Assembly: GCA_026710875.1 (NCBI GenBank)
Contig: JAPOQE010000107.1
Coordinates: 6,208 to 70,207, forward strand
Reading direction: 5' to 3'
Origin: Gammaproteobacteria bacterium
Lineage (GTDB): Bacteria > Pseudomonadota > Gammaproteobacteria > UBA4575
Length of the DNA: 64,000 nt
Shown: piece after piece, positions 1 through 64,000 of the stretch
Layout of the letters: each line of letters opens with the position of its first letter
Position numbering within the stretch: the first letter of the stretch is position 1
Made by a program: the position numbers and the translations under genes
The notes under the pieces: generated by a model
Seen by the model: the letters and a program-made list of their open reading frames with translations, nothing else
What the model was told of the DNA's origin: nothing
The model's database searches: none

Positions 1-57
1 GCCCAGGCCTGTACGTCATGCGATGCAGGCCATATCCAAAATTATGACTAAAACTGC

Positions 58-891
58 CTACTGGGCCTGATCAATAGGGCAGCTTGTTCCGCAGTATATT
101 TCATCTATCTCTTTTTTCAGCCGCTGCTCTATGGTATTCAGTTCACCCTCCTGAAACCGGTGTGTTCCCCACCCAAACAAATAATCACCCAGCCTGAAAT
201 CAAGCCGCTTCATCCTGGTATGGAATGTGTTTGTCTGCCTTACATTCATATCAGCGATTTGATACTGACGCCTTATCTTCTTGGATAAAAACTCTTGTAT
301 CGATGTAATTTCATGGTCCAGATAATGTTTCTGCCCAAGGATATCCCGAGTAAATCCGCGAACTCGATAATCTAGAACAATGATATCTTCGTCAAAAGCA
401 TCAATAAGATAATTCAGTGCCTTGAGTGGAGATACCTGGCCACAGGTGGAAATATCCATGTCAACACGAATCGTATTGATACCTTCATCTGGATGGCTCT
501 CAGGATACGTGTGTGCTGTCACATGGCTCTTGTCCAGGTGTACAACAGTAGACTGCTTCATAGCCATTACCTGATCATCCAAATGCAAATCAGTAACATC
601 TGCACTAGGTAATATAGGTTCTTCTGCAATCAAACAGGTAACACTCGAGCCACGAGGCACATAGTCATAAGCAGACATTTTTAAAATATTGGCACCGATG
701 ATATCCACAACCTCACAAAGTACCCGCTGGAGATTTTTTGCGCTGTAAGCCTCATCGATATGGCGTAGATAGTCGTGCAGGTGCGCTGGTGTATGTGTGT
801 AACAAATTTTGAAAAAGTTAAAGCTCAGGGTCTTAGTAAGGTTATTAAACCCATGGAGTTTGACTTTTGAACAATCGGCGCTCATATACAT
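58..891 (-). CDS. speD: S-adenosylmethionine decarboxylase proenzyme (E. coli SpeD type)
   Basis: 277 aa; KLHGFNNLTK, HLDKSH..HTYPESHP, STCG..SPLKALNYL and IDYRVRGFTRD blocks align with E. coli SpeD. Confidence 0.85.
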   Translation of the reverse strand: MYMSADCSKVKLHGFNNLTKTLSFNFFKICYTHTPAHLHDYLRHIDEAYSAKNLQRVLCEVVDIIGANILKMSAYDYVPRGSSVTCLIAEEPILPSADVTDLHLDDQVMAMKQSTVVHLDKSHVTAHTYPESHPDEGINTIRVDMDISTCGQVSPLKALNYLIDAFDEDIIVLDYRVRGFTRDILGQKHYLDHEITSIQEFLSKKIRRQYQIADMNVRQTNTFHTRMKRLDFRLGDYLFGWGTHRFQEGELNTIEQRLKKEIDEIYCGTSCPIDQAQ

Positions 892-924
892 TATTCATAA
901 TTAAATGAATTGGAATCCAAACCA

Positions 925-1353
925 CTATCCATCGGTGGTCTCTGTCAGCACGTCATAGTCATACGTAATTTCTACGCTGTCGCGCAACATCATGATTACT
1001 GAACAGTACTTTTCAACAGACAATTCGATGGCACGTTTGACCCGACGATGGTCTAGATTTAAACCTGTAATATCAAAGTGCAGGTGTATATTGGTAAAGA
1101 CAGCTGGTACGGTATCTGCACGCTTCGCGCGCAACTCAACTTCACAGTGCTCTATGGGCTGTCTTGATTTCTTGAGGGTATGCACTACATCAAAAGCACT
1201 GCACCCACCCATACCCACCAGTATCATCTCCATGGGCCGCGCTGCGAGATTTTGGCCGCCATGATCAGGGGGGCCGTCCATGGCAATAGAATGCCCACTG
1301 CCCGTACTGGCTACAAATCTCATATGGTCAGTCCACTTTACACGTACCTTCAT
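925..1353 (-). CDS. OsmC/Ohr family peroxiredoxin-like protein
   Basis: 142 aa; OsmC-like fold signature with GMGGCSAFDV and paired Cys; size typical of the family. Confidence 0.65.
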   Translation of the reverse strand: MKVRVKWTDHMRFVASTGSGHSIAMDGPPDHGGQNLAARPMEMILVGMGGCSAFDVVHTLKKSRQPIEHCEVELRAKRADTVPAVFTNIHLHFDITGLNLDHRRVKRAIELSVEKYCSVIMMLRDSVEITYDYDVLTETTDG

Positions 1354-1468
1354 TACTCATACCTGACTGTCAATTTACTGCTCGTTAAAATTACTTGCAT
1401 GGCAACGCCATGACCGTTTCTGCTTGACCTCGCGGCAAAAATTTACCGCTGCCAAATCAGATAGGCCG

Positions 1469-2011
1469 CTACTGGCTGATAATTTGCTGAAATAATCTTT
1501 GATAGGATTTATGTACTTTTTTCCCAAACAAAGGATCTTCTAATCTGGAAGTCATTGCGCCAATTTGCTGCCAGTCCTTCTCATTGAGCTTGGCATTAAT
1601 TACGGGATATACATGTGCCTCTTCATGGTCAATATGCTGTCTTTGTTTGGAAATGTATTCTCCCAACATAGTGCAAAGTTCTTCTCTTCTCTGGGGCACC
1701 CCCGTCAAAGCATTTTGTAAAGCTTCAAAAAGCCTGTCGGTAAGAACAGGCAAATGATCATGCTCACGGAGAAGATCATGTATTTGTTCGTACTCCGGCT
1801 CATAATGCTCCAGAAAATATTTGAAGATAGTGTCCTCTAGCGGGTGATGCACATAATCAGGATATTCCTTCATGTATCTCACAGCATCCAAAGTTGTACT
1901 GAGATCGGATACCTCGCAGTCTTCCAGCAGATGAAGCTGCCCTTCCAAAAAGTTCAGAAGCTTGTCAAAACTGATGTGGTCGTTATGCAGTTTTTCAAGT
2001 ATGGCTTCCAT
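1469..2011 (-). CDS. hemerythrin-like (HHE cation-binding) domain protein
   Basis: 180 aa, acidic and helical, with repeated H/D/E metal-ligand spacing (HNDH, HHPLED, HDH, DHEEAH). Confidence 0.55.
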   Translation of the reverse strand: MEAILEKLHNDHISFDKLLNFLEGQLHLLEDCEVSDLSTTLDAVRYMKEYPDYVHHPLEDTIFKYFLEHYEPEYEQIHDLLREHDHLPVLTDRLFEALQNALTGVPQRREELCTMLGEYISKQRQHIDHEEAHVYPVINAKLNEKDWQQIGAMTSRLEDPLFGKKVHKSYQRLFQQIISQ

Positions 2012-2224
2012 GGTAGATACGTGTCATCAGTACGATTGTATACATTCCACGAGCTTAACCCGGGTTCCTGAACAAAAAAAGCAAGGCATCGCCATTCCTT
2101 CCTCCAGCACTTCCAGCTGTCAGCCGATCAAGCCCTTCTCATGGGTATCAACACCCTATTTCCAAAAGTATGTCTGACATTATCAAAGTCTGCGTGTCAA
2201 CCTACAAGGCGATACATGATTTTC

Positions 2225-3217
2225 TTAAACAATCAGCACGGCCGCACCATTAAGTTTTCCACAACGTAAATCTTCAAGTGCCTGGTTGGCTTCTGTCAGA
2301 GGGTATGGGTGAATGTGCGTGTGAACAGGCATCTGATTGACGGTCTCGAAAAATTCTATCCCATCCTGTCGAGTCAGGTTTGCGACCGAGCTGATTTGCC
2401 GCTCGCCCCAAAGAATCGCATATGGAAAGGTCGGGATATCACTCATGTGGATACCACCACATACGACTGCCCCTCCTTTGCGCACACTGCGCAATGCCTG
2501 AGGAATCAAATCTCCTGCAGGTGCAAAAATGATGGCGCTATCCAGTAAATCTGGTGGCGACTGATTTGAACCCCCTGCCCAAGCAGCACCTAATCGATTG
2601 GCAAATCGCTGTGCATCCATGTCATCAGGTCGCGTGAATGCAAAAAAATTCCTGCCATGCTTAACAATGACTTGCGCAAGAATGTGTGCCGCCGCACCAA
2701 AACCAAATAGGCCAATCTTCTCGTTATGCCGGCACAATGTGTCTGCAATTTTTAGACATCGATATCCAATCAGTCCTGCACACAATAAAGGTGCGATCTC
2801 AGCAACATTGGCTCCGTGGTCTATCGGGATACAGTATCGGTGATCTGCAACCGTGTAGTCACAATAACCTCCATCAAGGTGATATCCAGTGAATCGGGCT
2901 TTATCACATAAATTTTCCCGATCAATTTGACAGAATTTGCAGTCTCCACATGTCCAGCCTAGCCATGGAATTCCCACTAGATTGCCCGACTCCAACGGCA
3001 CATCGGCACCTGTGCTGACAACTTTTCCAACAATTTCATGCCCTGGAATAATCGGTGTACGGACGTCAGGTAATTCACCACTAACCAGATGTAAATCTGT
3101 TCTGCAAACACCGCATGCCAGCACTTTTATCAGCACCTCATTCGCACCCGGCTGAGGCATCGGCAGCTCAGCCTGCTCAAGAGGCTCCCCAACGGCATTC
3201 AACACCATGGCTCGCAT
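2225..3217 (-). CDS. zinc-dependent alcohol dehydrogenase (MDR family)
   Basis: 330 aa; CGVCRTDLH and GHE motifs for catalytic/structural Zn, and a GxGxxG Rossmann motif. Confidence 0.85.
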   Translation of the reverse strand: MRAMVLNAVGEPLEQAELPMPQPGANEVLIKVLACGVCRTDLHLVSGELPDVRTPIIPGHEIVGKVVSTGADVPLESGNLVGIPWLGWTCGDCKFCQIDRENLCDKARFTGYHLDGGYCDYTVADHRYCIPIDHGANVAEIAPLLCAGLIGYRCLKIADTLCRHNEKIGLFGFGAAAHILAQVIVKHGRNFFAFTRPDDMDAQRFANRLGAAWAGGSNQSPPDLLDSAIIFAPAGDLIPQALRSVRKGGAVVCGGIHMSDIPTFPYAILWGERQISSVANLTRQDGIEFFETVNQMPVHTHIHPYPLTEANQALEDLRCGKLNGAAVLIV

Positions 3218-3469
3218 ATTTTTCCAGTGCCTAGAGATAAACCTGGAAACTATTGTACCGACTTATTGCAAGATATTGATCATCTGAGCTCCGTCCCCCT
3301 ATGAGAAAGGCAGGATCAGACAGGACAGTCTTGCCTCAAGATTAGCGAAATGAAAATTGCCAAATTAAAGCAGAGACACCATCAAGGTTAGGTCAGCCAC
3401 CTCTTGGGAGGTTACCGGCTGGATAATCGAACAATGGGATGTATTGCTGAATACTAAATTTTCCGCAAT

Positions 3470-4267
3470 TCAGAAAAAAAGCTCTTTCAGCCGAGCCCCC
3501 GGGTCTTCAGCAGTCATCAATGCCTCACCCACAAGAAAGGAGTTGACGCCATTTTCCATCATGGTTGCAATATCTTCTCTTGTATGAATGCCACTTTCAG
3601 TTACTACATGACAGAAATCCGGGATATCAGGAAGCAACTCCAGGGTAGTGTTCAGGGTTGTCTCAAAACTATGCAAGTTACGATTGTTTATTCCCAGCAA
3701 AGTGGGTTGTATCGCAAGTACCTGCTCAAGTTCTTCGCCACTATGCACTTCGATGAGCACATCCAGACAGAGTTCCTTGGCCAGAGCATTGAGTTCTGAT
3801 AGCTGTTCAAATTCCAATGCTGCTGCAATTAGTAGCAAACAGTCGGCATCCACTGCACGCGTTTCATATACCTGATAACTATCTATGATGAAGTCCTTGC
3901 GCAGGATTGGCAAAAAGCAGGCCTTGCGGGACAACTCCAGAATTGCACATGAACCTTTGAAGAAGTGGCTGTCTGTTAAAACAGAAATGCAAGCTGCTCC
4001 ATTCATTTGATAGCCTGCTGCGATCTGCAGGGGGTTGAAATCCTCTCTCAGAATGCCACTGCTAGGCGATGCCCGCTTGATCTCTGCAATTACACCCGGT
4101 CGATTTGCTTGCTGAGCACGTCGCAAAGCGGACTCAAATCCTCTTGAAGCAGGAGCTTCGCGGGCCCATTCCTGCATATTTTGCTGAGATACACGCCGTT
4201 TGCGTTCAACCAGTTCACTTTTCTTGTGCTCAATGATTTTTGCAAGAATTTCAGGCTGCTTGGACAT
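3470..4267 (-). CDS. trpC: indole-3-glycerol phosphate synthase
   Basis: 265 aa; VIAEIKRASPSSG, SVLTD and LLIAAAL blocks typical of TrpC; sits downstream of trpD. Confidence 0.9.
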   Translation of the reverse strand: MSKQPEILAKIIEHKKSELVERKRRVSQQNMQEWAREAPASRGFESALRRAQQANRPGVIAEIKRASPSSGILREDFNPLQIAAGYQMNGAACISVLTDSHFFKGSCAILELSRKACFLPILRKDFIIDSYQVYETRAVDADCLLLIAAALEFEQLSELNALAKELCLDVLIEVHSGEELEQVLAIQPTLLGINNRNLHSFETTLNTTLELLPDIPDFCHVVTESGIHTREDIATMMENGVNSFLVGEALMTAEDPGARLKELFF

Positions 4268-4269
4268 TC

Positions 4270-5301
4270 TCAGAAATCGTTCGTATATTCTACATACTGC
4301 TTGAATTTCTTCTTGGCTTCTCCACTAGATAAAACCGAGGCCGCCAATTCCACCCCTTCTGCTAAGGTTGGAGTTTTATTGCACGCGTACAGTGCCGCAC
4401 CTGCATTGAACTTTACAATTTCAGAAGCTGCATTTTCCTTACCGCCAAGTGCGGCATTTACCATCAACAGGCTTTGCTGTGTATTGTTCACCAAAATTTC
4501 ATCCATGCCGTATTGCCTGATGCCGTATTGTTGAGGAGTAATCTCATAACAGGTGACTTCTCCATCCTTCAGTTCGGCAACGCTTGTGCTGCCACCAATA
4601 CTGATTTCATCCAGTCCGTCCTCAGCATGCACGACCAGCACATGCCTGCTTCCCAGTCTTCGCAGCACTTGTGCAAGTGGCTCGACCCACTGACTCCCGA
4701 ACACCCCAAGCACCTGATTAGGCGCACCTGCAGGATTCGTTAATGGGCCTAACAGGTTAAACATTGTTCTCACCCCCAGGTCCCTGCGCACGCCCGCCGC
4801 ATGCTTCATAGCGCTGTGGTGCATTGGTGCAAACAAGAAACCTATACCAAGATTCTCTATGCACTGCGCCACCTGTTCAGGCGTCAAGTTCAAATTGACT
4901 CCTGCAGCTTCCAGCACATCTGCACTGCCACTTTGACTGGATACTGAGCGGTTGCCGTGTTTGGCCACAGTCCCTCCTGCTGCAGCCACTACAAATGCTG
5001 CTGCGGTAGATATGTTGAAGGTTCCTTTGGCATCGCCGCCAGTACCACAGGTATCCACCAGGAAATCTGCATACACGTTTACTTTAGTAGAATACTCACG
5101 CATCACAGATGCAGCGGCTGCAAGTTCCGTTACAGTCTCTCCTTTCATGCGCAACGCTACCAGCAGAGCGGCAATCTGTGCCGGGCTTGCGTTACCAGAC
5201 ATGACCTCGCTCATCGATGCAGTCATTCTTTCTTCAGAGAGGTTCTGACCTTCAAGGACGGTCGGCAGTACTTGCTGAATATTAAAGGCTGGTTCGCTCA
5301 T
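4270..5301 (-). CDS. trpD: anthranilate phosphoribosyltransferase
   Basis: 343 aa; [29 protein letters not shown] motif; 20-nt overlap with trpG. Confidence 0.9.
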
Positions 5302-5887
5302 GTTTTCTGTTCTGGTGAATGAAATTTTTTAATAGAAGGTGTCCAAAGTCGGTCAGTATCGATTCCGGGTGAAACTGCACCCCTTCCACGTCAAATTTTT
5401 TATGACGGACCCCCATGATCTCATCGACTTCGCCTGAGTCGGTCTGCGTCCAAGCGGTGATCTCCAAACAATCGGGTACGCTTGTCTTATCGATTATCAG
5501 AGAATGATACCGGGTTGCAGTAAAGGGATTGCTGCACTGTTTGAAAATATGCTTGTTGTTATGGTGTATTTTGGATGTTTTGCCATGCATCACATTTTGC
5601 GCCCTGACTACACTCCCCCCATAGGCTTGTCCAATACTTTGATGCCCAAGACAGACACCTAAGATCGGGACTTCCGTACCCAGCGCAGAAATTGTATCTA
5701 GCGAAATTCCAGCTTCATTGGGAGTGCATGGGCCAGGAGAAATAACGATGTGGTCTGGGCGCATCGTCTTGATTTCATCAACATCAATTTGGTCATTGCG
5801 CACAACCTTGACATCCTCACCAATTTCACCCAGATACTGTACTAGGTTGTAGGTAAAAGAATCATAATTATCAATCATTAATATCAT
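5282..5887 (-). CDS. trpG: anthranilate synthase component II (glutamine amidotransferase)
   Basis: 201 aa; [15 protein letters not shown] start, GVCLGHQ catalytic Cys motif. Confidence 0.9.
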
Positions 5888-5918
5888 GGCAACTCTGGAT
5901 TATAAGCGATAGCGATGC

Positions 5919-7385
5919 TCAAACTATCGACTTTGCAATTTGTGCAGCTCTCATTAAGGCACCTGCCTTACTGTTTGTTTCATCCCATTCATTGTCCGGG
6001 ACTGAATCATGCACTATTCCAGCTCCCGCCTGAATATAGAGCGTATGTTCTTTGATAACTGCAGTACGAATCGCGATAGCCGTATCCATGTTCCCATCCC
6101 ATGAAATATAACCAACAGCTCCTGAGTAGATACCCCTTTTCACAGGTTCAAACTCATTGACAATCTCCATGGCGCGGATTTTAGGTGCACCACTCACCGT
6201 GCCTGCAGGAAATACAGCCCTGATGACATCAATTGCATCGAACGGCTCTTTCAGCTTTCCGGTAACATTTGAAACGATGTGCATCACATGTGAATAACGT
6301 TCAATGATCATTTTGTCTGTAAGGGTTACTGACCCAGTATCAGCTACCTTGCCAACGTCATTGCGACCGAGGTCGATCAACATCAGATGCTCGGCCAACT
6401 CCTTGGGGTCCTGCAACAACTCACGTTCTATGATCCTGTCATGAATATGATCCTTTCCTCGTGGGCGCGTGCCGGCAATAGGGCGTACCGTGATCTCTCG
6501 GTCCTCAAGGCGTACTAGGACTTCAGGAGAGGAACCTACAATTTGAAAGTCACCCATATCCAGATAGTACATATAGGGAGAGGGGTTTAAACTTCGCAAC
6601 CCGCGGTACAAGTTGATTGGCGGGTCTTCGAACACTGCACTTTGTCGTTGTGACAATACAACCTGCATCACGTCCCCTGCACGAATGTACTCGCGCGTCC
6701 TCTCAACTGCCTGCTTGAAAGCACTTTCTGAAAACTCTGAAGTAAAATCCACTGACGTCTTCTGGGTACAGGTTCCAACTGGAACAGGTACGGGCTTGTG
6801 CAAATCCCGTATAAGGTTATCCAGACGTTGTTGTCCTTTTTGGTAGGCCTTTTCATCATCCGGACTGACATGAACAATGAAAAACACCTTCCCACTCAAG
6901 TTATCAAAGACGACCAACTCCCTGGAGACCATCAGAAAAATGTCTGGCGTATTCAGAGTGTCAGGCTTGATACTATCTGCAAGCTTTGGCTCAATGTACT
7001 TCACAGTGTCATAACCGAAGTACCCTACAAGACCTCCAGTAAAACGGGGCAACTCAGGGATATCAGGCACACGAAACTGCTGCTTGAATTCTCGAATCCA
7101 GGCCAGGGGATCCTTGGTTTGTTCCGATTTCGAGCGCAAGGTATCCCGCTCATGTACGATCATTTCACCAAATATCTTGATGCGCTCTTCGCAAGCTAGG
7201 CCGATAACAGAATAGCGACCCCAGTTTTCACCACCCTGAACGGATTCAAAAAGATAGGTAAAAGGCCGATTGGCAAGCTTCAGATATGTGCCTAAAGGTG
7301 TATGGAGATCTGCAAGGACTTCCCGCAGCAGCGGAATATGGGTAAACCCCTGCTTCTTTAGCGCCTCAAACTCGGTGAGTTGCAC
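5919..7385 (-). CDS. trpE: anthranilate synthase component I
   Basis: 488 aa; chorismate-binding family C-terminal blocks (GAVGYISWDGNMDTAIAIRT, AGAGIV). Confidence 0.9.
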   Translation of the reverse strand: MQLTEFEALKKQGFTHIPLLREVLADLHTPLGTYLKLANRPFTYLFESVQGGENWGRYSVIGLACEERIKIFGEMIVHERDTLRSKSEQTKDPLAWIREFKQQFRVPDIPELPRFTGGLVGYFGYDTVKYIEPKLADSIKPDTLNTPDIFLMVSRELVVFDNLSGKVFFIVHVSPDDEKAYQKGQQRLDNLIRDLHKPVPVPVGTCTQKTSVDFTSEFSESAFKQAVERTREYIRAGDVMQVVLSQRQSAVFEDPPINLYRGLRSLNPSPYMYYLDMGDFQIVGSSPEVLVRLEDREITVRPIAGTRPRGKDHIHDRIIERELLQDPKELAEHLMLIDLGRNDVGKVADTGSVTLTDKMIIERYSHVMHIVSNVTGKLKEPFDAIDVIRAVFPAGTVSGAPKIRAMEIVNEFEPVKRGIYSGAVGYISWDGNMDTAIAIRTAVIKEHTLYIQAGAGIVHDSVPDNEWDETNSKAGALMRAAQIAKSIV

Positions 7386-7430
7386 GTCAGCTCCATGTGT
7401 TTGTTGAGAGTTTTAAGAAGTGAGGCAGAT

Positions 7431-8102
7431 TTACTTCACGCTATCCAGTTGTTTGCGCATTTCAGAAATCGTAGACGCATAATCGTGTGCTCCAAATATG
7501 GCGGAACCTGCAACAAAGGTGTCCGCTCCTGCAGACTTAATTTCTGCGATGTTGTCTACTTTCACTCCTCCATCCACTTCCAGACGTATCGACTGACCAG
7601 AACGGTCAAGCAACTTCCTGGCTGCCCTGATTTTTTCTATAACCGATGGAATGAACTTCTGCCCCCCAAAACCTGGATTGACTGACATCAGCAATACCAT
7701 ATCGATTTTCTCCATCACATACTCCAACGCATCCAGAGGGGTGGCCGGATTAAATACCAGACCAGCTTTGCATCCCAGGTCGTTGATCAATTGCAGACTG
7801 CGGTCAACATGTTCCGATGCTTCCGGATGAAACGTAATATAGCTTGCTCCGGCAGCAGCAAAACTCGTAATCATCTGGTCTACAGGCTTCACCATGAGAT
7901 GCACATCAATAGGTGCCTGAATACCGTAGCTGCGCAGTGCTTCACACACTACGGGTCCAAACGTAAGATTCGGCACATAGTGATTATCCATCACATCAAA
8001 ATGTATGATGTCTGCACCAGCATCGATTACTGCTGCGACGTCCTCGCCAAGACGTGCAAAATCAGCCGATAATATCGAGGGTGCAATCCAGTCAGTTCGC
8101 AT
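7431..8102 (-). CDS. rpe: ribulose-phosphate 3-epimerase
   Basis: Start trimmed to internal Met ([21 protein letters not shown]), which matches Rpe N-termini; [12 protein letters not shown] motif. Confidence 0.85.
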
Positions 8103-8307
8103 AGCTCTAAACACTTGTTTCGGGGTACAGCACTTTAGCTTATAACCATGTAATTTGCAGCCCAGTTCCAGTAAACTCTGGTTGTTCCGGCGCCTGCTGC
8201 TCTCTGCGCAGGTCATCACTAGCCAAGAGAACGCTAAAATGGATTTGCCAGCCTACCATCGACCTGCTGCATGCTTGATGAAGCAGAACCCAGTCTAGGC
8301 TTTAGTC

Positions 8308-9537
8308 GTGCTTAACCTTATCTGGCTTGGATTTTTTATTGCTGGATTCCTCAGCTGCATCTATCAAGCCCTTGTACGGGACAACAGCGCAATATTTGCG
8401 CATGTCATTCAGGCGACCTTTGATATGGCCGCATTAAGCGTCGAAATTGCGCTGGGGCTAATCGGTGTTCTTTGTCTCTGGTTAGGGTTTTTCACTATCG
8501 CAGAACGTGCTGGTTTTGTGGATCTGCTGGCAAAGATCTTTCGGCCTTTGTTCAGGCACCTAATGCCCGAAGTGCCGAGTAACCATCCTGCCATAGGCTC
8601 CATCACCATGAACATGGCAGCAAACATGCTGGGCCTCGATAATGCTGCGACCCCGTTAGGGCTGAAAGCCATGCAGGATTTGCAGGAACTGAATCCACAA
8701 AAAACCATCGCTAGCAACGCACAGATTCTTTTTCTTGTACTCAACACTTCCTCTGTAACCCTGCTTCCAGTGACAATATTTTTATTTCGTGCGCAGCAAG
8801 GTTCCGTGGACCCTGCTGCCGTTTTCATTCCTATCCTGCTCGCAACTTCAGCATCTACGCTGGCCGGTCTGCTGATGGTTGCTTACATCCAGGGTTTGAG
8901 TCTGGCCAACAAGACCGTACTGATATACCTCACCGGATTTGGGTTCTTGATCTTGCTGTTGTTGGGATTCCTGCTGAATGGCGCTCCTGACGGGCTGACC
9001 GCACGTTCAAGCTTGCTGGGCAACCTCCTGCTATTACTTATTATCATTTCATTTCTGGTGTTGGGCTATGTGCGCAAGATAAATGTGTACGATGCCTTCA
9101 TTGACGGGGCCAAACAGGGCTTTGACGTTGCAATAAAAATAATTCCCTACCTTGTGGCCATGCTCGTTGCGATCGGCGTTTTACGCGCCAGCCTGGTTCT
9201 GGACCACGTGCTGTCGATAATTGCGCAAGTGCTGACAGTGTTCGGAATAAATACAGACTTTGTGGCGGCCTTGCCTACCGCCCTGATGCGGCCTTTCTCG
9301 GGCAGTGGAGCCCGTGCAATGCTGTTGGAAACCATGAGCACCTACGGAGTTGACTCATTTGCAGCCAATCTCGCGGCAACAATCCAGGGCAGTACGGAAA
9401 CAACGTTTTACGTGCTGGCTGTCTATTTTGGCAGCGTGGGCATACAACGTGTACGACACGCCATCGGCTGTGGTCTGTTTGCAGACTTGGCTGGCATCAC
9501 TGCGGCGATCGCAATCGGTTATTGGTTCTTCGCCTAA
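8308..9537 (+). CDS. nucleoside-recognition (Gate) domain inner-membrane protein, SpmA/SpmB-like fusion
   Basis: 409 aa, polytopic and hydrophobic with two Gate-like halves; family call made by eye. Confidence 0.55.
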   Translation: MLNLIWLGFFIAGFLSCIYQALVRDNSAIFAHVIQATFDMAALSVEIALGLIGVLCLWLGFFTIAERAGFVDLLAKIFRPLFRHLMPEVPSNHPAIGSITMNMAANMLGLDNAATPLGLKAMQDLQELNPQKTIASNAQILFLVLNTSSVTLLPVTIFLFRAQQGSVDPAAVFIPILLATSASTLAGLLMVAYIQGLSLANKTVLIYLTGFGFLILLLLGFLLNGAPDGLTARSSLLGNLLLLLIIISFLVLGYVRKINVYDAFIDGAKQGFDVAIKIIPYLVAMLVAIGVLRASLVLDHVLSIIAQVLTVFGINTDFVAALPTALMRPFSGSGARAMLLETMSTYGVDSFAANLAATIQGSTETTFYVLAVYFGSVGIQRVRHAIGCGLFADLAGITAAIAIGYWFFA

Positions 9538-9579
9538 AAGTACGCGGGTGGATTCAACAACTGAGCTGGTCAATGTTTC

Positions 9580-10566
9580 CTACAATTTGACTAGGACACG
9601 CCCCCGGATTTCATTGTTCAGAAGCTTCTTGAATACACCTGGCAAGTCTTCCAGACGTGAGGTTTGCGTGTGAATTTTGGCAATATGGTCAGGGTAAAGA
9701 TCATTACCCAATCGCTGCCAGATTTTCTTTCTCAAATCCTGCGGACAACTGGAAGAACTCACTCCCAGCAAGTTCACGCCACGAATGATGAAAGGCATCG
9801 TCGACAATTGAAACTCGGCGCCACCCAAAATACCCACGCTCACAACATTGCCCCATGGCATGGTCCCACGCACGAGACTACTCAGTGTCTCCCCACCTAT
9901 ATTATCAATGGCACCAGCCCAGCTGGCCTTTCCCAGCATGCCGTCACCTAGCACTACCTGATTGTGAGGCACGACCTTGTCTGCCCCTAATTCATAGAGA
10001 TAATCGTACGCGCCTGGAGAGCCCGTGACAGCCATGACCTCGTAGCCAAGCTTATGCAAAAGAGTAATGGCAAAGCTTCCGACTCCCCCACTGGCTCCTG
10101 TAACAACAATGGGCCCATTTTCTCTATGCTGATCGTTTGACTGCAGCAGATGGATACACAGTGCAGAAGTAAAGCCTGCCGTTCCAATAACCATGGCCTG
10201 GTCGAGGCCCAATTCTGCTGGGAGTGGCACGGCCCAATCTGCAGGGACACGTGCAACTTGCGCATAGCCCCCGTCGTGAACCTCACTTAAGCCACATCCA
10301 TTCACAATGACAGGATCACCCGGCGAAAATGACGAGCTGGACGACTCGATCACTTTGCCTGCCAGATCAATTCCGCCCACAAGCGGTGATTTTCTGAGTA
10401 TTTTTGATTTACCAGTGGCTGCGAGCGCATCCTTATAGTTCACACTGGAGTACTGTACGCGAATAACGACATCCCCTTTGGACAACTGCGCTAGCCTGAG
10501 CTGTTCTACTCCTGCATGTGTCCCGTTTTCACCTGCGTGAATACGAAATGCAGAAAACGGTTCCAT
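9580..10566 (-). CDS. YhdH/AcuI-type NADPH-dependent acrylyl-CoA / quinone oxidoreductase (MDR family)
   Basis: Start trimmed to MEPFSAF; VNYKDALA, VTGASGGVGS, and a C-terminal GRVLVKL that mirrors E. coli YhdH GRTLVKV. Confidence 0.75.
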   Translation of the reverse strand: MEPFSAFRIHAGENGTHAGVEQLRLAQLSKGDVVIRVQYSSVNYKDALAATGKSKILRKSPLVGGIDLAGKVIESSSSSFSPGDPVIVNGCGLSEVHDGGYAQVARVPADWAVPLPAELGLDQAMVIGTAGFTSALCIHLLQSNDQHRENGPIVVTGASGGVGSFAITLLHKLGYEVMAVTGSPGAYDYLYELGADKVVPHNQVVLGDGMLGKASWAGAIDNIGGETLSSLVRGTMPWGNVVSVGILGGAEFQLSTMPFIIRGVNLLGVSSSSCPQDLRKKIWQRLGNDLYPDHIAKIHTQTSRLEDLPGVFKKLLNNEIRGRVLVKL

Positions 10567-10576
10567 AACGACAGGC

Positions 10577-11713
10577 TTATTCGAATTTGGGCTGTAGTCT
10601 AGAATACATCCGCTCAGCCTGGACCAAGGTGTCCTCGCCGGGAGGTGCAAGCACGCAAAAGTGTCCCATTTTACGGCCAGGACGGGCTTGTTGTTTACCG
10701 TAAAGATGCAGCTTGACATGCGGATCATCGATGATATCGCACCAGCGAGGTTCCCCCTCCTGCCAGAGATCTCCCAGTATATTCACCATGGTAACCGCAC
10801 TGTGTGTGACAGCACTCCCCAGTGACAAGCCACAGATTGCACGAACTTGCTGCTCGAACTGCGAGGTATAGCAGGCATCAATCGTATAATGCCCACTGTT
10901 ATGCGTGCGTGGCGCCATCTCATTAAAATAAAGGTCATTATTCCTATCAATAAAATATTCGGTCGCAAGCACTCCGCAATAATTTAGATCCTCTGCAATC
11001 TTCTGTGCATGGTGTCTTGCCAATTGCCGGGTTGCTTCATCCACGTGTGCAGGAACTGTGCTGGTAAACAATATGCCCTTGCGGTGTATGTTTTCGGCAA
11101 TCTCGAAATAACTTATTTCACCGGTAGATGAGCGAGCCAACACACTGGAAATTTCTGTTTGCAGGTCAATCACTTTCTCCAGGATACACTCCACCGCGCC
11201 CAGGTCCTTCCATGCCTGAATAGCCTGCTCAGCGTTTTTTACAACAACCTGGCCCTTTCCGTCATATCCGAATCGGTCTGTTTTAAGAATCAGGTCCGGG
11301 CCAATCTCTTTAAAGGCCTGCTCAATATCCTGTTTGCTGCATACAGGATGATACGCAGTACAAGGGATGCCAAGCGACTGTGCAAACCGCTTTTCCCTGA
11401 TCCGGCTTTGTGCGATTCCAACTGCACCTGCAGCTGGATACACGCGACAATCGTTCTGAAGATGTTCCAGTACTTCCGCTGGCACATTCTCGAACTCCGT
11501 GGTGATGACTGCGCACTCCTTCACCAGCTTGCTCAAGGCTTGCTTATCTTCATAATCAGCTTGGAGATGTAAATGGGCAATTTCTCCGGCTGGACTGCTG
11601 GGGCTTGGATCCAGCACAGCCACGCGGTAGCCCATAGCAGTCGCAGCATGGGTAAACATGCGCCCAAGCTGACCGCCACCCAACATACCAAGTGTTGAAC
11701 CTGGCAAGATCAT
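10577..11713 (-). CDS. purK: N5-carboxyaminoimidazole ribonucleotide synthase
   Basis: 378 aa; ATP-grasp; LGMLGGGQLGRM start; adjacent to purE. Confidence 0.9.
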   Translation of the reverse strand: MILPGSTLGMLGGGQLGRMFTHAATAMGYRVAVLDPSPSSPAGEIAHLHLQADYEDKQALSKLVKECAVITTEFENVPAEVLEHLQNDCRVYPAAGAVGIAQSRIREKRFAQSLGIPCTAYHPVCSKQDIEQAFKEIGPDLILKTDRFGYDGKGQVVVKNAEQAIQAWKDLGAVECILEKVIDLQTEISSVLARSSTGEISYFEIAENIHRKGILFTSTVPAHVDEATRQLARHHAQKIAEDLNYCGVLATEYFIDRNNDLYFNEMAPRTHNSGHYTIDACYTSQFEQQVRAICGLSLGSAVTHSAVTMVNILGDLWQEGEPRWCDIIDDPHVKLHLYGKQQARPGRKMGHFCVLAPPGEDTLVQAERMYSRLQPKFE

Positions 11714-11714
11714 C

Positions 11715-12203
11715 TTAGTCTGGCAGGTGTGTGTCTAGCACCTTGTCAGTCTGCTTTTTGCGAAATTCATCAAGCTTTGCTTTCAAATTCCTGTCGACGT
11801 TTGCCAACATTGCGACTGCAAAGAGCCCCGCGTTTGCAGCACCAGCTTCTCCAATTGCAAAGGTCGCAACCGGTACTCCCTTTGGCATCTGCACGATTGA
11901 ATACAAAGAATCCACTCCTGATAAAAATTTTCCTGGTACGGGCACCCCGAGAACGGGTATGGGGGTCATGGCAGCCACCATTCCAGGCAGATGGGCAGCA
12001 CCGCCAGCCCCTGCAATAATGCATCGAACACCGCGCGATTCGGCAGACTGGGCATATTCCTTCATCAAATCTGGTGTGCGGTGTGCAGATATCACCCGCT
12101 TCTCGTACAATATGCCAAACTGATCAAGAATGTCTGCAGCAGCATGCATGACTGACCAGTCACTACTGCTTCCCATGATTAGGCTTACTGTTGGATTGGC
12201 CAT
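11715..12203 (-). CDS. purE: N5-CAIR mutase
   Basis: 162 aa; MGSSSDW, AHRTP and [14 protein letters not shown] motifs. Confidence 0.95.
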
Positions 12204-12307
12204 AAAGTTTGCTCCCTCGACGAGTTATGGAAGACAAACGCGCATTTTGGCTGAGACAGGTGAATAAAACCAGTGTGCCTCGAAGAATTGGCTACTGAAA
12301 TACCAAA

Positions 12308-13192
12308 ATGCTGTTAGAACCCGGGCTAAAATCCCTAAAAAAAATATATCAGGGCAAAGTACGAGACATTTACGAAGTCGATGACAAGCACTGGCTAATT
12401 GTAGCCAGTGACCGTATTTCTGCTTTTGATGTAGTGCTGCCCGACCTTATTCCTAAAAAAGGTATTGCACTTACTGCAGTATCCAACTTCTGGTTCAACC
12501 GGTTCGATAATCAAGTAAGCAACCACCTCAGCAACCTGTCTCTTGAAGCGGTCATCAAGGATGAGCAGGAATTACAGCGCCTGGATGGAAGAAGTGTCGT
12601 TGTGCAGAAACTTAAGGCACTGCCATTTGAAGCAATTGTGCGAGGCTATATCATAGGATCAGGTTGGAAGGAATACCAAAAGACCGGCATGATCAGCGGT
12701 GTTCGCATGCCTGAAAATCTGCAGCTGGCACAAAGACTCACTGAACCCGTTTTCACACCGTCCACCAAAGCCAGGGTAGGCGAACACGATGTAAATATCC
12801 ATTTTGACAAAGTTGTCAACCTGATTGGCAAGGACATTGCTGAGCGCGTGCGTGAAATCAGCTTACAGATCTACACGCGAGCAGCTGAATATGCACTGCA
12901 ACGCAATATCATTATTGCAGACACGAAGTTTGAATTTGGTCTGGACAACCAGGAAAACATTATCCTGATGGATGAGTTACTCACCTCTGATTCGTCTAGA
13001 TTCTGGCCAAAGGAAACTTACATCCCGGGCAAGAACCCAAATAGTCTCGACAAGCAGTACGTGCGCGACTACCTGGAAACACTGGACTGGAACAAGCAAA
13101 AGCCAGGGCCTAGTTTACCCAAGGAAGTCATAGAAAATACCAGCAGAAGATACCGGGAAGCCTGTAAACAATTAACCGGTATGACGATCTAG
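12308..13192 (+). CDS. purC: phosphoribosylaminoimidazole-succinocarboxamide synthase (long form)
   Basis: 294 aa; GKVRDIY..SDRISAFD and ADTKFEFG SAICAR-synthase blocks. Confidence 0.9.
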   Translation: MLLEPGLKSLKKIYQGKVRDIYEVDDKHWLIVASDRISAFDVVLPDLIPKKGIALTAVSNFWFNRFDNQVSNHLSNLSLEAVIKDEQELQRLDGRSVVVQKLKALPFEAIVRGYIIGSGWKEYQKTGMISGVRMPENLQLAQRLTEPVFTPSTKARVGEHDVNIHFDKVVNLIGKDIAERVREISLQIYTRAAEYALQRNIIIADTKFEFGLDNQENIILMDELLTSDSSRFWPKETYIPGKNPNSLDKQYVRDYLETLDWNKQKPGPSLPKEVIENTSRRYREACKQLTGMTI

Positions 13193-13205
13193 CCATCCCT
13201 TCATC

Positions 13206-13892
13206 ATGGTTTCTCGCAAAGGGATTTTTATTACAGGCACAGATACCGACGTTGGCAAAACATATGTCGGAACACAAATCGTCACATTGCTGCATGAAAA
13301 CAGTATCAATGTGGTGCCTCGAAAACCAATTGAATCCGGGTGCATTCGTATCCAGGACGCGCTTGTGCCACAAGATGCGCATCAATACTATGAAGCCACA
13401 AACCGTAAATTCCCGCTCGCAGAGGTGTGTCCTTTTCGTTTCGAGCCAGCGATCTCACCACAACGTGCAGCACGTCTGGCCAATCAACCCGTGTATACCG
13501 AAGAAGCATTTGCAAAATGCGTACAGGGGACAACGCATGAAGATTTCCTGGTCGTCGAAGGTGCGGGGGGATTCTATTCGCCACTGTGCGAAGATGGCAT
13601 GAATTCAGACCTTGCCAAAAGACTGGGCTTGTCCGTTTTGCTGGTTGCGAATGACAAGCTTGGTTGTATCAACCATATCCTGCTAACCATTGAGGCCATT
13701 CGTACCCAAGGGTTGTCTGCATGTGCAGTGATCCTGAACCAAATCGCTGCACATGATACTTCTGAAATGAATAATTTCGATGATGTAGCCGAGCGGCTAA
13801 GAGTACCGGTTTTCACGATTTCCCATCAGGAAGTACTGCAAAATACCACTGAGAAGGCACGCTCAATTCTCCTGGCAGTAAGGGGCCATTAA
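13206..13892 (+). CDS. bioD: ATP-dependent dethiobiotin synthetase
   Basis: 228 aa; GTDTDVGKT P-loop, EGAGG, CINH; starts 13 bp after the purC stop. Confidence 0.8.
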   Translation: MVSRKGIFITGTDTDVGKTYVGTQIVTLLHENSINVVPRKPIESGCIRIQDALVPQDAHQYYEATNRKFPLAEVCPFRFEPAISPQRAARLANQPVYTEEAFAKCVQGTTHEDFLVVEGAGGFYSPLCEDGMNSDLAKRLGLSVLLVANDKLGCINHILLTIEAIRTQGLSACAVILNQIAAHDTSEMNNFDDVAERLRVPVFTISHQEVLQNTTEKARSILLAVRGH

Positions 13893-13944
13893 AACCGGAC
13901 CCAGACCGTTCCTGAGGGCCCACACCTTGTGGACCCTTCCAGAA

Positions 13945-15252
13945 CTACATGTTGTATCCGGCTTCCTCGTGTTGGGTAATGTCCAAACCTTCCGTTTCCT
14001 GTTGGTCATCAACACGCAGTCCTACAATCACCTTCACGACCTGCAAGATCACAAAAGTGGCAATGGTAGTCCATATCAGCACTGCAAGGATGCCCTGAAG
14101 CTGGACCCACACCTGCTGGCCCATGGTGACACCTTCAGCCAGGCCGGCTCCTCCAAATTGCTCGGCAACCAGAATACCGCAGAGGAACGTACCTAGAATT
14201 CCCCCAATACCGTGTACCGGGAATACATCCAGTGAGTCATCGATCTGCAGAACGCGTTTAATGTAGTTTGTCGCAGCAAAGCAGACCAGGCCTGCAACAG
14301 CACCAATGACAAGTGCTCCCAGAGGCCCTACAAATCCCGACGCCGGGGTGATGCTCCCAAGCCCAGCCACCATTCCTGTAACTATTCCAAGAACACTTGG
14401 CTTGCCATAGCGGATCCACTCGGCAAACATCCAGACGAGTGATGCGGTAGCAGCACTGAGATGCGTGACCAGCATGGCCATTCCTGCATCCTGATTAGCA
14501 GCGACTGCACTTCCTGCATTGAAGCCAAACCATCCGACCCACAGCATCCCGGCACCAGTCACCGACATGGTCAAATTATGAGGCGGCATCGCGGTCCTCG
14601 GGAAACCCTTTCTTTTACCAAGCACCATGGCAGCAACGATTGCACCCGTTCCAGCAGTCAGATGGACAACCAGCCCGCCTGCAAAATCCAGTACACCTTT
14701 CTCGCCTAGCCAGCCGCCACCCCAAACCCAGTGACAGACCGGAAGATAGACAAGCAGCAACCACAGTGCAGAAAACCACAGCATGGAAGAAAACTTCATA
14801 CGCTCTGCAAAACCACCGACAACCAGTGCGGGCGTAATGATGGCAAAGGTCAACTGAAACATGATAAATACTGTTTCCGGGATGGTTCCACTCATCGAGT
14901 CTCGAGTTACGCCCGACAAAAATGTATTGGACAGACCGCCTATCCAGTTGTTTAGGGTACCTCCATCACTGAAAGCAAGACTGTAACCAAATACCAACCA
15001 TAAAAGGGAAATCAGGCAAGTGATCGAAAAACACTGCATCAACACTGACAAAACATTCTTGCTGCGCACCAGGCCTGCGTAGAACAGTGACAATCCGGGA
15101 ATTGTCATGAACAGCACCAATGCAGTGGAGGTCAGGATCCACGCGGTATCACCTGTATCCAGAGCTGACTCAGCCCATACGGCAGATGGGAGCAGATAGA
15201 CCAACATGGTAGCAAGGCAGAAGCTTCTACAGCTTTTATGTATTACTTTCAT
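13945..15252 (-). CDS. amtB: ammonium transporter
   Basis: Start trimmed to MKVIHK: AGGAAA lies 8 nt upstream and this avoids overlapping glnK. Amt family TM blocks; signal-like N-terminus. Confidence 0.9.
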   Translation of the reverse strand: MKVIHKSCRSFCLATMLVYLLPSAVWAESALDTGDTAWILTSTALVLFMTIPGLSLFYAGLVRSKNVLSVLMQCFSITCLISLLWLVFGYSLAFSDGGTLNNWIGGLSNTFLSGVTRDSMSGTIPETVFIMFQLTFAIITPALVVGGFAERMKFSSMLWFSALWLLLVYLPVCHWVWGGGWLGEKGVLDFAGGLVVHLTAGTGAIVAAMVLGKRKGFPRTAMPPHNLTMSVTGAGMLWVGWFGFNAGSAVAANQDAGMAMLVTHLSAATASLVWMFAEWIRYGKPSVLGIVTGMVAGLGSITPASGFVGPLGALVIGAVAGLVCFAATNYIKRVLQIDDSLDVFPVHGIGGILGTFLCGILVAEQFGGAGLAEGVTMGQQVWVQLQGILAVLIWTTIATFVILQVVKVIVGLRVDDQQETEGLDITQHEEAGYNM

Positions 15253-15271
15253 TTGTATTTCCTGGTATTTC

Positions 15272-15622
<351 letters not shown>

Positions 15623-15787
15623 TCACATATGTGATTTCAACAATATCCGATTTAAGTCTTCGCTGCGTTTCAGGTACCTGAACAGGTCACCGCTCCTGGC
15701 TGCAGAAGATTATAAATAAATTAGTATGCGGGTGCACTTGAGTACGCAGTGTGAGTTTTATTTGCACAAGCTGCATACCAAACCGCA

Positions 15788-16813
15788 TTAAGCCGCCTGG
15801 CTTTCCATGGCATCCGTGTACTTGCCAAGTGCCGCCGATCCGTTGCATTTAGCACGCCAGAGCAATGCTTGCTGGGCTTTTTGTACATTGGCATTATCAC
15901 CATTCCATACTTGCATTGCCGTTTGCTGCAAGGCACGTCCGTAGGAAAATGTTAAGGCCCAAGGCCGTGAGAGTCCCGACAAATTTATTGCGTTAAGGTG
16001 CTGACTTGCTTCCTGGTCCGTTTGTCCGCCTGACAAAAAGGCTATACCAGGTACTGCTGCAGGCACAGTGTTCAGCAAGCAGCGTACAGTTTGCTCTGCA
16101 ACGGTTTCCACATCTGCACGGGACTTGGCAGACGCCCCGGAAATTACCATGCTGGGCTTGAGAATCATGCCTTCAAGCGCTACCCCCTGGTTTTTGAGCT
16201 GGTAGAAGACAACTCTCTGAGTGAGTTCTGTAACTTCATAGCAGCGCTCAATCGAGTGATCACCATCCATAAGCACTTCAGGTTCTACAATGGGGACAAG
16301 TCCTGCCTCCTGGCTTATGCGTGCATAGCGCGCCAGCGCATGGGCATTAGCCTCTATACATGCCCAGCTGGAAATGCCCTTTCCTATTGTTATCACTGCA
16401 CGCCATTTGGAAAATCGAGCACCCAGTTCAAAATACTCGGTACACCGCTCTTGCAGTCCATCCAGTCCATGAGTCACTTTTTCTTCCTCATGGCCCGCCA
16501 GGGGTTTGGCTCCTGCATCTACCTTGATTCCTGGGATGATGCCTTTATTGGCCAAGTGGTCGGCAAACGGTGTCCCATCCAATGTCTTTTGACGGATGGT
16601 TTCATCAAACAGAATGGCACCGCTGACGTAGTCAGACAGACCATCCGCTGTAACCAGCATGTCCCGGTATTCTTGGCGCATGGTCTCCGTGGTAGGGATT
16701 CCTAGCTTCTCAAAGCGTTTGTTGCAGGTAGGATGACTCTCATCCATGGCAAGAATCCCGCGCCCTGGCGCGACCATGGCGCATGCAACCTTGTTAAGCT
16801 CTTCGTTATTCAT
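15788..16813 (-). CDS. fba: fructose-bisphosphate aldolase, class I
   Basis: 341 aa; GILAMDES, IIPGIKVD and Schiff-base Lys region LEGMILKPSMV typical of class I (eukaryote-like) aldolase. Confidence 0.85.
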   Translation of the reverse strand: MNNEELNKVACAMVAPGRGILAMDESHPTCNKRFEKLGIPTTETMRQEYRDMLVTADGLSDYVSGAILFDETIRQKTLDGTPFADHLANKGIIPGIKVDAGAKPLAGHEEEKVTHGLDGLQERCTEYFELGARFSKWRAVITIGKGISSWACIEANAHALARYARISQEAGLVPIVEPEVLMDGDHSIERCYEVTELTQRVVFYQLKNQGVALEGMILKPSMVISGASAKSRADVETVAEQTVRCLLNTVPAAVPGIAFLSGGQTDQEASQHLNAINLSGLSRPWALTFSYGRALQQTAMQVWNGDNANVQKAQQALLWRAKCNGSAALGKYTDAMESQAA

Positions 16814-16888
16814 ACAGTTTCTCCTGATACGGGTCGCAAATTTCTAAATCTAGCCGGCAATTTCGTATGTATTTCAGCCTGCAGACAT

Positions 16889-18367
16889 TCATTCCGGTTC
16901 TATCAAGTGCCCTACGCGAACAATTTTCAATGCATTCGTGCCGCCGTCAACTCCGATCAGATCACCTTTGGTAATGATCACCAGATCATTCTCCTGTACG
17001 ACACGGCATCGAAGCAGCACATCAATTGCATTTTTATTCACTTCGGCGTGAGAGCGGCTGAGAATTTCCATGGGAGCTGGATAGACGCCCTTGTATAAGG
17101 TCACCCTGCGCAGGGTTTTTTCATGTTGCGTCAGTGCATAGATCGGAATTGCAGAACTGATTCTGGACATCCACAGTGCGGTGGATCCTGATTCAGTCAG
17201 TGCGGCAATGGCTGCCACGTTCAAATGGTTTGCCGTGTACATTGCCGACATTGCAATGGCTTCATCGACTCTCCCAAATCTTGAGTACATACGGTGGTCA
17301 GATACCGCATTCAGGACTCTTCGCTCCGAGGCCAGGCAGGTACGGTGCATCGCCTTCACGGCTTGTACCGGGAATCTCCCAACTGCAGTTTCACCCGAAA
17401 GCATCACTGCATCTGTTCCATCCAGGACGGCATTGGCAACGTCCGATACTTCCGCACGGGTAGGAATCGGGCTATGGGTCATGGATTCCATCATCTGCGT
17501 TGCTGTAATGGCAATACGATTCTTGTCGTGTGCCCTGTCGATCAGCAGCTTCTGAACACCCGGCACTTCAGCATCACCGATCTCAACACCGAGGTCTCCT
17601 CGACCAATCATGATCGCGTCACACTCATCCAGGATTTCATCGATCGTATCCAGAGCTTCAATCCGCTCGACTTTCGCAATGATCCCGCCGCTACCACCTG
17701 CTTTCATGAACAACTCTCTGGCCTGTCTGACATCATCTGCAGAGCGAGGAAATGAAACGGCCAGATAGTCAATGTCCAGCTTCACCGCATCAAGAATATC
17801 CTGTTGATCCTTATCCGTCAGAGCTGCTACTGCCAGCCCGCCTCCTTTGCGATTTACCCCCTTGCTACTGTGAAGCTCTCCCCCCATGACAACTTCATTA
17901 TGTATCTTACCCTCTGCAACTTGCGTAACCTTGAGCACGATCCTTCCATCATCGATAAGCAGGATGTCACCAACACTTACATCATCCGCCAAATTCGCAT
18001 AAGTTGTTCCGACGACCTTCTCATTACCTTGACCCAAGGGTAAGCTCGCATCGATACAAAATGCCTCTCCAGCATCCAGCTGGACCTTTTTATCCTTGAA
18101 TGCCCCGATTCTGATTTTCGCGCCCTGCAGGTCCCCGAGAACACCCACTTCATGATGTTTTTCCTTGCTCAACTTGCGCAAGGTTTTTATACGCCACGAA
18201 TTTTCCTCGTAGGTGCTATGTGAGAAATTAAGACGCACAAGATCAATGCCGACATCGATCAGATCGGCCATGATTTGCTCACTGTCTGTGGCCGGCCCAA
18301 GCGTTGCAATTATTTTGGTATGCCGGAAATTGGCTTTCCTGTCACGGACTCCTGTATTCGACTCCAT
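16889..18367 (-). CDS. pyk: pyruvate kinase
   Basis: Start trimmed to MESNTG; TKIIATLGPA, MIGRGDLGVEI, MLSGETA motifs. Confidence 0.85.
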   Translation of the reverse strand: MESNTGVRDRKANFRHTKIIATLGPATDSEQIMADLIDVGIDLVRLNFSHSTYEENSWRIKTLRKLSKEKHHEVGVLGDLQGAKIRIGAFKDKKVQLDAGEAFCIDASLPLGQGNEKVVGTTYANLADDVSVGDILLIDDGRIVLKVTQVAEGKIHNEVVMGGELHSSKGVNRKGGGLAVAALTDKDQQDILDAVKLDIDYLAVSFPRSADDVRQARELFMKAGGSGGIIAKVERIEALDTIDEILDECDAIMIGRGDLGVEIGDAEVPGVQKLLIDRAHDKNRIAITATQMMESMTHSPIPTRAEVSDVANAVLDGTDAVMLSGETAVGRFPVQAVKAMHRTCLASERRVLNAVSDHRMYSRFGRVDEAIAMSAMYTANHLNVAAIAALTESGSTALWMSRISSAIPIYALTQHEKTLRRVTLYKGVYPAPMEILSRSHAEVNKNAIDVLLRCRVVQENDLVIITKGDLIGVDGGTNALKIVRVGHLIEPE

Positions 18368-18447
18368 GTCAGATCCCGGAATTGGGGTGCGCGGCTGAAG
18401 GCTGTGTAAATGGATTGCCTGAATCAACCTGATTATTGCTGGTCATT

Positions 18448-19620
18448 CTATGCACTGGCTCTTTGTTCTAAAATTTCAACGGCAGGCAGTACTTTTCCTT
18501 CCAAGTACTCGAGAAAAGCGCCGCCACCAGTGGAGATATATGAAATTTGGTGTCCCAGATCAAACAGGTCGATAGCAGCCAGCGTATCACCACCCCCTGC
18601 AATTGAGAATGCCTGGCTCTCGGCAACAGCTCTCGCGATAATCTCCGTACCCCGTGAAAAGCCTTCAATCTCGAACACGCCCACTGGGCCATTCCATATG
18701 ATTGTACCCGCATCATACAGATAGGAGGCCAGTCTTTTTGATGAGTCCGGACCAAAGTCGAGAATCATGTCATCCGCACTGACCGCATCCACCCGCTTCG
18801 TAGTAGCCGTGGCAACTTCAGAAACCTCGGTCGAGCAGACAACATCCCTTGGTAGTGGAATCTCCATATTTCTGCGACTCCCTTCCTCTAGCAGGTCCTT
18901 AGCAATTCCCACCTGGTCTTTCTCATACAGGGAGTTTCCTATCGGTTTGCCAGCAGCCGCCAGAAAAGTGTTGGCAATCCCACCGCCTACTATCAACTGG
19001 TCAACTTTGTTCAGCAACGATTTCAGTATTTTTAGCTTCGTCGAAACTTTGGCGCCCCCTACAATCCCTACCAACGGCCTATCCGGCATGGCCAAGGACT
19101 TGTCCAGTGCATGCAACTCCCTCTCCAGCAACGGTCCGGCACAAGCGACAGGAGCATGCTTTGCAACACCGTGGGTTGAAGCCTGGGCACGGTGGGCAGT
19201 CCCGAACGCATCCATCACGTAGATATCACACAAGCTTGCAATTTTTTTTGCAAGCTGATCATCATTTTGAAGTTCACCAACTTGAAAACGCACATTCTCG
19301 CACAGGATGACCTGACCTGTTCCAGCATCGACGCCATTCAGCCAGTCTCTTTCAAAATGTACGTCAAAGCCGCAGTGTTCTTGCAGATACTCTGCAACGG
19401 GCGAAAGTGAGAGTGCCTCATCGTACTGCCCTTCGACAGGGCGTCCTCTATGGGAAAGCACAATGACCTTGGCATTCTGCTCCATTGCCAAACGCAGTGT
19501 GGGCAGGGCCGCCTCTATCCGCTTGGCACTGGTTATCCGACCATCCTTTACAGGGACATTCAGGTCCTCACGGATCAGCACACGACGACCCGCGAGATCA
19601 AGATCAGACATGCTTAACAC
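18448..19620 (-). CDS. pgk: phosphoglycerate kinase
   Basis: 390 aa; [19 protein letters not shown] motifs. Confidence 0.9.
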
Positions 19621-19678
19621 GGGCTATGTCCGGTGGTGAAGCTGTGCACTGCTGAATTGCGGCAGCCGGGCAGATCTG

Positions 19679-20683
19679 TCACTTGGCGTTCATCAATGCA
19701 AGTGTCGTATCCAGCATACGGTTGGAAAATCCCCATTCATTGTCATACCAGGAACAGACCTTCACATTGCGACCGCCCATGACCTTGGTCAGGGATGCAT
19801 CGAAGTTGGAGGAATGAGCGTCGTGGTTAAAGTCCACCGATACCAGGGGTGCATCCACATACTCCAGCACGTGCCCATCCGCCGCATCCTTCATTATAGA
19901 ATTGACTTCTTCAACGCTCGTGTCACGGGCTGCCATGAACGTCAGATCGACCAGTGAGACATTGACAGTGGGGACACGAATGGCAAAACCGTCAAGCTTG
20001 CCATTCAGTTCCGGGAGCACCAGTCCTACTGCAGAGGCAGCTCCGGTTTGAGTGGGAATCATCGACATGGTTGCCGAGCGAGCACGCCGTAAATCGGTGT
20101 GGTAGACATCTGTCAGCACCTGATCATTCGTATAGGCATGCACCGTAGTCATCACCCCATTTACCACGCCAATTTTCTCATGCAATGGTTTCACCATCGG
20201 TGCCAGACAGTTGGTAGTGCATGAAGCATTTGAAATGACCGTGTCTTTTGCACTCAACACGTCGTGATTGACACCGTATACAACCGTGGCATCAACGTCC
20301 TGACCTCCCGGTGCAGAAATTATGACTTTTTTCGCTCCCGCGGTTAAATGTCCAGAAGCCTTCTCCTTGCTGGCGAAAAATCCCGTGCTCTCATGCACGA
20401 CATCAACGCCCAGCTCTGCCCATGGAAGTTGACTCGGATCACGCTCTGCGTATACCCGGATACGATCTCCGTTAATGATCATGTATTCCCCATCCACATC
20501 GACAGTGCCATTAAATCTTCCATGTGCCGTGTCAAAACGGGTCAGGTGAGCATTGGTATCTGCATCCCCCAAGTCATTGATTGCAACCACTTGAATTTCT
20601 GTATTGCGTCCCGACTCGTACAAGGCACGCATGATATTCCTGCCTATTCGGCCATACCCATTAATTGCAAGTTTTATAGTCAT
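19679..20683 (-). CDS. gap: glyceraldehyde-3-phosphate dehydrogenase, type I
   Basis: Start trimmed to [15 protein letters not shown] (NAD-binding); active site [12 protein letters not shown]. Confidence 0.9.
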
Positions 20684-20717
20684 TACTTTCTCCGTACTTC
20701 CTTCTAAAACAAAGCCT

Positions 20718-22718
20718 CTATCCGTCAAGCATTCCTAAAGCGTGCTCGACAATATGATCACTTGTAAATCCAAAATGCTGCATTACAGCCTGACCAGGTG
20801 CAGATGCCCCGAAAGTGGAAATTCCGATTGTATCTCCGTCGAATCCCACGTATTTCAGCCAGTAATCCGGAACCCCCGCCTCAATTGCCAGGCGCATGCG
20901 GACAGAATCCGGCAAGACAGATTCCTTGTATGCGTCACCCTGGGCATCAAATACATCTGTACTTGGCATGGAAACAAGACGCACCTTCCTGCCCTGATTA
21001 TTCAGGGCTTCTGCAGCCTGCAGCGCGATTCCCAGCTCTGACCCGGTAGCAATCAGAATGAGTTCTGGAGTTGTCGCACAATCCAGTACTATGTAGCCTC
21101 CCCTGGCAATTTGGGCTACCTGTTCTGCATTTCGCTGTATGAAAGGCAGGTTCTGGCGTGAAAATACCAGGCTGGTCGGTCCGCTAACCCGTTCGATCGC
21201 ATGTTTCCACGCAACCGCCGTTTCAACCGTATCGGCTGGACGCCACACAGACATGTTCGGGATATATCGCAGCGTTGCAAGCTGTTCTACCGCCTGGTGA
21301 GTCGGGCCATCTTCCCCCAGCCCTATCGAATCGTGGGTATACACAAAAATGTTTCTCTGGCGCATCAAGGCAGCCATACGAAGCGCGTTGCGCGCATATT
21401 CGGAAAATACCAGGAAGGTCGCGCTGTACGGGATAAAGCCGCCATGCAGGGCAATGCCTGTATTGATCGCTGACATCCCGAACTCTCGAACACCAAAATA
21501 AATATAGTTTGCAGATGCATGCGTTGCACTTACGGCCACCGACCCGGACCACCAGGTATTGTTGGAGCCAGTCAAGTCCGCCGACCCGCCAATCATCTCC
21601 GGAAGAACATTCGCATACCCTTCCAGTGCAAGCTCCGAGGCCTTGCGCGTGGCAACGGTTTTGCCATCCTCCACCGCTTTCCTGATCACTTGCGTTGATT
21701 CCACGTCCCAGTTCGACGGCAAGTCACCCTGAATTCTTCTGGATAATTCAGCCGCGAGCTGCGGATATTGCTGCTGGTATTGCTTGAATTTATCTTTCCA
21801 CGCCAATTGCTGGTCATTCCCTTTTCCCGTCGCATCCCAGCACCCGTAGACTGATTCCGGGATATGGAAAGGCTCATGCTCCCAGCCAATGGCTGCGCGC
21901 ACCTGTTCAATCTCCTGCTCGCCCAACGGCGCACCGTGTGTGGCTGCCGTGCCCTGCTTGTTTGGCGACCCCCAACCAATCACTGTCTTACAACAAATCA
22001 GAGTCGGGCGTGTGAGTGCGCTTCTTGCGTTTTCAATGGCATTCTTCACCTGCACGGCATCGTGGCCATCGACGTCAGCGATTACATGCCATCCATAAGA
22101 CTGAAATCGCTTCGGTGTGTCATCAGTAAACCAGCCCTCGACTTCGCCATCGATGGATATTCCATTGTCATCGTAAAAGACAATCAGCTTGCCAAGACCA
22201 AGGGTTCCTGCAAGAGAGCACACTTCGTGCGATATGCCTTCCATCAGGCAGCCATCCCCAGTAAATACATAGGTGTAGTGGTCTACAATCTCCAGATCTT
22301 CTTGATTGAATGTCGCTGCCAGAATCTTTTCTGCAAGTGCCATTCCAACGGCATTTGCAAGGCCCTGTCCGAGCGGACCGGTCGTTGTTTCCACACCCGG
22401 GGTATCGCCGTACTCCGGATGACCGGGCGTTCTGGAATGCAGCTGTCGGAAGTTCCTGAGTTCTTCCATGGAAACGTCATAGCCTGTCAGGTGCAACAGT
22501 GAATACAGCAACATGGAACCATGTCCATTGGACAAGACAAAGCGGTCGCGATCCGGCCATGTGGGATCTTTCGGATTGTGCTTCAGATAGTCATTCCACA
22601 GTACTTCTGCGATATCGGCCATGCCCATTGGCATCCCAGGATGACCTGAATTCGCATGCTGCACGGCATCCATGCTGAGTGCACGGATCGAGTTTGCAAG
22701 TTCCTGACGATTTCCCAT
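20718..22718 (-). CDS. tkt: transketolase
   Basis: 666 aa; [24 protein letters not shown] thiamine-PP motif region. Confidence 0.95.
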
Positions 22719-22769
22719 CCAGACGATTCCTTACAGTCGGCACAGTCGACTGCCGCTGTCATCGTATAA

Positions 22770-22804
22770 ACTCAAATAGAAAGGGTCCTGCTTGCACAGG
22801 ACCC
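22770..22804 (-). terminator. rho-independent terminator downstream of the GPP34-P450 gene
   Basis: Perfect inverted repeat GGGTCCTG-cttgca-CAGGACCC at 22783-22804; on the minus strand it is followed by TTTCTATTT. Confidence 0.6.
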
Positions 22805-23015
22805 GCAATCCCATATCTGGGGGGCGCTATTGTGGAATAGTTGCCTCGTAAGGGCAACAGCTACATGGCAGCGCAACTGCAAAAGTCGGTATGATCGCGT
22901 CTCCTTTTCTGTCATCCCAGCGTGAATATGGGAGACAATCCCTCTTGTGCAGGTAGAACTGTGGCCAGACCTTGTCTATGGGAAAATTCCAGAAATGTAA
23001 TTTCCGCGTTTTGGT

Positions 23016-25025
23016 CTACGCTGTCGCAGCAACTTCGATGGGGTGTCTATACCGTACAACCCGAAACCCGAACTTCTTGCTTGGGCTGAGTTTTGGCAAT
23101 GGATTGATCTTCAGTTTGTAATTAGCAGGGTCCATTTCCAATTCGAGGTGACGGGCAATCAAGAGCAGATTGACAGCCATTTGCAGCTCGGTCCAGCGGG
23201 ATCCTCCGCACATATGCGTCCCGACGCCGAATGGCGCATAAATACCGCTGGCCTGTTTGTGTTCGTTCCGGGGCGGTGTGTACCTATCAATATCAAAAGC
23301 GTCTGGATCCTTGAAATGCTGTTCATCATAATGAACTGATGAAAAGGCCACCAGAACGGTACTGTAGGCTGGTATTTCCATACCCTCGACCTCAAATGCG
23401 TTCATCGCAGTGCGCAGGTGTATCGGTACTACCGGATACCGCCGCAGTGTTTCCATGACAAACCGGCGGGTTACGTCTATGGCGTGCGGGCTGAGATCTG
23501 CCCCAACCGGGTCTCCATCTGCAAATAGTGCATCAGCCTCAGCAGCAATCCGATCCCGCAGATCGGGGTGCATCAACAGCTCATAGATTGCAAAAGCCAT
23601 TGCACTTCCCAGGTAGTGCCCAGCAATTATCGGGGCAATAAATGCGAACCCCATATCGGTTTCCGGCAGGAACTGGGGGTCTGACTGGTGGAGCGCCATC
23701 AGGTCGTCTACCAGGTCCCGCCGCTTGCCCTCCCGTTGCGCGGGCGTATGTGTCGCATGGATTTGGGTATAGAGCTCAAGAACACGCGCATGCGCTCGCT
23801 TCATGGCCGGCGTACGCAGTGTAAACTTCGGTAACATGCGGTATAGATGAACCAGCAGCGCCCGGTATTCAAATTTGATGAGGTCGTCAAGGATATCAGT
23901 AGGTTCGATACTGACGCTGAGCTGTGCGACCTGCTCGCCAATCATTCGCTGGCAAGCATCTTCGCCGGATACTGTCTTCCCGATACCCCATTTGGCGAAC
24001 GCACGCCTGCCAAGATCCAGCACTTCATTCAGCCGATCCTCAACCACTGCACGGGAGTTGCCTGCCTGCACCGCTTTACGCATTCGAAAGTGATCTGCCC
24101 CGTCCAGGCTGGCTATGGACCGTGCGGTTCCCCACTCCTGCTGAAAGTCCTCGAGATAATCCCGAGTGCGCAGATAAAGTCTTCCCTTGTGTCCCACCCA
24201 ACGATTCAACTCCGCACTCGCGAACACGATCATCTCGCGGCCAGGGGCATTGATCTGGAAAATTGGCCCCAACTCCTTGCTTTTCTCCGCTATGAACTTG
24301 GGAATATTACCGGACCGGAAGGTTCGCGAGGCAAGCATGCCAAAAGGTCCGATGACTGGAATCGAGGGCCGCTGCACAGAGCGTATAGCTGAAGGCGGAC
24401 GATAGGAACTGAGTACGGCGGCCCCAATGGTCCGTCCGATTAAATCCATTCCACTGAAGAGCTTGATTCGATCCTCGGCAAGCTCGTATTCCTCTGGCTC
24501 GAGCATTGCACGAATTCCGCCACAGCTATTCATGAGGCCAATAATCGCAAAATCGCGCGGATCCGGAATTTCATCATCAAGCAGTGCACGCATGATTCTG
24601 CTCTTGACCTCTTCTCCAATCTTGCCATCCACAGTGGGGTATCGCCTCGAACGGGCAACCTTCCCCGACAAGGACCAGAATCCCCCGGAGTCCGCATTGA
24701 GCACACCGATTTTGACCAGCCGGTCAAGCGCCATCTCACTGATTTCATCTGAGCGCCGCGCGATGCGCTCCACCCAGTATTGAGGAGAATGTACTCGGGT
24801 ATCCGTCACAATCTCTTCCAGCACAGGGTCCAGGAGCTCATCACCGGTGGGTGTTGGATCGAGCAAGGTAAGCGTTTGCAGGTCCGAGTCGATGCGGTTC
24901 TCCAGGGAGAGGTCGATCAGAACACCACCTGCAAGCACACAGGACAAACTCCACTCGGGAATAGGGATGAAATAGCCCGTCTCCTCATTCAGCAACAACA
25001 AGAGTATTTCTTCAGCAAATCGCAT
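23016..25025 (-). CDS. GPP34/GOLPH3-like domain fused to cytochrome P450
   Basis: 669 aa. N-terminal ~215 aa: L.AEE.LLLLL.EE.G start and DP.PTGDE.LD block typical of GPP34. C-terminal ~440 aa: ExxR (ETLRR), PERF-like FDIDRY, heme-thiolate loop FGVGTHMCGG. Confidence 0.8.
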   Translation of the reverse strand: MRFAEEILLLLLNEETGYFIPIPEWSLSCVLAGGVLIDLSLENRIDSDLQTLTLLDPTPTGDELLDPVLEEIVTDTRVHSPQYWVERIARRSDEISEMALDRLVKIGVLNADSGGFWSLSGKVARSRRYPTVDGKIGEEVKSRIMRALLDDEIPDPRDFAIIGLMNSCGGIRAMLEPEEYELAEDRIKLFSGMDLIGRTIGAAVLSSYRPPSAIRSVQRPSIPVIGPFGMLASRTFRSGNIPKFIAEKSKELGPIFQINAPGREMIVFASAELNRWVGHKGRLYLRTRDYLEDFQQEWGTARSIASLDGADHFRMRKAVQAGNSRAVVEDRLNEVLDLGRRAFAKWGIGKTVSGEDACQRMIGEQVAQLSVSIEPTDILDDLIKFEYRALLVHLYRMLPKFTLRTPAMKRAHARVLELYTQIHATHTPAQREGKRRDLVDDLMALHQSDPQFLPETDMGFAFIAPIIAGHYLGSAMAFAIYELLMHPDLRDRIAAEADALFADGDPVGADLSPHAIDVTRRFVMETLRRYPVVPIHLRTAMNAFEVEGMEIPAYSTVLVAFSSVHYDEQHFKDPDAFDIDRYTPPRNEHKQASGIYAPFGVGTHMCGGSRWTELQMAVNLLLIARHLELEMDPANYKLKINPLPKLSPSKKFGFRVVRYRHPIEVAATA

Positions 25026-25091
25026 GACTCATATCCTGTTTCGAGAACTCGAGACTATTCATTGAAACTGAACACAATGTTTCCAAAAACA

Positions 25092-26165
25092 CTATGCCTG
25101 GACTGATTGAAGGTTACGCTTGGACAGATACCCATCCTGATGCTCAGGATAAAACTGTTCACAATAGCGCCTATAGACAGCAATCTCGCCGTCAGAACGG
25201 CACAGTTGCGGACGGGATCGATAATGCTTCCGACTCCAAATCACCACGTCCTGTAAGACGTCTCGTTTTTGTACCGATATGATGATTTTGCTCATGATTC
25301 TTGTGCGCAAGCCGGCAGGCATGAAACGCATACCAATGATAGGCCGCTTTGGCTTGCGCATTTCCCGTAATTGCCCAACCAGCACCAAGTCAATAAGTGT
25401 TCCATCGACAGGCGTTGCAAGCACCCATAACCTTGCATCCATACCCAGGGTGCGTTCGTAGATCTGCACAAACGAGTAGCCGAGCCCATAGACATGAGCA
25501 ACTGCGGAAACATCGAATATGAAGCTCATGACACCTGCAATCTTTTGGGTTCTTCTGAATTCAAAACAACTTTCTAGACAAGCTCCCTTTACAGATACCG
25601 ATGCCGTCCTACTCACATTGCTGTAACCATGTACATAGCGTAAATGTGCCATATCCACGGCATTCTCAGTGGTTTCCTGGGGATGACCAGGAAACTGCAT
25701 GGATCGAAATTCCAGCTCGCCCCAATCAGGGCCGGTTGGCGGGTCCTCAGGCAGGTGCCACTGAGAAGGCCGCCCATTAGTCCCCCACCAGGCGAAGACG
25801 AGACCAAGAAGTTCCCGTGTCTCAAACACATGCAGTTTAGCGGACTCGGGAGGAGGAGCAAAGGGTGTGGTAACGCATTGGCCACAGACATCGTATTCAA
25901 ATCCGTGAAAGGGACAGACGAGGCAACCGTTACGTACTTGGCCCCCTGCTTCAGGACCCAGCTCTGAACCCATATGTGGACACACTGACTCGGCTACGCA
26001 AATGCACCCTTCATTGTCGCACCAAACAACGATCTGAATACCCAGCCAGGTCTTTTGAATCAGCTTTTCCTTGACTATGGATTTAAGACTGGCCACAAAA
26101 TACCAGCCTTCTGGAAATGGAAAAAGCAAGGAGGAATCACTGCGTTTGGTTTGACTTGCCTTCAT
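25092..26165 (-). CDS. Rieske [2Fe-2S] non-heme iron oxygenase, alpha-only type (KshA/PaO/Neverland-like size)
   Basis: 357 aa; Rieske CPH..x19..CPFH; mononuclear iron motif D-x2-H-x4-H (DMAHLRYVH). Confidence 0.8.
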   Translation of the reverse strand: MKASQTKRSDSSLLFPFPEGWYFVASLKSIVKEKLIQKTWLGIQIVVWCDNEGCICVAESVCPHMGSELGPEAGGQVRNGCLVCPFHGFEYDVCGQCVTTPFAPPPESAKLHVFETRELLGLVFAWWGTNGRPSQWHLPEDPPTGPDWGELEFRSMQFPGHPQETTENAVDMAHLRYVHGYSNVSRTASVSVKGACLESCFEFRRTQKIAGVMSFIFDVSAVAHVYGLGYSFVQIYERTLGMDARLWVLATPVDGTLIDLVLVGQLREMRKPKRPIIGMRFMPAGLRTRIMSKIIISVQKRDVLQDVVIWSRKHYRSRPQLCRSDGEIAVYRRYCEQFYPEHQDGYLSKRNLQSVQA

Positions 26166-26189
26166 TTCTCACCAGATGTCTCATAAGTT

Positions 26190-26224
26190 TGGCAAATCCC
26201 ATTTAGACCATTTGGATTGCCAAA
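26190..26224. promoter_or_regulatory. candidate operator palindrome upstream of Rieske/P450 genes
   Basis: TTGGCAAATCC-n14-GGATTGCCAA inverted repeat plus adjacent CCATGGTACC palindrome, in the 328-bp gap between the RND stop and the Rieske start. Confidence 0.25.
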
Positions 26225-26493
26225 GATACCATATCCATGGTACCAAAAGGCACAGTTCCATAGCAGCGCTATGCAGATTTATTGTAGCGAGTCAGCTAGT
26301 GGGTTACTAATACTCAATCCATTCCGGATGCATCAAAACTTGTCCAAGACTTCGTAGGGCTTCAGAAACTTCCGGGGCCTGTCGTGCAGACCCCGGAGTC
26401 GTGCAAGGACAGGTGATGCCATGAACCTACAGCACCAGACTCAGAGCAAAAGGTCTCACGGTATTGCGCGAGCAGCCTCTAGCTTGAAGTTAT

Positions 26494-29400
26494 TCAGTCA
26501 GCGGGCTGGGGTACAGCCGGGACAGGGGAATCCGCTTCATCATGGCGGATCCTCTTACGCAGATGAATGGCCATCAGCGCAGGTACAACCATCATCAGTA
26601 TCGCCGTCGTTATCATGATCCCGAAACCGAGCGATGCTGCAAAAGGAACCAGGAACTGGGCCTGTATGGCGCGCTCCAGTATGAGAGGCATGAACCCAAG
26701 GAATGTGGTCACGGAAGTGAGAAAAATTGGACGAAAACGCCCCTTGGCACCTTCAATAATCGCGGTTCGGGGAGAGGCCCCTTCGTTGAGCCGCTGGTCG
26801 ATGAAATCGATCATCACCAGAGAGTCGTTCACAACTACGCCGCTCAGGCCAAAACTACCCATGAAGGATGCAGCACTCATGGCAACCCCGAGTACCCAGT
26901 GCCCCAGGATCGCACCAACCAGACCGAACGGTATAACGGCCATGATTATAAACGGCTTGGTATAGGAACGTAGGGGGATCGCCAACAACGCAAATATCAT
27001 GAGCAAGGCGAGCACAAAACCACGATTCAGCGAGTCCAGGGACTCCATCTGCTGCTGTTGTTCGCCTCCAAACGTGTAGGTCAGGTCAGGATAATCCGCC
27101 TCTAGGCCTGCAAGAATTGAATCCGCCAAGATGGTATTGGCTTCTCTGCCGGAGATTACAGTCTGGTCGATATCTGCCGTTATTGTCGCCACACGCTGAC
27201 CGTCTTTGCGTCGAACCGATGGCGGTGAAATGCCTGATTTGAGCCGAGCTACCTGGCTTAACGGAACCTCAGCGCCACCCGGAGTATGGATCAGGTACCC
27301 TTCGATATCAGTGATGGCATTGCGTTCGCTGGCCGGCAGTCGCACATAGACTTTGACTTCTTCGCGCCCTCGCTGCACCCGCAAGGCCTCCGCACCGAAG
27401 AATGCTGAACGGGTTTGCTGGGCCAGTTCTTCAAGTGTGATACCAAGCGTGCGTGCTTCGGCGCGCAACTCAAGCTGGATCTCCCGAATTCCCGGTGAAT
27501 GATCGGAGCGGACGTCAAAGACACCCCCTACACCGCGGAGGCCGCGAACCACGGAATTCGCAATTTCGGCAAGGCGCTCCGTATCCGGGTGCGACAATAC
27601 GGCTTCAACAGGATTGCCAAGATCGATAATCTCTCCGCTGAAAGTGAGGCCCCGGACATAGGGTGGCAAACCCACTTCCTCCCGCCATGCATCCACGACT
27701 GCCCTGGTAGAAAGCTGACGCTGTTGTGCACTCAGCAACTTAAACTCTATGGTGGCAATATTAGCTTCAGGATTCAGTGTGGGTGCAGGTACCAGCCCGC
27801 CCCCTTCAACACGAGGTCCCTGACCGACAATTACGGTTACACCTGAAAGCAAGGAAGGCGCGCCCTCCCCTCGGTCACGCGAAAGTCGTTCGATCACCCG
27901 GTGCCCGGCAGCCTTCAGTTCCCTTGCCACTTCGTACGTTCTTTGTGCGGTCGTTCCATCAGGCATTTCCAGGCTTGCCGTAACAAAATCGCCCTCGACC
28001 ACATCAGCAAACGTTGTCTTCACAATGCCGGCCGGGACCAGGGATACGCAGACGATGAGCAGGCCAATGGCTGCCGAGAACGTAATCACGGGCTCGGCCG
28101 TTGCGTAACGCAGCCCACGATCAAGGGGACCCGCTAGAAACTTGTCTAGCATTCGATCTACAGCGCCCTGGACCCTTGCAAAGAACCGGTCAACAGGACC
28201 GGTTGGCTCCCAATCCGGGCCATGCAGATGAGACAGATGGTTTGGCAGGATCAGCTGTGACTCAACCAGAGAGATCAGCAACATTGCTATGATAATTATC
28301 GGCAACGCACCCCATATTTCCCCGATACCACCCGGAATAAAAAGCAATGGGGAGAACGCAGCCACTGAGGTAAGGACAGCAAAGGTCAAGGGTACTTTGA
28401 TTCGCCGCGCGCCACGGACCGCTGCCACAACACCGGGCGCACCTTGCTTGCGCTCATAATGGATGTGCTCGGCCACGACGATGGCATCATCAACCACGAT
28501 ACCGATGGCAAGAACAAACGCGAACAGGGAGATTGTGTTAATTGCAATATCAAGGGTCAACATGACGGCAAGAGCGCCGATTCCTGAAACAGCCAGGCCG
28601 GCCGCCACCCAAACAGCGAGTCGAATTTCCATAAACAAGGCCAGAGCAATGAATACCAGCAGCAGGCCCAGGGTTCCATTCTTGACAAGGAGATCGACGC
28701 GTTCGGCGTAGGTCTGGGATTCGTCATTCCATATCGTGATACCCACACCATCTGGGAGTGATGGAATGATTACGTTGGCTACGTGTTCCTGTACAGCCGT
28801 CGCGACATCCATCACCTGTTCTCCCTCCGATCGGTATACCTCGACGAAGGCGGCAGGTTGGTTCTGATGTCTGATGATCAGGTCGGTGTCACGGAAACCG
28901 TCACGTACCGTGGCAATCTCTCCCAGACGCACCACGGTACCGTCGTTGCGGCTGAGGATGACGATTTCTTCAAAATCCTGCTGGTCATAGCGCTGCCCGA
29001 GAGTACGCACGCGTACTTGGGCATCATGTGTTTCGATACTGCCTGCTGACAGATCAAGGGACCCATGGCGGATCGTGTTTGCAATGTCGGCCAGGGTAAG
29101 GCCCAAGGCACGAAGGCGGGAGAGTGGTACTTCGATAGAGATCTCGTAATCACGTACACCACTGGTTTCAACTGATGAAATGGCGGGCAGAGAAGCGAGT
29201 TCATCCTCAACCTCGTACGCCAACTCCTTGAGTGAACGTTCAGAGATATTGCCATAGACAAGGAGACGAATGACGCTCTGCCTGTTGGTCATCTCCCTAA
29301 ACTCGGGACGCTCTGCTCCACCCGGGAAGGACTGGATGCGGCCTACTGCAGTCTTGATATCGTCCAATGCACGGCCGATATCCGTGCCAGATTTCAGTTC

Positions 29401-29712
29401 GATTCTGATTGAGGCCATTCCTGGCGCAGCTATCGACTTGACCGTTTTTACATCCTCCAGCGAGTCGACCTGCTCCTCGATCTTCACCACGATCGACTCC
29501 TCCACCTCCTCTGGTGTAGCCCCGGGGTAAGCCATGGAAACTTCCACTGTGTTGAATGGCAGGGTGGGCCAGGCTTCTCGCTCGAGTCCAGTCAACGCCA
29601 CCAGACCGGCCGCCAGTATGGCAAACATGAAGAGATTGGAGGCGACACTATTATTCGCCATATAGGCGATAGGTCCGCCTGGCTCTTTTGGATGACTTGC
29701 GGTGCTGCTCAT
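26494..29712 (-). CDS. RND efflux transporter permease (HAE-type, AcrB-like)
   Basis: 1072 aa, 12-TM RND architecture; TM4 region AIGIVVDDAIVVAEH carries the DD pair of HAE1 pumps, not the D-x3-D-x3-E of HME pumps. Confidence 0.85.
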   Translation of the reverse strand: MSSTASHPKEPGGPIAYMANNSVASNLFMFAILAAGLVALTGLEREAWPTLPFNTVEVSMAYPGATPEEVEESIVVKIEEQVDSLEDVKTVKSIAAPGMASIRIELKSGTDIGRALDDIKTAVGRIQSFPGGAERPEFREMTNRQSVIRLLVYGNISERSLKELAYEVEDELASLPAISSVETSGVRDYEISIEVPLSRLRALGLTLADIANTIRHGSLDLSAGSIETHDAQVRVRTLGQRYDQQDFEEIVILSRNDGTVVRLGEIATVRDGFRDTDLIIRHQNQPAAFVEVYRSEGEQVMDVATAVQEHVANVIIPSLPDGVGITIWNDESQTYAERVDLLVKNGTLGLLLVFIALALFMEIRLAVWVAAGLAVSGIGALAVMLTLDIAINTISLFAFVLAIGIVVDDAIVVAEHIHYERKQGAPGVVAAVRGARRIKVPLTFAVLTSVAAFSPLLFIPGGIGEIWGALPIIIIAMLLISLVESQLILPNHLSHLHGPDWEPTGPVDRFFARVQGAVDRMLDKFLAGPLDRGLRYATAEPVITFSAAIGLLIVCVSLVPAGIVKTTFADVVEGDFVTASLEMPDGTTAQRTYEVARELKAAGHRVIERLSRDRGEGAPSLLSGVTVIVGQGPRVEGGGLVPAPTLNPEANIATIEFKLLSAQQRQLSTRAVVDAWREEVGLPPYVRGLTFSGEIIDLGNPVEAVLSHPDTERLAEIANSVVRGLRGVGGVFDVRSDHSPGIREIQLELRAEARTLGITLEELAQQTRSAFFGAEALRVQRGREEVKVYVRLPASERNAITDIEGYLIHTPGGAEVPLSQVARLKSGISPPSVRRKDGQRVATITADIDQTVISGREANTILADSILAGLEADYPDLTYTFGGEQQQQMESLDSLNRGFVLALLMIFALLAIPLRSYTKPFIIMAVIPFGLVGAILGHWVLGVAMSAASFMGSFGLSGVVVNDSLVMIDFIDQRLNEGASPRTAIIEGAKGRFRPIFLTSVTTFLGFMPLILERAIQAQFLVPFAASLGFGIMITTAILMMVVPALMAIHLRKRIRHDEADSPVPAVPQPAD

Positions 29713-29717
29713 TATTC

Positions 29718-30938
29718 CTAATCGGTCCCGCTGCGAACCTGCATACCTTCAGTGGCGAACTGGATGCCTCCAATGACGACTGCCTGGCCATCCTTGAGCG
29801 CACCAGTGACATAGATTTCAGCATCACCGCGCTGCAGGATCTGTACCGGGACGATACTGATCGTTTGGTCATCACGAATAGTCCATATTTCATTGCCCGA
29901 TTGCAGCGCCAAGCGCGGTACGCGGAAATAGCTTTCTGGTGCAATTCCCCTGATCTCGACCTCCACGAACTTACCTACCAGCAGAGGGGGGCCGTTGTCT
30001 GAATGAGGGGCTGCATTTACCGGAGCACCTGTGGAGAATGGTTCAGGTACACGCACAATCACATCGATGGTTCGTGTCTGCTTGTCAAGCGAGGCTTCAG
30101 CGCGATCGACATGACCGTCCCAGGTATACCTCTGATCACCGTACCGGGCAGTCACACGAGCGGCCACCTGATGTTTGGAATCTCCCGCCTGCAAACTCCA
30201 CAAGTCTGGAATCAAGGCAGTGTTGGCATCAGATAGGGGCACAACCACCTCAACAGAATCGGCGGCAAACAATCGCCCAATGGCCTGGCCGACCGTCAAG
30301 AATTGTCCAATGCCTACCGACTCTTCCCGCACATAGCCATCAAAGGGTGCTTTCACCTTTGTCCGGGACAATGCCAGCCTGGCTTCTGCCACTCTGGCCT
30401 CTTCCCGCTTTAGTGCAGCTTGGGCCGCCTTCAACTGGGGTTCGCGCAGGACCAGGGGACTCGCCTGCTCGACTGTAGACCCTGACTCAAGCTGGCGCCC
30501 GGAGTACTGTTCATATTCAGTTCGCGCGACTGCGGCCAGTTCCTGGGCTTCAAGTAGCCCCACTTTCCGGTCCTCGAAATCGGCCATGGCCTCCCGAAGA
30601 CGGTACAGATAGTCCGCTTCTTCGATTCGAAAGAGTGTCTCATCAGCCTCTACGCGACCCCCACTATGAAAGCTTGGATTTACCCAGACGACTCTGCCAC
30701 TGACCTGGGGAGTAACATCAATTTCTGCACTTGGCCGTACTGTGCCAGCACCGTACACGGGGATCGGCCCGGCACCAGCCGTCACATGAGCTGACTGGAC
30801 AAACGGGATTTGGGGAGGCAGCTCACGGCGTTCCGGTTCAGGGGCCAACGACACCAGAAAGACTGCCAGCACTCCCGCGCCAGCGAGGATGGCCAATGCA
30901 AGCAAGTAACCCCTGAATCTGCTGATGAGACTGTTCAT
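29718..30938 (-). CDS. RND efflux periplasmic adaptor (membrane fusion protein)
   Basis: 406 aa; N-terminal TM anchor, coiled-coil segment, beta-barrel; located between the OMF and RND genes. Confidence 0.8.
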   Translation of the reverse strand: MNSLISRFRGYLLALAILAGAGVLAVFLVSLAPEPERRELPPQIPFVQSAHVTAGAGPIPVYGAGTVRPSAEIDVTPQVSGRVVWVNPSFHSGGRVEADETLFRIEEADYLYRLREAMADFEDRKVGLLEAQELAAVARTEYEQYSGRQLESGSTVEQASPLVLREPQLKAAQAALKREEARVAEARLALSRTKVKAPFDGYVREESVGIGQFLTVGQAIGRLFAADSVEVVVPLSDANTALIPDLWSLQAGDSKHQVAARVTARYGDQRYTWDGHVDRAEASLDKQTRTIDVIVRVPEPFSTGAPVNAAPHSDNGPPLLVGKFVEVEIRGIAPESYFRVPRLALQSGNEIWTIRDDQTISIVPVQILQRGDAEIYVTGALKDGQAVVIGGIQFATEGMQVRSGTD

Positions 30939-30944
30939 ACTGTT

Positions 30945-32471
30945 TTACTCGATAGGTAAGGCTGCCACCTTGGAGTTTGCAGCCTGTGGAGGGTTGCTGA
31001 TTTGTACATTATCTGGATGAGTGTCGATCCACGTGCCACCGAGGGCGCGGTGCAGTGCAAGCCGCATGTAGCCCAGGTCTCGCTCTGCCGCAACGAGTGA
31101 AGTACTCACACTGCTCAGGGTTTCCGAGGCCGCCAGATAGTCATCAAAATCCCCAACGCCAGATCGGTAGCGCCGCTCCTGAAAGGCGGCCTCTGCCCGA
31201 GCTTCCTCAACAGAAGATGTCAGCAAGGCATGGCGATTGTAGCTGGCCTCCAGTTGGGCAAGAACAGTCTCGACCTCATTGACTGCCTCGACCACAGAGC
31301 GCTTATATGCAAAAGCGGCTTCTTTCAGGCGTGACTCTGCAAGGGTTACCTTGTGACGTAATCGTTTGCCCTGCAATGCCGGTCCCGCCAGGTTCAGGGT
31401 CAGATTCTTGAACCACTGAGACGCATTGAACCATTGATCAGTGTCCGAACCCTGCAGCCCGATAGAACCCGACAGCGATAAGGATGGCAGAAGGTCTGCA
31501 CGGCGGGCACCTACCGCATAGCGGGCCGCTTCCATTCGCTGCCACGCTGCACCGACATCGGGGCGCTGAGTAAGAAGATCAGCTGCTATACCTGCAGGAA
31601 CGGGATCGAGTACAACGGGTGCTGAAAAGGAATCAGGTAACATGCCTGCCAGGTCTGCTCGGTACCCTCCCAACAACACCCAGAGTCGTCCCTCGGCATC
31701 CGCCAGCTGACCCCGGATCGCTGGCAACTCGGCCTGCGAATTCCACAGCTTCAGCCGTGCCGTGTAGAGCTCACGCGCAGTGTTCAACCCACGATGGTAT
31801 CGGGTTGTGGTGAGTTTCTCACGATCTTGCAGGACAGCCACAATATTATCCAGCAACCCAAGATGGCGCCGGAGATGCGTAACTTCAATATACGTATGTA
31901 TGGTTTGCGCAATGATCCCTATACGGGCAGCACGGTAGTCCCACTCAGTAGCCAGATGCTCTGCACGGACAGCATACGCATCATTGCGGTTGCGATTCCA
32001 GAAGTCAGCTTCATACGAAAAGTTTGCACTCAAGGAATAGGTCGTGACCCCGAGTCTGTCCGGTACAGCGATGCCAAACTCCTGTTTGAGTTCCGGGCTC
32101 AGCCCGATCTCTTCAATTTGCTCGCCGATGCCGGCATTGGTAGGAGAATCCGTTTCTTCCACCCCTGCCGATGGCTGCAGCTCAGGGTATCTTACTGCGT
32201 TTGCAATGCGCGCTCGGGCCCGGGCTTGCTCAACACGAGCGACTGCTTCTGCAAGGTCAAAGTTCGAAGCCAGTACAGTTTCAATCACTTGGTCAAGCGC
32301 CGGGTCATTGTATGCTTTCCACCACTCCAGTGACTCGTAGGACTTGGCTACACCATCACCAGTGAATTTCTCGGGCAATTGGGGTGCTGGCTCAGGCGCC
32401 GGCAGGATTGAGTATTGTGAACACGCAGATAGCAGGAATCCAATTACGACAGATATCAGCACCACTTGCAT
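30945..32471 (-). CDS. efflux outer-membrane factor lipoprotein (NodT/TolC family)
   Basis: Start trimmed to MQVVLISVVIGFLLSAC (lipobox LSAC); two TolC-like repeats; the ORF's 61-aa N-terminal extension is unlikely to be translated. Confidence 0.8.
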   Translation of the reverse strand: MQVVLISVVIGFLLSACSQYSILPAPEPAPQLPEKFTGDGVAKSYESLEWWKAYNDPALDQVIETVLASNFDLAEAVARVEQARARARIANAVRYPELQPSAGVEETDSPTNAGIGEQIEEIGLSPELKQEFGIAVPDRLGVTTYSLSANFSYEADFWNRNRNDAYAVRAEHLATEWDYRAARIGIIAQTIHTYIEVTHLRRHLGLLDNIVAVLQDREKLTTTRYHRGLNTARELYTARLKLWNSQAELPAIRGQLADAEGRLWVLLGGYRADLAGMLPDSFSAPVVLDPVPAGIAADLLTQRPDVGAAWQRMEAARYAVGARRADLLPSLSLSGSIGLQGSDTDQWFNASQWFKNLTLNLAGPALQGKRLRHKVTLAESRLKEAAFAYKRSVVEAVNEVETVLAQLEASYNRHALLTSSVEEARAEAAFQERRYRSGVGDFDDYLAASETLSSVSTSLVAAERDLGYMRLALHRALGGTWIDTHPDNVQISNPPQAANSKVAALPIE

Positions 32472-32920
32472 GGCGCACCATCTGGATCGATCGAATTGTT
32501 GTGAAACGGTTGCCCGTGCGGTTATGCGAATCTCACGCAGCAGCCGCTCGCTCTGGACCACCACAGGACTACCTCCTACCTGCACTGAGTCGACAGCGCA
32601 GTCTTCCAGCTCTGCCAACATGCTGTGATCCGACTCGATCATGCTGGTGTTCATGACGCAACATCATATCAAAATCCCACCTGTCACGATGATGCAGCTC
32701 AAAGGGATTCTATGCCTCAGGGCATCGTGCTGCAGCACCTGTTCGGATTGTACAGCAGCCGGGAATCAGCTATTGGAACTCATAGAAAGTTTTTGAAGGG
32801 CATCAGGGCATCAGCCCGCCTTCTAACCCTCCATGCAACGCGACACTGATGCCTTGTGTGTCTCGGTGATGACTGTGCCTGTACTCTTTAACTGCGGGCC
32901 GTCTGTAGCCTGTCAAGCAA

Positions 32921-33478
32921 CTATTCTTTCCACTTGATGTTGCACCCCACACTGGGCGTCTGGTCGGGGTCAATCTCTTGGCCTGCAAGCAAAGCATCCA
33001 GAGCTCCTCGAAGGTCTGCGCCGGTCACAGGAATGTCATTTCCAGGCCTCGAGCCGTCCAGCTGCCCCCGGTATACACACTGCAGTGCCTGGTCAAAGAT
33101 ATAAAAATCAGGCGTGCAGGCTGCGTCATACAGCCTTGCAACCTGCTGGGTCTCGTCGTACAGGTAGGGAAAAGTGTACCCAAGGGACTTGGCAAGCGCC
33201 TTCATGTTTTCCGGTGAATCCTCGGGATATTCGACCGCATCGTTGGAGCTGACAGCAATCAGCGAAACCCCTTGGGAAGGGTACTCCTGGCCCAGCCTGA
33301 CCAGCTCGTCCTGGATATGCTTTACAAAGGGGCAATGGTTGCATATGAACATGACAACGGTCGCGATCTCTCCGCGCACGTCCGACAGCCACACTTCTTT
33401 CCCGGAAACCGTATCTGGCAGGCAAAAATCCGGAGCTGACGTACCCAAGGGCATCATGTTGGAGGGTGTCAGTGCCAT
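32921..33478 (-). CDS. thioredoxin-fold redoxin (AhpC/TSA-TlpA-like thiol:disulfide oxidoreductase)
   Basis: 185 aa; APDFCLPD and redox-active CNHC in a thioredoxin-fold context; no obvious signal peptide. Confidence 0.65.
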   Translation of the reverse strand: MALTPSNMMPLGTSAPDFCLPDTVSGKEVWLSDVRGEIATVVMFICNHCPFVKHIQDELVRLGQEYPSQGVSLIAVSSNDAVEYPEDSPENMKALAKSLGYTFPYLYDETQQVARLYDAACTPDFYIFDQALQCVYRGQLDGSRPGNDIPVTGADLRGALDALLAGQEIDPDQTPSVGCNIKWKE

Positions 33479-33581
33479 TTGATCAGGTATTCATTTTTTA
33501 ATTGCGTTTGAATTGCGTAGAATAGCGCGATTCAGGACGCCTGTTAACCGTTGACAGGCCATACTACATCCAAAGAGGCCA

Positions 33582-34754
33582 ATGCCTGCAATGCGTGCTT
33601 TCACCTCCGAGTCTGTTTCCGAAGGACACCCGGATAAAATGGCAGATCAGATTTCTGATGCAGTGCTTGATGCTTTACTGGAGCAAGACCCTGACGCGCG
33701 CGTGGCGTGTGAAACACTTGTGAAAACAGGCATGGTCCTGCTGGCCGGGGAGATTACTACCGCTGCTTACGTGGATCTTGACGCTCTCGTGCGGCGTACC
33801 GTCAATGAGATCGGCTATGACCACTCCCGGATCGGCTTTGATGGAAATACCTGTGCAGTCATCAATGCATTGGGTAAACAGTCGCCGGATATCGCTCGCG
33901 GGGTTGACCGCAAGAACAAGGAGGATCAGGGTGCAGGAGACCAGGGCATGATGTTCGGTTATGCCTGCGATGAAACCGATGTACTCATGCCAGCGCCAAT
34001 CACCTATGCACACCGTTTGGTGCGAAAACAGTCCATGGTCAGGAGAGAAGGCAAACTGCCCTGGCTGCGCCCGGATGCCAAAAGTCAAGTGACCTTCGTG
34101 TATAAGGATGGAGGCCCCAGCCACATTGATGCCGTAGTCCTCTCCACCCAGCATGACCCGGATGTCACCCAAGATGAACTGCATGAAGCGGTAAGGGAAT
34201 TGATCATCAAACCGGTACTGCCGGGAAAGTGGCTGACGTCTGACACGAAAGTCCACATCAACCCCACGGGTCGTTTCGAGACGGGAGGCCCCGTGGGAGA
34301 TTGCGGACTGACCGGACGAAAAATCATCGTGGACACTTACGGTGGCATGGCCCGTCATGGCGGAGGCGCCTTTTCCGGAAAGGATCCTTCCAAAGTCGAC
34401 CGCTCTGCTGCGTATGCGGGGCGTTACGTCGCCAAGAACGTAGTGGCTGCCGGGCTGGCAAAATGCTGTGAAATTCAGATCTCCTATGCCATTGGCCTGG
34501 CCCAGCCGACCTCAATCTCGGTCAACACCTTCGGCACCGGGACCCTGTCCGATGACAAAATTGAAGCCATTGTGTGCGACATGTTTGACCTGTCACCGTA
34601 CGGAATTCTGTCCATGCTGGACCTGCTTCATCCGATCTACCAGGCGACGGCCGCCTATGGGCATTTCGGTCGCAACGAGGACAGCTTTCGCTGGGAACGC
34701 ACGGACAAGGTCGGTGAGCTGAAGGAGCGGGCCGGACTTGGTGCGATGGTATAA
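33582..34754 (+). CDS. metK: S-adenosylmethionine synthetase
   Basis: 390 aa; [31 protein letters not shown] motifs. Confidence 0.95.
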
Positions 34755-36100
34755 TGCCGAAAACCGACAGGATGCCTGAAAAGATCATGAGTATTCAATC
34801 TGCGCAGGACGTGGAGCCTGACTTCAAGGTTGCTGACCTGGCACTTGCTGACTGGGGACGCAAGGAAATTGCCATCGCCGAAACCGAAATGCCGGGCCTG
34901 ATGGCCTTGCGTGAAAAATACGGAAATGAAAAACCACTGGCAGGTGCACGTATTGCCGGCTGTCTGCACATGACCATACAGACTGCGGTACTGATTGAAA
35001 CTTTAACAACGCTGGGTGCACAGGTGCGCTGGTCATCGTGCAACATATTTTCTACACAGGATCACGCGGCAGCCGCCATCGCCGCCACGGGTGTGCCTGT
35101 ATTTGCCTGGAAAGGTGAAACTGAACAGGACTATATGTGGTGTATCGAACAGACGATCAATGGGCCTGGAGGCTGGCAGCCGAACATGCTTCTTGATGAT
35201 GGCGGTGACCTGACCAAGGTCATGCACGAAAATTTTTCGAAAATACTGGGTAAAGTACGTGGCCTGTCCGAAGAAACCACGACCGGCGTGCACCGCCTGA
35301 TGGAAATGGAAAAAAGGGGTGAATTGAAAGTCCCTGCATTTAATGTGAACGATTCTGTCACCAAATCCAAGTTTGACAACCTGTATGGTTGCCGTGAATC
35401 ACTGGTCGACGGTATCAAGCGTGCAACGGACGTCATGATCGCGGCTAAAACCGTCGTTGTATTTGGCTTTGGAGATGTGGGCAAGGGCAGTGCACAGTCC
35501 TTGCGCAGCCTGGGTGCGAATGTCCTGATCACAGAAATCGATCCTATCTGCGCATTGCAAGCCGCGATGGCAGGTTTTCGGGTGGTCACCCTGGATGAGG
35601 TTGTCTCAACGGCAGACATCTTTGTCACTGCCACCGGCAACTATCATGTGATCAGTCATGACCATATGCGAGCCATGAAAAATCAGGCCATCGTCTGCAA
35701 TATCGGACATTTCGACAATGAAATTGATGTGGAGAGCCTCAAGCAGTATCCCTGGGAAAATATCAAGCCCCAGGTCGATCACGTCATCTTCCCAGATGGA
35801 AAACGCATCATACTTCTGGCAGAAGGCCGCCTTGTAAACCTGGGATGTGCCACTGGGCACCCGAGCTTCGTCATGTCAAATTCATTCACGAATCAAGTGC
35901 TTGCACAAATTGAATTGTGGGGAAACCCAGGCCGCTATAAAAACCGCGTGCATGTACTGCCCAAGTCACTGGACGAGGAAGTTGCCCGGCTGCACCTGGA
36001 AAAAATCGGCGCCAAACTGACCCAGCTTACTGGCGAGCAGGCGGAGTATATTGGAGTCGACGTGAAAGGGCCCTACAAACCCGATTACTATCGGTATTGA
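34754..36100 (+). CDS. ahcY: adenosylhomocysteinase
   Basis: 448 aa; KVADL.LA.WGR, NAD-binding [11 protein letters not shown] overlaps the metK TAA (TAATG). Confidence 0.9.
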
Positions 36101-36128
36101 ACCGGGCGCCACCCCCGCCCCTGCTGCC

Positions 36129-36887
36129 ATGCGGGCTACCCGTCTGTACATCAATCGAAAGCTGGCCGTCGACGACGAAGTCAGGCTGGATGATGAATCC
36201 TCTCACCATGCAACCCATGTGCTTCGCATCAACAAGCACTCCTCGCTGGCACTTTTCAATGGAGACGGCTACGACTATGCCGGTCATCTGATATCTCTTC
36301 GCAAAAAGGCGATCACAGTCCGGGTTACAGGTAAAACCCTTGCCAGGAAAGAATCCAGGCTGCAAACCCATCTCGTACTCGGGGTCTCGAAAAGCGCACA
36401 CATGGACTTCGCTATCCAAAAAAGCGTCGAGGCCGGAGTGACAGAAATTCATCCGGCAATCACCGAACGGACCGTGATCCGTTTCTCGGATAAATCCAGA
36501 GCACGCCGTCAGCAGCACTGGCGAAATGTCGTCATCAGTGCCTGCCAGCAAAGCGGGCGAGCAACTCTCCCGGTCCTCCATGAAGTAAAACACCTGAGTG
36601 AAACACTTCCTGTGGATGAAGGTGCGCGAGGGTTTGTCTTGGATATCCGATCGAACCAGACACTGGGTGGATACGCTCATGAACGCCTGAAAAAAATCTG
36701 GTTTGTCACCGGACCTGAAGGCGGGCTGACACAGAATGAAACGCAGGGAATCACTGACAAAGGTTTTCTGCCAGTGTCCCTGGGCCCGCGGATCATGCGA
36801 ACCGAAACGGCCGCATTAGCTGCGATCATCGGTGCGCAGGTGCTTTGGGGGGACCTGAGCGAGCATGACAGCCTCCAGCAAACCTGA
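36129..36887 (+). CDS. rsmE: 16S rRNA (uracil1498-N3)-methyltransferase
   Basis: 252 aa; RsmE/YggJ family; conserved position upstream of gshB. Confidence 0.8.
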   Translation: MRATRLYINRKLAVDDEVRLDDESSHHATHVLRINKHSSLALFNGDGYDYAGHLISLRKKAITVRVTGKTLARKESRLQTHLVLGVSKSAHMDFAIQKSVEAGVTEIHPAITERTVIRFSDKSRARRQQHWRNVVISACQQSGRATLPVLHEVKHLSETLPVDEGARGFVLDIRSNQTLGGYAHERLKKIWFVTGPEGGLTQNETQGITDKGFLPVSLGPRIMRTETAALAAIIGAQVLWGDLSEHDSLQQT

Positions 36888-37051
36888 CCTTGTATGCATG
36901 CCTGATTACTGGGTTTGCACCCGCAGGCCAATCCGCGCGTCAATATTCATTCCTTTCTTCAGTTTCCAAGCAGTACCGCTGACTCCCGAATTGGAATATC
37001 AACGAGGATGGTATCCTGTAGGCACATGACACAAACGGGACATATCTTGCG

Positions 37052-38008
37052 ATGACCATACGATTGGGTGTAGTCATGGATCCCCTGGGGAACCTCAATG
37101 TGCACAAGGACAGCACATTTGCCATGCTGCTTGAGGCGCAGCACCGCAACTGGAACATTTTCCACCTGCAGTCATCGGACCTTTACCTGTCGGACACGGC
37201 AGTGATGGGAAAAGCTACTTCGATTTCGCTCCAAAGTGACCCCGCGCACAGAATCAAGCCGGGAGATCAAACAATTGAGGATCTGAATGAACTGGATGTG
37301 ATACTGATGCGCAAGGATCCACCCTTTGACATGGAGTACATCTACACGACCTACCTGCTCGAGCATGTACATCAGTCGGGGACACCCGTCATCAACCACC
37401 CTGCAAGCCTGCGAAACGCCAATGAAAAATTACTGGCCACCCGGTTCCCAGAGTGTACTGTGCCCTTTGTAGTCAGTCGAAACAGGGGTGCGCTTGGCGA
37501 CTTCGTTGATGAATACAAGAAAACTGTAATCAAACCCCTGGACAGCATGGCAGGTGACTCCGTTTTCTGTGTTCGCCATGACGACCCCAATCGGAATGTC
37601 ATACTGGAAACGGTGACCCGCCATGGTGCCCAAACAGTGATGGCACAAAAGCTTATCGCTGACTACCAAAAGGGTGACAAACGCATTTTGCTCATCGATG
37701 GTGAACCTGTGCCGCATGCTCTGTTACGTATACCTGCGCAAGGGGAATTACGCGCCAATCTGGCCAAGGGAGGCACTGCCCAGTCTGTGGCCCTGACCCA
37801 GCGGGACCGATGGATTTGCGAGCAGGTCGGAGCTGAACTGAAAACCATGCAAATTGACTTTGCAGGTATCGACGTCATCGGCGACTACCTGACAGAAATT
37901 AACATCACCAGTCCGACCGGAATACGTGAACTGGACCGGATGTGCAACCTGAATATAGCAGCTACACTGCTCGATTCCATTGAAAAACGGCACCTCCATC
38001 ATCCCTGA
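37052..38008 (+). CDS. gshB: glutathione synthetase
   Basis: 318 aa; ATP-grasp GshB blocks; rsmE-gshB-yqgE-ruvX synteny as in enterics. Confidence 0.9.
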   Translation: MTIRLGVVMDPLGNLNVHKDSTFAMLLEAQHRNWNIFHLQSSDLYLSDTAVMGKATSISLQSDPAHRIKPGDQTIEDLNELDVILMRKDPPFDMEYIYTTYLLEHVHQSGTPVINHPASLRNANEKLLATRFPECTVPFVVSRNRGALGDFVDEYKKTVIKPLDSMAGDSVFCVRHDDPNRNVILETVTRHGAQTVMAQKLIADYQKGDKRILLIDGEPVPHALLRIPAQGELRANLAKGGTAQSVALTQRDRWICEQVGAELKTMQIDFAGIDVIGDYLTEINITSPTGIRELDRMCNLNIAATLLDSIEKRHLHHP

Positions 38009-38054
38009 CCAGAAAGGGCCGTACACGCGTCCAACCGTATACCGGCGATGCCAT

Positions 38055-38084
38055 CGCTATCATTTTCTGAAAATTGAAGGGTAA
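38055..38084 (+). terminator. weak candidate terminator after gshB
   Basis: GCGAT-gcc-ATCGC short hairpin followed by TATCATTTTCT; weak. Confidence 0.25.
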
Positions 38085-38153
38085 CTGCGGTATATTGGTA
38101 AACATACGGTCCAGATGGTTCAAGAAAGTACCCTGTTGCGTACCTGATTACCC

Positions 38154-38717
38154 ATGTCAGAAAATCTTACCAAGCACCTGCTCGTTGCCATGCCAGCCCT
38201 GCATGATCCTAATTTTTCTCGTTCCGTGACTCTTATTTGCGAGCACAATCAACACGGTGCGATGGGAATCGTTGTAAACCAGCCGATTGTCCTTTGCGTT
38301 GAAGAACTGATCAGTTACCTGGATGTGGACATGGATGAGCAGCTGTTTTCTACACAACGTGAGCCAGTGTATGCTGGCGGCCCAGTACATACCAACAGGG
38401 GGTTTGTCCTGCACGACTCGGACCGGCATTGGAAGTCGACCTACACAATTGATGAGGATCTGAAACTGACGACTTCTGAAGATATCCTGCTCGATATTGG
38501 CCGTGGAACAGGTCCAGACAACACCATTGTTGCTTTGGGTTATGCCGGGTGGGGGCCTGGACAGTTGGAGCAGGAACTGGCAGATAATGCCTGGCTGACA
38601 GTGCCGTATCAGGCCAAGATCATTTTCAATACGCCGGCTGAGAAACGCTGGCAGAGCGCGGCCAGTCGACTGGGCATCGACGTTCACCTGATCTCGAATG
38701 AGGCCGGGCATGCCTGA
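38154..38717 (+). CDS. yqgE: YqgE/AlgH family protein (UPF0301)
   Basis: 187 aa; LLVAMP.L.DPNF..SV..ICEH...GAMGIVVN signature. Confidence 0.85.
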   Translation: MSENLTKHLLVAMPALHDPNFSRSVTLICEHNQHGAMGIVVNQPIVLCVEELISYLDVDMDEQLFSTQREPVYAGGPVHTNRGFVLHDSDRHWKSTYTIDEDLKLTTSEDILLDIGRGTGPDNTIVALGYAGWGPGQLEQELADNAWLTVPYQAKIIFNTPAEKRWQSAASRLGIDVHLISNEAGHA

Positions 38718-38771
38718 ACACCCGCTCACAAATATGCCGGCGGTCCCACACCGCTTGTCCGGTTCCTGCCG

Positions 38772-39221
38772 ATGGTCAGCGTGATTGGATTCGATTATGG
38801 GGAATGCCGGATTGGAGTGGCGATTGGCATGCCCGATGCCGGTACAGCCAACCCCTTAACAACGCTGATGGTCTCAGCATCCGGAACGCCCTGGAACGAG
38901 ATCGATGAGATCATTGGACAATGGCATCCGCGCACTTTGGTCGTCGGCAGAGTCGAACACGACACGCAGGACCAGGGACGTATCAAGCGGCAAATCCGAA
39001 ACTTCTGCAAGGCTCTGCAAAACCGCTATCGCTTGCCTGTGGAGACAGTGGATGAGGCATTCTCTTCGGCGCAGGCGTACGCCGTGCTCAAAGAACTGCG
39101 CGTGCAGGGCCATCGCAGGAAAATCCGCAAGACTGACATCGACAAGGCGTCTGCAGCGATTATTCTCCAGACGTGGCTATCAAGCAACGCCTCTCCTCAA
39201 ACAGGCAGGACCGTGTCATGA
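38772..39221 (+). CDS. ruvX: Holliday-junction resolvase-like protein RuvX/YqgF
   Basis: 149 aa; IGFDYG..RIGVAIG RNase H-like N-terminus. Confidence 0.85.
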   Translation: MVSVIGFDYGECRIGVAIGMPDAGTANPLTTLMVSASGTPWNEIDEIIGQWHPRTLVVGRVEHDTQDQGRIKRQIRNFCKALQNRYRLPVETVDEAFSSAQAYAVLKELRVQGHRRKIRKTDIDKASAAIILQTWLSSNASPQTGRTVS

Positions 39222-39715
39222 CCGTATTGGATGCCCAGCAGCTTATTGACAAGCTGGGTCATGATCTGGGTGCTTTCCTGGACAAGCGCAATATCACAGA
39301 GCCACTGCTGGTAGGGGTCCGTACGGGCGGGGTCTGGATCGCCGAACAGATGCAATCAATACTCAAAAGCAAGGAAGAACTGGGTGTACTCGATATCACT
39401 TTTTACCGGGATGACTTCAGCCGTGCAGGGATCCAGCCGACAGTCAAACCCTCTCACTTGCCGCTGAACATCACCGACAGACATATCGTCTTGATCGATG
39501 ACGTGCTGTATACCGGACGCACGGTGCGTGCGGCGTTGAACGAAATCTTCGATTATGGCCGTCCAGCCTCGGTCAGCCTGGCGATCTTGGTGGAAAGAAA
39601 TGGACGGGAGTTACCCGTCCAGGCGGATGTCGTAGGCACACGACTCAGCCTGGATGCAGCACAGCACGTTCAGCTGAGCGGTCCACACCCGATCGTTTTG
39701 GAGATTGTAGATTGA
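39218..39715 (+). CDS. pyrR: pyrimidine operon regulator / uracil phosphoribosyltransferase
   Basis: Start trimmed to MTVLDAQQ (ATGA overlap with ruvX); PRT motif [12 protein letters not shown]. Confidence 0.85.
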
Positions 39716-39725
39716 GCCTTCTTGC

Positions 39726-40667
39726 ATGAGACACTTTCTGGACATTGGCAGGCTGAATTGTAAAGAGCTGACCCATATTCTTGACACTGCCAAATCATTC
39801 ACCAGTGTGGAGGGCCAAACTGTAAAAAAAGTGCCCTTGTTGCGTGGCAAGACCATCGTGAACCTGTTTTTTGAGCCCAGTACCCGAACCCGCACCACAT
39901 TTGAACTTGCTGCCAAACGTCTCTCTGCCGATGTGCTCAACATCAGTGTAGCCACCTCGGCTACCGTCAAGGGCGAAAGTCTGCTCGACACCCTGTTCAG
40001 CCTGGAGGCAATGAACACCGATATCTTTATTGTCAGACACCCAGAAAGCGGTGCCGCAGAGTTCATTGCAAAGCATGTTGCTCCGCATATCAGCATTATC
40101 AATGCGGGTGACGGGCGGCATGCCCATCCAACCCAGGCCTTGCTTGACGCCTTCACTATTCGGGAGCATCACCAGGATTTTTCAAAACTGAACATTGCGA
40201 TCGTAGGCGACATCCTGCATTCACGTGTTGCCCGCTCCCAGATTGAGGCACTGAATATTCTGGGTACGCGAGAGATCCGGGTCATAGCACCGCGTACGCT
40301 GTTACCTGCAAATATCGAGCAACTTGGCGTACAGGTATTTCAAGATTGCACGCAGGGATTGAGAGATGTCGATGTAATCATCATGCTGAGACTACAAAAA
40401 GAACGCATGCAAGGCGCATTCATACCGAGTGAACATGAATACTTCCAGCTTTATGGGCTGACACCGGAAAGACTGGCCCTGGCAAACCCTGAAGCAATTG
40501 TCATGCACCCAGGCCCTATCAACCGTGGCGTGGAAATAAGTTCGGAAGTTGCAGATGGTCCCCAGTCCGTAATTTTACAGCAAGTGAAGTACGGGATTGC
40601 CGTTCGTATGGCGATCTTGTCGATTGCCATCAGCACCGGCGAGCGTGGAGTCGACCATGAAACTTGA
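39726..40667 (+). CDS. pyrB: aspartate carbamoyltransferase catalytic subunit
   Basis: 313 aa; FFEPSTRTR and HPxQ motifs. Confidence 0.95.
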
Positions 40668-41940
40668 AATACTGAACGGCCACCTCGTCGATCCGGCTAA
40701 TGAAATTGACCAGCCGAAAGATGTCTTCATGACCGATGGAAAAGTGGTTGCAGTCGACAAACCGCCTGATGGCTGGAAAGCGGATCATACGATCAATGCT
40801 GCAAACAAGCTGGTGCTGCCTGGGCTCGTTGAACTTTCGGCCAGCCTGCGCCAACCGGGTCAGGAACACAAGGCGACAATTCAGTCAGAGACAAAAGCTG
40901 CGGCTGCTGCCGGAATTACCAGTTTGGCGTGTCTACCCACAACGAATCCTGTCGTTGATTCACCTGCGGAGGTAGAGCTGATCGAGCGTCTTTCGCAGGA
41001 CAGTGGACACTGCAGGGTGTACGTCATCGGCGCCTTGACGAAAGGTCTCAAAGGGGAAAATCTGAGTGAAATGGCTGCACTCAAGGCGGCCGGCTGTGTG
41101 GGGGTTACCAATGTGCTGCACCCCTTGAAAAGTTCTCTTGTGTTACGGCGTGCAATGGAATATGCATCGAGTCAGGCCTTGACCGTATTCACGCACCCGC
41201 TTGACCATCATCTGGCGAATAATGGATGCGTACACGAAGGCCTCACAAGCTTGCGTTTGGGCCTGCCGGGCATACCCGGTGCCGCAGAAACGGCGGCGCT
41301 GGCCTTTCATCTGGCATTGATCGAGGAGCTCAATGTTCGCACGCATTTTTGCCGACTGTCGACATTGCGCTCAGTGAACATGATTGCGCGTGCCCGAGAG
41401 AATCACCTGCCGGTAACTGCAGATGTCAGTATCCTGCACCTCTATCTTACTGACAGTGATATCCAGGATTTTGATGGCCTGTGTCATAACCTGCCCCCCT
41501 ACCGCACACAACCAGACCGTGATGGGCTTCGAATGGGTTTACAGGACGGCACACTCACCGCCATTTGTGCTGATCACCAGCCTCATGAAATTGAAGCCAC
41601 TTTGGCTCCCTTCCAATCCACAGAACCGGGTAGCTCGAACCTGGAATCCCTGCTTCCTCTGGTACTTCAGCTGGTACAGGAAGGTGTACTCAGCTTGAAG
41701 GAAGCGGTGCGCTGTGTCACGCAGCAGCCTGCAGAAATTTTGGGAATCAGTGCAGGAAACCTGTCGGTGGGTGGGACGGCTGATGCGTGCATTGTCGACC
41801 CCGGACTCGACTGGGTCCTGACCAGCGAAACCCTGCTCAGCCGTGGCAAAAACACGCCCATGCTGGGTCGCCAGTGCAAGGGCCGCACTACGCATACGAT
41901 TTTGGGTGGCAAGCCTGTATACCAGCTAGAAAACGGGTAA
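40657..41940 (+). CDS. pyrC': dihydroorotase-like protein (PyrC', ATCase-associated)
   Basis: Start trimmed to MKLEILNG; amidohydrolase fold; pyrR-pyrB-pyrC' arrangement as in pseudomonads. Confidence 0.75.
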
Positions 41941-41969
41941 GCCGGTTTTCATTTGAGCGGCCATCAGCC

Positions 41970-42839
41970 ATGAAAACAGGCCCTAATCCAGTCTTTGAAG
42001 AGTGTGCCAGTGTGGTCCGCCATGATGCCCTGCCGGCACAACAGTTTGTCCTCAGGCTGCATGCACCTGAATGCGCCCGGCACGCAACAGCCGGTAACTT
42101 CCTGCATCTGCAATGCGACCCTCAAAGGGCTATGCGCCGGCCTTTCTCCATCATGCGTTGCGATCCTGCTGCCGGAGATATCGAGATTCTATACAAGATT
42201 GTAGGCCTGGGCAGTGCTGAACTGGCAACACGCAAACCCGGAGATACGCTGCAGTGCCTGGGGCCAATCGGAAACGCCTTCAGCTTGCATGAAAATGCCA
42301 CGCGTCCTTTGCTGCTTGGCGGCGGGGTGGGAATACCCCCCATCATTTTTCTGGCAGAAAAGCTCAGGGAAAATTCGGGACTTCATCCAATTGTAATCTT
42401 GGGATCTGAAATCCCTTTCCCTTTCCCCGCCAAGCCCTCAAAAATTTTAGCCCCGGACATGCCAAAGGATGTTATCGCGGCGATGCCTTTGCTTGATGAC
42501 TGGGGGATCGTATCCCGCCTGACCAGCCTGCAGGGCTATCCAGGTTGTTTCCAAGGCTACGTACACCAGCTGGCCGAGCACTGGTTTCTGAATCTGGATC
42601 AGGCAGCACGACAAGACGTGCAGGTGTTTGCCTGTGGGCCCAACCGGATGCTTGAAGCCGTATCAGGATTCTGCCGGGAACATGCGCTTCCTTGCCAAGT
42701 GTGTCTGGAAGAGTTCATGGCATGCGCTGTTGGTGGCTGCGCAGGATGTGTTGTACCTTATCGTGAAAACAACAGGACCGTAGCAATGAAACGGGTTTGC
42801 GTAGACGGTCCAGTATTCGATGCCGCCAACATTTTCTGA
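41970..42839 (+). CDS. pyrK: dihydroorotate dehydrogenase electron-transfer subunit homologue (PyrK-like FAD/[2Fe-2S] protein)
   Basis: Start trimmed to MKTGPNP; RRPFSI, LLLGGGVGIPP, CGPNRML, C-x5-C-x2-C cluster and KRVCVDGPVFDA all match B. subtilis PyrK. Confidence 0.75.
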   Translation: MKTGPNPVFEECASVVRHDALPAQQFVLRLHAPECARHATAGNFLHLQCDPQRAMRRPFSIMRCDPAAGDIEILYKIVGLGSAELATRKPGDTLQCLGPIGNAFSLHENATRPLLLGGGVGIPPIIFLAEKLRENSGLHPIVILGSEIPFPFPAKPSKILAPDMPKDVIAAMPLLDDWGIVSRLTSLQGYPGCFQGYVHQLAEHWFLNLDQAARQDVQVFACGPNRMLEAVSGFCREHALPCQVCLEEFMACAVGGCAGCVVPYRENNRTVAMKRVCVDGPVFDAANIF

Positions 42840-42954
42840 CAGACCTCACACCTTATGACTCTCTCAGTCATGGCGACTCAAAGGGCCAAGGTGCATCCCT
42901 TGCACCTGACATCCTTGTGGGAATCTCGAGCATACTAGAGATGGAGGGGTATCC

Positions 42955-43647
42955 GTGAGTCTGCCAACTGCAGAACGCCTTCTCAAAGTTAAAGAAACTA
43001 TCCGTCGGCTGGAAAGCCGGTACCAGCGCCCAGTCGGCAGTGTACGTCTACTGGCTGTCAGCAAAAAAAAGAGTGTCCGGGAAATCACCTTGGCTGCCAA
43101 TGCGGGGCAACGCGATTTCGGTGAAAGCTACCTGCAGGAGGCACTGGAAAAGATCGCCTTGATGAAGCAGCAAGACCTCAACTGGCACTTCATTGGTCCC
43201 ATACAAAAAAACAAGACCCGGCAAATTGCAAAACACTTTTCCTGGGTACATAGCATCGAACGCCTGATCGTTGCTGAACGCCTCAGTACACAACGCCCTG
43301 ACCATTTACCGCCCCTGCAGGTCTGTCTACAGGTCAACATTGACCAGGAGAGCTCGAAATCCGGAATTCAGTGCGAACAGATACCCAGCCTGGCAAGCGC
43401 CTTGGAAGGGCTTCCGAATCTGAAATTACGTGGCCTGATGGCCATCCCGCGACAGAGTAATGATATTATTCATCAGCGCCTGCATTTCGCACAACTTCGA
43501 GTCCTGCTGGAACAACTGAACCGATCAGGTTTCAGGCTTGATACATTGTCCATGGGGATGAGTGGCGATTTAGAGGCTGCCATTGCTGAAGGTGCCACTA
43601 TGGTCAGAATCGGCACTGCAATTTTTGGTACACGGACAACCAAATGA
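42955..43647 (+). CDS. yggS: YggS family pyridoxal-phosphate homeostasis protein
   Basis: 230 aa (GTG start); HFIGPIQKNKTR motif; yggS-proC-yggT synteny. Confidence 0.85.
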   Translation: MSLPTAERLLKVKETIRRLESRYQRPVGSVRLLAVSKKKSVREITLAANAGQRDFGESYLQEALEKIALMKQQDLNWHFIGPIQKNKTRQIAKHFSWVHSIERLIVAERLSTQRPDHLPPLQVCLQVNIDQESSKSGIQCEQIPSLASALEGLPNLKLRGLMAIPRQSNDIIHQRLHFAQLRVLLEQLNRSGFRLDTLSMGMSGDLEAAIAEGATMVRIGTAIFGTRTTK

Positions 43648-43648
43648 A

Positions 43649-44521
43649 ATGAGTCGACTTTCAGAAAAGCAGGAAATTGTTATTTTCGGTGGCGGCAACA
43701 TGGGCCAGGCACTGATCGGGGGGCTGCTGGACTGCGGGTGGCCACCGGAAAATATCACGGTCATCGACCCAGACCGGTCCACGTGTTCAGTGCTGGGTAA
43801 ACGCTTTCCACAATGCTCTGTCTATTCACAGGCAGATTCAGCTCCCCTCTCTGCGCAAGTTGTCGTACTGGCGGTAAAGCCCCAAGTGATTCAACTTGTC
43901 TGTGAACAAATTTCTGCACGATACCCATCACAACGGCCCCTGGTCATTTCCATTGCCGCAGGCACGATGATTCAGGATATCGACGTCTGGCTGGGGGATA
44001 AGTTTTCCATAGTGCGATGCATGCCAAACCTCCCGGTGCTGATTCGTTCCGGTAGCACAGGACTTTTTGCGGGCCCAGGAGTGTCCGAGGTACAAAGAAA
44101 TTGTGCAGAAGGTATTCTAGCCAGCGTGGGTTCGACCCTGTGGCTGAACGAGGAAGCGTTGCTGGATGCGGTAACAGCGGTCTCCGGCAGTGGGCCTGCC
44201 TACTTCTTCTATCTCATCGAAGCCATACTGGAAGCTGGCCAGTTGCTGGGCCTTACGGCTGATCAGGCGCGTCAACTGACCGTCGACACTGCACTCGGTG
44301 CAGCCAAATTGATTGAACAGGGTAACCAGGACCCGCATGCGCTGCGACAATCCGTCACCTCAAAGGGAGGCACGACTGAAGCGGCTATTGAAGTTCTGGA
44401 GCAGGCAGGCGTGAAGGAAATCTTTGCTGCTGCGATCAACCGTGCCGCACAAAAAGCACAACAGCTTTCCCGGTCGGATACCACATCCGCAGGCACCACC
44501 CCTTCAAGCCCTGACAAGTAG
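43649..44521 (+). CDS. proC: pyrroline-5-carboxylate reductase
   Basis: Start trimmed to MSRLSEKQEIVIFGGGNMGQA (Rossmann); C-terminal dimerisation region. Confidence 0.85.
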   Translation: MSRLSEKQEIVIFGGGNMGQALIGGLLDCGWPPENITVIDPDRSTCSVLGKRFPQCSVYSQADSAPLSAQVVVLAVKPQVIQLVCEQISARYPSQRPLVISIAAGTMIQDIDVWLGDKFSIVRCMPNLPVLIRSGSTGLFAGPGVSEVQRNCAEGILASVGSTLWLNEEALLDAVTAVSGSGPAYFFYLIEAILEAGQLLGLTADQARQLTVDTALGAAKLIEQGNQDPHALRQSVTSKGGTTEAAIEVLEQAGVKEIFAAAINRAAQKAQQLSRSDTTSAGTTPSSPDK

Positions 44522-44524
44522 ACC

Positions 44525-45076
44525 ATGAACGCTTTGCTCGGTATCGCTGATTTTCTGATCCATGTCCTGTTTACCTTGTACGTGTATGCCCTCATGATCC
44601 GCATGCTGCTGGCATTGACCCATGCCGATTTCTATAACCCTTTCTCACAATCCATTCTGACCATCACCAGTCCGGCATTACGCCCCCTGCACAAGTGGGT
44701 GCCCAATATCGGGCGCCTGGACACATCGGCGCTGCTGCTGATGATTGCAATCAAGTTTACCGAACTGATGCTGCGCGGTATTTTTGTAGGAAGGGATGTC
44801 GAAACTGGAGTGCTGGTTTTTGCTGCAATATTCGGGGTTATCGATCTGGCATTGAACCTTTACATTTTCGCCATCATTGCGTTGGTCGCGATCAGCTGGC
44901 TTGCACCACACCTCCATCGACAGAGTAATCCGCTTGTCTCAGTGCTGCACTCAATCACAGCCCCTATCCTGTATCCGGCCAGAAGGATGATCCCCCAGGT
45001 CGGAGTGTTTGATTTCTCAACCTCAGTCGTACTCCTTGCACTGTTCTGTGCAAAAATTCTCTTGCATTCACTGTGA
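44525..45076 (+). CDS. yggT: YggT family membrane protein
   Basis: 183 aa; two YGGT repeats, hydrophobic. Confidence 0.8.
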   Translation: MNALLGIADFLIHVLFTLYVYALMIRMLLALTHADFYNPFSQSILTITSPALRPLHKWVPNIGRLDTSALLLMIAIKFTELMLRGIFVGRDVETGVLVFAAIFGVIDLALNLYIFAIIALVAISWLAPHLHRQSNPLVSVLHSITAPILYPARRMIPQVGVFDFSTSVVLLALFCAKILLHSL

Positions 45077-45160
45077 CACAAAAAGACACCCGCCTGCCGT
45101 GACATTGTGTGCTATACATGCACTCATTACACTTAGGGTTTAAACAAAAAATTTAAGTAA

Positions 45161-46297
45161 GTGCCTGACTCTATTCCAGTGAATTCGGTTGGCCTGGTCG
45201 AGAGCCAGTTTATTACCATCAAGCGGTCTCTGGATCTGGATTGCGGTCGCACACTGCCAGAATTCACCCTGGCCTACGAGACGTATGGCAAACTAAACCC
45301 TGAACGCAGCAATGCCCTGCTCATCTGTCATGCACTTTCAGGAGATCAGCACGCGGCAGGCTACCACAGCACCGAAGATCGCAAACCTGGATGGTGGGAC
45401 AACTGTATCGGTCCTGGCAAACCCTTTGATACAGATCGCTTCTTTGTCGTTGCCCCCAATAATCTAGGAGGGTGCAAGGGCAGCAGCGGTCCGGCCAGTG
45501 TCAACCCCGAAACCGGGAAGCAGTATGGCCCGGATTTTCCACTGGTTACAGTACATGACTGGGTCGTGAGCCAAAGCTATCTCGCGGATGAACTGGGTAT
45601 CGAACAATGGGCTGCAGTCATTGGAGGAAGTCTGGGCGGCATGCAGGTGATGCAATGGGCCATCGACTTTCCGGATCGCTTGCGCCAGGCAGTTGTCATA
45701 GCTGCAGCGCCCAAATTGACAGCACAGAATATCGCGTTCAATGAAGTTGCGAGGCAGGCCATATTCTCTGATCCTGACTTTCACCAGGGACACTACTACG
45801 AACACAACACAACTCCGCGTCAAGGACTAATGCTGGCACGCATGCTTGGGCATATCACCTATCTCTCCGATCATGCCATGCGGGAAAAATTCGGACGCGA
45901 CTTGCGGGAAGGAAAGCTCAATTTTGGCTTTGACGTAGAATTCCAGGTCGAGAGCTACCTGCGCTACCAGGGAAAATCCTTTGTGGACCGGTTCGATGCA
46001 AATACCTACCTGATCATGACCAAGGCGCTGGACTATTTTGACCCTGCGCTGAATTGGGATGATGACCTGCCCCGTGCCTTCCAGAACACCAGTGCTGAAT
46101 TTCTGGTGATTTCCTTTACCGGGGACTGGAGATTCTCACCAGCCCGCTCTCGAGAGATCGTCCGGGCACTGATTGCGGCAAAAAAGAAAGTCAGCTACGT
46201 GGAAATTGATGCGGATCTAGGACACGATGCATTTCTAACCGCAATCCCTGAATACCATAGTGTCCTGCAAAGCTACATGCACACCCTTCAGATATGA
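45161..46297 (+). CDS. metX: homoserine O-acetyltransferase
   Basis: 378 aa; alpha/beta hydrolase; GGSLGGMQ nucleophile elbow. Confidence 0.9.
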
Positions 46298-46908
46298 GCA
46301 CAGTTCTTCGTCCCGATCTGGAAATCATTTGTGAATGGATTCAACCAGGAACTCACATCCTGGACCTGGGCTGTGGTGATGGTACTTTGCTGACACACCT
46401 GCGCCAGACGCGCGATGTTACCGGCTATGGCCTGGAAATTGACATAGCCAATATTCAGCAATGCATTGCCAAGGGAATTCCTGTCGTCCAAACCAATCTG
46501 GACAAGGGTATCACCGAGTTTTTTGACGAACACTCTTTCAACTATGTAGTCATGACCCATACGCTGCAGGCCATCCAGCACCCGGGCGAGCTTCTGGATG
46601 AGATGCTGCGAATCGGACAGGAAGGAATCGTCACGTTCCCCAACTTTGCCCATTGGAAAAGCCGGGTACAGCTTGGGCTGGGAGGGAATATGCCCGTGAC
46701 CCGGGCCCTGCCCCATGAATGGTACGACACACCAAACATTCATTTGTGCTCGTTTCAAGATTTTGAAGCCCTGTGTGAGAAAAGGGGTATCAGCATTCTT
46801 CAGCGGGCTGCAGTGACGCATGCCAGCCAGTCAGGAAAGAGAACCTGCCTATGGCCCAATCTACTCGGTGAAAGTGCGATTTATCGGTTCTGTAAATCTG
46901 ATTCTTAG
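46294..46908 (+). CDS. metW: methionine biosynthesis protein MetW
   Basis: 204 aa; 4-nt overlap with metX; LDLGCGDG methyltransferase-like motif. Confidence 0.9.
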
Positions 46909-47234
46909 CGCTTGTATCACAGGAGGTTTGGCTGGATCAGATCACATGCCTCTCATGGAGCGCCCAGCCTGGGCAAAATCAAAACAGACCTGTGAGCGCC
47001 TGCCAGTTTCTTTGTATTATCCCTGGATGGAACTCCACCAAGCGGTTTTGCCCACCTCGATACGACTTCTCAGACGGGTAGCCTGACAAGATGATAAGCC
47101 GGCAGTTTTTCATTACAATGCAACAAAAAGTTAACTGTTCAAATACAGCAACATTGGTCACCGCTGCTAACTTGATGCTTGGTTGTGGGGCCGTATGACC
47201 GATCTCGTTCACTGATGATTAAGGATGACACTAC

Positions 47235-47558
47235 ATGGCCACTTCCAGACCTGAAAAGAAAGCCCCAACCAAAACAGCAATTTTAAACCGCATTGCAGAA
47301 GAGACCGCTCTTTCACGCAAGCAGGTTGCCTCAGTACTTGATTCGCTTGAAGCTATGATTGCAAAAGAACTGAAGCCACGTGGTGCGGGATGTTTTAACC
47401 TTCCCGGCCTACTGAAAATCAAGGTGGTCAAAAAGCCGGCCAAAAGGGCACGCAAGGGTATCAACCCCTTTACAGGTGAGGAGATGACGTTCAAGGCCAA
47501 GCCAGCCAGCAAGTCGGTACGTGTCTTGCCCCTGAAGAAGCTCAAAAGCATGGTCTGA
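47235..47558 (+). CDS. HU/IHF family DNA-binding protein with basic N-terminal extension
   Basis: 107 aa; HU-like arm INPFTGEEMTFKAKPASKSVRV; ~17-aa Lys/Pro-rich leader not present in canonical HU. Confidence 0.7.
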   Translation: MATSRPEKKAPTKTAILNRIAEETALSRKQVASVLDSLEAMIAKELKPRGAGCFNLPGLLKIKVVKKPAKRARKGINPFTGEEMTFKAKPASKSVRVLPLKKLKSMV

Positions 47559-47594
47559 CGGAACAGGTCCGGAGGTGATATCCGCTTGTAGTAC

Positions 47595-48050
47595 TTACTC
47601 CAGGTCCTGTTGCACATCCAGTTTGGTCTGAATAAAGGTGCTGTGTGGCAGGTACAGCAGGTCAGCTATCTTTCGTATTTGATACTCCTCGTATTTATCG
47701 AGCCTGCTGTCCGCATACGCTGTCTTCCATAAGTCCATCAGCAGCCTTTTTTTCTCCTCCATCGTACAACCGTCATTGATAATCTTCACAAATGGATAGA
47801 TTGAAACATGCTGCTCTTGCTCAGTAACTGCCAGATCAACCAGATTTTCTACCTCCTGCTTAGAAAACCGGAACCTCTCTGCCAACGCGCTGACAATGGT
47901 GCGTAGTTCCTCTTCCTGAATATCAAAATCTGCCCGGCTCACTTCCAGCAATAGCACTGCAGTAGCCAAATGCATGACGTGATCATCATCCAGCGTCTCG
48001 CGCTGCGGCCGGATTTTCTTTTCAACAAAAGCTGCAACCGACTTGAGCAT
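47595..48050 (-). CDS. TerB-like (tellurite-resistance TerB family) protein
   Basis: 151 aa; acidic helical; TerB-like pattern ..DG....EE...L..L. Confidence 0.5.
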   Translation of the reverse strand: MLKSVAAFVEKKIRPQRETLDDDHVMHLATAVLLLEVSRADFDIQEEELRTIVSALAERFRFSKQEVENLVDLAVTEQEQHVSIYPFVKIINDGCTMEEKKRLLMDLWKTAYADSRLDKYEEYQIRKIADLLYLPHSTFIQTKLDVQQDLE

Positions 48051-48052
48051 GG

Positions 48053-48364
48053 TTAATTGGTGTTGCGGAAACTGCGATATTGCCCACCCTCAAAGGAGTC
48101 GAAGTAGTCTTCAGCCAGGGGGTGGGTAATGGGTGCCTTTGAAACATCCATCTCCAGATGCTGTTCAGCAACGTAGGTAGTCATCAGCTGTCCGTCCACC
48201 AGCACATGGTACCAGGGCTTGTCCTTGGGAGGTCTGGACTTTGCTACCTGTTCGTACCACTCGTTTGTACCACTATATTGCGCGTCCACATCAAAAATGA
48301 CACCCCGGTAATTAAATTTTTTATGAACAATAACCTGACCGATTGAAAACTGCGCCTGATACAT
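48053..48364 (-). CDS. hspQ: heat-shock protein HspQ (YccV, hemimethylated-DNA-binding domain)
   Basis: Start trimmed to MYQAQFSIGQVI (103 aa); FSIGQ..H....G.I.DVD...PWYHVL matches HspQ. Confidence 0.75.
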   Translation of the reverse strand: MYQAQFSIGQVIVHKKFNYRGVIFDVDAQYSGTNEWYEQVAKSRPPKDKPWYHVLVDGQLMTTYVAEQHLEMDVSKAPITHPLAEDYFDSFEGGQYRSFRNTN

Positions 48365-48568
48365 GCCTTGCTCTCCTGGCCTTGGATAAGAGATCGAACG
48401 ATCGACACACCACATGCTACCGCAAAAATTGTTCATGCTAAACAGGTTAATAATGTATCTCTTCCCCCTCAGCATGAGATGGTATCTGGATAAAAATCTG
48501 TTAGGCTATATTGAGGTTTACAAGCAAATTAAACAAAAGCGCGACACAGCACCTGGACCCCATTTAAT

Positions 48569-48853
48569 ATGACTAGCAGAAGTAAGGAGCAGCGCATACT
48601 GCTCGTAATGCGCAAACTGCTAGCCCAGATTGTGCGGGATACAACCCCAGGACCGGGTGTACGACATACCCTGAGCGAACAAACCATCAAGGACATCCGA
48701 GATTGCTTCAGCCTCATCGCTGCGCGGGAGCGCGAGCTTATCGAAGAAATCGGAATCGCAAACAAGGATCGTCCTCAATTTGCCGACAAACCACAGACCT
48801 CAACTGTCCTCAAGTTCAAGCCCCCGTCCAAGAAGTCAAAGGATGACGACTAA
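48569..48853 (+). CDS. conserved hypothetical small protein
   Basis: 94 aa, charged, Lys-rich C-terminal tail; no family recognised by eye. Confidence 0.4.
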   Translation: MTSRSKEQRILLVMRKLLAQIVRDTTPGPGVRHTLSEQTIKDIRDCFSLIAARERELIEEIGIANKDRPQFADKPQTSTVLKFKPPSKKSKDDD

Positions 48854-48874
48854 GGCTGCCCTACATTCAAACTC

Positions 48875-49291
48875 ATGGAACGCCTTTCAGACATCAAGGT
48901 AAAGCTTGAGCCGGGCATTAAGATTACAGCCGAAAATAAATGCGGCTACTGCACGAACTCGTATTGCTGTACCTATGTCACGGAAGAACTTCTAACACCC
49001 CGAAGCAAACTGGATTACGAGCATATGCTTTGGCAGGTGTCACATGAAGGTGTTGAGGTGTACAAGGACGATGAAGGCTGGTGGTTGATGATAGCCGGAC
49101 GCTGCTCACACCTTCAGAAAGATGGACATTGCGGAATCTATGAGGCGCGTCCGCAAATCTGCCGCGATCACGACAATGACTACTGCGAATTCGATGCTCC
49201 AGTGGAAAACGACTATGACCTGCACTTCCCAAATTATGAAACGTTACTGGAATACTGCAAAAAACGCTTCAAGCATTGGCACAGGGGCTAG
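48875..49291 (+). CDS. YkgJ family Cys-cluster protein (CxxCxxCC, UPF0153)
   Basis: 138 aa; CGYCTNSYCC and CSHLQKDGHCGIYEARPQICR motifs. Confidence 0.7.
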   Translation: MERLSDIKVKLEPGIKITAENKCGYCTNSYCCTYVTEELLTPRSKLDYEHMLWQVSHEGVEVYKDDEGWWLMIAGRCSHLQKDGHCGIYEARPQICRDHDNDYCEFDAPVENDYDLHFPNYETLLEYCKKRFKHWHRG

Positions 49292-49954
49292 TCACTCCGG
49301 CATGATCTCGGAAAAATCTGAAATAGATGGATACGGCAAGGTATCCCGCTTTGGCCTGGAGCTGTCTGGTTGCTGAATGGTAATCAAGTGGCGAATGCCA
49401 TAGGCTTCTCCAGCGGCAAGCACATCCAGATTGTCGTCGATGAAAAGGGTAGTTTCCGGGTCAAACGGATAGGCACGCCTCATATTTTTCCAGAATTCCT
49501 GCTGCTCCTTGGGACACCCAAAATCATGTGATGAAATGATGCGGTCAAAATACGACTCTATTTGCACTGACTGCATCTTTACAGCAATGGTGTCAGGATG
49601 TGCATTGGTCACCAGGGCAATATGTTTTTCTGACGAGGCCAGCTTTTCCAAAAAGTGTTTTGCACTGGGGAAAATCCGTATTCGCCAGGCGATCTCCCGT
49701 TTCAATGCAGCGACTTCAAGACCCAGTTCTTTTGTCCAGTAATCCGTACAATACCAATCCAGTGTGCCGGCTTTTCCATTAAAATAGGACTGCAATAGCT
49801 CCCTCGCATGACTAAATTCCATCTGGTATTTCTGGCTGTACCTCAAGGGCAGGTGCTGTTGCCAGAAATACGAGTCGAAACTCAGGTCAAGCAGGGTTCC
49901 ATCCATGTCCAGAAATACAGTATTGACCTTTCCCCAGACGGCTGACATTGGCAT
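49292..49954 (-). CDS. yrfG: HAD-family GMP/IMP nucleotidase (YrfG-like)
   Basis: Start trimmed to MPMSAVWGKVNTVFLDMDGTLLDLSFDSYFWQQ; block-for-block match to E. coli YrfG (WYCTDYW, LVTNAHP, LFIDD). Confidence 0.8.
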   Translation of the reverse strand: MPMSAVWGKVNTVFLDMDGTLLDLSFDSYFWQQHLPLRYSQKYQMEFSHARELLQSYFNGKAGTLDWYCTDYWTKELGLEVAALKREIAWRIRIFPSAKHFLEKLASSEKHIALVTNAHPDTIAVKMQSVQIESYFDRIISSHDFGCPKEQQEFWKNMRRAYPFDPETTLFIDDNLDVLAAGEAYGIRHLITIQQPDSSRPKRDTLPYPSISDFSEIMPE

Positions 49955-49981
49955 AAACAAGGATTCCCAGATAACTACCTG

Positions 49982-50818
49982 TTGGCAATGGACCTGGATA
50001 CCAAAAAGCTTGAAGCTCTCATCGCTCCAGTCTGCGATATTGTAAAGCAGGCCGGGCAGGAGATCATGAAAATTTATCTCGGTGGCTTTGAGATAGCGGA
50101 GAAAGAAGATCATTCCCCGCTGACCACGGCAGACCTTGCCTCTCACCACCTGATTTGCACGCGACTGCAAATGCTGACGCCGGACATCCCCGTGCTATCG
50201 GAAGAGTCGGCTATGATCCCGTTTGACCAAAGAGCAAAATGGAAACAGTACTGGTTGATAGACCCCCTGGACGGAACCCGGGAATTCATCAAGAAAAATA
50301 ATGAATTTACCGTAAACATCGCCCTGGTCATCGACCACGTCGCACATCTTGGGGCTGTCTACCTACCGGCAAAGGACACCTGTTATTTTGCAGCAACAGG
50401 ACATGGTGCTTTCAAGCAAGAGCACAAGCAGGCTGCACACAGAATCAGTACCCGTATTTCTGCACCGGATTCCACTCCAACGATATGTGGCAGCCGGGCA
50501 CGCGCGGGTCCCTCCTTGCAGACCCTGCTGTCCCGGATTGGCAAGCATGAACTGATCAGGGTTGGCAGTTCGATCAAGACATGCCTGGTGGCCGAAGGTC
50601 GTGCAGATCTCTATCCCCGTTTCGGGCCTACTTCTGAATGGGATACAGCAGCCGCGCATTGTGTCGTGCGTGAAGCAGGAGGTTCACTGGTCGACACCCA
50701 ACTCATGGACTTGCGTTACAACACGAAAGACTCGTTGCTTAATCCTCCATTCATCGTACTAGGTAACCTGAACGACCATTGGCGGAAAATGCTGTTGCAG
50801 AAAATACCCGTACAATGA
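49982..50818 (+). CDS. cysQ: 3'(2'),5'-bisphosphate nucleotidase
   Basis: 278 aa; inositol monophosphatase fold (WLIDPLDGT, EE..SP). Confidence 0.8.
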   Translation: MAMDLDTKKLEALIAPVCDIVKQAGQEIMKIYLGGFEIAEKEDHSPLTTADLASHHLICTRLQMLTPDIPVLSEESAMIPFDQRAKWKQYWLIDPLDGTREFIKKNNEFTVNIALVIDHVAHLGAVYLPAKDTCYFAATGHGAFKQEHKQAAHRISTRISAPDSTPTICGSRARAGPSLQTLLSRIGKHELIRVGSSIKTCLVAEGRADLYPRFGPTSEWDTAAAHCVVREAGGSLVDTQLMDLRYNTKDSLLNPPFIVLGNLNDHWRKMLLQKIPVQ

Positions 50819-50929
50819 AAATCAGTTATGGCTGCAACCCATGGCAGCGATGGGTGGCCGTCTTAAAAGGCTGGTCTGCAGACTATCGTTCCTGCCTGAA
50901 CTTCTCTGGTGGCCTACAGGTGCTTGCAG

Positions 50930-51952
50930 TCAAGAACCCCAGCCTTGCAGCACGATCTTGCCCGTCGTATGCCGGTTCTCAATCTCGGCATGGGCTGCCT
51001 TCAGGTTCTTCGAACTGATAGGCTCAAGTACTTTGTTGACGGTTGTCCTGATAGTTCCCGCATCCACCAGGTCTGAAACGTTGTTCAGCAGATGATGTTG
51101 CTCAATCATGTCGTCTGTTTCATACATGGAGCGGGTAAACATGAACTCCCAGACAAAGGTCGCGCTTTTGCTCTTTAGCGTACCAAGATCAACATAGGCT
51201 GCTGTTTCGACTATGGAACAGATTTTTCCCTGTGGCGCGATCAACGCTGCCATTGTCTGCCAGTACTTATCAGTATCGTTGAGGCACAAGATAAATTCAT
51301 ATTCAGCAATTCCAAGCTGGCTCATCTGTTCCGGAATATCCAGATAATGATTGATCACATGATCTGCGCCCAATTCCTTGCACCATGCTTGGGACTCTGG
51401 CCGTGAGGCAGTGACGGTAACTGTCAGTTCAGCGACCTGCTTGGCAAATTGTGTAGCAATGGAGCCTACTCCTCCTGCCCCGCCGATGATGAGAAGTTGT
51501 CGACCTCGGTCCGAACCCCCTGAATCAATCCCCAATCGATCAAACAAAGCCTCCCATGCCGTGATGCTCGTCAGGGGCAGGGCTGCAGCCTGGGCAAAAT
51601 CCAGGCATTTTGGCTTGCCACCTACGATGCGCTCATCAACAAGATGAAATTCGCTGTTGCAACCCGGGTCAATGAAGCTCCCAGCATAAAAAACCTCATC
51701 TCCCTGACTGAAGAGCGTCACATCCGGGCCCACGGCTTCAACTACGCCCGCTGCATCCCATCCCAGGATGCGGGGGGCTTTCTCCACCTTGTCCTGCGGA
51801 GCCCGCATTTTTGTATCTACTGGATTTACAGCAATGGCCTTCACACTGACCAGGAGCTCCTTGCCTGTAGGGTTGGGTCGCTCCACCTCAAGGTCCAGTA
51901 ATGAATCTGTTTCATCAATCGGGAGGTACTTGTACAAACCGACAGCTTTCAA
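50930..51952 (-). CDS. zinc-binding alcohol dehydrogenase family quinone oxidoreductase
   Basis: 340 aa; MDR family without catalytic-Zn Cys cluster; GGAGGVGS Rossmann. Confidence 0.75.
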   Translation of the reverse strand: MKAVGLYKYLPIDETDSLLDLEVERPNPTGKELLVSVKAIAVNPVDTKMRAPQDKVEKAPRILGWDAAGVVEAVGPDVTLFSQGDEVFYAGSFIDPGCNSEFHLVDERIVGGKPKCLDFAQAAALPLTSITAWEALFDRLGIDSGGSDRGRQLLIIGGAGGVGSIATQFAKQVAELTVTVTASRPESQAWCKELGADHVINHYLDIPEQMSQLGIAEYEFILCLNDTDKYWQTMAALIAPQGKICSIVETAAYVDLGTLKSKSATFVWEFMFTRSMYETDDMIEQHHLLNNVSDLVDAGTIRTTVNKVLEPISSKNLKAAHAEIENRHTTGKIVLQGWGS

Positions 51953-52155
51953 TGCTTTTCTCCTTTCTTTTTACCCTAGCATACAGCAGTAACTGCTCGA
52001 AAATATAACGATGTTGCTACAGCATTGTTGCATGCATATAAAGCTTCAAATGATCATGCTTCAAGATCGGGCCAGATCAAAATTATCTGTTAGCTGCAGG
52101 ACTCCCAATTGAAGGATCTGATCTGCAACGCCCAGGTCACTGCGGGAACTGCGAT

Positions 52156-54516
52156 TCAACCGCTGTATTTTGAAAGGTGCATCCAGGTACCAATCACAGA
52201 GTCCGGGTTCAACGAGATGCTGTCAATGCCCTGCTCAACCAGCCAATACGCAAAATCCGGGTAATCCGAGGGCCCCTGTCCACAGATGCCCACATACTTC
52301 TCTTCTTTCCGACATGTTCGGATTACCTTGCCAATCAAGGACCTGACAGCCGCATTCCTTTCGTCGAACTGCCCGGCTACAAGCTCCGAGTCCCGATCGA
52401 GTCCCAGCGTCATTTGTGTAAGATCATTTGAACCAATTGAAAATCCGTCGAAATGGCGCAGAAATTCTTCGGCCAGTATCGCGTTTGAAGGGACCTCGCA
52501 CATCATCACCACCTTGAGCCCGTTTTCCGAGCGCTTCAATCCATGTTCAGCCAGCAACGCAGTCACTCGCTCAGCCTCCTCGAGAGTACGTACAAAGGGC
52601 ACCATGATCTGGATGTTTGAAAATCCCATCTCATCGCGGACGATGCGCAAAGCACGACACTCCAGTTCAAAACAAGGTGCAAACTGCTCTGAAAGGTACC
52701 TTGAAGACCCACGGTACCCGAGCATTGGATTTTCTTCCGAAGGCTCATACAGATTTCCACCCAGCAAATTTGCATATTCATTGGACTTGAAGTCCGACAA
52801 TCGGACGAGGACAGGCTTGTCTTCAAATGCAGTCGCCAAGGTCGCAATGCCCTCCGTCAGCTTTTCCACATAGAAAGACTCTGGATCCTCATAGGCAGTA
52901 CATCGTTCACCAATAGCCGCCTTGAGTTCACCTGGAAGCAGGTCAAAATCAATCAGTGCACGTGGATGCACACCGATCGTCTTGTTGATCATGAATTCCA
53001 GGCGGGCAAGACCGACACCGGCATTGGGGGTCTGTGAAAAAAGAAAGGCCTGCCCGGGATCGCCGACATTGAGCATGATCCTGCATGGAATGTCAGGCAT
53101 GCTGTCCAGTCGGGTTTTACTGATCTCAAATTCAAGCCTGCCGTCATACACATAACCTGTATCCCCCTGTGCACAGGATACGGTGATCTCCTGTGCTGTC
53201 TGCAGGGCGCGTGTGGCCTCCTCGCACCCGACGATGGCTGGCACACCCAGTTCACGTGCAATGATCGCCGCATGGCAAGTACGCCCGCCACGATTGGTAA
53301 CGATGGCTGCTGCGCGTTTCATTACAGGCTCCCAGTGAGGGTCTGTCATGTCCGTGACCAGTACCTCGCCCGCCTGCAACTGCCCAATTTCCTGCAACGA
53401 AGGTATGACTCTGGCCGTGCCTGCACCAATGCGCTGTCCAATGCTTCGGCCACTCACCAGCACCTGTGACGTTTCTTTCAGCAGGTATTTCTCGATCACT
53501 TTTCGTTCTATGCTCTGCACGGTTTCAGGGCGAGCCTGCACGATGTACAGTTTCTCGTTAACTCCATCCTTGGCCCATTTGATATCCATGGGCCGCTGGT
53601 AATGCTGCTCGATCAGAACTGCCATCCTTGCAAGAGCCTCTACCTCAGCATCGGTGATACAAAAAAGGTTCTGCTGGGATCCCGGCACATCTACGGTTTC
53701 CGTGCCACTGCCTGAATTCCTGTAGATCATCTTCTGCAACTTACTGCCACAGGTGCGCCGGATGATGGCAGGGTGCTTACGGGCAAGGGCAGCCTTTGCA
53801 ACATAAAACTCGTCAGGATTTACCTGGCCCTGAACAATGGTTTCCCCGAGCCCATAACCGGCGGTAATAAACACCACCTCTCTGAAGCCCGATTCTGTAT
53901 CCAAGGTAAACATCACTCCGCTGGCGGCCAAATCGCTGCGGACCATCTGCTGAATACCGGCGGAAAGTGCAAGCCCATCATGCCCGAATCCCTTTTCTTC
54001 GCGGTATGCAATCGCACGGTCGCTGAACAGGGATGCGAAGACTTGCTTGACCGCAGCCAGCACATCTGAGATTCCACGCACATTCAGATAGCTCTCCTGC
54101 TGACCTGCAAAAGAGGCTTCAGGCAGATCTTCGGCCGTGGCAGAAGAGCGGACGGCTACAGCGACATCCGGCTGGGTACTAGCCTAGAGCTCCCGGTAAG
54201 CCTTGGTGATCCCGGCATGCAGCTCATCAGGCATCTCGGCGCCAAGTATCCATGTGCGTATATTCATCCCCGCCCGGGTCAGCTCGGAAATTTCTTCCAC
54301 ATCCGTGGCCTCTAGTTGGTCTGCAATTTTCTGGGTCAAGCCATTGGCAGCCAGATACATGTGAAATGCTTCCGATGTCGTTGCGAATCCACCGGGTACT
54401 TGCACACCTAGCGTGTCCAGGTTCTGAATCATCTCACCCAAAGAGGCATTCTTGCCTCCCACCAAAGGCCCATCCTCAGCACCGACTTCACTGAGATTGA
54501 TCGTATAACGGTTCAT
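52156..54516 (-). pseudogene. ppsA: phosphoenolpyruvate synthase interrupted by a single in-frame TAG (54184-54186)
   Basis: ORFs 54184..54552 and 52156..54081 share one frame. Translating through the TAG gives ...[58 protein letters not shown], collinear with E. coli PpsA (..[40 protein letters not shown]..). Likely start is MNRYTINLSEVG. Confidence 0.8.
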
Positions 54517-54534
54517 ATCGGGTATATTTACAAC

Positions 54535-55398
54535 ATGCTCACAAAAAAACAAAATGTGTTTTTTATTTCAGACAGCACAGGGATCACCATCGAATCGCTG
54601 GGCCAGTCCCTGTTTGCGCAGTTTCCGGGCACTGAATTCATCAAAACGGTCTATCCATTTGTCTCTAGTGAACAGGAGGCGCGGCGCGTTATTGCGCACA
54701 TCAAAACCATCATGGATTCAGAACCTACACCACCCATCGTGTTCACCAGCCTAGCGGACAAGTCCCTTACCAACCTCTTCTTATCTCATGACATTCCGGT
54801 GCTGGATATTTTTTCTACGTTCATCCCACTACTGGAATCGCGGCTGGGCATGAATGCTTCGCATACGGTGGGCGAAACTCATGGAGTGGGCAGCCCGCTG
54901 AAATATGTGCAGCGCATCGAAGCACTGGATTTTACGCTCAACCACGATGATGGAACAAAAATTTCTGATTTGGAGAATGCAGATATCGTGCTCACCGGAG
55001 TGTCGAGAAGCGGGAAAACGCCAACCTGTCTCTATCTAGCCATGCATTACAACCTCAAGGCTGCGAATTATCCACTGGCAGATGCCGACTTTGAAAGCAG
55101 CTTACTTCCCGGAGCAATCGCGGGCGTTCAGGACCATCTGTTCGGACTTACCTTGTCACCCGGTGAATTGCATAAAATCCGCCAGGAAAGGAGACCAAAC
55201 AGCCAGTATTCCTCATTGGAGCAATGTGAGTTCGAAATACGCCGCGCAGAAGCAATTTTCAGGGCTGCCAATATACCCTTCCTGGACAGCACTTCCATCT
55301 CGATCGAAGAAATTGCAACGGCCATCCTGCAGCGCCTGAAACTGAGAACGCGGACAAGCGACAGCCAACCCTTCTCAAGTCAGTCAGCCACCCAGTAA
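54535..55398 (+). CDS. ppsR: PEP synthase regulatory protein (bifunctional kinase/pyrophosphorylase)
   Basis: 287 aa; VFFISDSTGIT and GVSRSGKTP P-loop; divergent from ppsA. Confidence 0.85.
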   Translation: MLTKKQNVFFISDSTGITIESLGQSLFAQFPGTEFIKTVYPFVSSEQEARRVIAHIKTIMDSEPTPPIVFTSLADKSLTNLFLSHDIPVLDIFSTFIPLLESRLGMNASHTVGETHGVGSPLKYVQRIEALDFTLNHDDGTKISDLENADIVLTGVSRSGKTPTCLYLAMHYNLKAANYPLADADFESSLLPGAIAGVQDHLFGLTLSPGELHKIRQERRPNSQYSSLEQCEFEIRRAEAIFRAANIPFLDSTSISIEEIATAILQRLKLRTRTSDSQPFSSQSATQ

Positions 55399-55440
55399 AA
55401 GCACTTTCCTTGCTGGATAAATTGTTAGAACCTGTGGCCC

Positions 55441-56361
55441 TCAGAAATGGTAACGGAAACCAATTTCTATGAACTGGACATCGAAGTCGGTTTTCGTGTT
55501 CACCGTATTGCCAAAAGGATTACTCCTGCCCTTGAATTTCAGGTCGTCGGAGGTCTGGTACCGATAACCCAAGCGTAACACGAGGTTGTCCTTGAACTGA
55601 TAGCTGACTCCTGCAGCCGCCTGATAGGCAAACACCGTGTCAGTCGTAGAGACACTGGGTGCGTAACCCTGTGGAAGCTGTAACCGGGGGTCATTCATTA
55701 CACCCATAAGCAAGGCCTCCCGGGGCACTCCTGGGTTTGCTGCTTGAGCCTGTATAACAGCCACCTCATTAGCTACGTGCTGCGCAAGAGCATTGTCGTC
55801 ATACTTGACATCACCGAAGTCAACTTCAATAACACCGACACCGACACCAATATACGGTGTCCACTTGGAACCCAGGTCAATGTCATACCACAGGTTCAAC
55901 ATGGCCCCTACCTGTTCTGCTGAACCGGATACCGGAGGGCGTGCTTCCTCTGAAATATTAAACGTCACTGGTTGGGGGCCCTGAATAGTGGTGCTTACAT
56001 CGCTGTAGATGAGCTTATCTACATCAGCCTCCGAGTAAAAAAGCTCAAGCTCAACGCGGACATTGGAGCCAAGCTCATAACCGATGACACCTTCCAGCTT
56101 AAAGCCTGTATCGTATTTGTTGACAGCTTTCCCCCGGTATGTACTAGGCGGTGTAGGCGGCATCGTTGTCGGATTGGCTGCACTGCTGCCTGTGGTGATG
56201 GTATCCGTATCGTCGATATACATCACCGGAATACTTGCCCCGACATACCAGTTGGAACCTGCAGCCCCTACTTTCGGTGCACTAATCAATAAGGAAAAAA
56301 TTACCGCTGTGACTGCGATGATTTGAATGCCTGCTCTTGCCGAGAACATGACCTGTCCCAT
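55441..56361 (-). CDS. outer-membrane beta-barrel protein (OmpA/OmpW-like porin family)
   Basis: Signal peptide MGQVMFSARAGIQIIAVTAVIFSLLISAPKVGAA; alternating amphipathic strands; C-terminal aromatic ...GFRYHF. Confidence 0.7.
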   Translation of the reverse strand: MGQVMFSARAGIQIIAVTAVIFSLLISAPKVGAAGSNWYVGASIPVMYIDDTDTITTGSSAANPTTMPPTPPSTYRGKAVNKYDTGFKLEGVIGYELGSNVRVELELFYSEADVDKLIYSDVSTTIQGPQPVTFNISEEARPPVSGSAEQVGAMLNLWYDIDLGSKWTPYIGVGVGVIEVDFGDVKYDDNALAQHVANEVAVIQAQAANPGVPREALLMGVMNDPRLQLPQGYAPSVSTTDTVFAYQAAAGVSYQFKDNLVLRLGYRYQTSDDLKFKGRSNPFGNTVNTKTDFDVQFIEIGFRYHF

Positions 56362-57250
56362 GCTACTACCCTCCCCGATCAAGCTTTTCGTTCATGCTAG
56401 CACACTGAGGCTTTGATTTTAATTGCTAACTTGCTCATCTTTAAGGAAAATCCGGCTCCAGATTTCTGACAGGATGTACAGGTATCACCGCGCGCAATGG
56501 CTTGTCCGAATGCCAGGGGTCATCTAAAAACCACACCGTGTTTAATATCCTGTCAGCAGCCTTGCAAGACTCTTCACCAGAAAGACATATCGGCACGTCA
56601 ATTTCCTTCACTTTTGGCACTCAAAGGATGGGTCATGCACAGACTGATGACAGCCGGTCAGCGTGATCGTGACGGTCGGATGCATCTTGAGATTCCCTGC
56701 CAACAGCTGGGAAGCAGCATTTTGTTGTAAATGGTTCCTATTACCAATAACATTCCGGGGAAATCTATTAACACATATTTGGCTAGAACTACGGCAATAG
56801 TTGAGCCAGGAACTTGCCTGTTTGGTCCGCACTGCGCTTCATCTCCCTTTCTGAAGATATGGTAGAATTTGCGGTTATCCATAACAGGCAGGTACCTTTT
56901 CCCGATCACTTTGGTATCTTGGCGGTCGATTGGATTTTACATAGTGTAGTATGCCCATTCTGTTGGGTAGCATGACTAGGGCAACCGTGGCTGTTACTAG
57001 CCATCAAGATGCCAATTTGCAGTTGTTGTTGATGGGATTGGGCAGCAATCCCTTGAGACTCAAACATGAGAGTGGGGAATACCCCAGCAATACAATTTTT
57101 GGTTCAATTCGTAAGCACACAGAGTAGCAGCACGATCGCCGCACAATATCCTTGTACATACTGACAGGTCAGTCACGATCTCAATCTAGCCAACTCACAA
57201 TGAGAAATTTGTTCATGTGCCATACGGTTCACAAGGGAGTCTCTTAAACA

Positions 57251-58153
57251 GTGAATGCCACCATTACAGCCGTACGTGACCAGGCAAGTGACTTTGTTGA
57301 GTTGTGCAAGCCACGGATCACCATACTTGTACTGGTCACCACGTTTACCGGGATGTGGCTGGCTGGGAATGGTGCTGTAACTTTGGATCTGATCATCTTT
57401 ACCTTGTTGGGAACAGGACTTGCATCCTCCGCAAGTGGTGCACTCAACAACTATGTAGATAGGGAAGTGGATAAGCGTATGGCGAGAACCCGCATGCGCG
57501 CATTACCCTGTTCCCGCCTGCATCCGCAGCAGGCCTTGTGGCTGGGCGTAATGTTCAGTCTGTGGTCATTTGCGATTCTTTTTTATCTGGTGAACCCCCT
57601 GACAGCCTATCTTGCAGCTGCGACAACCTATTTTTACGTGATGATCTACACCGTATGGCTGAAACGCTCATCACCCCTGTGCACTGAAATTGGTGGTGTG
57701 GCCGGTGCACTGCCGCCCGTCATTGGCTGGGTAGCGGTTACAAACGACGTGGGCTTGCCGGCATTGGCCATGTTTCTGATCATGTTCATTTGGCAGCCTC
57801 CACATTTTTGGGCACTGGCTCTCTTGCGAGCCGATGAGTACCGCCAGGCAGGGCTCCCCATGCTGCCCGTGACCAATGGGCAACAGGCCACGAAGATTCG
57901 AATGCTGCTGTACACGATCGTCCTAATTCCCGTAAGTACCACCATGTACTGGCTACAAGTGGTTGGCCCCACCTATCTTGTGCTCAGTGTTGTACTAGGA
58001 CTGGCGTATTTACTTTTGACAATAGACTTTGCACGCAAACCAATTACGCATCAAAGCACGCGCAGATTATTCGGTTTCTCTATTTTTTACTTGCTGGGAC
58101 TATTCACCCTGATATTTGTGGACTGTAGATGCAGTGGTGGAATTATTTGGTAA
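57251..58153 (+). CDS. ctaB: protoheme IX farnesyltransferase (heme O synthase)
   Basis: 300 aa; UbiA fold; NNYVDREVD motif. Confidence 0.9.
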   Translation: MNATITAVRDQASDFVELCKPRITILVLVTTFTGMWLAGNGAVTLDLIIFTLLGTGLASSASGALNNYVDREVDKRMARTRMRALPCSRLHPQQALWLGVMFSLWSFAILFYLVNPLTAYLAAATTYFYVMIYTVWLKRSSPLCTEIGGVAGALPPVIGWVAVTNDVGLPALAMFLIMFIWQPPHFWALALLRADEYRQAGLPMLPVTNGQQATKIRMLLYTIVLIPVSTTMYWLQVVGPTYLVLSVVLGLAYLLLTIDFARKPITHQSTRRLFGFSIFYLLGLFTLIFVDCRCSGGIIW

Positions 58154-58212
58154 TCCGGATGCGCACACTGCTGAATCCAGTGTAGCCGCCGTATTGTAAT
58201 GACTAAGGAGTC

Positions 58213-59574
58213 TTGAACATGGCTATGGCCATCATATTAATCTTTTTGGTAGTTGGTTCCGTTGTATTCCACTTCATGAGCCCGTGGTACTTCACGGAAA
58301 TCGCTTCGAACTGGGGAGCCATCGATACGACAGTTACGATCACCTTCATTGTGTGTGGTGTGGTTTTTGTCGCAGCCAACCTGTTCATGGCGTACTGCAT
58401 TATCAAATACCGTAACAAAGGCAAGAATCAGCGTGCCAGCTACGAACCTGAAAACAAAAAACTGGAAGGCTGGCTGACTGCAATCACCACCGTAGGAGTG
58501 GTAGCCATGCTTGCTCCCGGACTTATTGTATGGGGCAAATTTGTTTCCCCTCCGGAGAACGCTGCAATTGTAGAGGTCGTCGGGCAGCAGTGGCAATGGA
58601 GCTTTCGTTTCCCTGGCAAGGACGGGCAGCTTGGCACCTCAGACAACCGAAAGATCAGTATAGACAACCCCTTCGGGATGAATGAAGAAGATCCGTACGG
58701 ACAGGATGATGTCCTGATTGAAGGTAACGAAGTCCATATTCCGATAGGTCTGCCGATCAAGTTCCTGCTGCGTTCCAAGGATGTGTTGCACAATTTCACA
58801 GTACCGCAGTTTCGAGTGAAGATGGACCTGGTCCCTGGCATGGTTCCCTGGATATGGCTAACCCCCACGCGTCTAGGTACCTTTGAGATCCTTTGTGAAG
58901 AACTTTGTGGTATCGGTCATCACACCATGCGTGGCAAGGTCACGGTAGTCGAAGAAGAACAATTCCATGAATGGCTCGCCCAGCAACCTACCTATGCGAT
59001 GTTGGTTGCGCAACAGCCGGGTAATGCCGAAGCAGGCAAAGCCCATTACCAGGTTTGCGCGGCATGCCATGGCGTGCAGGGTGAAGGTATTCATGCACTT
59101 AATGCACCCAAGCTGAGTGGTCAGGAAGACTGGTATTTGGAACGCCAGCTGACCTATTTCAGGGACGGCATTCGAGGCTCGAACCCTAATGACCTCCTGG
59201 GTCAACAGATGGCACCGATGGCGGCAGGGCTGGTCAATGAAACCTTGATTCGTGATATCGCTGCATACGTTCAAACCTTGCCCGACGAGCCGTCGGTCCA
59301 GACAGTCCAAGGCGATGTGAAAAATGGTCGCGACTTGTACACCACTTGTGGAAAGTGTCATGGCAAGCAGGGTGAAGGACGCTGGGCAGTGAATGCACCG
59401 CGTCTTGCCGGCATGAGTGACTGGTACATGGTGACCCAGCTCAAGAATTTCAAACACGGGGTACGTGGCGCACAGCACCCGCAGGATGCTACCGGACGAC
59501 AAATGGAGTCCATGGTGCTCAGTCTGAATGATAAGAAAATCAATGACCTGGTTGCATACATCAACACTTTTTAA
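58213..59574 (+). CDS. ctaC: cytochrome c oxidase subunit II with C-terminal di-heme cytochrome c domain
   Basis: 453 aa; CuA centre H..CEELCGIGHHTM; two CxxCH sites (CAACHG, CGKCHG). Confidence 0.9.
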   Translation: MNMAMAIILIFLVVGSVVFHFMSPWYFTEIASNWGAIDTTVTITFIVCGVVFVAANLFMAYCIIKYRNKGKNQRASYEPENKKLEGWLTAITTVGVVAMLAPGLIVWGKFVSPPENAAIVEVVGQQWQWSFRFPGKDGQLGTSDNRKISIDNPFGMNEEDPYGQDDVLIEGNEVHIPIGLPIKFLLRSKDVLHNFTVPQFRVKMDLVPGMVPWIWLTPTRLGTFEILCEELCGIGHHTMRGKVTVVEEEQFHEWLAQQPTYAMLVAQQPGNAEAGKAHYQVCAACHGVQGEGIHALNAPKLSGQEDWYLERQLTYFRDGIRGSNPNDLLGQQMAPMAAGLVNETLIRDIAAYVQTLPDEPSVQTVQGDVKNGRDLYTTCGKCHGKQGEGRWAVNAPRLAGMSDWYMVTQLKNFKHGVRGAQHPQDATGRQMESMVLSLNDKKINDLVAYINTF

Positions 59575-59661
59575 CCGGGCGACCAATTCCACAACCCTAT
59601 TTGAAGACAAGACACGAAACGAATACAGTACCGGATAGCATACCGATGAGGAGAAGCCAGA

Positions 59662-61410
59662 ATGGCACACGTTGCATTAGCTGATAAAGAGCAAGAACTT
59701 GCCCATCCGAAGACATGGATTGGTATGTATGTCTGGAGCCAAGATCACAAGATCATCGGCATCCAGTACATCATAACCGCTACTGCTGTCGGAGTGATTG
59801 CCCTGATCCTGTCTGGCCTGATGCGATTACAACTGGGTTATCCGGGAGTGTTTGACTTTATACAGCCTGACGAATACTACCAGGCGGTGACCATGCACGG
59901 CATGATCATGATTGTCTTCATGCTGACCGCATTTTTCCTGGGTGGGTTCGGCAATGTCCTTGTGCCGCTGATGTGCGGAGCGCGCGACATGGCCTTCCCA
60001 TACATGAATATGCTGAGCTACTGGGTGTACCTGTTGTCAGTCATCGTGGTATGTGCGAGTTTCTTTGTCCCTGAAGGACCGACCGGTGCAGGCTGGACCT
60101 TGTACCCTCCACAGGCAATTACTGAAGGTACGGCGGGTGCTGACTGGGGCATCATCTGCATGACCGTATCGCTCGGCTTGTTTGTTGTTGCGTTCACCAT
60201 GGGTGGGCTGAACTATGTCACGACTGCATTCCAGGCACGCACACGGGGCATGACCCTGATGCGTATGCCCTTGTCTGTCTGGGGCATCATCATGGCTACA
60301 ATCCTGGGTTTACTGGCCTTCCCGGCACTGCTCGTCAGCGTCATCATGATGACGCTCGACAAGACTCTGGAGACCAGCTTTTTCATGCCGGCAATCTCTT
60401 CGCTGGGCGAGAACCTGTCACATGAAGGAGGAAGTCCGATACTGTTTCAGCACCTCTTCTGGTTCTTTGGCCATCCTGAGGTTTACATCGTGGCGCTACC
60501 AGCATTCGGAATCGTTTCCGACCTGATCAGTACACACGCCCGCAAAAACATCTTTGGCTACCGCATGATGGTCTGGGCGATCGTTGCCATCGGAGGCCTG
60601 AGCTTCATCGTATGGGCGCACCACATGTACGTCAGTGGAATGAACCCGTACTTCGGCTTTTTCTTTGCCACTACAACACTGATCATTGCAGTCCCGACGG
60701 CGATCAAGGTATACAACTGGGTGCTTACCCTTTGGCGTGGGAATATACATCTTACGGTGCCCATGCTGTTTGCGATCGGTTTTATCTTTACCTTCATCCA
60801 TGGGGGAATAACGGGACTGTTCTTGGGAAATGTAGTTGTGGATGTGCCACTTTCTGACACCTACTTCGTAGTCGGCCATTTCCACATGGTGATGGGTGTG
60901 TCCCCCTTCCTGGTCGTATTTGGAGGAATCTATCACTGGTTCCCCCTGCTCACCGGGCGGATGCTCAATGACACGATGGGGAAAATCCATTTCTGGGTGA
61001 CCTTCCTGGGCACCTATGCGATTTACCTGCCCATGCACTACATCGGCATACTGGGTGTGCCCCGCAGGTATTACGCCAACGGTACCACGGAATTCCTGCC
61101 GGATAGCGTACAGTCAGCGAACGTCAGTATTACCATAGCTGCATTGGTTGTTGCAGCCGCCCAGTTCCTGTTCCTGATCAATATCTTCTGGAGTATTTTC
61201 AAAGGCAGAAAGTCAGCGCGCAACCCATGGCGTGCAACCACGCTTGAATGGCAAACTGCGGATTACCCTCCAAAGCACGGAAACTGGGGCAAGGAGCTGC
61301 CTGTGGTATATCGCTGGGCATACTCCTACAGTGTCCCTGGCGCCAAGGAAGATTTCATTCCGCAAACCGAAACCCCCAGCCGGTACACAAAAGGTGAAGG
61401 CGACGTTTAG
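59662..61410 (+). CDS. ctaD: cytochrome c oxidase subunit I
   Basis: 582 aa; 12 TM helices; conserved His ligands (WFFGHPEVY, HHMY..G). Confidence 0.95.
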   Translation: MAHVALADKEQELAHPKTWIGMYVWSQDHKIIGIQYIITATAVGVIALILSGLMRLQLGYPGVFDFIQPDEYYQAVTMHGMIMIVFMLTAFFLGGFGNVLVPLMCGARDMAFPYMNMLSYWVYLLSVIVVCASFFVPEGPTGAGWTLYPPQAITEGTAGADWGIICMTVSLGLFVVAFTMGGLNYVTTAFQARTRGMTLMRMPLSVWGIIMATILGLLAFPALLVSVIMMTLDKTLETSFFMPAISSLGENLSHEGGSPILFQHLFWFFGHPEVYIVALPAFGIVSDLISTHARKNIFGYRMMVWAIVAIGGLSFIVWAHHMYVSGMNPYFGFFFATTTLIIAVPTAIKVYNWVLTLWRGNIHLTVPMLFAIGFIFTFIHGGITGLFLGNVVVDVPLSDTYFVVGHFHMVMGVSPFLVVFGGIYHWFPLLTGRMLNDTMGKIHFWVTFLGTYAIYLPMHYIGILGVPRRYYANGTTEFLPDSVQSANVSITIAALVVAAAQFLFLINIFWSIFKGRKSARNPWRATTLEWQTADYPPKHGNWGKELPVVYRWAYSYSVPGAKEDFIPQTETPSRYTKGEGDV

Positions 61411-61413
61411 ATT

Positions 61414-62079
61414 ATGACTGCGACACTGATAGTATTGGCCCTGATCATGGGGGGCGTAGTGTTCTGGCTCATCTACCAGACCATCAATGTCCATCCCTGG
61501 GCGGAAGAAGGCCCCATCGGCCAACACCATGCCGGTGGAGCGTACTCCATCCCTGCAGCAAAAATTGGTCTCGTCGTGTTCCTTTGTGTCGCGACTTCAC
61601 TGTTTTCGCTATTTGTCAGCGCCTATTTTCAGCGCATGGACTTCAGTGACTGGCGCCCGCTGGCAGAGCCGGACATCCTGTGGCTTAACACTGCCTTTTT
61701 GATCTTAGGAAGCCTGTTCTTTCAACGCGCACGTAATGCGGCAGTGGGAAGTCAGGTCGATGGTGTACGAAACAACTTGCTGATTGCAGGACTGTTAACC
61801 TTTGCCTTCATTGCAGGACAACTGTGGGCTTGGCAAGGATTGCAAGAACACGGTTACTTCCTTTCTGCAAATCCTGCCAATTCCTTCTTCTATGTGTTAA
61901 CGGCAATACATGCATTACACATACTGGGCGGACTTTGGGTCTGGAGTAAAACGGTTTTCAGGATACAGAACAAAACAGAAATATATCAGGTTCGAATGAG
62001 CGTTGAGCTCTGTACCATTTACTGGCATTTTCTGCTGCTGGTTTGGTTAGGCCTGTTTGCGTTACTGCTATCTACCTAA
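61414..62079 (+). CDS. ctaE: heme-copper oxidase subunit III family protein (first copy)
   Basis: 221 aa; C-terminal YWHFLLLVWLGLF block typical of subunit III. Confidence 0.7.
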   Translation: MTATLIVLALIMGGVVFWLIYQTINVHPWAEEGPIGQHHAGGAYSIPAAKIGLVVFLCVATSLFSLFVSAYFQRMDFSDWRPLAEPDILWLNTAFLILGSLFFQRARNAAVGSQVDGVRNNLLIAGLLTFAFIAGQLWAWQGLQEHGYFLSANPANSFFYVLTAIHALHILGGLWVWSKTVFRIQNKTEIYQVRMSVELCTIYWHFLLLVWLGLFALLLST

Positions 62080-62095
62080 AGAGGACAAGGAGAAC

Positions 62096-62776
62096 ATGGC
62101 ACAAAGCACAGCGGATGTAGTTGCAGCAAACGACGTCGTTACGGATCTTGTATCAGACTGGAGCGCTGAAAAAGAGGTATTCAAGGTCCACTGGGGCAAG
62201 GCCATGATGTGGATCTTCCTCCTGAGTGACACCTTTATCTTTACGTCTTTCCTGACGGGCTATATGAAGGTGCGCATCAGCTCCACCGTGCCTTGGCCGA
62301 ATTCCAGCGAGATCTTTGCCCTGAGCTTCGGCGGGGATCCGATTCCACTGATCCTGATTGCGATCATGACCTTCGTCTTGATCACGAGCAGCGGCACCAT
62401 GGCATTGGCCGTGAACTACGGGTACCGCAAAGATCGTATGAAAGCTGCTGTCCTGCTCCTGATTACGGCTGGCTTTGGCCTGATGTTTGTTGGCATGCAA
62501 GCCTTTGAGTGGACCAAGCTAATTGTTGATGAAGGAGTTCGCCCGTGGGGGAATCCGTTTGGTGCTGCCCAGTTCGGTGCTTCCTTTTTCATGATCACCG
62601 GTTTTCACGGATTACACGTAAGTGGTGGTGTGATCTATCTGACGTACGTGGCCGTTGGTGTCCTGAACGGGCGCTATGAGAAAAAGGGTTACGACATCAT
62701 TGAGATCGCGGGTCTGTACTGGCACTTCGTTGATCTGGTCTGGGTATTTATTTTCGCATTCTTTTATCTTTGGTAG
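62096..62776 (+). CDS. ctaE: cytochrome c oxidase subunit III (second copy)
   Basis: Start trimmed to MAQSTADV; FFMITGFHGLHV and YWHFVDLVWVFIF blocks. Confidence 0.8.
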   Translation: MAQSTADVVAANDVVTDLVSDWSAEKEVFKVHWGKAMMWIFLLSDTFIFTSFLTGYMKVRISSTVPWPNSSEIFALSFGGDPIPLILIAIMTFVLITSSGTMALAVNYGYRKDRMKAAVLLLITAGFGLMFVGMQAFEWTKLIVDEGVRPWGNPFGAAQFGASFFMITGFHGLHVSGGVIYLTYVAVGVLNGRYEKKGYDIIEIAGLYWHFVDLVWVFIFAFFYLW

Positions 62777-62788
62777 GGGACAACAATC

Positions 62789-63154
62789 ATGGCGGCTGCA
62801 ACAGAAGAAGGTCAACAACATCCACTCAGCATATACATTGGAATTTGGTTGCTGTTATTCGTATTCAGTGCGGCTTCCTACTTCGTGGATTATTTACAGT
62901 TGCAGGGGTACCTGAGATGGAACCTGATTCTGATCTTCATGATGCTGAAGGCAGGGTTCATTGTCGCGATTTTCATGCACATGGCCTGGGAACGGCTTGC
63001 TTTGATCACAGCGATTTTATTGCCGCCCCTGGCATTGCTGGTTCTCATTGGCATGATGTCAATCGAAGGGGACTATACCTATCTGTCGCGGGCTGAGTTT
63101 TTCGGGGTGGATGAAGCCCCCATAGTTGAGCATCACCACGCATCCGGGCACTAG
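62789..63154 (+). CDS. ctaF: caa3-type cytochrome c oxidase subunit IV
   Basis: 121 aa; three TM helices; position after subunit III as in ctaCDEF. Confidence 0.65.
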   Translation: MAAATEEGQQHPLSIYIGIWLLLFVFSAASYFVDYLQLQGYLRWNLILIFMMLKAGFIVAIFMHMAWERLALITAILLPPLALLVLIGMMSIEGDYTYLSRAEFFGVDEAPIVEHHHASGH

Positions 63155-63321
63155 TTTTTCCCGTATCGCCAGCCTAAGGCTCATGCATTGTCTTCTGACA
63201 TGCGGGCCAGCCGGGTAGTCGACGTCGGTTCAGTCAAACCCTAATCCAGCGACCACAAAAGTACGGGTGTGTTTGCTATGCTGGCCGCACCTGTACATCG
63301 CGCGAAAACGCTACCTGACTT

Positions 63322-63954
63322 TTGATACTTTTCTCCCCGGCTCGCTTAACACTTCTTCTGGTATTCCTTGCTGTAGGGCCATGGCAGAACGCTCATGCCC
63401 ATGGGGGTGTATTTCTGGAGGATGACCTTTGTGTCATCCAGATAGGTTTTTACAAGGCTCATTTCACAATCTATCAGCCCCAAATAAGCCGACATGAGGA
63501 ATTATGCGAGGACATACCCCACGCGGATGAGAGCGTGTTTGTTCTGGAATACCTGCATAACAGTCTTAGAGAAGTCCCGGTTGAATTCCGTATCATCAAG
63601 GATGTAAATAATTACGGGCGGTTCGTAAACTGGAACGATATAAAAGAAGACCTGCCTCGTAATACCGTTTTTTACCAACCTCCACAGGTCCAGCAAGATG
63701 GTGTGTTCCTGGCATCGCACAAGTTTACTGAGGAGGGAAATTTCATTGGCATTGTCACCGCCAAGAGTCCTACAGGCAGAAATACCTATACTGCCATCTT
63801 TCCATTTCGGGTCGGTGGTGCAGACTGGGGAGTGATTCCATGGTTTATCGGCCTCGCTGCATTCTTGCAGCTGAACTACTGGCTAATGAGTGGTGGTTAC
63901 GCCCGTATGCGCAGATTTCTGAATGGCACCAACCGACCTCACCGCATTGACTAA
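63322..63954 (+). CDS. hypothetical exported/membrane-anchored protein downstream of cox operon
   Basis: 210 aa; N-terminal signal/TM (LTLLLVFLAVGPW), C-terminal TM (WGVIPWFIGLAAFLQLNYWLM); no family recognised. Confidence 0.45.
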   Translation: MILFSPARLTLLLVFLAVGPWQNAHAHGGVFLEDDLCVIQIGFYKAHFTIYQPQISRHEELCEDIPHADESVFVLEYLHNSLREVPVEFRIIKDVNNYGRFVNWNDIKEDLPRNTVFYQPPQVQQDGVFLASHKFTEEGNFIGIVTAKSPTGRNTYTAIFPFRVGGADWGVIPWFIGLAAFLQLNYWLMSGGYARMRRFLNGTNRPHRID

Positions 63955-64000
63955 ATCCCTGAAATTGATGAAAACAGTCCTTGTCGCACTTTTCCTGTTT

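Follow-up and report, generated by a model that had tools for sequence, protein, structure and literature searches.

A putative sponge-symbiont module that links a GPP34–P450 fusion and a Rieske oxygenase to an RND exporter

What do two oxygenases and a tripartite exporter do side by side between tkt and metK in a gammaproteobacterial genome? We addressed this question in a window of 64,000 nucleotides (the whole stretch of DNA that was analysed, from contig JAPOQE010000107.1) and in related loci elsewhere. Our reading, to which we assign roughly even odds (a probability of about 0.5) on sequence evidence, is that the island may be the minimal form of a horizontally exchanged sponge-symbiont module that oxidizes sterols or related triterpenoids and pumps them out. 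As a unit, the module appears to be undescribed; the fusion protein alone has already been published.

Gene content of the island

Six co-oriented minus-strand genes lie between tkt and metK in the window, encoding a redoxin, an outer-membrane factor (OMF), a periplasmic adaptor (MFP), an RND permease, a Rieske oxygenase and a GPP34–P450 fusion. The features are as follows.

20718–22718, minus strand: tkt, one flank of the island
22783–22804, minus strand: intrinsic-terminator-like hairpin, then UUUCUAUUU; 212 nt beyond the P450 stop and ahead of tkt
23016–25025, minus strand: GPP34–cytochrome P450 fusion, 669 aa, MCY4420737.1 (Pfam GPP34 117 bits, aa 4–190; p450 131 bits)
23019–24368, minus strand: P450 domain, about aa 220–669, with the heme-ligand Cys606 at 23208–23210 and the I-helix AGHYLGS at aa 468–474
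24456–25016, minus strand: GPP34 (GOLPH3-like) domain, aa 4–190 (PF05719), aligning to human GOLPH3 residues 62–274
25092–26165, minus strand: alpha-only Rieske non-heme-iron oxygenase, 357 aa, MCY4420738.1 (Pfam Rieske 59.6 bits, KshA_C 86.3 bits)
26166–26493, minus strand: 328-bp non-coding gap between the RND and Rieske genes, with a weak hairpin at 26472–26455
26494–29712, minus strand: RND inner-membrane permease, HAE1-like, 1,072 aa (ACR_tran 518.8 bits)
29718–30938, minus strand: periplasmic adaptor (MFP), HlyD-type, 406 aa (TIGR01730 145 bits, cut-off 94.9)
30945–32654, minus strand: OMF, OEP/NodT-type lipoprotein with a lipobox (TIGR01845 253 bits, cut-off 210)
32921–33478, minus strand: AhpC/TSA-family redoxin (Pfam), 185 aa, with a CNHC motif
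33582–34754, plus strand: metK, the other flank

The initial annotation had described a co-oriented minus-strand run between tkt and metK, and the gene coordinates and domains agree with it. It counted nine genes where we found six; at least nine are reached only if tkt, gap, pgk and the further glycolysis genes downstream of the island are included. The clean intrinsic terminator that it placed at 22783–22804 was recovered as a hairpin (22804–22783) with a 9-bp stem and a U-rich tail, folding at −25.1 kcal/mol (z = −3.2 versus shuffles). It was also right that no regulator gene lies beside the pump: the gaps of the island are free of ORFs, whether for a regulator, a ferredoxin or anything else. 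A single transcript from 33478 to 22800, for which it proposed a test, is doubtful, given the 328-bp gap with its weak hairpin and a 266-bp gap between the redoxin and OMF genes. The latter would widen to about 449 bp with an OMF start at Met62 (32471), which is probably the true start, giving MQVVLISVVIGFLLSAC. The OMF, MFP and RND genes are tightly packed, with gaps of 5–6 bp, and the 328-bp gap is likely to be a separate promoter region for the Rieske–P450 pair; relatives keep a spacer of at least 225 bp at this point, with no conserved sequence. Sequence composition did not differ between the island and its flanks, and no tRNA genes or flanking repeats were found at the island.

The redoxin, previously taken to belong to the module, is conserved only in the window's own clade (L001, L002, L004, L005 and L068) and is probably a lineage-specific neighbour, not part of the module. 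An AhpC-TSA/DsbD_N gene beside the Rieske gene in Acidobacteriota has no relation to it beyond the superfamily. The proposal of a complete tripartite RND exporter held, with the domains of all three components confirmed: an ACR_tran permease of about 12 hydrophobic segments, an adaptor with an N-terminal membrane anchor (hydrophobic segment at aa 8–35) and a NodT/TolC-type OMF are adjacent, and the Asp pair of HAE1-type systems is kept. The best PDB matches of the permease are MdtB and AcrB-like pumps. Its best equivalog score was 411 bits against NF033617 (cut-off 1,250), and all named multidrug equivalogs (AcrB, MdtB/C, OqxB and others) were far below cut-off, so it was assigned to none of them. 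The suggested comparison with HpnN/BstA was rejected, because the permease scored 21.9 bits against HpnN (versus 1,100) and 18.6 bits against MMPL (cut-off 20.5).

In the Rieske oxygenase, the two motifs of an alpha-only enzyme noted earlier (CxH/CxxH and D-x2-H-x4-H) are intact, as C62/H64/C83/H86 and the mononuclear-iron ligands D171/H174/H179. The cut-off for its KshA_C domain is 23.3 bits, and its best PDB match is KshA (4qdc, E = 6e-24) over the N-terminal ~165 aa only. A comparison with SdmA had also been offered, and orthology was rejected at 32.8 bits against NF052579 (cut-off 600). No KshB-type reductase or ferredoxin gene was found in the island; elsewhere, an FNR-4Fe4S reductase gene lay within about 8 kb in only seven loci, and no steroid-catabolic genes were seen beside the Rieske gene in the inspected loci.

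The fusion is a member of GPP34_L: a single ORF with an N-terminal PF05719 and a C-terminal PF00067 domain and full-length similarity to other fusions. Full-length relatives in more than 120 clusters (64–94% identity, 97–100% coverage) all carry both domains, and dozens more 50%-identity clusters comprise fusions of 655–690 aa. The AF2 model of the window's protein has a pLDDT of 85.3, and neither a signal peptide nor a TM helix was predicted in it. The heme loop FGVGTHMCGG and the ExxR motif of the P450 are both in place and do not vary within the family. The best sequence matches of this domain are bacterial CYP51s (E = 1e-26, with only ~240 C-terminal residues aligned), and the family I-helix reads AGHY(T/L)GS, with an invariant Tyr, versus AGHHTSS in bacterial CYP51s. 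We rejected CYP51 orthology because only the C-terminal half aligns and the signature AG(Q/H)HTS is missing. Standalone relatives of the P450 scored best, though weakly, against sesquiterpene oxygenase models.

The GPP34 domain matched the GOLPH3 structure 3kn1 (E = 2e-4), and a profile of 121 fusions aligned remotely to GOLPH3, at 39.8 bits. GOLPH3 R90, R171 and R174 correspond to A32, D93 and S96 in the window's domain. Among the 121 fusions, the position of R90 is Ala in at least 90%; across the family, R171 is matched by D/E93 and R174 by S/N/G96, and two HMM-based alignments agree. Along with R90, we take R171, R174 and W81 to be residues of the GOLPH3 PI4P pocket; the counterpart of W81 in the fusion is ambiguous (P23 or W25). 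In GOLPH3, the mutation R90L abolishes PI4P binding (PMC5170606). A GOLPH3/Vps74-type basic PI4P pocket is therefore not predicted for this domain, and because the homology is remote we hold the loss of the PI4P arginines with moderate confidence.

Linkage of the fusion and the pump across genomes

The linkage of the Rieske–P450 pair to this RND system in related genomes, a point raised by the initial annotation, was found in both search directions and across phyla. A forward scan recovered 80 species-level genome loci with the fusion from at least six phyla, nearly all of them sponge-symbiont MAGs as judged by MAG names that point to sponge studies, with the caveat that L017 ('Plut_') may come from coral. 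An RND orthologue (64–88% identity) lay within 10 kb of the fusion in 62 of these loci (49 of the 57 with full flanks), an MFP gene was present in 47 and an OMF gene in 43. A KshA_C-type Rieske gene occurred in 52, and in 34 it immediately precedes the fusion on the same strand. In the reverse scan, which ran an RND profile against metagenome loci, a full-length GPP34–P450 gene stood beside 26 of 34 RNDs of at least 64% identity, versus 0 of 46 below 60% (Fisher p = 2.4e-14). The module takes about 48 gene orders; in 32 loci the RND gene is convergent, and in 20 it lies upstream in the same orientation. Because so many arrangements hold the same gene set, proximity is kept without a shared operon; co-orientation and a single-operon layout are specific to the window's lineage.

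All six GTDB species genomes recovered from the window's clade (1.85–2.1 Mb; L001–L005 and L068) contain the module. Across phyla, identities were 64–74% for the P450, 66–80% for the RND orthologues, in which the proton-relay residues D407/D408 are invariant, and 77–95% for an FAD enzyme found in other genomes. The window's copy resembles those of Binatia and Gemmatimonadota (70%) more closely than those of the gammaproteobacterial Pseudohongiella (63–65%). Judging by these sequence comparisons, the module has probably spread horizontally among sponge-associated bacteria of many phyla. RNDs of at least 64% identity form a tight orthogroup; every contig that yielded one can be traced to, or is presumed to come from, a sponge metagenome. 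The pump of L107, from the LXNI series, is 98% identical, and the sister series LXNJ is labelled Petrosia ficiformis (PMC10070321); L162 carries a Robbins-2021 sample label. Going by the names of MAGs and contigs, the hosts of the module are symbionts of Aplysina, Petrosia, Ircinia, Rhopaloeides and Coscinoderma. This tie to sponge symbionts, like the earlier publication of the fusion, had escaped the initial annotation.

The proposed sterol connection and its alternatives

Sterol C-24 methyltransferase (SMT) genes with a Sterol_MT_C domain (53–87 bits, cut-off 21.7) were present in 19 of the 80 genome loci, including L003, whose 2.1-Mb genome belongs to a relative of the window organism, and in 12 of 34 high-identity metagenome loci. 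In the Binatia locus L008, the order is Rieske, GPP34–P450, FAD oxidase, SdmB-like (306 bits), SdmA-like (a second Rieske; 417 bits, NF052579 cut-off 600), three SMTs and the oxidosqualene cyclase OSC (375 bits). The FAD enzyme, of the amine-oxidase fold, is another module gene in other genomes, and its closest homologue with a solved structure is the polyketide amide oxidase LkcE. The window itself has no SMT, SdmB-like, FAD-oxidase or reductase gene, and with the L003 SMT as query no match was listed from a chromosome nearly identical to the window; the sterol link here thus rests on orthologous modules elsewhere. The earlier claim of sterol or triterpenoid oxidation and export therefore gains indirect support from the SMTs, the Binatia cluster, the KshA_C domain and the CYP51 likeness, and its substrate stays presumptive.

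We propose that the soluble KshA_C-type Rieske enzyme and the P450, both O2-dependent, would work from the cytoplasm, against the membrane's inner face, with ferredoxin or reductase partners presumably encoded elsewhere. The N-terminal GPP34 domain, homologous to a lipid-binding peripheral-membrane protein of eukaryotes, would dock the P450 on the membrane or present lipid to it, standing in for the TM anchor of eukaryotic P450s rather than serving as a secreted PI4P-binding effector; the remote GOLPH3 alignment counts against this putative tether. The HAE1-type RND–MFP–OMF pump would expel the oxidized, more polar product across both membranes. Elsewhere, the same core is joined by SMTs, the FAD enzyme and an SdmB-like dehydrogenase, or sits inside a de novo sterol cluster. 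In this scheme we infer the substrate, the reaction order, the GPP34 role and whether the sterol comes from host or symbiont. We regard as doubtful the bolder idea that the module hands modified sterols, symbiont-made or host-derived, from symbiont to sponge, with the Rieske enzyme and GPP34–P450 oxidizing, SMTs (where present) methylating the side chain and the dedicated pump exporting. If it were true, the products could be oxysterol- or steroid-like signals to the animal, paralleling the Rieske-then-P450 entry into ecdysteroid and dafachronic-acid synthesis, or alternatively a source of the unconventional 'sponge' sterols central to the 24-isopropylcholestane biomarker debate.

Could the neighbours simply have met by chance, an ordinary drug pump beside two unrelated oxygenases? 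The 328-bp gap that parts pump from oxygenases in the window and the want of a shared regulator would fit, but this is effectively refuted by the two-way linkage across phyla (p = 2e-14), by some 48 rearranged yet clustered gene orders and by the 46 RNDs below 60% identity that never had a fusion neighbour. A more serious competitor, which we nevertheless consider unlikely, is detoxification (phase I plus efflux), in which the two oxygenases hydroxylate non-sterol sponge or symbiont metabolites (terpenoids, polyketides, brominated alkaloids) and the RND pump expels them. Four features favour it and also count against the sterol reading: an RND that scores as a generic multidrug HAE1 type, standalone P450 relatives that score best against terpenoid (sesquiterpene) oxygenase models, an LkcE-like FAD enzyme and a window without a sterol gene. 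However, the module spans symbionts of chemically very different sponges, which favours a substrate that all sponges share; the 66–80% RND identity across phyla points to one conserved substrate and not to broad specificity; and the genes that recur beside the module (SMT, SdmB-like, SdmA-like and OSC) are anabolic and tailor sterols.

In the published view (Ferreira et al. 2025, PMC11706023), the GPP34 protein is secreted as an effector; by binding host PI4P it would stop phagosomes from maturing, and the P450 is an accessory without an assigned role. In its favour, eukaryotic GPP34 acts as a PI4P effector, some fusion copies have ankyrin-repeat genes in their vicinity, and the fusion is reported to occur in sponge symbionts alone and to be expressed, according to A. 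aerophoba metatranscriptomes (PMC11706023). We nonetheless find this role highly improbable: there is no signal peptide and, in the loci inspected, no secretion-system gene nearby; A, D/E and S/N/G replace the three GOLPH3 arginines; and the P450 retains all of its catalytic motifs and depends on heme and on redox partners from the bacterium. The tight linkage to a Rieske enzyme, a flavoenzyme, SMTs and a small-molecule pump is unpredicted by the effector model, RND pumps export small molecules, and neither RND nor efflux is mentioned in PMC11706023. Coupling of the fusion to a pump and oxygenases thus challenges the effector idea. We give equally little credence to steroid catabolism, in which a KshA-like ring hydroxylase and a CYP125/142-like side-chain oxidase would start the breakdown of host sterols for carbon: no KstD, Hsa, FadD/E, Mce4 or KshB genes occurred in any inspected locus, the partner is an exporter and not an importer, the neighbours (SMT, SdmA-like, SdmB-like) are biosynthetic, and the host genomes are reduced (1.85–2.1 Mb).

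Comparison with known systems

GPP34_L fusions of sponge symbionts have been described alone (Ferreira et al., Microbiome 2025, PMC11706023), in a study that reports P450 genes near short GPP34 genes and says nothing of Rieske, RND pump, FAD enzyme or SMT neighbours. They share with the window's protein the two-domain architecture, 64–94% identity to many fusions and a sponge-associated source; the published role is that of a secreted effector, whereas the evidence here points to an intracellular metabolic one. Sterol clusters of sponge symbionts (Kelly et al. 2022, PMC9531527; Brown et al. 2023, PMC10070321) share their hosts and phyla with the module, spread horizontally, have SMT and SdmB-like neighbours and are physically contiguous with the module in Binatia. 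By contrast, they have a true CYP51 (~31% identical to yeast ERG11, E = 1e-70), a true SdmA, OSC and ERG24, none of which is in the window, whose P450 and Rieske enzymes are distant paralogues of their counterparts. Neither study describes an exporter.

In BstABC/HpnN (Zhai et al. 2024, PMC10942540), too, an RND-superfamily transporter is genetically linked to genes that tailor sterols or triterpenoids, and the outward movement of cyclic triterpenoids would be analogous to the job proposed here. BstA/HpnN, however, are RNDs of the MMPL/HpnN type, which cooperate with a periplasmic binding protein and bring lipid to the outer membrane, whereas the window's pump is of the AcrB/MdtB-like trimeric type with MFP and OMF and would expel its substrate from the cell.

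With KshA/KshB, the Rieske enzyme shares the alpha-only architecture, the Fe-S and Fe(II) motifs and the KshA_C domain; it differs in having no adjacent KshB-type reductase and in its non-catabolic gene context. In animals, the Rieske enzymes Neverland/DAF-36 and the Halloween/DAF-9 P450s act successively on sterols at the entry to steroid-hormone synthesis; these are eukaryotic membrane enzymes, and their likeness to the module is one of analogy only. From bacterial CYP51 (for example, that of Methylococcus capsulatus), the fusion is set apart by an invariant Tyr in place of the second signature His, an unrelated N-terminal substrate-recognition half and the extra GPP34 domain. The pump has the three components, the OMF–MFP–RND order and the proton-relay Asp pair of AcrAB–TolC and MdtABC, but its RND lies below every equivalog cut-off and belongs to an orthogroup of its own, at an identity of at least 64%.

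An island of two oxygenases and a tripartite pump

Six minus-strand genes lie between tkt and metK, not the nine consecutive genes of the initial annotation.

Features of the island and its flanks in the window
20718-22718, minus strand: tkt (flank)
22804-22783: hairpin, credible terminator (dG -25.1 kcal/mol, z -3.2)
23016-25025, minus strand: GPP34 + P450 fusion, 669 aa (NCBI MCY4420737.1)
25092-26165, minus strand: Rieske + KshA_C oxygenase (NCBI MCY4420738.1)
26494-29712, minus strand: ACR_tran permease (RND)
29718-30938, minus strand: RND adaptor (MFP)
30945-32654, minus strand: NodT-type outer-membrane factor (OMF), likely true start Met62 (32471)
32921-33478, minus strand: AhpC/TSA redoxin
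33582-34754, plus strand: metK (flank)

The OMF, MFP and RND genes are spaced by 5-6 bp. Between the pump and the Rieske gene there is a 328-bp gap, in which no sequence conservation among relatives was found; the distance from the Rieske gene to the fusion is 66 bp. The mechanically called OMF open reading frame includes a 61-aa N-terminal extension; because a lipoprotein signal and lipobox (LLSAC) follow Met62, its sequence indicates that the gene probably starts at 32471. Both the P450 heme loop and the ExxR motif were found in the fusion. Other earlier observations on the island held up on re-examination, namely the terminator at its end, the Rieske signature (CxH/CxxH plus DxxHxxxxH) and the lack of a regulator gene next to the pump: the gaps of the island contain no regulator, ferredoxin or reductase genes. 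The two oxygenase records derive from a Gammaproteobacteria metagenome-assembled genome (MAG), and the island proteins are 97-99% identical to those on a 1.87-Mb MAG chromosome (locus L001).

The island interrupts a housekeeping block (13945-22718, with amt, fba, pyk, pgk, gap and tkt, and 33582-38008, with metK, ahcY, an RNA methyltransferase gene and gshB). We detected no mobile-element signatures at the island (no tRNA, flanking repeats or compositional step), and no tRNA genes or Rfam matches across the whole 64 kb window. Two minus-strand open reading frames, at 38157-38729 (190 aa) and 39611-40156 (181 aa), had no Pfam match at E <=1e-6; the rest of the stretch is housekeeping.

Linkage of the fusion, the Rieske oxygenase and the pump

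The window P450 gene is a member of a published family. Ferreira et al. 2025 (PMC11706023) named the same architecture 'GPP34_L' and reported that it is monophyletic, occurs exclusively in sponge symbionts and is expressed in situ. Their text makes no mention of RND or efflux genes, and a Rieske domain appears only in a rare alternative fusion with GPP34; a rare fusion to an ABC ATPase is also reported. We found more than 1,600 homologues of the fusion, of which the best 120 (64-94% identity) all have both domains at full length. Clustering at 50% identity yielded dozens of separate fusion clusters, down to around 30% identity, so the family exceeds these top matches; it includes a second paralogue class (40-47% identity), sometimes in tandem. 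Two genes of different classes (around 65% and 45% identical to that of the window) occur together in some symbionts (loci L161/L162:8891-18678, L100 and L102), either convergent around a FAD enzyme or in tandem. Some relatives of the P450 domain carry other extra domains (clusters P0371, P0295, P0373 and P0398), such as the cNMP-binding/CRP-like regions at the C-terminus of a 739-aa protein.

When one genome per GTDB species was scanned, 80 loci with the fusion were recovered, and their isolate names point to sponge-microbiome studies. The loci belong to Gamma- and Alphaproteobacteria, Acidobacteriota, Binatota, Gemmatimonadota and Latescibacterota. One locus, L017 (JAAXHV010000174.1), has the isolate name 'Plut_88898', which suggests a MAG from the coral Porites lutea; in that case, the fusion might extend beyond sponges.

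The window proteins were searched against the 80 loci with tblastn, whose counts were used because a simple ORF caller selected some antisense frames in GC-rich loci. In 62 of the 80 loci, the fusion has an RND permease (64-88% identity) no more than 10 kb away; among the 57 loci whose flanks reach 8 kb or more on each side, the number is 49. Searches for the remaining genes found the MFP in 47 loci, the OMF in 43 and the Rieske oxygenase in 52, in 34 of which it is directly upstream on the same strand; altogether, 74 of the 80 loci contain the RND, the Rieske oxygenase or both. For the reverse search, metagenomes were scanned with a profile built from 11 RND orthologues of different phyla (80% mean column identity; the proton-relay residues D407/D408 are invariant). 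A full-length GPP34-P450 lies beside 26 of the 34 RNDs with at least 64% identity, the failures being mostly on short contigs. It is found beside none of the 46 RNDs below 60%, which also lack a neighbouring Rieske, sterol C-24 methyltransferase (SMT) or FAD enzyme (Fisher p = 2.4e-14 for fusion linkage); one of these 46 loci is, by its label, from a sediment metagenome. Chance adjacency of the pump and the oxygenases is thus effectively excluded, and the link between the Rieske-P450 pair and this RND system, which the initial annotation had drawn from a single island, extends across genomes.

The 34 high-identity loci have contig names LXNI, LXNJ, MKWU, JGI and Ga02. Only two sources could be traced to sponge hosts through PMC10070321: LXNJ to Petrosia ficiformis and JGIcombinedJ30088 to Aplysina aerophoba. 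The pump of L107, on a contig of the LXNI series (a sister of LXNJ), is 98% identical to that of the window.

Around 48 gene orders were observed; the pump is convergent in 32 loci, and in 20 it lies upstream in the same orientation. Because gene order is so variable, the conserved feature is proximity rather than an operon. The exact arrangement in the window occurs only in its own clade of 1.85-2.1 Mb genomes, one of whose six members, L003, has a rearranged island. The redoxin and the tkt/metK flanks, too, are confined to this clade (L001, L002, L004, L005 and L068), and the redoxin, which had been counted as part of the module, is therefore only a neighbour. In Acidobacteriota, an AhpC-TSA + DsbD_N protein is encoded directly upstream of the Rieske gene (L162:7877-8770, also L044, L062, L065, L076 and L080). 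We rejected the redoxin as a recurrent accessory, as this protein is unrelated to that of the window beyond the superfamily (BLASTP E 0.057); a thiol-redox neighbour has therefore appeared twice independently.

Other neighbours are restricted to particular groups. In gammaproteobacterial loci (L041:7620-8732, and L022, L029, L036, L037, L050 and L071), the Rieske gene is immediately preceded by two conserved open reading frames of 121 and 243 aa, neither of which matches Pfam. In seven Porisulfidus and Chromatiales loci (L010, L014, L020 and L023-L026; for example, L023:16289-17407), around 8 kb or less separates the fusion from the gene of a BenC/MmoC-like FNR reductase, which has a 4Fe-4S domain at its C-terminus and is a candidate redox partner. 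Between the intact GPP34-P450 and the RND, two loci (L163:12068-14989 and L164:12068-14786) contain fragments that resemble CMAS/SMT (139-154 aa), GPP34 (57 aa) and p450 (257 aa). These look like a decayed second copy of the fusion and an SMT, which suggests ongoing gain and loss within the module.

The window P450 shares 70% identity with those of Binatia, Gemmatimonadota and Latescibacterota and 74% with that of one alphaproteobacterium, and 63-65% with those of the gammaproteobacterial Pseudohongiella; across phyla, identity is 66-80% for the RND and 77-95% for the FAD enzyme. These values fit repeated transfer within the sponge niche, a pattern like that reported for symbiont sterol clusters (Kelly et al. 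2022, PMC9531527). Having moved across at least six phyla inside one host niche, this metabolic module is a clear case of modular transfer.

Sterol context and a proposed role of the GPP34 domain

Clustering of all open reading frames of the loci revealed further recurrent neighbours. SMTs with a Sterol_MT_C domain are present in 19 of the 80 genome loci; for the 34 high-identity metagenome loci, the figure is 12. A protein of the FAD amine-oxidase fold, with LkcE as its best solved homologue, recurs in 24 loci, mostly immediately downstream of the fusion, and 7 loci encode a dehydrogenase that resembles SdmB (306 bits to that model). The Binatia locus L008 contains, in order, the Rieske, GPP34-P450 and FAD oxidase genes, an SdmB-like gene, a second, SdmA-like Rieske (417 bits), three SMTs and an oxidosqualene cyclase; there, the pair sits within a de novo sterol cluster of the kind described by Brown et al. 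2023 (PMC10070321). The rearranged island of L003, from a close relative of the window organism, also includes a bona fide SMT (87 bits).

The oxygenases themselves lean weakly toward sterols in sequence. The module Rieske has a KshA_C domain and KshA as its best solved homologue; its identification as SdmA was rejected (32.8 bits to the SdmA model). The best sequence matches of the P450 are bacterial CYP51s (E 1e-26, C-terminal half only), and its I-helix, AGHY(T/L)GS, resembles the AGHHTSS of bacterial CYP51. Standalone P450 relatives match sesquiterpene oxygenase models weakly. The AlphaFold2 model of the fusion reached a pLDDT of 85.3 with 121 sequences (52.7 with 16), and Foldseek searches of the PDB could not tell P450 families apart. 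Because the window contains no SMT, SdmB-like, FAD-oxidase or reductase genes, we infer the sterol assignment for its organism from the orthologous modules; a search with the L003 SMT listed no match on a window-clade chromosome, a weak hint that none is encoded elsewhere in its genome.

Few gene families are reported as exclusive to sponge symbionts, and for this one the sole published explanation is a phagosome-blocking effector: a secreted GPP34 that binds host PI4P and blocks phagosome maturation (PMC11706023). We compared the domain with GOLPH3 in two HMM-based alignments, using phmmer to PDB 3kn1 and 9qpq and a 121-fusion profile against GOLPH3 residues 62-274 (39.8 bits); a MAFFT --add --keeplength placement was left out because its distal half was misaligned. 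In both, R90 falls at Ala32, a position occupied by Ala in no fewer than 90% of the fusions, R171 at D/E93 and R174 at S/N/G96, with W81 ambiguous. In GOLPH3, R90L abolishes PI4P binding and Golgi localization (PMC5170606). The fusion has no signal peptide or transmembrane helix, requires heme and bacterial redox partners, and neighbours a small-molecule pump rather than a protein-secretion system. Together with the fusions of GPP34 to Rieske and ABC ATPase domains, these features are a better fit for a domain that docks membrane-active enzymes on a membrane or lipid substrate than for a secreted effector. Tied to Rieske, pump and sterol-tailoring genes and lacking the PI4P arginines, the fusion can be recast as part of a putative lipid-modifying and export pathway.

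In the pathway that we propose, the Rieske oxygenase and the membrane-docked P450 would oxidize a lipid of the cytoplasmic membrane, either a sterol or a related cyclic triterpenoid, the SMT, FAD enzyme and SdmB-like enzyme of richer variants would add tailoring, and the dedicated tripartite RND pump would expel the oxidized product. We give this reading even odds (around 0.5). It retains the earlier proposal of lipid oxidation and export, of which the linked pump, Rieske, P450 and sterol neighbours indirectly support the framework and the probable substrate is drawn from genomic context.

Comparison with known systems

We found no paper on a conserved Rieske + GPP34-P450 + RND (+ SMT/FAD) module; the fusion is known, and the conserved module appears to be new. 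If its substrate is a sterol, the module would provide an export route for bacterially modified sterols, a missing piece of the sponge biomarker debate, and the gene set is short (four to six genes) and open to heterologous expression. The Rieske is KshA-type by domain content, with the KshB partner and catabolic context absent. The pump, a bona fide HAE1-type tripartite system, falls outside every named equivalog. The proposed function resembles that of Bst/HpnN (PMC10942540) in combining sterol tailoring with export, but the module uses a different class of RND.

Follow-up and report, generated by a model that had tools for sequence, protein, structure and literature searches.

The closest described relatives of the protein analysed here are the ‘GPP34_L’ proteins, in which a GPP34 domain is followed by a cytochrome P450; 656 of them have been reported from sponge symbionts, and in several phyla they occur in up to ~90% of the symbiont genomes (PMC11706023; Microbiome 2025;13:4). 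The GPP34 family shows strong enrichment in symbionts of sponges and corals, with transcripts in A. aerophoba; GPP34_L ranks among the symbiont-specific genes of highest prevalence in sponges, and its sole printed role is that of a secreted PI4P-binding effector, a proposal that is speculative (PMC11706023). The main text of that paper contains neither ‘efflux’ nor ‘sterol’ and names Rieske proteins only as a rare fusion partner; pocket residues, structure and secretion signals lay outside its analysis. A second system from the same habitat, and partly from the same metagenomes, is the set of sterol clusters described by Brown et al. in 2023, whose CYP51 (ERG11, ~31% identity to that of yeast) and SdmA (44–47% identity to MCA1016) are genuine and which also carry SdmB, an oxidosqualene cyclase (OSC) and a C14 reductase (ERG24) (PMC10070321).

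The window (the whole stretch of DNA that was analysed, 64,000 nucleotides) carries a GPP34–P450 fusion gene (Table 1) whose product, judged by its sequence, is a member of GPP34_L, in a subfamily called ‘type A’ here. It has the same two-domain architecture, size and source (sponge-symbiont MAGs of many phyla) as the published proteins. The original prediction had presented such a fusion as undescribed; since the architecture was already in print in 2025 (PMC11706023), the window adds only one more member. What is new is the linkage of the fusion to a KshA-like Rieske oxygenase gene, to an efflux pump and often to a gene of the sterol methyltransferase (SMT) family, as well as the loss of the PI4P pocket. 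The published work treats the architecture, the distribution and the effector model; the Rieske/RND/SMT cassette, the affinity to CYP51, the pocket loss and the acidity of the GPP34 domain are not addressed there.

Table 1. Features of the fusion locus, in window coordinates
Feature	Position	Strand	Remarks
Terminator-like hairpin	22783..22804	(-)	9-bp stem, 6 GC pairs, T-rich tail; consensus match only
GPP34–cytochrome P450 fusion gene	23016..25025	(-)	669 aa + stop; ORF, Pfam, two-domain homologues
P450 domain, residues 236–669	23019..24320	(-)	ExxR (ETLRR), FDIDRY, Cys-loop FGVGTHMCGG
Heme-ligand Cys606	codon 23208–23210	(-)	within FGVGTHMCGG
I-helix AGHYLGS	23604–23624	(-)	lacks acid–alcohol pair
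Linker, residues 191–235	24321..24455	(-)	final GPP34 helices, then basic Pro-rich hinge
GPP34 domain, residues 4–190	24456..25016	(-)	all-helical, acidic; Pfam + profile alignment
KshA-like Rieske non-heme-iron oxygenase, 357 aa	25092..26165	(-)	Pfam Rieske + KshA_C
Terminator-like hairpin	26455..26472	(-)	directly 3′ of RND permease gene; consensus match only
RND efflux permease, AcrB family, 1072 aa	26494..29712	(-)	Pfam ACR_tran E = 3e-155; NCBIfam RND_permease_2
RND periplasmic adaptor, MFP, 406 aa	29718..30938	(-)	domain matches
Outer-membrane efflux channel, NodT/OEP family, 569 aa	30945..32654	(-)	domain matches

The reading frame of the fusion is unbroken; the protein begins with MRFAEEILLLLL, and an AGGA Shine–Dalgarno-like motif lies 8–11 nt 5′ of the ATG. 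The predicted division into two domains was borne out by Pfam, both matches being far above cut-off: GPP34 (PF05719, E = 1.5e-33, 117 bits against a cut-off of 29.1) covers residues 4–190, spanning profile positions 2–182 of 201, and p450 (PF00067, E = 5.7e-38, 131 bits against 22.8) covers the remainder. All the quoted motifs (DPTPTGDELLDPVLEEI, ETLRR, FDIDRY and FGVGTHMCGG) are present in the ORF, neither a frameshift nor a stop was found at the junction, and a search for homologues of the same architecture yielded more than 240 protein clusters at 90% identity. A set of 120 clusters, 64–94% identical to the fusion and ~668 aa long, has both domains throughout, as do the more than 120 clusters of a second subfamily; there are ~60 full-length representatives at the 50% clustering level. 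The fusion occurs in 53 species-representative genomes, many of them single-chromosome MAG assemblies, and both halves are strongly conserved among 121 homologues. The only other architectures encountered were a tandem GPP34×2 + P450 and GPP34×2. Copies 99% and 98% identical to the window protein lie, respectively, on a Sarcotragus foetidus metagenome contig and in MAG chromosome OZ243969.1. When 241 million metagenome records were scanned with a query of ten fusion sequences, the best 80 matches bore either sponge-metagenome prefixes (LXNI for S. foetidus, LXNJ for P. ficiformis, MKWU and JGI for A. aerophoba) or prefixes of unconfirmed source.

The Rieske gene is located 66 bp upstream of the fusion gene on the same strand, and the two are probably co-transcribed. 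The pair is flanked by the two terminator-like hairpins, the first of which lies between the 3′ end of the fusion and a transketolase gene; a promoter scan between the genes found nothing, and the window carries no tRNA genes. The Rieske protein comprises a Rieske domain (PF00355, E = 2.8e-16) and a KshA_C domain (PF19298, E = 4.1e-24), with a CPH...CPFH cluster motif (CxH...CxxH) and the iron motif ENAVDMAHLRYVH; its nearest solved structures are KshA (4qdc/2zyl, E = 6e-24), which are 3-ketosteroid 9α-hydroxylases. By these domains and the iron motif, the protein is assigned to the KshA type. The cluster motif, the iron motif and the KshA_C domain are shared with KshA, although the phmmer match is confined to residues 15–180 and, unlike in the KshA/KshB system, neither a KshB-type reductase nor other steroid-catabolic genes are linked. 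An assignment as an SdmA equivalog was rejected (32.8 bits against the NCBIfam cut-off of 600, the match being confined to the Rieske domain). No GPP34–Rieske fusion occurs among the 120 best homologues of the Rieske protein.

The recurrence of this gene order was counted in 42 type-A loci of at least 15 kb whose fusion was at least 60% identical to the P450 of the window. An orthologue of the RND permease (64–88% identity) lies within 10 kb of the fusion in 40 of the 42, including loci from Acidobacteriota, and a Rieske/KshA_C gene in 31; MFP and OMF genes are found in 26 and 25 loci, respectively. In Acidobacteriota MAGs, the fusion, the permease and the Rieske protein are 64%, 74% and ~58% identical to those of the window. 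The type-B subfamily (46% identity) has the same linkage in loci L045, L054, L075 and L085; more distant fusion subfamilies (<42% identity) mostly lack the cassette. On these comparisons, the cassette is conserved across phyla, and horizontal transfer has apparently carried it into unrelated phyla of sponge symbionts. Near the fusion, neither a ferredoxin nor a reductase partner is conserved; an FNR/4Fe–4S candidate in Porisulfidus-type loci was rejected, as it adjoins a molybdopterin oxidoreductase and reflects lineage-specific synteny.

Genes of the SMT family (Sterol_MT_C, E = 9e-25; Region I GW..S.HF conserved) occur within 10 kb of the fusion at 18 loci, as against none of 39 loci with stand-alone GPP34. 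The SMT gene is present in only ~20–45% of fusion loci, and there is none in the window. Locus L054 combines the RND pump, the fusion, SMT, Rieske/KshA_C, an amine oxidase and a fragment of a squalene/oxidosqualene cyclase; this fragment aside, the cassette loci have neither OSC nor SdmB linked to them, nor any further gene of a sterol pathway or of steroid catabolism. The clusters of Brown et al. are similar in that SMT-family genes adjoin a P450 and a Rieske gene. Their CYP51, SdmA/B, OSC and C14 reductase are all missing here, and an RND pump is present instead, which argues that the cassette is not a cluster for de novo biosynthesis. Its identification with those clusters was rejected as well on the low identity of the P450 to CYP51 (21–22%) and the score of the Rieske protein (33 against 600 bits). 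Among the contig names compared, those of the fusion-adjacent SMTs gave no match to those of the SMTs assayed in vitro (PMC10070321).

The P450 domain is well preserved: ExxR is invariant across 121 fusion homologues, and Cys606 is present in 286 of the 287 full-length homologues checked. The AF2 model gave Foldseek TM-scores of 0.77–0.80 to solved P450s in the PDB, a comparison that does not discriminate between families, CYP102, CYP184, CYP51 and CYP46 scoring about equally. A profile built from 40 diverse fusions was more informative: its top match was the CYP51 of M. capsulatus over the whole P450 domain (E = 9e-73), ~10 orders of magnitude above the best non-CYP51, with many further CYP51s next in the ranking. 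The best solved relative of the window P450 alone is also a CYP51, over the C-terminal half (E = 1e-25). By these profile matches, CYP51 is the nearest solved family to the fusion P450 family. P450 nomenclature conventionally places proteins in one family at 40% identity or more; CYP51 signatures are an I-helix AGHHTSS/GQHTS and, in the B′-helix/B′–C loop, YxxF/LxxPxFGxxVxF/YD. Across the whole domain, the window P450 is 21–22% identical to CYP51 and its I-helix reads AGHYLGS, so an assignment as a true CYP51 was rejected. The type-A P450 matches CYP51 over the C-terminal half only, and the type-A profile gave no significant CYP51 alignment in the B′-helix/B′–C loop region or the N-terminal half; together with the low whole-domain identity, this suggests that the substrate-recognition half is not CYP51-like.

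Among fused P450s, the CYP51–ferredoxin protein of M. capsulatus (6MCW/7JJ1) resembles the window protein in the Cys-loop, the PERF region and the ‘AGH’ start of the I-helix, which continues as AGHHTSS in CYP51 and as AGHYLGS here. An accessory domain permanently joined to the P450 is likewise a property of CYP102 (P450BM3), CYP116B and CYP51-fx. In these proteins the partner lies C-terminal to the P450 and is a redox domain that binds FMN/FAD or an Fe–S cluster. GPP34, in contrast with the C-terminal ferredoxin of the M. capsulatus fusion, is N-terminal and has no known cofactor; thus, it cannot supply electrons. The hinge that joins the two domains (SSYRPP...RPSIPVIGPFG) has a net charge of +4 and low pLDDT at residues 212–218. 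By analogy, this linker would occupy the position of the post-anchor hinge of eukaryotic microsomal P450s.

The GPP34 domain is homologous to GOLPH3/Vps74 (PDB 3KN1, 2ZIH). It aligned to GOLPH3 residues 62–274 in hhalign with a probability of 97.4% (E = 1.5e-11), and the helical fold and the PTGD..LLD motif are common to both. The PI4P head-group pocket of GOLPH3 consists of W81, R90, R171 and R174 (human numbering, checked against 9QPQ). W81 is kept as W25 in the window fusion, whereas R90 is replaced by A32 (Ala in almost all of 287 fusions), R171 by D93 (Asp/Glu among the 287) and R174 by S96 (Ser/Asn in type A, Val in type B); three of the four pocket residues are thus substituted in essentially all 287 fusions examined. 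The fusion domain also lacks the ~12-residue insertion of GOLPH3 ahead of R171, is joined to an enzyme and is found in bacteria, which have no Golgi. Its net charge, a whole-domain figure and not a surface map, is −16 in the window, with medians of −17 in type A and −16 in type B, compared with +2 for the slightly basic GOLPH3 core. This acidity disfavours direct binding to anionic bacterial membranes. A putative aromatic/basic hairpin, GGFWSLSGKVARSRRYP, is conserved at residues 113–130; the loop GGFW.LS.KV.R.RRYP, at the position of the membrane-inserting β-hairpin of GOLPH3, is modelled by AF2 as a helix of low confidence (pLDDT 48–55). The basic pocket is thus not conserved in the profile alignment, and the view of GPP34 as a phosphoinositide or membrane-targeting module, part of the original prediction, is not supported in that form. 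A weaker form of the idea, in which GPP34 is an accessory partner of lipid-acting oxygenases, is compatible with the conserved neighbourhood.

The reading favoured here, tentatively and at a little less than even confidence, is that of a cytoplasmic module for oxidising a sterol-type lipid and exporting it, in which GPP34 plays an accessory or docking part and is not catalytic. The fusion would be a soluble cytoplasmic GPP34_L protein of a gammaproteobacterial sponge symbiont, forming with the KshA-like Rieske oxygenase a two-gene unit beside a dedicated tripartite RND pump, within a five-gene cassette that would have moved horizontally among unrelated sponge-symbiont phyla. Both oxygenases would act on a hydrophobic polycyclic lipid, most probably a sterol or steroid derived from the host or the holobiont, and the pump would expel the product or the substrate across both membranes. 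Cofactor-free and without its PI4P pocket, GPP34 would serve as an accessory module rather than a phosphoinositide sensor, at the site taken by the membrane anchor in eukaryotic P450s. We infer a docking role from this position; the domain may tether the P450 to a partner, whether the RND pump, the Rieske oxygenase or the interface with the membrane, or it may present the substrate. The KshA-like Rieske protein, the CYP51-nearest family profile and the SMT linkage together suggest a steroid theme. The more specific proposition that the GPP34–P450, the Rieske enzyme, the pump and, at roughly one locus in three, an SMT-family enzyme form a single horizontally shared cassette with which unrelated sponge symbionts remodel host sterols and export the products is possible but somewhat more doubtful. 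Against a sterol substrate stand the lack of SMT in the window, the lack of any further linked sterol-pathway or steroid-catabolic gene or conserved redox partner, and the distant subfamilies that mostly lack the cassette. AcrB-type pumps, moreover, are generalists, and the FAD oxidase found alongside the cassette in many genomes resembles the polyketide amine oxidase LkcE and not any sterol enzyme. If the sterol reading is true, a hallmark symbiosis gene is tied to host lipid chemistry, and bacterial GPP34, given its first functional context, is an accessory or docking domain of a P450 and not a phosphoinositide sensor. Symbionts could then make or edit part of the unusual sponge sterols and hence of the ‘sponge’ sterane biomarkers, which bears on whether these biomarkers are made by animals or by bacteria.

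Defence against xenobiotics, with no special link to sterols, is unlikely but the most serious competitor. The P450 and the Rieske enzyme would hydroxylate toxic metabolites of the sponge or of co-symbionts (terpenoids, brominated alkaloids, polyketides) and the pump would expel them, as in phase I and phase III detoxification. A pump of the hydrophobe/amphiphile type (RND_permease_2, MdtB/AcrB-like), horizontal spread across phyla within one chemically rich habitat, which suits a resistance cassette, and the N-terminal half of the type-A P450, with no significant CYP51 alignment, all agree with this, and the LkcE-like amine oxidase, an MBL-fold hydrolase and peroxiredoxin-type neighbours resemble detoxification accessories. 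The sequence conservation across phyla (64–88%), however, is unusually high and speaks for a single defined substrate and against broad specificity; steroids are indicated by the KshA_C domain and by a family profile close to CYP51, and the repeated linkage to SMT, whose known substrates are sterol side chains (PMC10070321), is hard to account for.

The I-helix raises a further, improbable alternative, in which P450s of types A and B work without O2 activation or redox partners. They would rearrange or reduce lipid or sterol hydroperoxides or endoperoxides, as do CYP74, CYP8A and CYP5A, or act as H2O2 peroxygenases. Canonical P450 monooxygenases carry the acid–alcohol pair (A/G)Gx(D/E)T in this helix. 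Type A has AGHY[T/L]GS, with Y in the acid position and T (55%) or L (41%) in the alcohol position, and type B has VASIYLGS, whereas the distant fusion subfamilies retain AGxDT. The cassette contains no conserved redox-partner gene, and different peroxide-related thiol proteins adjoin the module in three unrelated lineages (AhpC/TSA; a selenoprotein family related to AhpD, E = 1.6e-84; an AhpC-like protein of 297 aa). Yet the Thr retained by 55% of type-A proteins and a Cys-loop without the CYP74-type insertion weigh against this chemistry, bacterial redox partners are often encoded elsewhere in the genome, and the peroxiredoxins could merely clear reactive oxygen from uncoupled oxygenases.

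Very improbable is the published model of a secreted effector, according to which symbiont GPP34, the long form included, binds host PI4P on the phagosome and blocks its maturation, allowing persistence in sponge cells (PMC11706023). The homology to GOLPH3, the enrichment in sponge and coral symbionts and the transcription in A. aerophoba are in its favour, and the sponge-restricted distribution was reproduced here. The pocket, on the other hand, has lost three of its four residues, one to an acidic residue, in essentially all fusions, and the domain has the net charge of −16 to −17 given above; neither feature had been considered when the model was proposed. Neither a signal peptide nor a transmembrane helix was found in the fusion, in a search that covered Sec-type signals; residues 3–11 form helix 1 of the GPP34 fold. 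The model leaves the P450 as an unexplained add-on, and heme-thiolate enzymes normally require cytoplasmic redox partners; the probable co-transcription with the Rieske gene and the linkage to the RND genes form a metabolic context, not that of an effector. The loss of the pocket, the acidity of the domain, the cross-phylum cassette and a P450 near CYP51 together cast doubt on the PI4P-effector proposal.

That an error in sequencing or assembly fused an adjacent stand-alone GPP34 gene and P450 gene is practically excluded, even though stand-alone GPP34 genes 44–53% identical to the N-domain occur in the same metagenomes, since the architecture is common to more than 240 clusters, including closed MAG chromosomes, and the identical in-frame junction and conserved linker (SSYRPP, P223) recur in hundreds of independent assemblies from several phyla. 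Around the stand-alone GPP34 genes nearest the N-domain (39 loci), there was no recurrent neighbour and no linked P450; their neighbours include genes for a thiolase, an aminotransferase, an ABC ATPase, an FAD oxidase and a STAND NTPase.

The gene coding for the 669 aa fusion protein is a single unbroken frame with a Shine–Dalgarno-like AGGA 5′ of its ATG. Pfam places GPP34 (PF05719) on residues 4–190 (E 1.5e-33, 117 bits against a cut-off of 29.1) and P450 (PF00067) on the remainder (E 5.7e-38), in agreement with the original prediction of both domains in one ORF, and all motifs quoted in that prediction are found in the sequence. The supposed novelty of the architecture is not borne out. GPP34 domains joined to a cytochrome P450 were described in 2025 as ‘GPP34_L’ (PMC11706023, Microbiome 2025;13:4), a set of 656 proteins that, by that account, occur in sponge symbionts only, across many phyla; in some phyla up to ~90% of the symbiont genomes carry one. 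Rare GPP34–Rieske and GPP34–ABC fusions are also listed. No other paper in the searchable literature contains this architecture, and the main text of PMC11706023 says nothing of efflux or sterols, of pocket residues, of AlphaFold or of signal peptides. The cassette context, the affinity to CYP51 and the lost PI4P pocket have, within the searchable literature, not been reported before; with them, the function can be tested directly.

Among genomes, a 1.87-Mb gammaproteobacterial MAG chromosome is the closest match (98% identity), and a Sarcotragus foetidus metagenome contig, LXNI01003625.1, carries a 99% identical fusion. Among the best 80 relatives from 241 million metagenome records, none has a prefix assignable to a non-sponge source, some prefixes being unassigned; confirmed sponge prefixes belong to S. 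foetidus (LXNI), Petrosia ficiformis (LXNJ) and Aplysina aerophoba (MKWU, JGIcombinedJ30088, Ga0209021). The scan reproduces the published sponge restriction of GPP34_L.

A Rieske gene (357 aa, KshA_C domain) lies 66 bp upstream of the fusion gene in the window; two terminator-like hairpins bracket this pair, and a full efflux operon of outer-membrane factor, adaptor (MFP) and RND permease lies upstream of it. The cassette is flanked by housekeeping genes, metK and ahcY at one end and tkt, gap and pgk at the other. These flanks recur only in close relatives (L001, L002, L004, L040, L046 and L049), and the cassette is consistent with an acquired island in the window's lineage. Neighbourhoods were compared by tblastn over 135 fetched loci. 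Within 10 kb of a type A fusion (the window's subfamily; 42 loci of at least 15 kb), an RND permease orthologue is present in 40 loci, a Rieske/KshA_C gene in 31, an adaptor in 26, an outer-membrane factor in 25, an LkcE-like FAD amine oxidase in 11 and a sterol-methyltransferase (SMT)-family gene in 8. Loci with a P450 42–59% identical to that of the window, including the second subfamily, type B, have Rieske (7/9), amine oxidase (6/9), RND (5/9) and SMT (4/9) genes; the most distant subfamilies (<42%) are mostly without cassette neighbours. Pump, fusion, SMT, Rieske/KshA_C, amine oxidase and a squalene/oxidosqualene-cyclase fragment are combined in one alphaproteobacterial locus, L054. Since the cassette proteins differ unusually little between phyla (Acidobacteriota versus the window: fusion 64%, RND permease 74%, Rieske ~58% identity), we read the cassette as having probably spread horizontally.

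In L049 the fusion gene is reduced to a remnant of the type B kind between an intact Rieske gene and an intact RND operon, which looks like gene decay. Between the type B fusion and the SMT gene of a Rhodospirillaceae MAG lie fragments that resemble the pseudogenised remains of a cyclase and of a second pump. In some Acidobacteriota and other genomes, two fusion copies flank the LkcE-like amine oxidase gene. The same sponge metagenomes abound in stand-alone GPP34 genes, 44–53% identical to the fusion N-domain; in the metagenome loci compared (L099–L135) these genes have no conserved gene context and no recurrent adjacent P450, unlike the two Actinobacteriota clades for which PMC11706023 reports one.

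Coordinates of features in the window and in comparison loci
Feature	Locus	Position	Strand	Remark
GPP34–P450 fusion gene	window	23016-25025	-	type A
I-helix codons	window	23604-23624		
Terminator-like hairpin	window	26472-26455	-	
Terminator-like hairpin	window	22804-22783	-	
tkt-gap-pgk block	window	15788-22718	-	plus neighbouring ORFs
metK-ahcY	window	33582-36100	+	
AhpC/TSA gene	window	32921-33478	-	adjoins cassette
SMT subtype example	L003	19026-20051	+	compared with L054
SMT subtype example	L054	13635-14696	+	compared with L003
AhpD-related (seleno)protein gene	L024	8004-8735	-	
AhpC-TSA-like protein gene	L025	845-1738	+	297 aa
Fusion remnant	L049	10016-10630	+	204-aa C-terminal P450; chromosome OZ242278.1, related gammaproteobacterium
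Cyclase and ACR_tran fragments	L054	12065-13249	-	163-aa cyclase C-terminal and ~200-aa ACR_tran fragments
Cyclase and ACR_tran fragments	L055	5038-6183	-	listed with L054
Double-copy fusions	L047	10001-12007; 13420-15444	+; -	also L075, L076

The closest solved proteins to the P450 half in a single-sequence search are CYP51s, matched only over residues ~395–637 (E 1e-25). A profile of 40 diverse fusions aligns with bacterial CYP51 over the whole P450 domain (E 9e-73), about ten orders of magnitude better than the first non-CYP51 match, followed by human, mycobacterial, protozoan and fungal CYP51s. With a profile of type A only, the C-terminal half alone aligns, and whole-domain identity of the window P450 to CYP51 is 21–22%. 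The family is thus CYP51-proximal, with type A as a derived branch outside CYP51 proper. In the Rieske protein the cluster and iron motifs are intact, and its closest solved structure is KshA (E 6e-24); its family comprises >120 clusters at ≥64% identity with the same cross-phylum pattern as the fusion. Its identification as SdmA failed the equivalog test. SMT-family genes occur near the fusion in 18 loci, as a canonical (Region I [YF]EYGWGxSFHF, 4 loci) and a divergent subtype (xxGW[NG]ESLHF, 14 loci), ~40% identical to each other; in both, the invariant G-W...S-H-F of Region I and the Sterol_MT_C domain are retained. Sponge-symbiont SMTs methylate sterol side chains in vitro; the tested enzymes belong to clusters for sterol biosynthesis that include a true CYP51 and SdmAB and so differ from the cassette here (PMC10070321).

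The best-supported reading, a tentative one, is a cytoplasmic module in which a sterol-type lipid would be oxidised and then exported, the GPP34 domain serving the P450 as a cofactor-free accessory or docking module. This reading is weakened by the lack of an SMT in the window and of sterol-pathway or redox-partner genes linked to the cassette, by the divergence of the N-terminal half of the type A P450 domain from CYP51, by an FAD enzyme that is LkcE-like, not sterol-like, and by the pump, which is of a generalist type. A generic detoxification and efflux cassette is rather unlikely, though the likeliest of the alternatives.

A peroxide-transforming P450 is less likely still. The acid–alcohol pair of the I-helix normally supports O2 activation in P450s. 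Distant subfamilies have the canonical AGxDT, type A has AGHY[T/L]GS (Leu in the window) with a one-residue deletion and a Thr/Leu position split 55/41%, and type B has VASIYLGS. The pair has therefore been lost in types A and B, in a stepwise manner. This suggests peroxide chemistry, as do the peroxiredoxin-type, AhpD-type and AhpC-like genes beside the cassette in three lineages, each with a different thiol protein. The ‘alkylhydroperoxidase-related (seleno)protein’ gene (NF041238, E 1.6e-84) is found in L024 and five other gammaproteobacterial loci, where it and the Rieske gene are divergently transcribed; the AhpC-TSA-like gene lies directly upstream of the Rieske gene in L025 and ~9 other loci, mostly Acidobacteriota.

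PMC11706023 proposes that GPP34 proteins act as secreted effectors, binding host PI4P and preventing phagosomes from maturing; this role is improbable for the fusion. No signal peptide or transmembrane helix was found in the protein, and in an AF2 model (pLDDT 78, pTM 0.66) the first residues form helix 1 of the GPP34 fold. The domain is securely homologous to GOLPH3 (hhalign probability 97.4%). Equivalents of the PI4P pocket were read from this alignment across 287 fusions: types A and B retain W81 (as W25), whereas in many distant subfamilies another residue, often Arg, stands in its place; R90 is Ala in almost all fusions; R171 is Asp/Glu; and R174 is Ser/Asn in type A and Val in type B. 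The domain is acidic (net charge −16 in the window; medians −17 in type A and −16 in type B), unlike the GOLPH3 core (+2). With three of the four pocket residues replaced and the domain acidic, the sequences support neither PI4P sensing nor direct attachment to anionic membranes. The original interpretation was right in part: the two-domain reading is correct, and targeting of the P450 to phosphoinositides or membranes gains no support. An aromatic/basic loop, GGFW.LS.KV.R.RRYP, is conserved in the domain, and a basic Pro-rich hinge follows. Eukaryotic P450s carry an N-terminal anchor; the GPP34 domain may occupy its place.

A sequencing-error join is ruled out by the numerous two-domain homologues (>240 clusters and 53 species-representative genomes, many of them single-chromosome MAG assemblies), by the strong conservation of the GPP34 half, the P450 half and their linker (SSYRPP, P223), and by the invariant Cys606 and ExxR motif in a 121-sequence alignment. 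When 5.8 billion proteins were searched by word index, at least 120 type A clusters were returned (64–94% identity to the window protein, each ~668 aa with both Pfam domains). Type B, itself 46% identical to the window protein, gave at least 120 further two-domain clusters at ≥69% identity. Exhaustive HMMER over representatives at 50% identity returned 441 proteins with E ≤ 1e-30, including ~60 full-length fusions at 30–51% identity. Other architectures are a tandem GPP34–GPP34–P450 (P0245, 872 aa) and GPP34–GPP34 without P450 (P0296, 444 aa).

What the first reader, a model, noticed from the sequence alone, without database searches (positions are those of the whole stretch)
23090..23900. The P450 I-helix appears to lack the acid-alcohol pair
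Counting back ~55 residues from the ExxR motif, the I-helix segment reads FIAPIIAGHYLGSAMAFAIYEL. The canonical A/G-G-x-[DE]-T-[TS] becomes A-G-H-Y-L-G-S, with no conserved Thr or acidic residue.

P450s lacking this pair are typically not classical NAD(P)H/O2 monooxygenases. Examples are CYP74 allene-oxide synthases, prostacyclin/thromboxane synthases, peroxygenases and NO reductase. No ferredoxin, ferredoxin reductase or CPR-like gene lies anywhere in the window. A partner-independent chemistry such as (hydro)peroxide rearrangement or peroxygenase activity is therefore a reasonable hypothesis.
Basis: inference. Interest (0 to 1): 0.5.

Follow-up and report, generated by a model that had tools for sequence, protein, structure and literature searches.

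The report
Sponge-symbiont GPP34–P450 with tyrosine I-helix
The P450 really lacks the usual acid–threonine pair, and this is a conserved trait of a little-studied clade of P450s fused to a Golgi-protein-like (GPP34) domain that sponge-associated bacteria of many phyla share.

Summary
Observation confirmed. The gene is window 23016-25025 (-), 669 aa: an N-terminal GPP34/GOLPH3 domain fused to a complete P450 (ExxR and FGVGTHMCGG intact). The modelled I-helix (residues 455-485) reads ...IIAGHYLGS.... No register puts an acid or Thr/Ser at the canonical pair, and the helix is one residue shorter than in BM3, P450cam, CYP51 and canonical relatives.

This is not chance. H470, Y471 and S474 are invariant in about 50-120 homologues (63-98% identity) from at least 8 phyla, all MAGs and many named after sponge symbionts. 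Position 472 toggles Leu/Thr. The Tyr/Asn-type helix marks one derived clade beside a large canonical AG[LIM]DT group.

The partner-independent interpretation is not supported, though not excluded:
- The Cys loop is canonical.
- The nearest sequence and fold neighbours are CYP51 and BM3, not CYP74, CYP152 or CYP8A.
- The co-oriented upstream gene is a KshA-type Rieske oxygenase (a class known to need a separate reductase), and it also has no reductase nearby.
- A PyrK-like FAD/[2Fe-2S] reductase does lie in the window (41787-42839).

The conserved context is an RND pump plus KshA-like Rieske, with sterol methyltransferases in 19 of 80 loci and SdmA/SdmB-like genes in Binatia loci. That points to sterol (or related lipid) tailoring. 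Function is untested.

The parts
23016..25025 (-). GPP34-P450 fusion gene, 669 aa
   Evidence: ORF. Pfam GPP34 PF05719 (residues 4-190, E 1.5e-33) plus p450 PF00067 (E 5.7e-38). Full P450 fold in the model, with TM-score (normalised to target length) 0.77-0.81 against solved P450s.
24456..25016 (-). GPP34/GOLPH3-like N-terminal domain (residues 4-190)
   Evidence: Pfam. phmmer to human GOLPH3 3kn1 gives E 2e-4. hhalign of the family profile against GOLPH3 gives probability 96.7%: Trp25 aligns to GOLPH3 W81, but R90, R171 and R174 align to Ala32, Asp93 and Ser96.
23019..24353 (-). P450 catalytic domain (residues ~225-669)
   Evidence: Model secondary structure. Representative search with this domain found 20310 relatives at E<=1e-3.
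23571..23663 (-). I-helix (residues 455-485)
   Evidence: DSSP helix 455-485 in the model. Translation.
23604..23624 (-). AGHYLGS, the site where the acid-alcohol pair should be; His470, Tyr471 and Ser474 invariant, residue 472 Leu/Thr variable
   Evidence: Translation. Invariant columns. Motif census. Alignments to CYP51, BM3, P450cam and canonical relatives.
23442..23453 (-). ExxR (ETLR, E525/R528)
   Evidence: Both residues invariant.
23202..23231 (-). Haem-thiolate loop FGVGTHMCGG (Cys606)
   Evidence: F599, G600, H604, C606 and G608 invariant. Aligns without gaps to canonical relatives.
25092..26165 (-). KshA-like Rieske non-haem-iron oxygenase, 66 bp upstream on the same strand
   Evidence: Pfam Rieske plus KshA_C. 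Best solved relative is KshA 4qdc, E 5.6e-24. Contains CxH...CxxH and ENAVDMAHLRYVH (E-x3-D-x2-H-x4-H) in the translation. Neighbour of the fusion in 53-57 of 80 related loci.
26494..29712 (-). RND efflux permease
   Evidence: Pfam ACR_tran, E 3e-155. Homologue next to the fusion in 62 of 80 loci.
29718..30938 (-). RND periplasmic adaptor (MFP)
   Evidence: Present in 42 of 80 loci.
30945..32654 (-). Outer-membrane efflux channel (NodT/OEP family)
   Evidence: Present in 40 of 80 loci.
22783..22804 (-). Terminator-like hairpin after the P450 gene (9-bp stem, 6 GC)
26455..26472 (-). Terminator-like hairpin between the RND permease and the Rieske gene; together with the previous hairpin it brackets a likely two-gene Rieske-P450 unit
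   Evidence: This is a consensus match only.

Best explanation
**What it is.** The gene encodes an intact haem-thiolate P450 of a derived clade. I call it the Tyr-type clade of GPP34-P450 fusions. In this clade the canonical I-helix Asp/Glu-Thr pair was lost together with a one-residue deletion, and an invariant Tyr (here preceded by His470) took its place.

**Proposed role (inferred).** It is a lipid-tailoring oxygenase acting on sterols or a related polycyclic membrane lipid.
- It works alongside the co-oriented upstream KshA-type Rieske oxygenase.
- Its substrate or product is handled by the adjacent tripartite RND exporter.
- The GPP34 domain, whose PI4P-binding arginines are not conserved, most likely holds the enzyme at the membrane or binds the lipid.

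**Proposed mechanism (inferred, not shown).**
- The enzyme still uses O2 and electrons from a redox chain encoded elsewhere, as the neighbouring Rieske oxygenase must.
- Tyr471, His470, ordered water or a substrate hydroxyl replace the Asp-Thr proton relay.
- Slowed or altered protonation may favour chemistry other than plain hydroxylation. CYP51 (His at the acid slot) and CYP114 (no acid) are precedents for non-hydroxylation chemistry with an altered pair.

**Shown here:** domain architecture, I-helix anatomy, conservation, phylogenetic derivation and gene neighbourhood.
**Inferred:** substrate class, redox dependence, and the roles of Tyr471 and GPP34.
For: **Intact catalytic core under purifying selection.**
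- Invariant Cys606, ExxR and FxxGxHxCxG.
- dN/dS 0.14 and about 0.07 against two relatives.

**The I-helix variant is a derived clade character.**
- H470, Y471 and S474 are invariant.
- A paralogous group at about 45% identity in the same loci reads AS[IV]YLG[SD].
- In an NJ tree the Tyr/Asn types form one clade beside about 100 canonical AG[LIM]DT relatives, including many GPP34 fusions.

**Nearest characterised relatives are partner-dependent monooxygenases.** CYP51 at E 1e-25, then BM3, CYP184A1 and CYP120A1.

**Conserved neighbourhood in 80 genome loci from at least 8 phyla.**
- KshA-like Rieske in 53-57 loci, often with a 4-nt overlap with the fusion gene.
- RND permease in 62 loci, adaptor in 42, outer-membrane channel in 40.
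- Amine-oxidase-like flavoprotein in 24 loci.
- Sterol methyltransferase (Pfam Sterol_MT_C, 62 bits) in 19 loci.
- Binatia locus L015 also carries full-length SdmA-like (408 bits) and SdmB-like (301 bits) genes, two SMTs and a second fusion.

**The association runs deep in the clade.** Distant Tyr-type members at 39-40% identity also sit with MMPL/RND transporters; one of them also has a KshA_C Rieske gene nearby. Two canonical-type fusions do not.

**Sterol link from the literature.** Symbiont SMTs of this kind are biochemically active on sterols (PMC10070321).

**No conserved reductase or ferredoxin next to either oxygenase**. Redox partners must therefore be unlinked.

**Precedent.** CYP114 lacks the acid yet needs a dedicated ferredoxin (PMC10293830).
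Against: - No biochemical data exist for any member. The only paper found that describes the fusion (PMC11706023) proposes a different role, phagosome evasion through PI4P binding.
- The sterol link is guilt by association. It is absent from this window itself: no SMT or SdmAB homologue in 64 kb.
- The SdmA and SdmB matches are below NCBIfam equivalog cut-offs. The SdmB-like protein also matches hopanoid-associated HpnA, so another triterpenoid substrate is possible.
- I could not inspect model coordinates, so the position of the Tyr471 hydroxyl relative to the haem iron is unknown.
- Sister lineages with Asn in the I-helix (P0132, P0149) recall CYP74, CYP8A and P450cin.
- Peroxiredoxin-family genes flank the module in two lineages. 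That fits a peroxide theme as well as it fits uncoupling.
- The Rieske partner is degraded in the closest relative and absent within 8 kb in about 23 loci. The two enzymes are therefore not obligately coupled.
Confidence: 0.5

Rival explanations
1. One reading: a partner-independent P450. It would use a pre-formed peroxide, acting as a peroxygenase with H2O2 or as an isomerase or lyase of lipid or sterol hydroperoxides or endoperoxides (CYP74, CYP8A or CYP5A style). It would then need neither the proton relay nor electrons.
For: - The acid-alcohol pair is absent across the clade and one I-helix residue is deleted.
- Sister lineages carry Asn at the equivalent spot (AGQNLG, ASTNMS).
- No conserved ferredoxin or reductase lies within 8 kb in 80 loci.
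- AhpC/TSA-family genes lie next to the module in this window (32921-33478) and, as an unrelated family member, in 7 acidobacterial loci.
- From my own knowledge, sponges are rich in sterol 5,8-endoperoxides.
Against: - No specific sequence or fold similarity to CYP74, CYP152, CYP8A or CYP5A. The CYP152 NCBIfam hit is 30 bits against a 600-bit cut-off.
- The Cys loop is canonical and ungapped.
- There is no Arg-Pro and, in this protein, no Asn.
- The whole surrounding radiation is canonical AGxDT.
- The gene is paired with an O2/NAD(P)H-type Rieske oxygenase that equally lacks a neighbouring reductase.
- Half of the close homologues re-acquire Thr at 472.
Confidence: 0.2
2. Effector reading from the published description of GPP34_L proteins. 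The fusion would be a symbiosis factor whose GPP34 domain binds host PI4P to block phagosome maturation, with the P450 domain playing an accessory or unknown part.
For: - PMC11706023 reports 656 GPP34+P450 proteins, all from sponge symbionts, and proposes this model.
- The homologues found here are all MAGs. Many are named after sponge symbionts or sponge bins.
- Identities of 63-85% across phyla imply horizontal spread within that habitat.
Against: - The ORF starts directly with the GPP34 helix, so no N-terminal signal sequence is evident.
- Three of the four GOLPH3 PI4P-pocket residues are not conserved: R90, R171 and R174 align to Ala, Asp and Ser. The residue list comes from my own knowledge.
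- The gene sits in a metabolic/export module with a Rieske oxygenase and an RND pump, and often with SMT and SdmAB-like genes.
- All P450 catalytic motifs are invariant.
Confidence: 0.1
3. Xenobiotic-defence reading. The P450, the Rieske oxygenase and the RND pump would form a detoxification and efflux cassette for sponge secondary metabolites. The sterol genes nearby would be incidental.
For: - A tripartite RND efflux system is the most frequent neighbour, in 62 of 80 loci.
- The cassette is horizontally mobile among sponge-associated lineages.
- Most loci (61 of 80) have no SMT within 8 kb.
Against: - SMT genes are rare in bacteria yet occur in 19 of 80 loci, several directly abutting the fusion.
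- SdmA- and SdmB-like genes lie in the same cluster in Binatia.
- The nearest solved relatives of both oxygenases act on sterols or steroids: CYP51 and KshA.
- Sequence conservation is very high (>=63% across phyla). From general knowledge, that is unusual for broad-specificity detox enzymes.
Confidence: 0.12
4. The adjacent Rieske protein would be the P450's dedicated electron donor, in a two-protein self-contained system.
For: - Tight co-oriented pairing, sometimes with overlapping stop and start codons.
- Rare GPP34+Rieske fusions are reported (PMC11706023).
Against: - The protein has a full KshA_C catalytic domain with the non-haem-iron motif, so it is an oxygenase rather than a ferredoxin.
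- It is a pseudogene in the 97%-identical relative while the P450 stays under purifying selection.
- It is absent within 8 kb in about 23 of 80 loci.
Confidence: 0.04

Closest known systems
GPP34_L proteins (GPP34 + cytochrome P450 fusions of sponge symbionts; PMC11706023, Microbiome 2025)
   Same: Same two-domain architecture, with Pfam PF05719 followed by PF00067. Same habitat signal: all relatives are MAGs, many sponge-derived, from many phyla.
   Different: As far as the passages I read show, that paper treats the P450 only as a domain label. They mention no I-helix anomaly and no linkage of the fusion to KshA-like Rieske or RND genes, and 'sterol' does not occur in the paper. It does report rare GPP34+Rieske fusion proteins. 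Its PI4P model is not supported by the residue comparison here. One relative comes from a 'Plut' bin and a canonical-type fusion comes from a TARA sample, so exclusivity to sponges is doubtful.
CYP51 sterol 14alpha-demethylase (bacterial: M. marinum 7tef, Methylococcus 6mcw/7snm, M. tuberculosis 1e9x)
   Same: Best sequence match among solved structures (E 1e-25 to 5e-19) and a top fold match. Shares A-G-H at the I-helix and a non-acidic residue at the 'acid' slot (His in CYP51, Tyr here).
   Different: CYP51 keeps the Thr (AGHHTSS). This protein has Leu and a one-residue shorter helix. The match covers only the C-terminal half. Real CYP51s of symbiont sterol clusters are separate genes. This protein carries a GPP34 fusion, whereas Methylococcus CYP51 is fused to a ferredoxin.
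CYP114 (bacterial gibberellin ring contraction); EryF and P450cin (from my own knowledge)
   Same: P450s in which part of the acid-alcohol pair is missing and the loss is functionally meaningful, yet turnover still needs ferredoxin-delivered electrons (PMC10293830).
   Different: CYP114 keeps the Thr and loses only the acid. Here both are gone, a residue is deleted, and an invariant Tyr appears. There is no sequence relationship beyond the superfamily.
CYP74 allene oxide synthase, CYP8A1/CYP5A1, CYP152 peroxygenases
   Same: They lack the acid-alcohol pair.
   Different: None appears among the top sequence or fold matches. There is no Cys-loop insertion, no I-helix Asn in this protein and no Arg-Pro.
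KshA/KshB 3-ketosteroid 9alpha-hydroxylase and SdmA/SdmB bacterial sterol C-4 demethylase (for the neighbouring genes)
   Same: The upstream gene has Rieske plus KshA_C domains, and KshA is its best solved relative. SdmA- and SdmB-like genes accompany the fusion in Binatia loci.
   Different: The window's Rieske protein matches the SdmA model only over the Rieske domain (33 bits against a 600-bit cut-off). It is only distantly related to KshA, and no KshB-type reductase is adjacent.

Membership tests
Cytochrome P450 superfamily (haem-thiolate) | P450 fold with Cys-ligand loop FxxGxxxCxG | tested here: met
   Pfam PF00067 at 131 bits against a 22.8-bit cut-off. FGVGTHMCGG. Foldseek probability 1.00 and target-normalised TM-score 0.77-0.81 to solved P450s.
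Cytochrome P450 superfamily (haem-thiolate) | K-helix ExxR | tested here: met
   ETLR at residues 525-528. E525 and R528 are invariant.
Cytochrome P450 superfamily (haem-thiolate) | I-helix [AG]-G-x-[DE]-T-[TS] acid-alcohol pair (typical but not universal) | tested here: not met
   AGHYLGS, with a one-residue deletion relative to BM3, P450cam, CYP51 and canonical relatives.
GPP34_L (GPP34 + P450 fusion, PMC11706023) | Single polypeptide with an N-terminal GPP34 domain and a C-terminal P450 domain | tested here: met
   All 120 closest database proteins share the architecture.
GPP34_L (GPP34 + P450 fusion, PMC11706023) | Origin in sponge-symbiont genomes | tested here: inconclusive
   The source of the window is not given. 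The closest relative is an unnamed Gammaproteobacteria MAG (L001, 98% amino-acid identity). Many relatives carry sponge-symbiont names. The exact protein is not on record.
GOLPH3/Vps74 PI4P-binding proteins | PI4P pocket residues W81, R90, R171, R174 (human GOLPH3 numbering; list from my own knowledge) | tested here: not met
   hhalign probability 96.7%. W81 aligns to W25 and is kept. R90, R171 and R174 align to A32, D93 and S96 (same result).
CYP51 sterol 14alpha-demethylase | I-helix signature A-G-[QH]-H-T-S | tested here: not met
   AGHYLGS aligned to AGHHTSS: Tyr for His, Leu for Thr, Gly for Ser.
CYP51 sterol 14alpha-demethylase | Full-length similarity, including the B'-helix signature | tested here: not met
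   phmmer aligns only residues ~395-637. No CYP51-specific family model was hit.
CYP74 (AOS/HPL) type partner-independent P450 | Insertion in the Cys-ligand loop and a catalytic I-helix Asn | tested here: not met
   The Cys loop aligns without gaps to canonical P450s. There is no Asn in AGHYLGS. No CYP74 appears among the top 60 sequence or top 50 fold matches.
CYP152 peroxygenase | I-helix Arg-Pro that binds the fatty-acid carboxylate | tested here: not met
   No Arg-Pro in residues 455-485. NCBIfam CypC model scores 30.5 bits against a 600-bit cut-off, over the C-terminal part only.
Partner-independent P450 (functional class) | Turnover without NAD(P)H or a redox partner | not testable with these tools
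   Requires enzyme assays.
Bacterial sterol-modifying gene cluster | Co-location with bona fide sterol enzymes (SMT, SdmA/SdmB, OSC, CYP51) | tested here: inconclusive
   Not in this window. SMT lies within 8 kb in 19 of 80 related loci. SdmA- and SdmB-like genes occur in Binatia loci but score below equivalog cut-offs.

The most novel reading that the evidence does not exclude
The Tyr-type GPP34-P450 and its KshA-like partner would form a horizontally mobile, symbiont-borne sterol-tailoring and export module. In it, a membrane-docked P450 with a tyrosine-based distal pocket would carry out non-hydroxylating chemistry on host or symbiont sterols. Candidate reactions are peroxo-driven C-C cleavage or demethylation, desaturation, or rearrangement of sterol peroxides. 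Together with the neighbouring sterol methyltransferases, the module would contribute to the unusual sterols of sponges that are used as animal biomarkers.
Probability: 0.2. Interest if true: 0.8.

Novelty: new variant of a known kind. Interest (0 to 1): 0.6.

Why it matters
**P450 enzymology.** This is a large, strongly conserved clade that replaced the Asp-Thr proton relay with an invariant Tyr and deleted one I-helix residue. It tolerates either Leu or Thr at the classic Thr position. That makes it a natural experiment on how O2 activation can be rewired.

**Sponge-microbe biology and geobiology.** The same gene travels among at least 8 bacterial phyla of sponge-associated microbes. It moves with a steroid-type Rieske oxygenase, an efflux pump and, in a quarter of loci, sterol methyltransferases of the kind already shown to build 24-alkyl sponge-biomarker side chains (PMC10070321).
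- This names concrete, clonable candidates for further bacterial sterol modifications.
- It offers a metabolic alternative to the published 'phagosome-evasion' reading of GPP34 fusions.

None of this has been shown experimentally.

Tried and rejected
- **Redox partners in the window.** I used regex scans for 4Fe-4S, 2Fe-2S, Rieske, flavodoxin and GxGxxG motifs over 402 ORFs of at least 50 aa. I then ran Pfam or NCBIfam on nearly every ORF of at least 150 aa that does not overlap a larger gene. No ferredoxin, flavodoxin or CPR was found. The motif scan missed a PyrK-like FAD/[2Fe-2S] protein that Pfam then found (41787-42839).
- **Redox partners in related loci.** The same scan over 80 loci found only a lineage-specific FNR+4Fe-4S gene 6-8 kb away in the Porisulfidus group (L011:15946-17064). 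I rejected it as a conserved partner.
- **SMT, SdmA, SdmB and AmOx homologues in the window.** BLAST found none.
- **CYP51 membership.** Considered and rejected: only a partial alignment, and the signature is not met.
- **Brown et al. 2023 supplements.** I searched them for P450/Rieske context or the taxa of my loci and found nothing. Their clusters carry genuine CYP51 and SdmAB genes, which are different genes.
- **Exact-protein look-up of the window's product.** Not on record.
- **Model coordinates.** I could not access them, so the Tyr471-to-iron geometry was not measured.
Full report
**1. What is at the coordinates.**

The finding lies inside one ORF, window 23016-25025 on the minus strand, 669 aa. 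Pfam finds two domains: GPP34/GOLPH3 (PF05719, residues 4-190, E 1.5e-33) and cytochrome P450 (PF00067, E 5.7e-38).

The P450 hallmarks are intact: ETLR (window 23442-23453) and the Cys loop FGVGTHMCGG (23202-23231). An AlphaFold2 model built on 51 homologues (mean pLDDT 79.8) shows one long helix at residues 455-485. The I-helix was therefore identified correctly.

**2. Registration of the I-helix.**

- HMMER alignments to solved bacterial CYP51s lay AGHYLGS on AGHHTSS. Tyr471 falls on the 'acid' slot, which is His in CYP51, and Leu472 falls on the conserved Thr.
- Two MAFFT alignments were made with about 125 family representatives. Both place a one-residue gap: IAGH-YLGS against IAGHETTSG (BM3), VGGLDTVVN (P450cam) and VAGLDTVSG (relatives).
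- Counting residues between the conserved A-G and the downstream aromatic residue gives 10 here and 11 in the references. A residue is truly missing, and only its exact position is ambiguous.
- In every register there is no Asp/Glu and no Thr/Ser at the pair.

**3. It is a conserved, derived clade character.**

- In 51 aligned homologues, A468, G469, H470, Y471, S474 and F478 are invariant. Position 472 varies.
- Among the 120 closest database proteins the motif counts are AGHYTGS about 49, AGHYLGS 46, AGHYTAS 13, with a few Met, Val or Ala at 472. The 80 genome loci show the same pattern.
- A paralogous GPP34-P450 at about 45% identity, often in the same locus, reads AS[IV]YLG[SD].
- A search of 1.8 billion cluster representatives with the P450 domain found 20310 relatives. 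Most of the best 150 have the canonical AG[LIM]DT, including many 650-690-aa GPP34 fusions. Only the branch nearest the query has the deletion plus Tyr, or Asn in P0132 and P0149.
- In an NJ tree these non-canonical sequences form one clade beside the canonical radiation.
- Leu at 472 is found in the outlying member L071 and in all paralogues, so Leu looks ancestral and Thr secondary (inference).
- The gene is under purifying selection: dN/dS 0.14 against L001 and about 0.07 against L003.

**4. Who carries it.**

All 80 related genome loci are MAGs. Many have sponge-symbiont names or sponge bin labels: Ca. Porisulfidus, Ca. Palauibacter, and APA_, COS_ and RHO3_ bins. They come from Gammaproteobacteria, Alphaproteobacteria, Binatia, Gemmatimonadota, Latescibacterota, Vicinamibacteria, Thermoanaerobaculia and Bryobacterales, at 63-98% identity. 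That spread implies horizontal transfer.

The nearest relative is a 1.87-Mb Gammaproteobacteria MAG (L001, OZ243969.1), 98% identical in protein and about 97% in DNA.

One paper describes this architecture (GPP34_L; 656 proteins; said to be exclusive to sponge symbionts). It proposes PI4P-mediated phagosome evasion, without experiments (PMC11706023).

**5. Neighbourhood.**

In the window:
- The gene is preceded, 66 bp upstream on the same strand, by a 357-aa Rieske plus KshA_C oxygenase (25092-26165). It has the Rieske CxH/CxxH ligands and the non-haem-iron motif ENAVDMAHLRYVH. Its best solved relative is 3-ketosteroid 9alpha-hydroxylase KshA (E 5.6e-24).
- Terminator-like hairpins at 26455-26472 and 22783-22804 bracket the pair.
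- Further upstream lies an OEP-MFP-RND efflux operon (26494-32654). Downstream lie tkt-gap-pgk-pyk-fba.

Across the 80 loci, clustering of neighbours gives the following counts:

| Neighbour | Loci (of 80) |
|---|---|
| RND permease | 62 |
| KshA-like Rieske (mostly immediately upstream, sometimes 4-nt overlap) | 53-57 |
| Periplasmic adaptor (MFP) | 42 |
| Outer-membrane channel (OEP) | 40 |
| Amine-oxidase-like flavoprotein | 24 |
| Sterol methyltransferase (Sterol_MT_C, 62 bits) | 19 |

- In Binatia locus L015 the order is: KshA-like Rieske, fusion, flavoprotein, SdmB-like (301 bits, full length), SdmA-like (408 bits, full length), SMT, SMT, second fusion.
- Distant Tyr-type members at 39-40% identity also sit with MMPL/RND transporters; one of them (P0125) also has a KshA_C Rieske gene nearby. 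Two canonical-type fusions do not.
- Symbiont SMTs have been shown to alkylate sterol side chains (PMC10070321).
- Both oxygenases have their closest solved relatives among sterol or steroid enzymes, and sterol genes recur next to them. I therefore infer a sterol substrate, or at least a triterpenoid-lipid one. This is association, not proof, and this window itself has no SMT or SdmAB homologue.

**6. The redox-partner argument.**

Motif scans plus Pfam or NCBIfam on nearly all larger ORFs found no ferredoxin, flavodoxin or CPR in the window. They did find a PyrK-like FNR-family FAD/[2Fe-2S] protein at 41787-42839, after pyrB and pyrC. It has weak similarity to the oxygenase reductases BenC, MmoC and AntC.

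More importantly, no ferredoxin or reductase is conserved near the fusion in 80 loci. The adjacent KshA-type oxygenase belongs to a class that always needs a reductase (general knowledge), and it has none nearby either. Absence of a linked partner thus says nothing about partner independence.

**7. Testing the partner-independent idea.**

- The best sequence matches among solved structures are CYP51s, then P450DA, BM3, CYP3A, CYP120 and CYP90B1.
- The best fold matches are BM3, Methylococcus CYP51, CYP184A1, CYP97C1 and CYP120A1.
- No CYP74, CYP152, CYP8A or CYP5A appears in either list.
- The Cys loop is canonical and ungapped. There is no Arg-Pro and, in this protein, no Asn.
- CYP114 shows that loss of the acid can redirect chemistry while the enzyme stays ferredoxin-dependent (PMC10293830).
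- Points that keep the idea alive are the Asn-type sister lineages, the peroxiredoxin-family neighbours in two lineages, and the complete lack of biochemical data.
- I rate it about 0.2.

**8. The GPP34 domain.**

Profile-sequence alignment to human GOLPH3 (probability 96.7%) keeps the Trp (W81 aligns to W25). It replaces R90, R171 and R174 with Ala32, Asp93 and Ser96, all conserved in the family. That these residues form the PI4P pocket is from my own knowledge. The ORF begins directly with the domain's first helix, so no signal peptide is evident.

I therefore favour a membrane-docking or lipid-presenting role over a secreted PI4P-binding effector. The reported rare GPP34+Rieske fusions fit a module shared by both oxygenases.

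**9. Verdict.**

It marks a conserved, derived, horizontally mobile clade of GPP34-P450 fusions.

The best-supported reading (confidence about 0.5) is a redox-partner-dependent, non-canonical O2-activating lipid oxygenase. Its substrate is probably a sterol, and it works with a KshA-like oxygenase and an RND exporter. The invariant Tyr471 and His470 would substitute for, or deliberately weaken, the Asp-Thr proton relay.

It is a new variant of a known kind. Function and mechanism remain to be shown experimentally.

Noticed in passing
window 41787-42839 (+): PyrK-like FNR-family protein with FAD_binding_6 plus the DHOD-B [2Fe-2S] domain. It follows pyrB (39726-40667) and pyrC (40597-41940), with no pyrD beside it, and has weak similarity to the oxygenase reductases BenC, MmoC and AntC. 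It is a possible general electron donor, and it contradicts 'no reductase-like gene in the window'. The annotated ORF overlaps pyrC, so the true start is probably later.
   Followed up: partly
L001:7163-7883 versus window 25092-26165: In the 97%-identical relative MAG the KshA-like Rieske gene has a 1-nt deletion and lacks the equivalent of window 25149-25443 (295 nt), while the P450 fusion is intact (dN/dS 0.14). This is either ongoing gene loss in a reduced (~1.9 Mb) genome or an assembly error. L004 also shows only Rieske fragments.
   Followed up: partly
L005:5777-7891, L019:15874-18000, L035:5407-7533, L065:3654-5678 and 12256-14394, L078:5637-7766, L015:16101-17995: Many loci carry a second (L065: a third) paralogous GPP34-P450 at about 32-45% identity, with I-helix AS[IV]YLG[SD] or ACESMG. 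The fusion family has duplicated and diversified within the same gene cluster.
   Followed up: partly
L015:6919-17995 (Binatia MAG OZ242288.1); similar in L008, L016, L073: Compact cluster in this order: KshA-like Rieske, GPP34-P450, amine-oxidase-like flavoprotein, SdmB-like, SdmA-like, two or three sterol methyltransferases, second GPP34-P450. It looks like a sterol-modification island in sponge-associated Binatia.
   Followed up: partly
window 24456-25016 (-), GPP34 domain: Three of the four GOLPH3 PI4P-pocket residues (R90, R171, R174) align to conserved Ala32, Asp93 and Ser96. Only the Trp is kept. This argues against the published PI4P-binding model for these fusions.
   Followed up: yes
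window 32921-33478 (-); L045:845-1738 and 6 other acidobacterial loci: AhpC/TSA-family (peroxiredoxin-like) genes flank the RND-Rieske-P450 module in two unrelated lineages, and the two are different family members. This could reflect peroxide stress from uncoupled oxygenases or a peroxide-related substrate.
   Followed up: partly
L011:15946-17064 (also L017, L024-L026, L080): FNR-type reductase fused to a 4Fe-4S ferredoxin domain (372 aa), 6-8 kb downstream of the fusion in the Ca. Porisulfidus/Chromatiales lineage only.
   Followed up: no
L018 (isolate Plut_88898) and L081 (TARA_SAMEA6039926 scaffold): A Tyr-type fusion in a 'Plut' bin and a canonical-type GPP34-P450 in a TARA metagenome suggest the architecture is not strictly limited to sponge symbionts, contrary to PMC11706023. 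Biomes were not verified.
   Followed up: no
window 33582-36100 (+): metK and ahcY (SAM synthetase and SAH hydrolase) lie directly beyond the efflux operon, and metX/metW lie at 45161-46908. These are housekeeping genes. They are noted only because relatives pair the module with SAM-dependent sterol methyltransferases.
   Followed up: no
window 1469-2011 (-) and 63322-63954 (+): A hemerythrin-domain protein with no NCBIfam match, and a 210-aa ORF with no Pfam or NCBIfam match next to the cytochrome oxidase genes (58213-62776).
   Followed up: no
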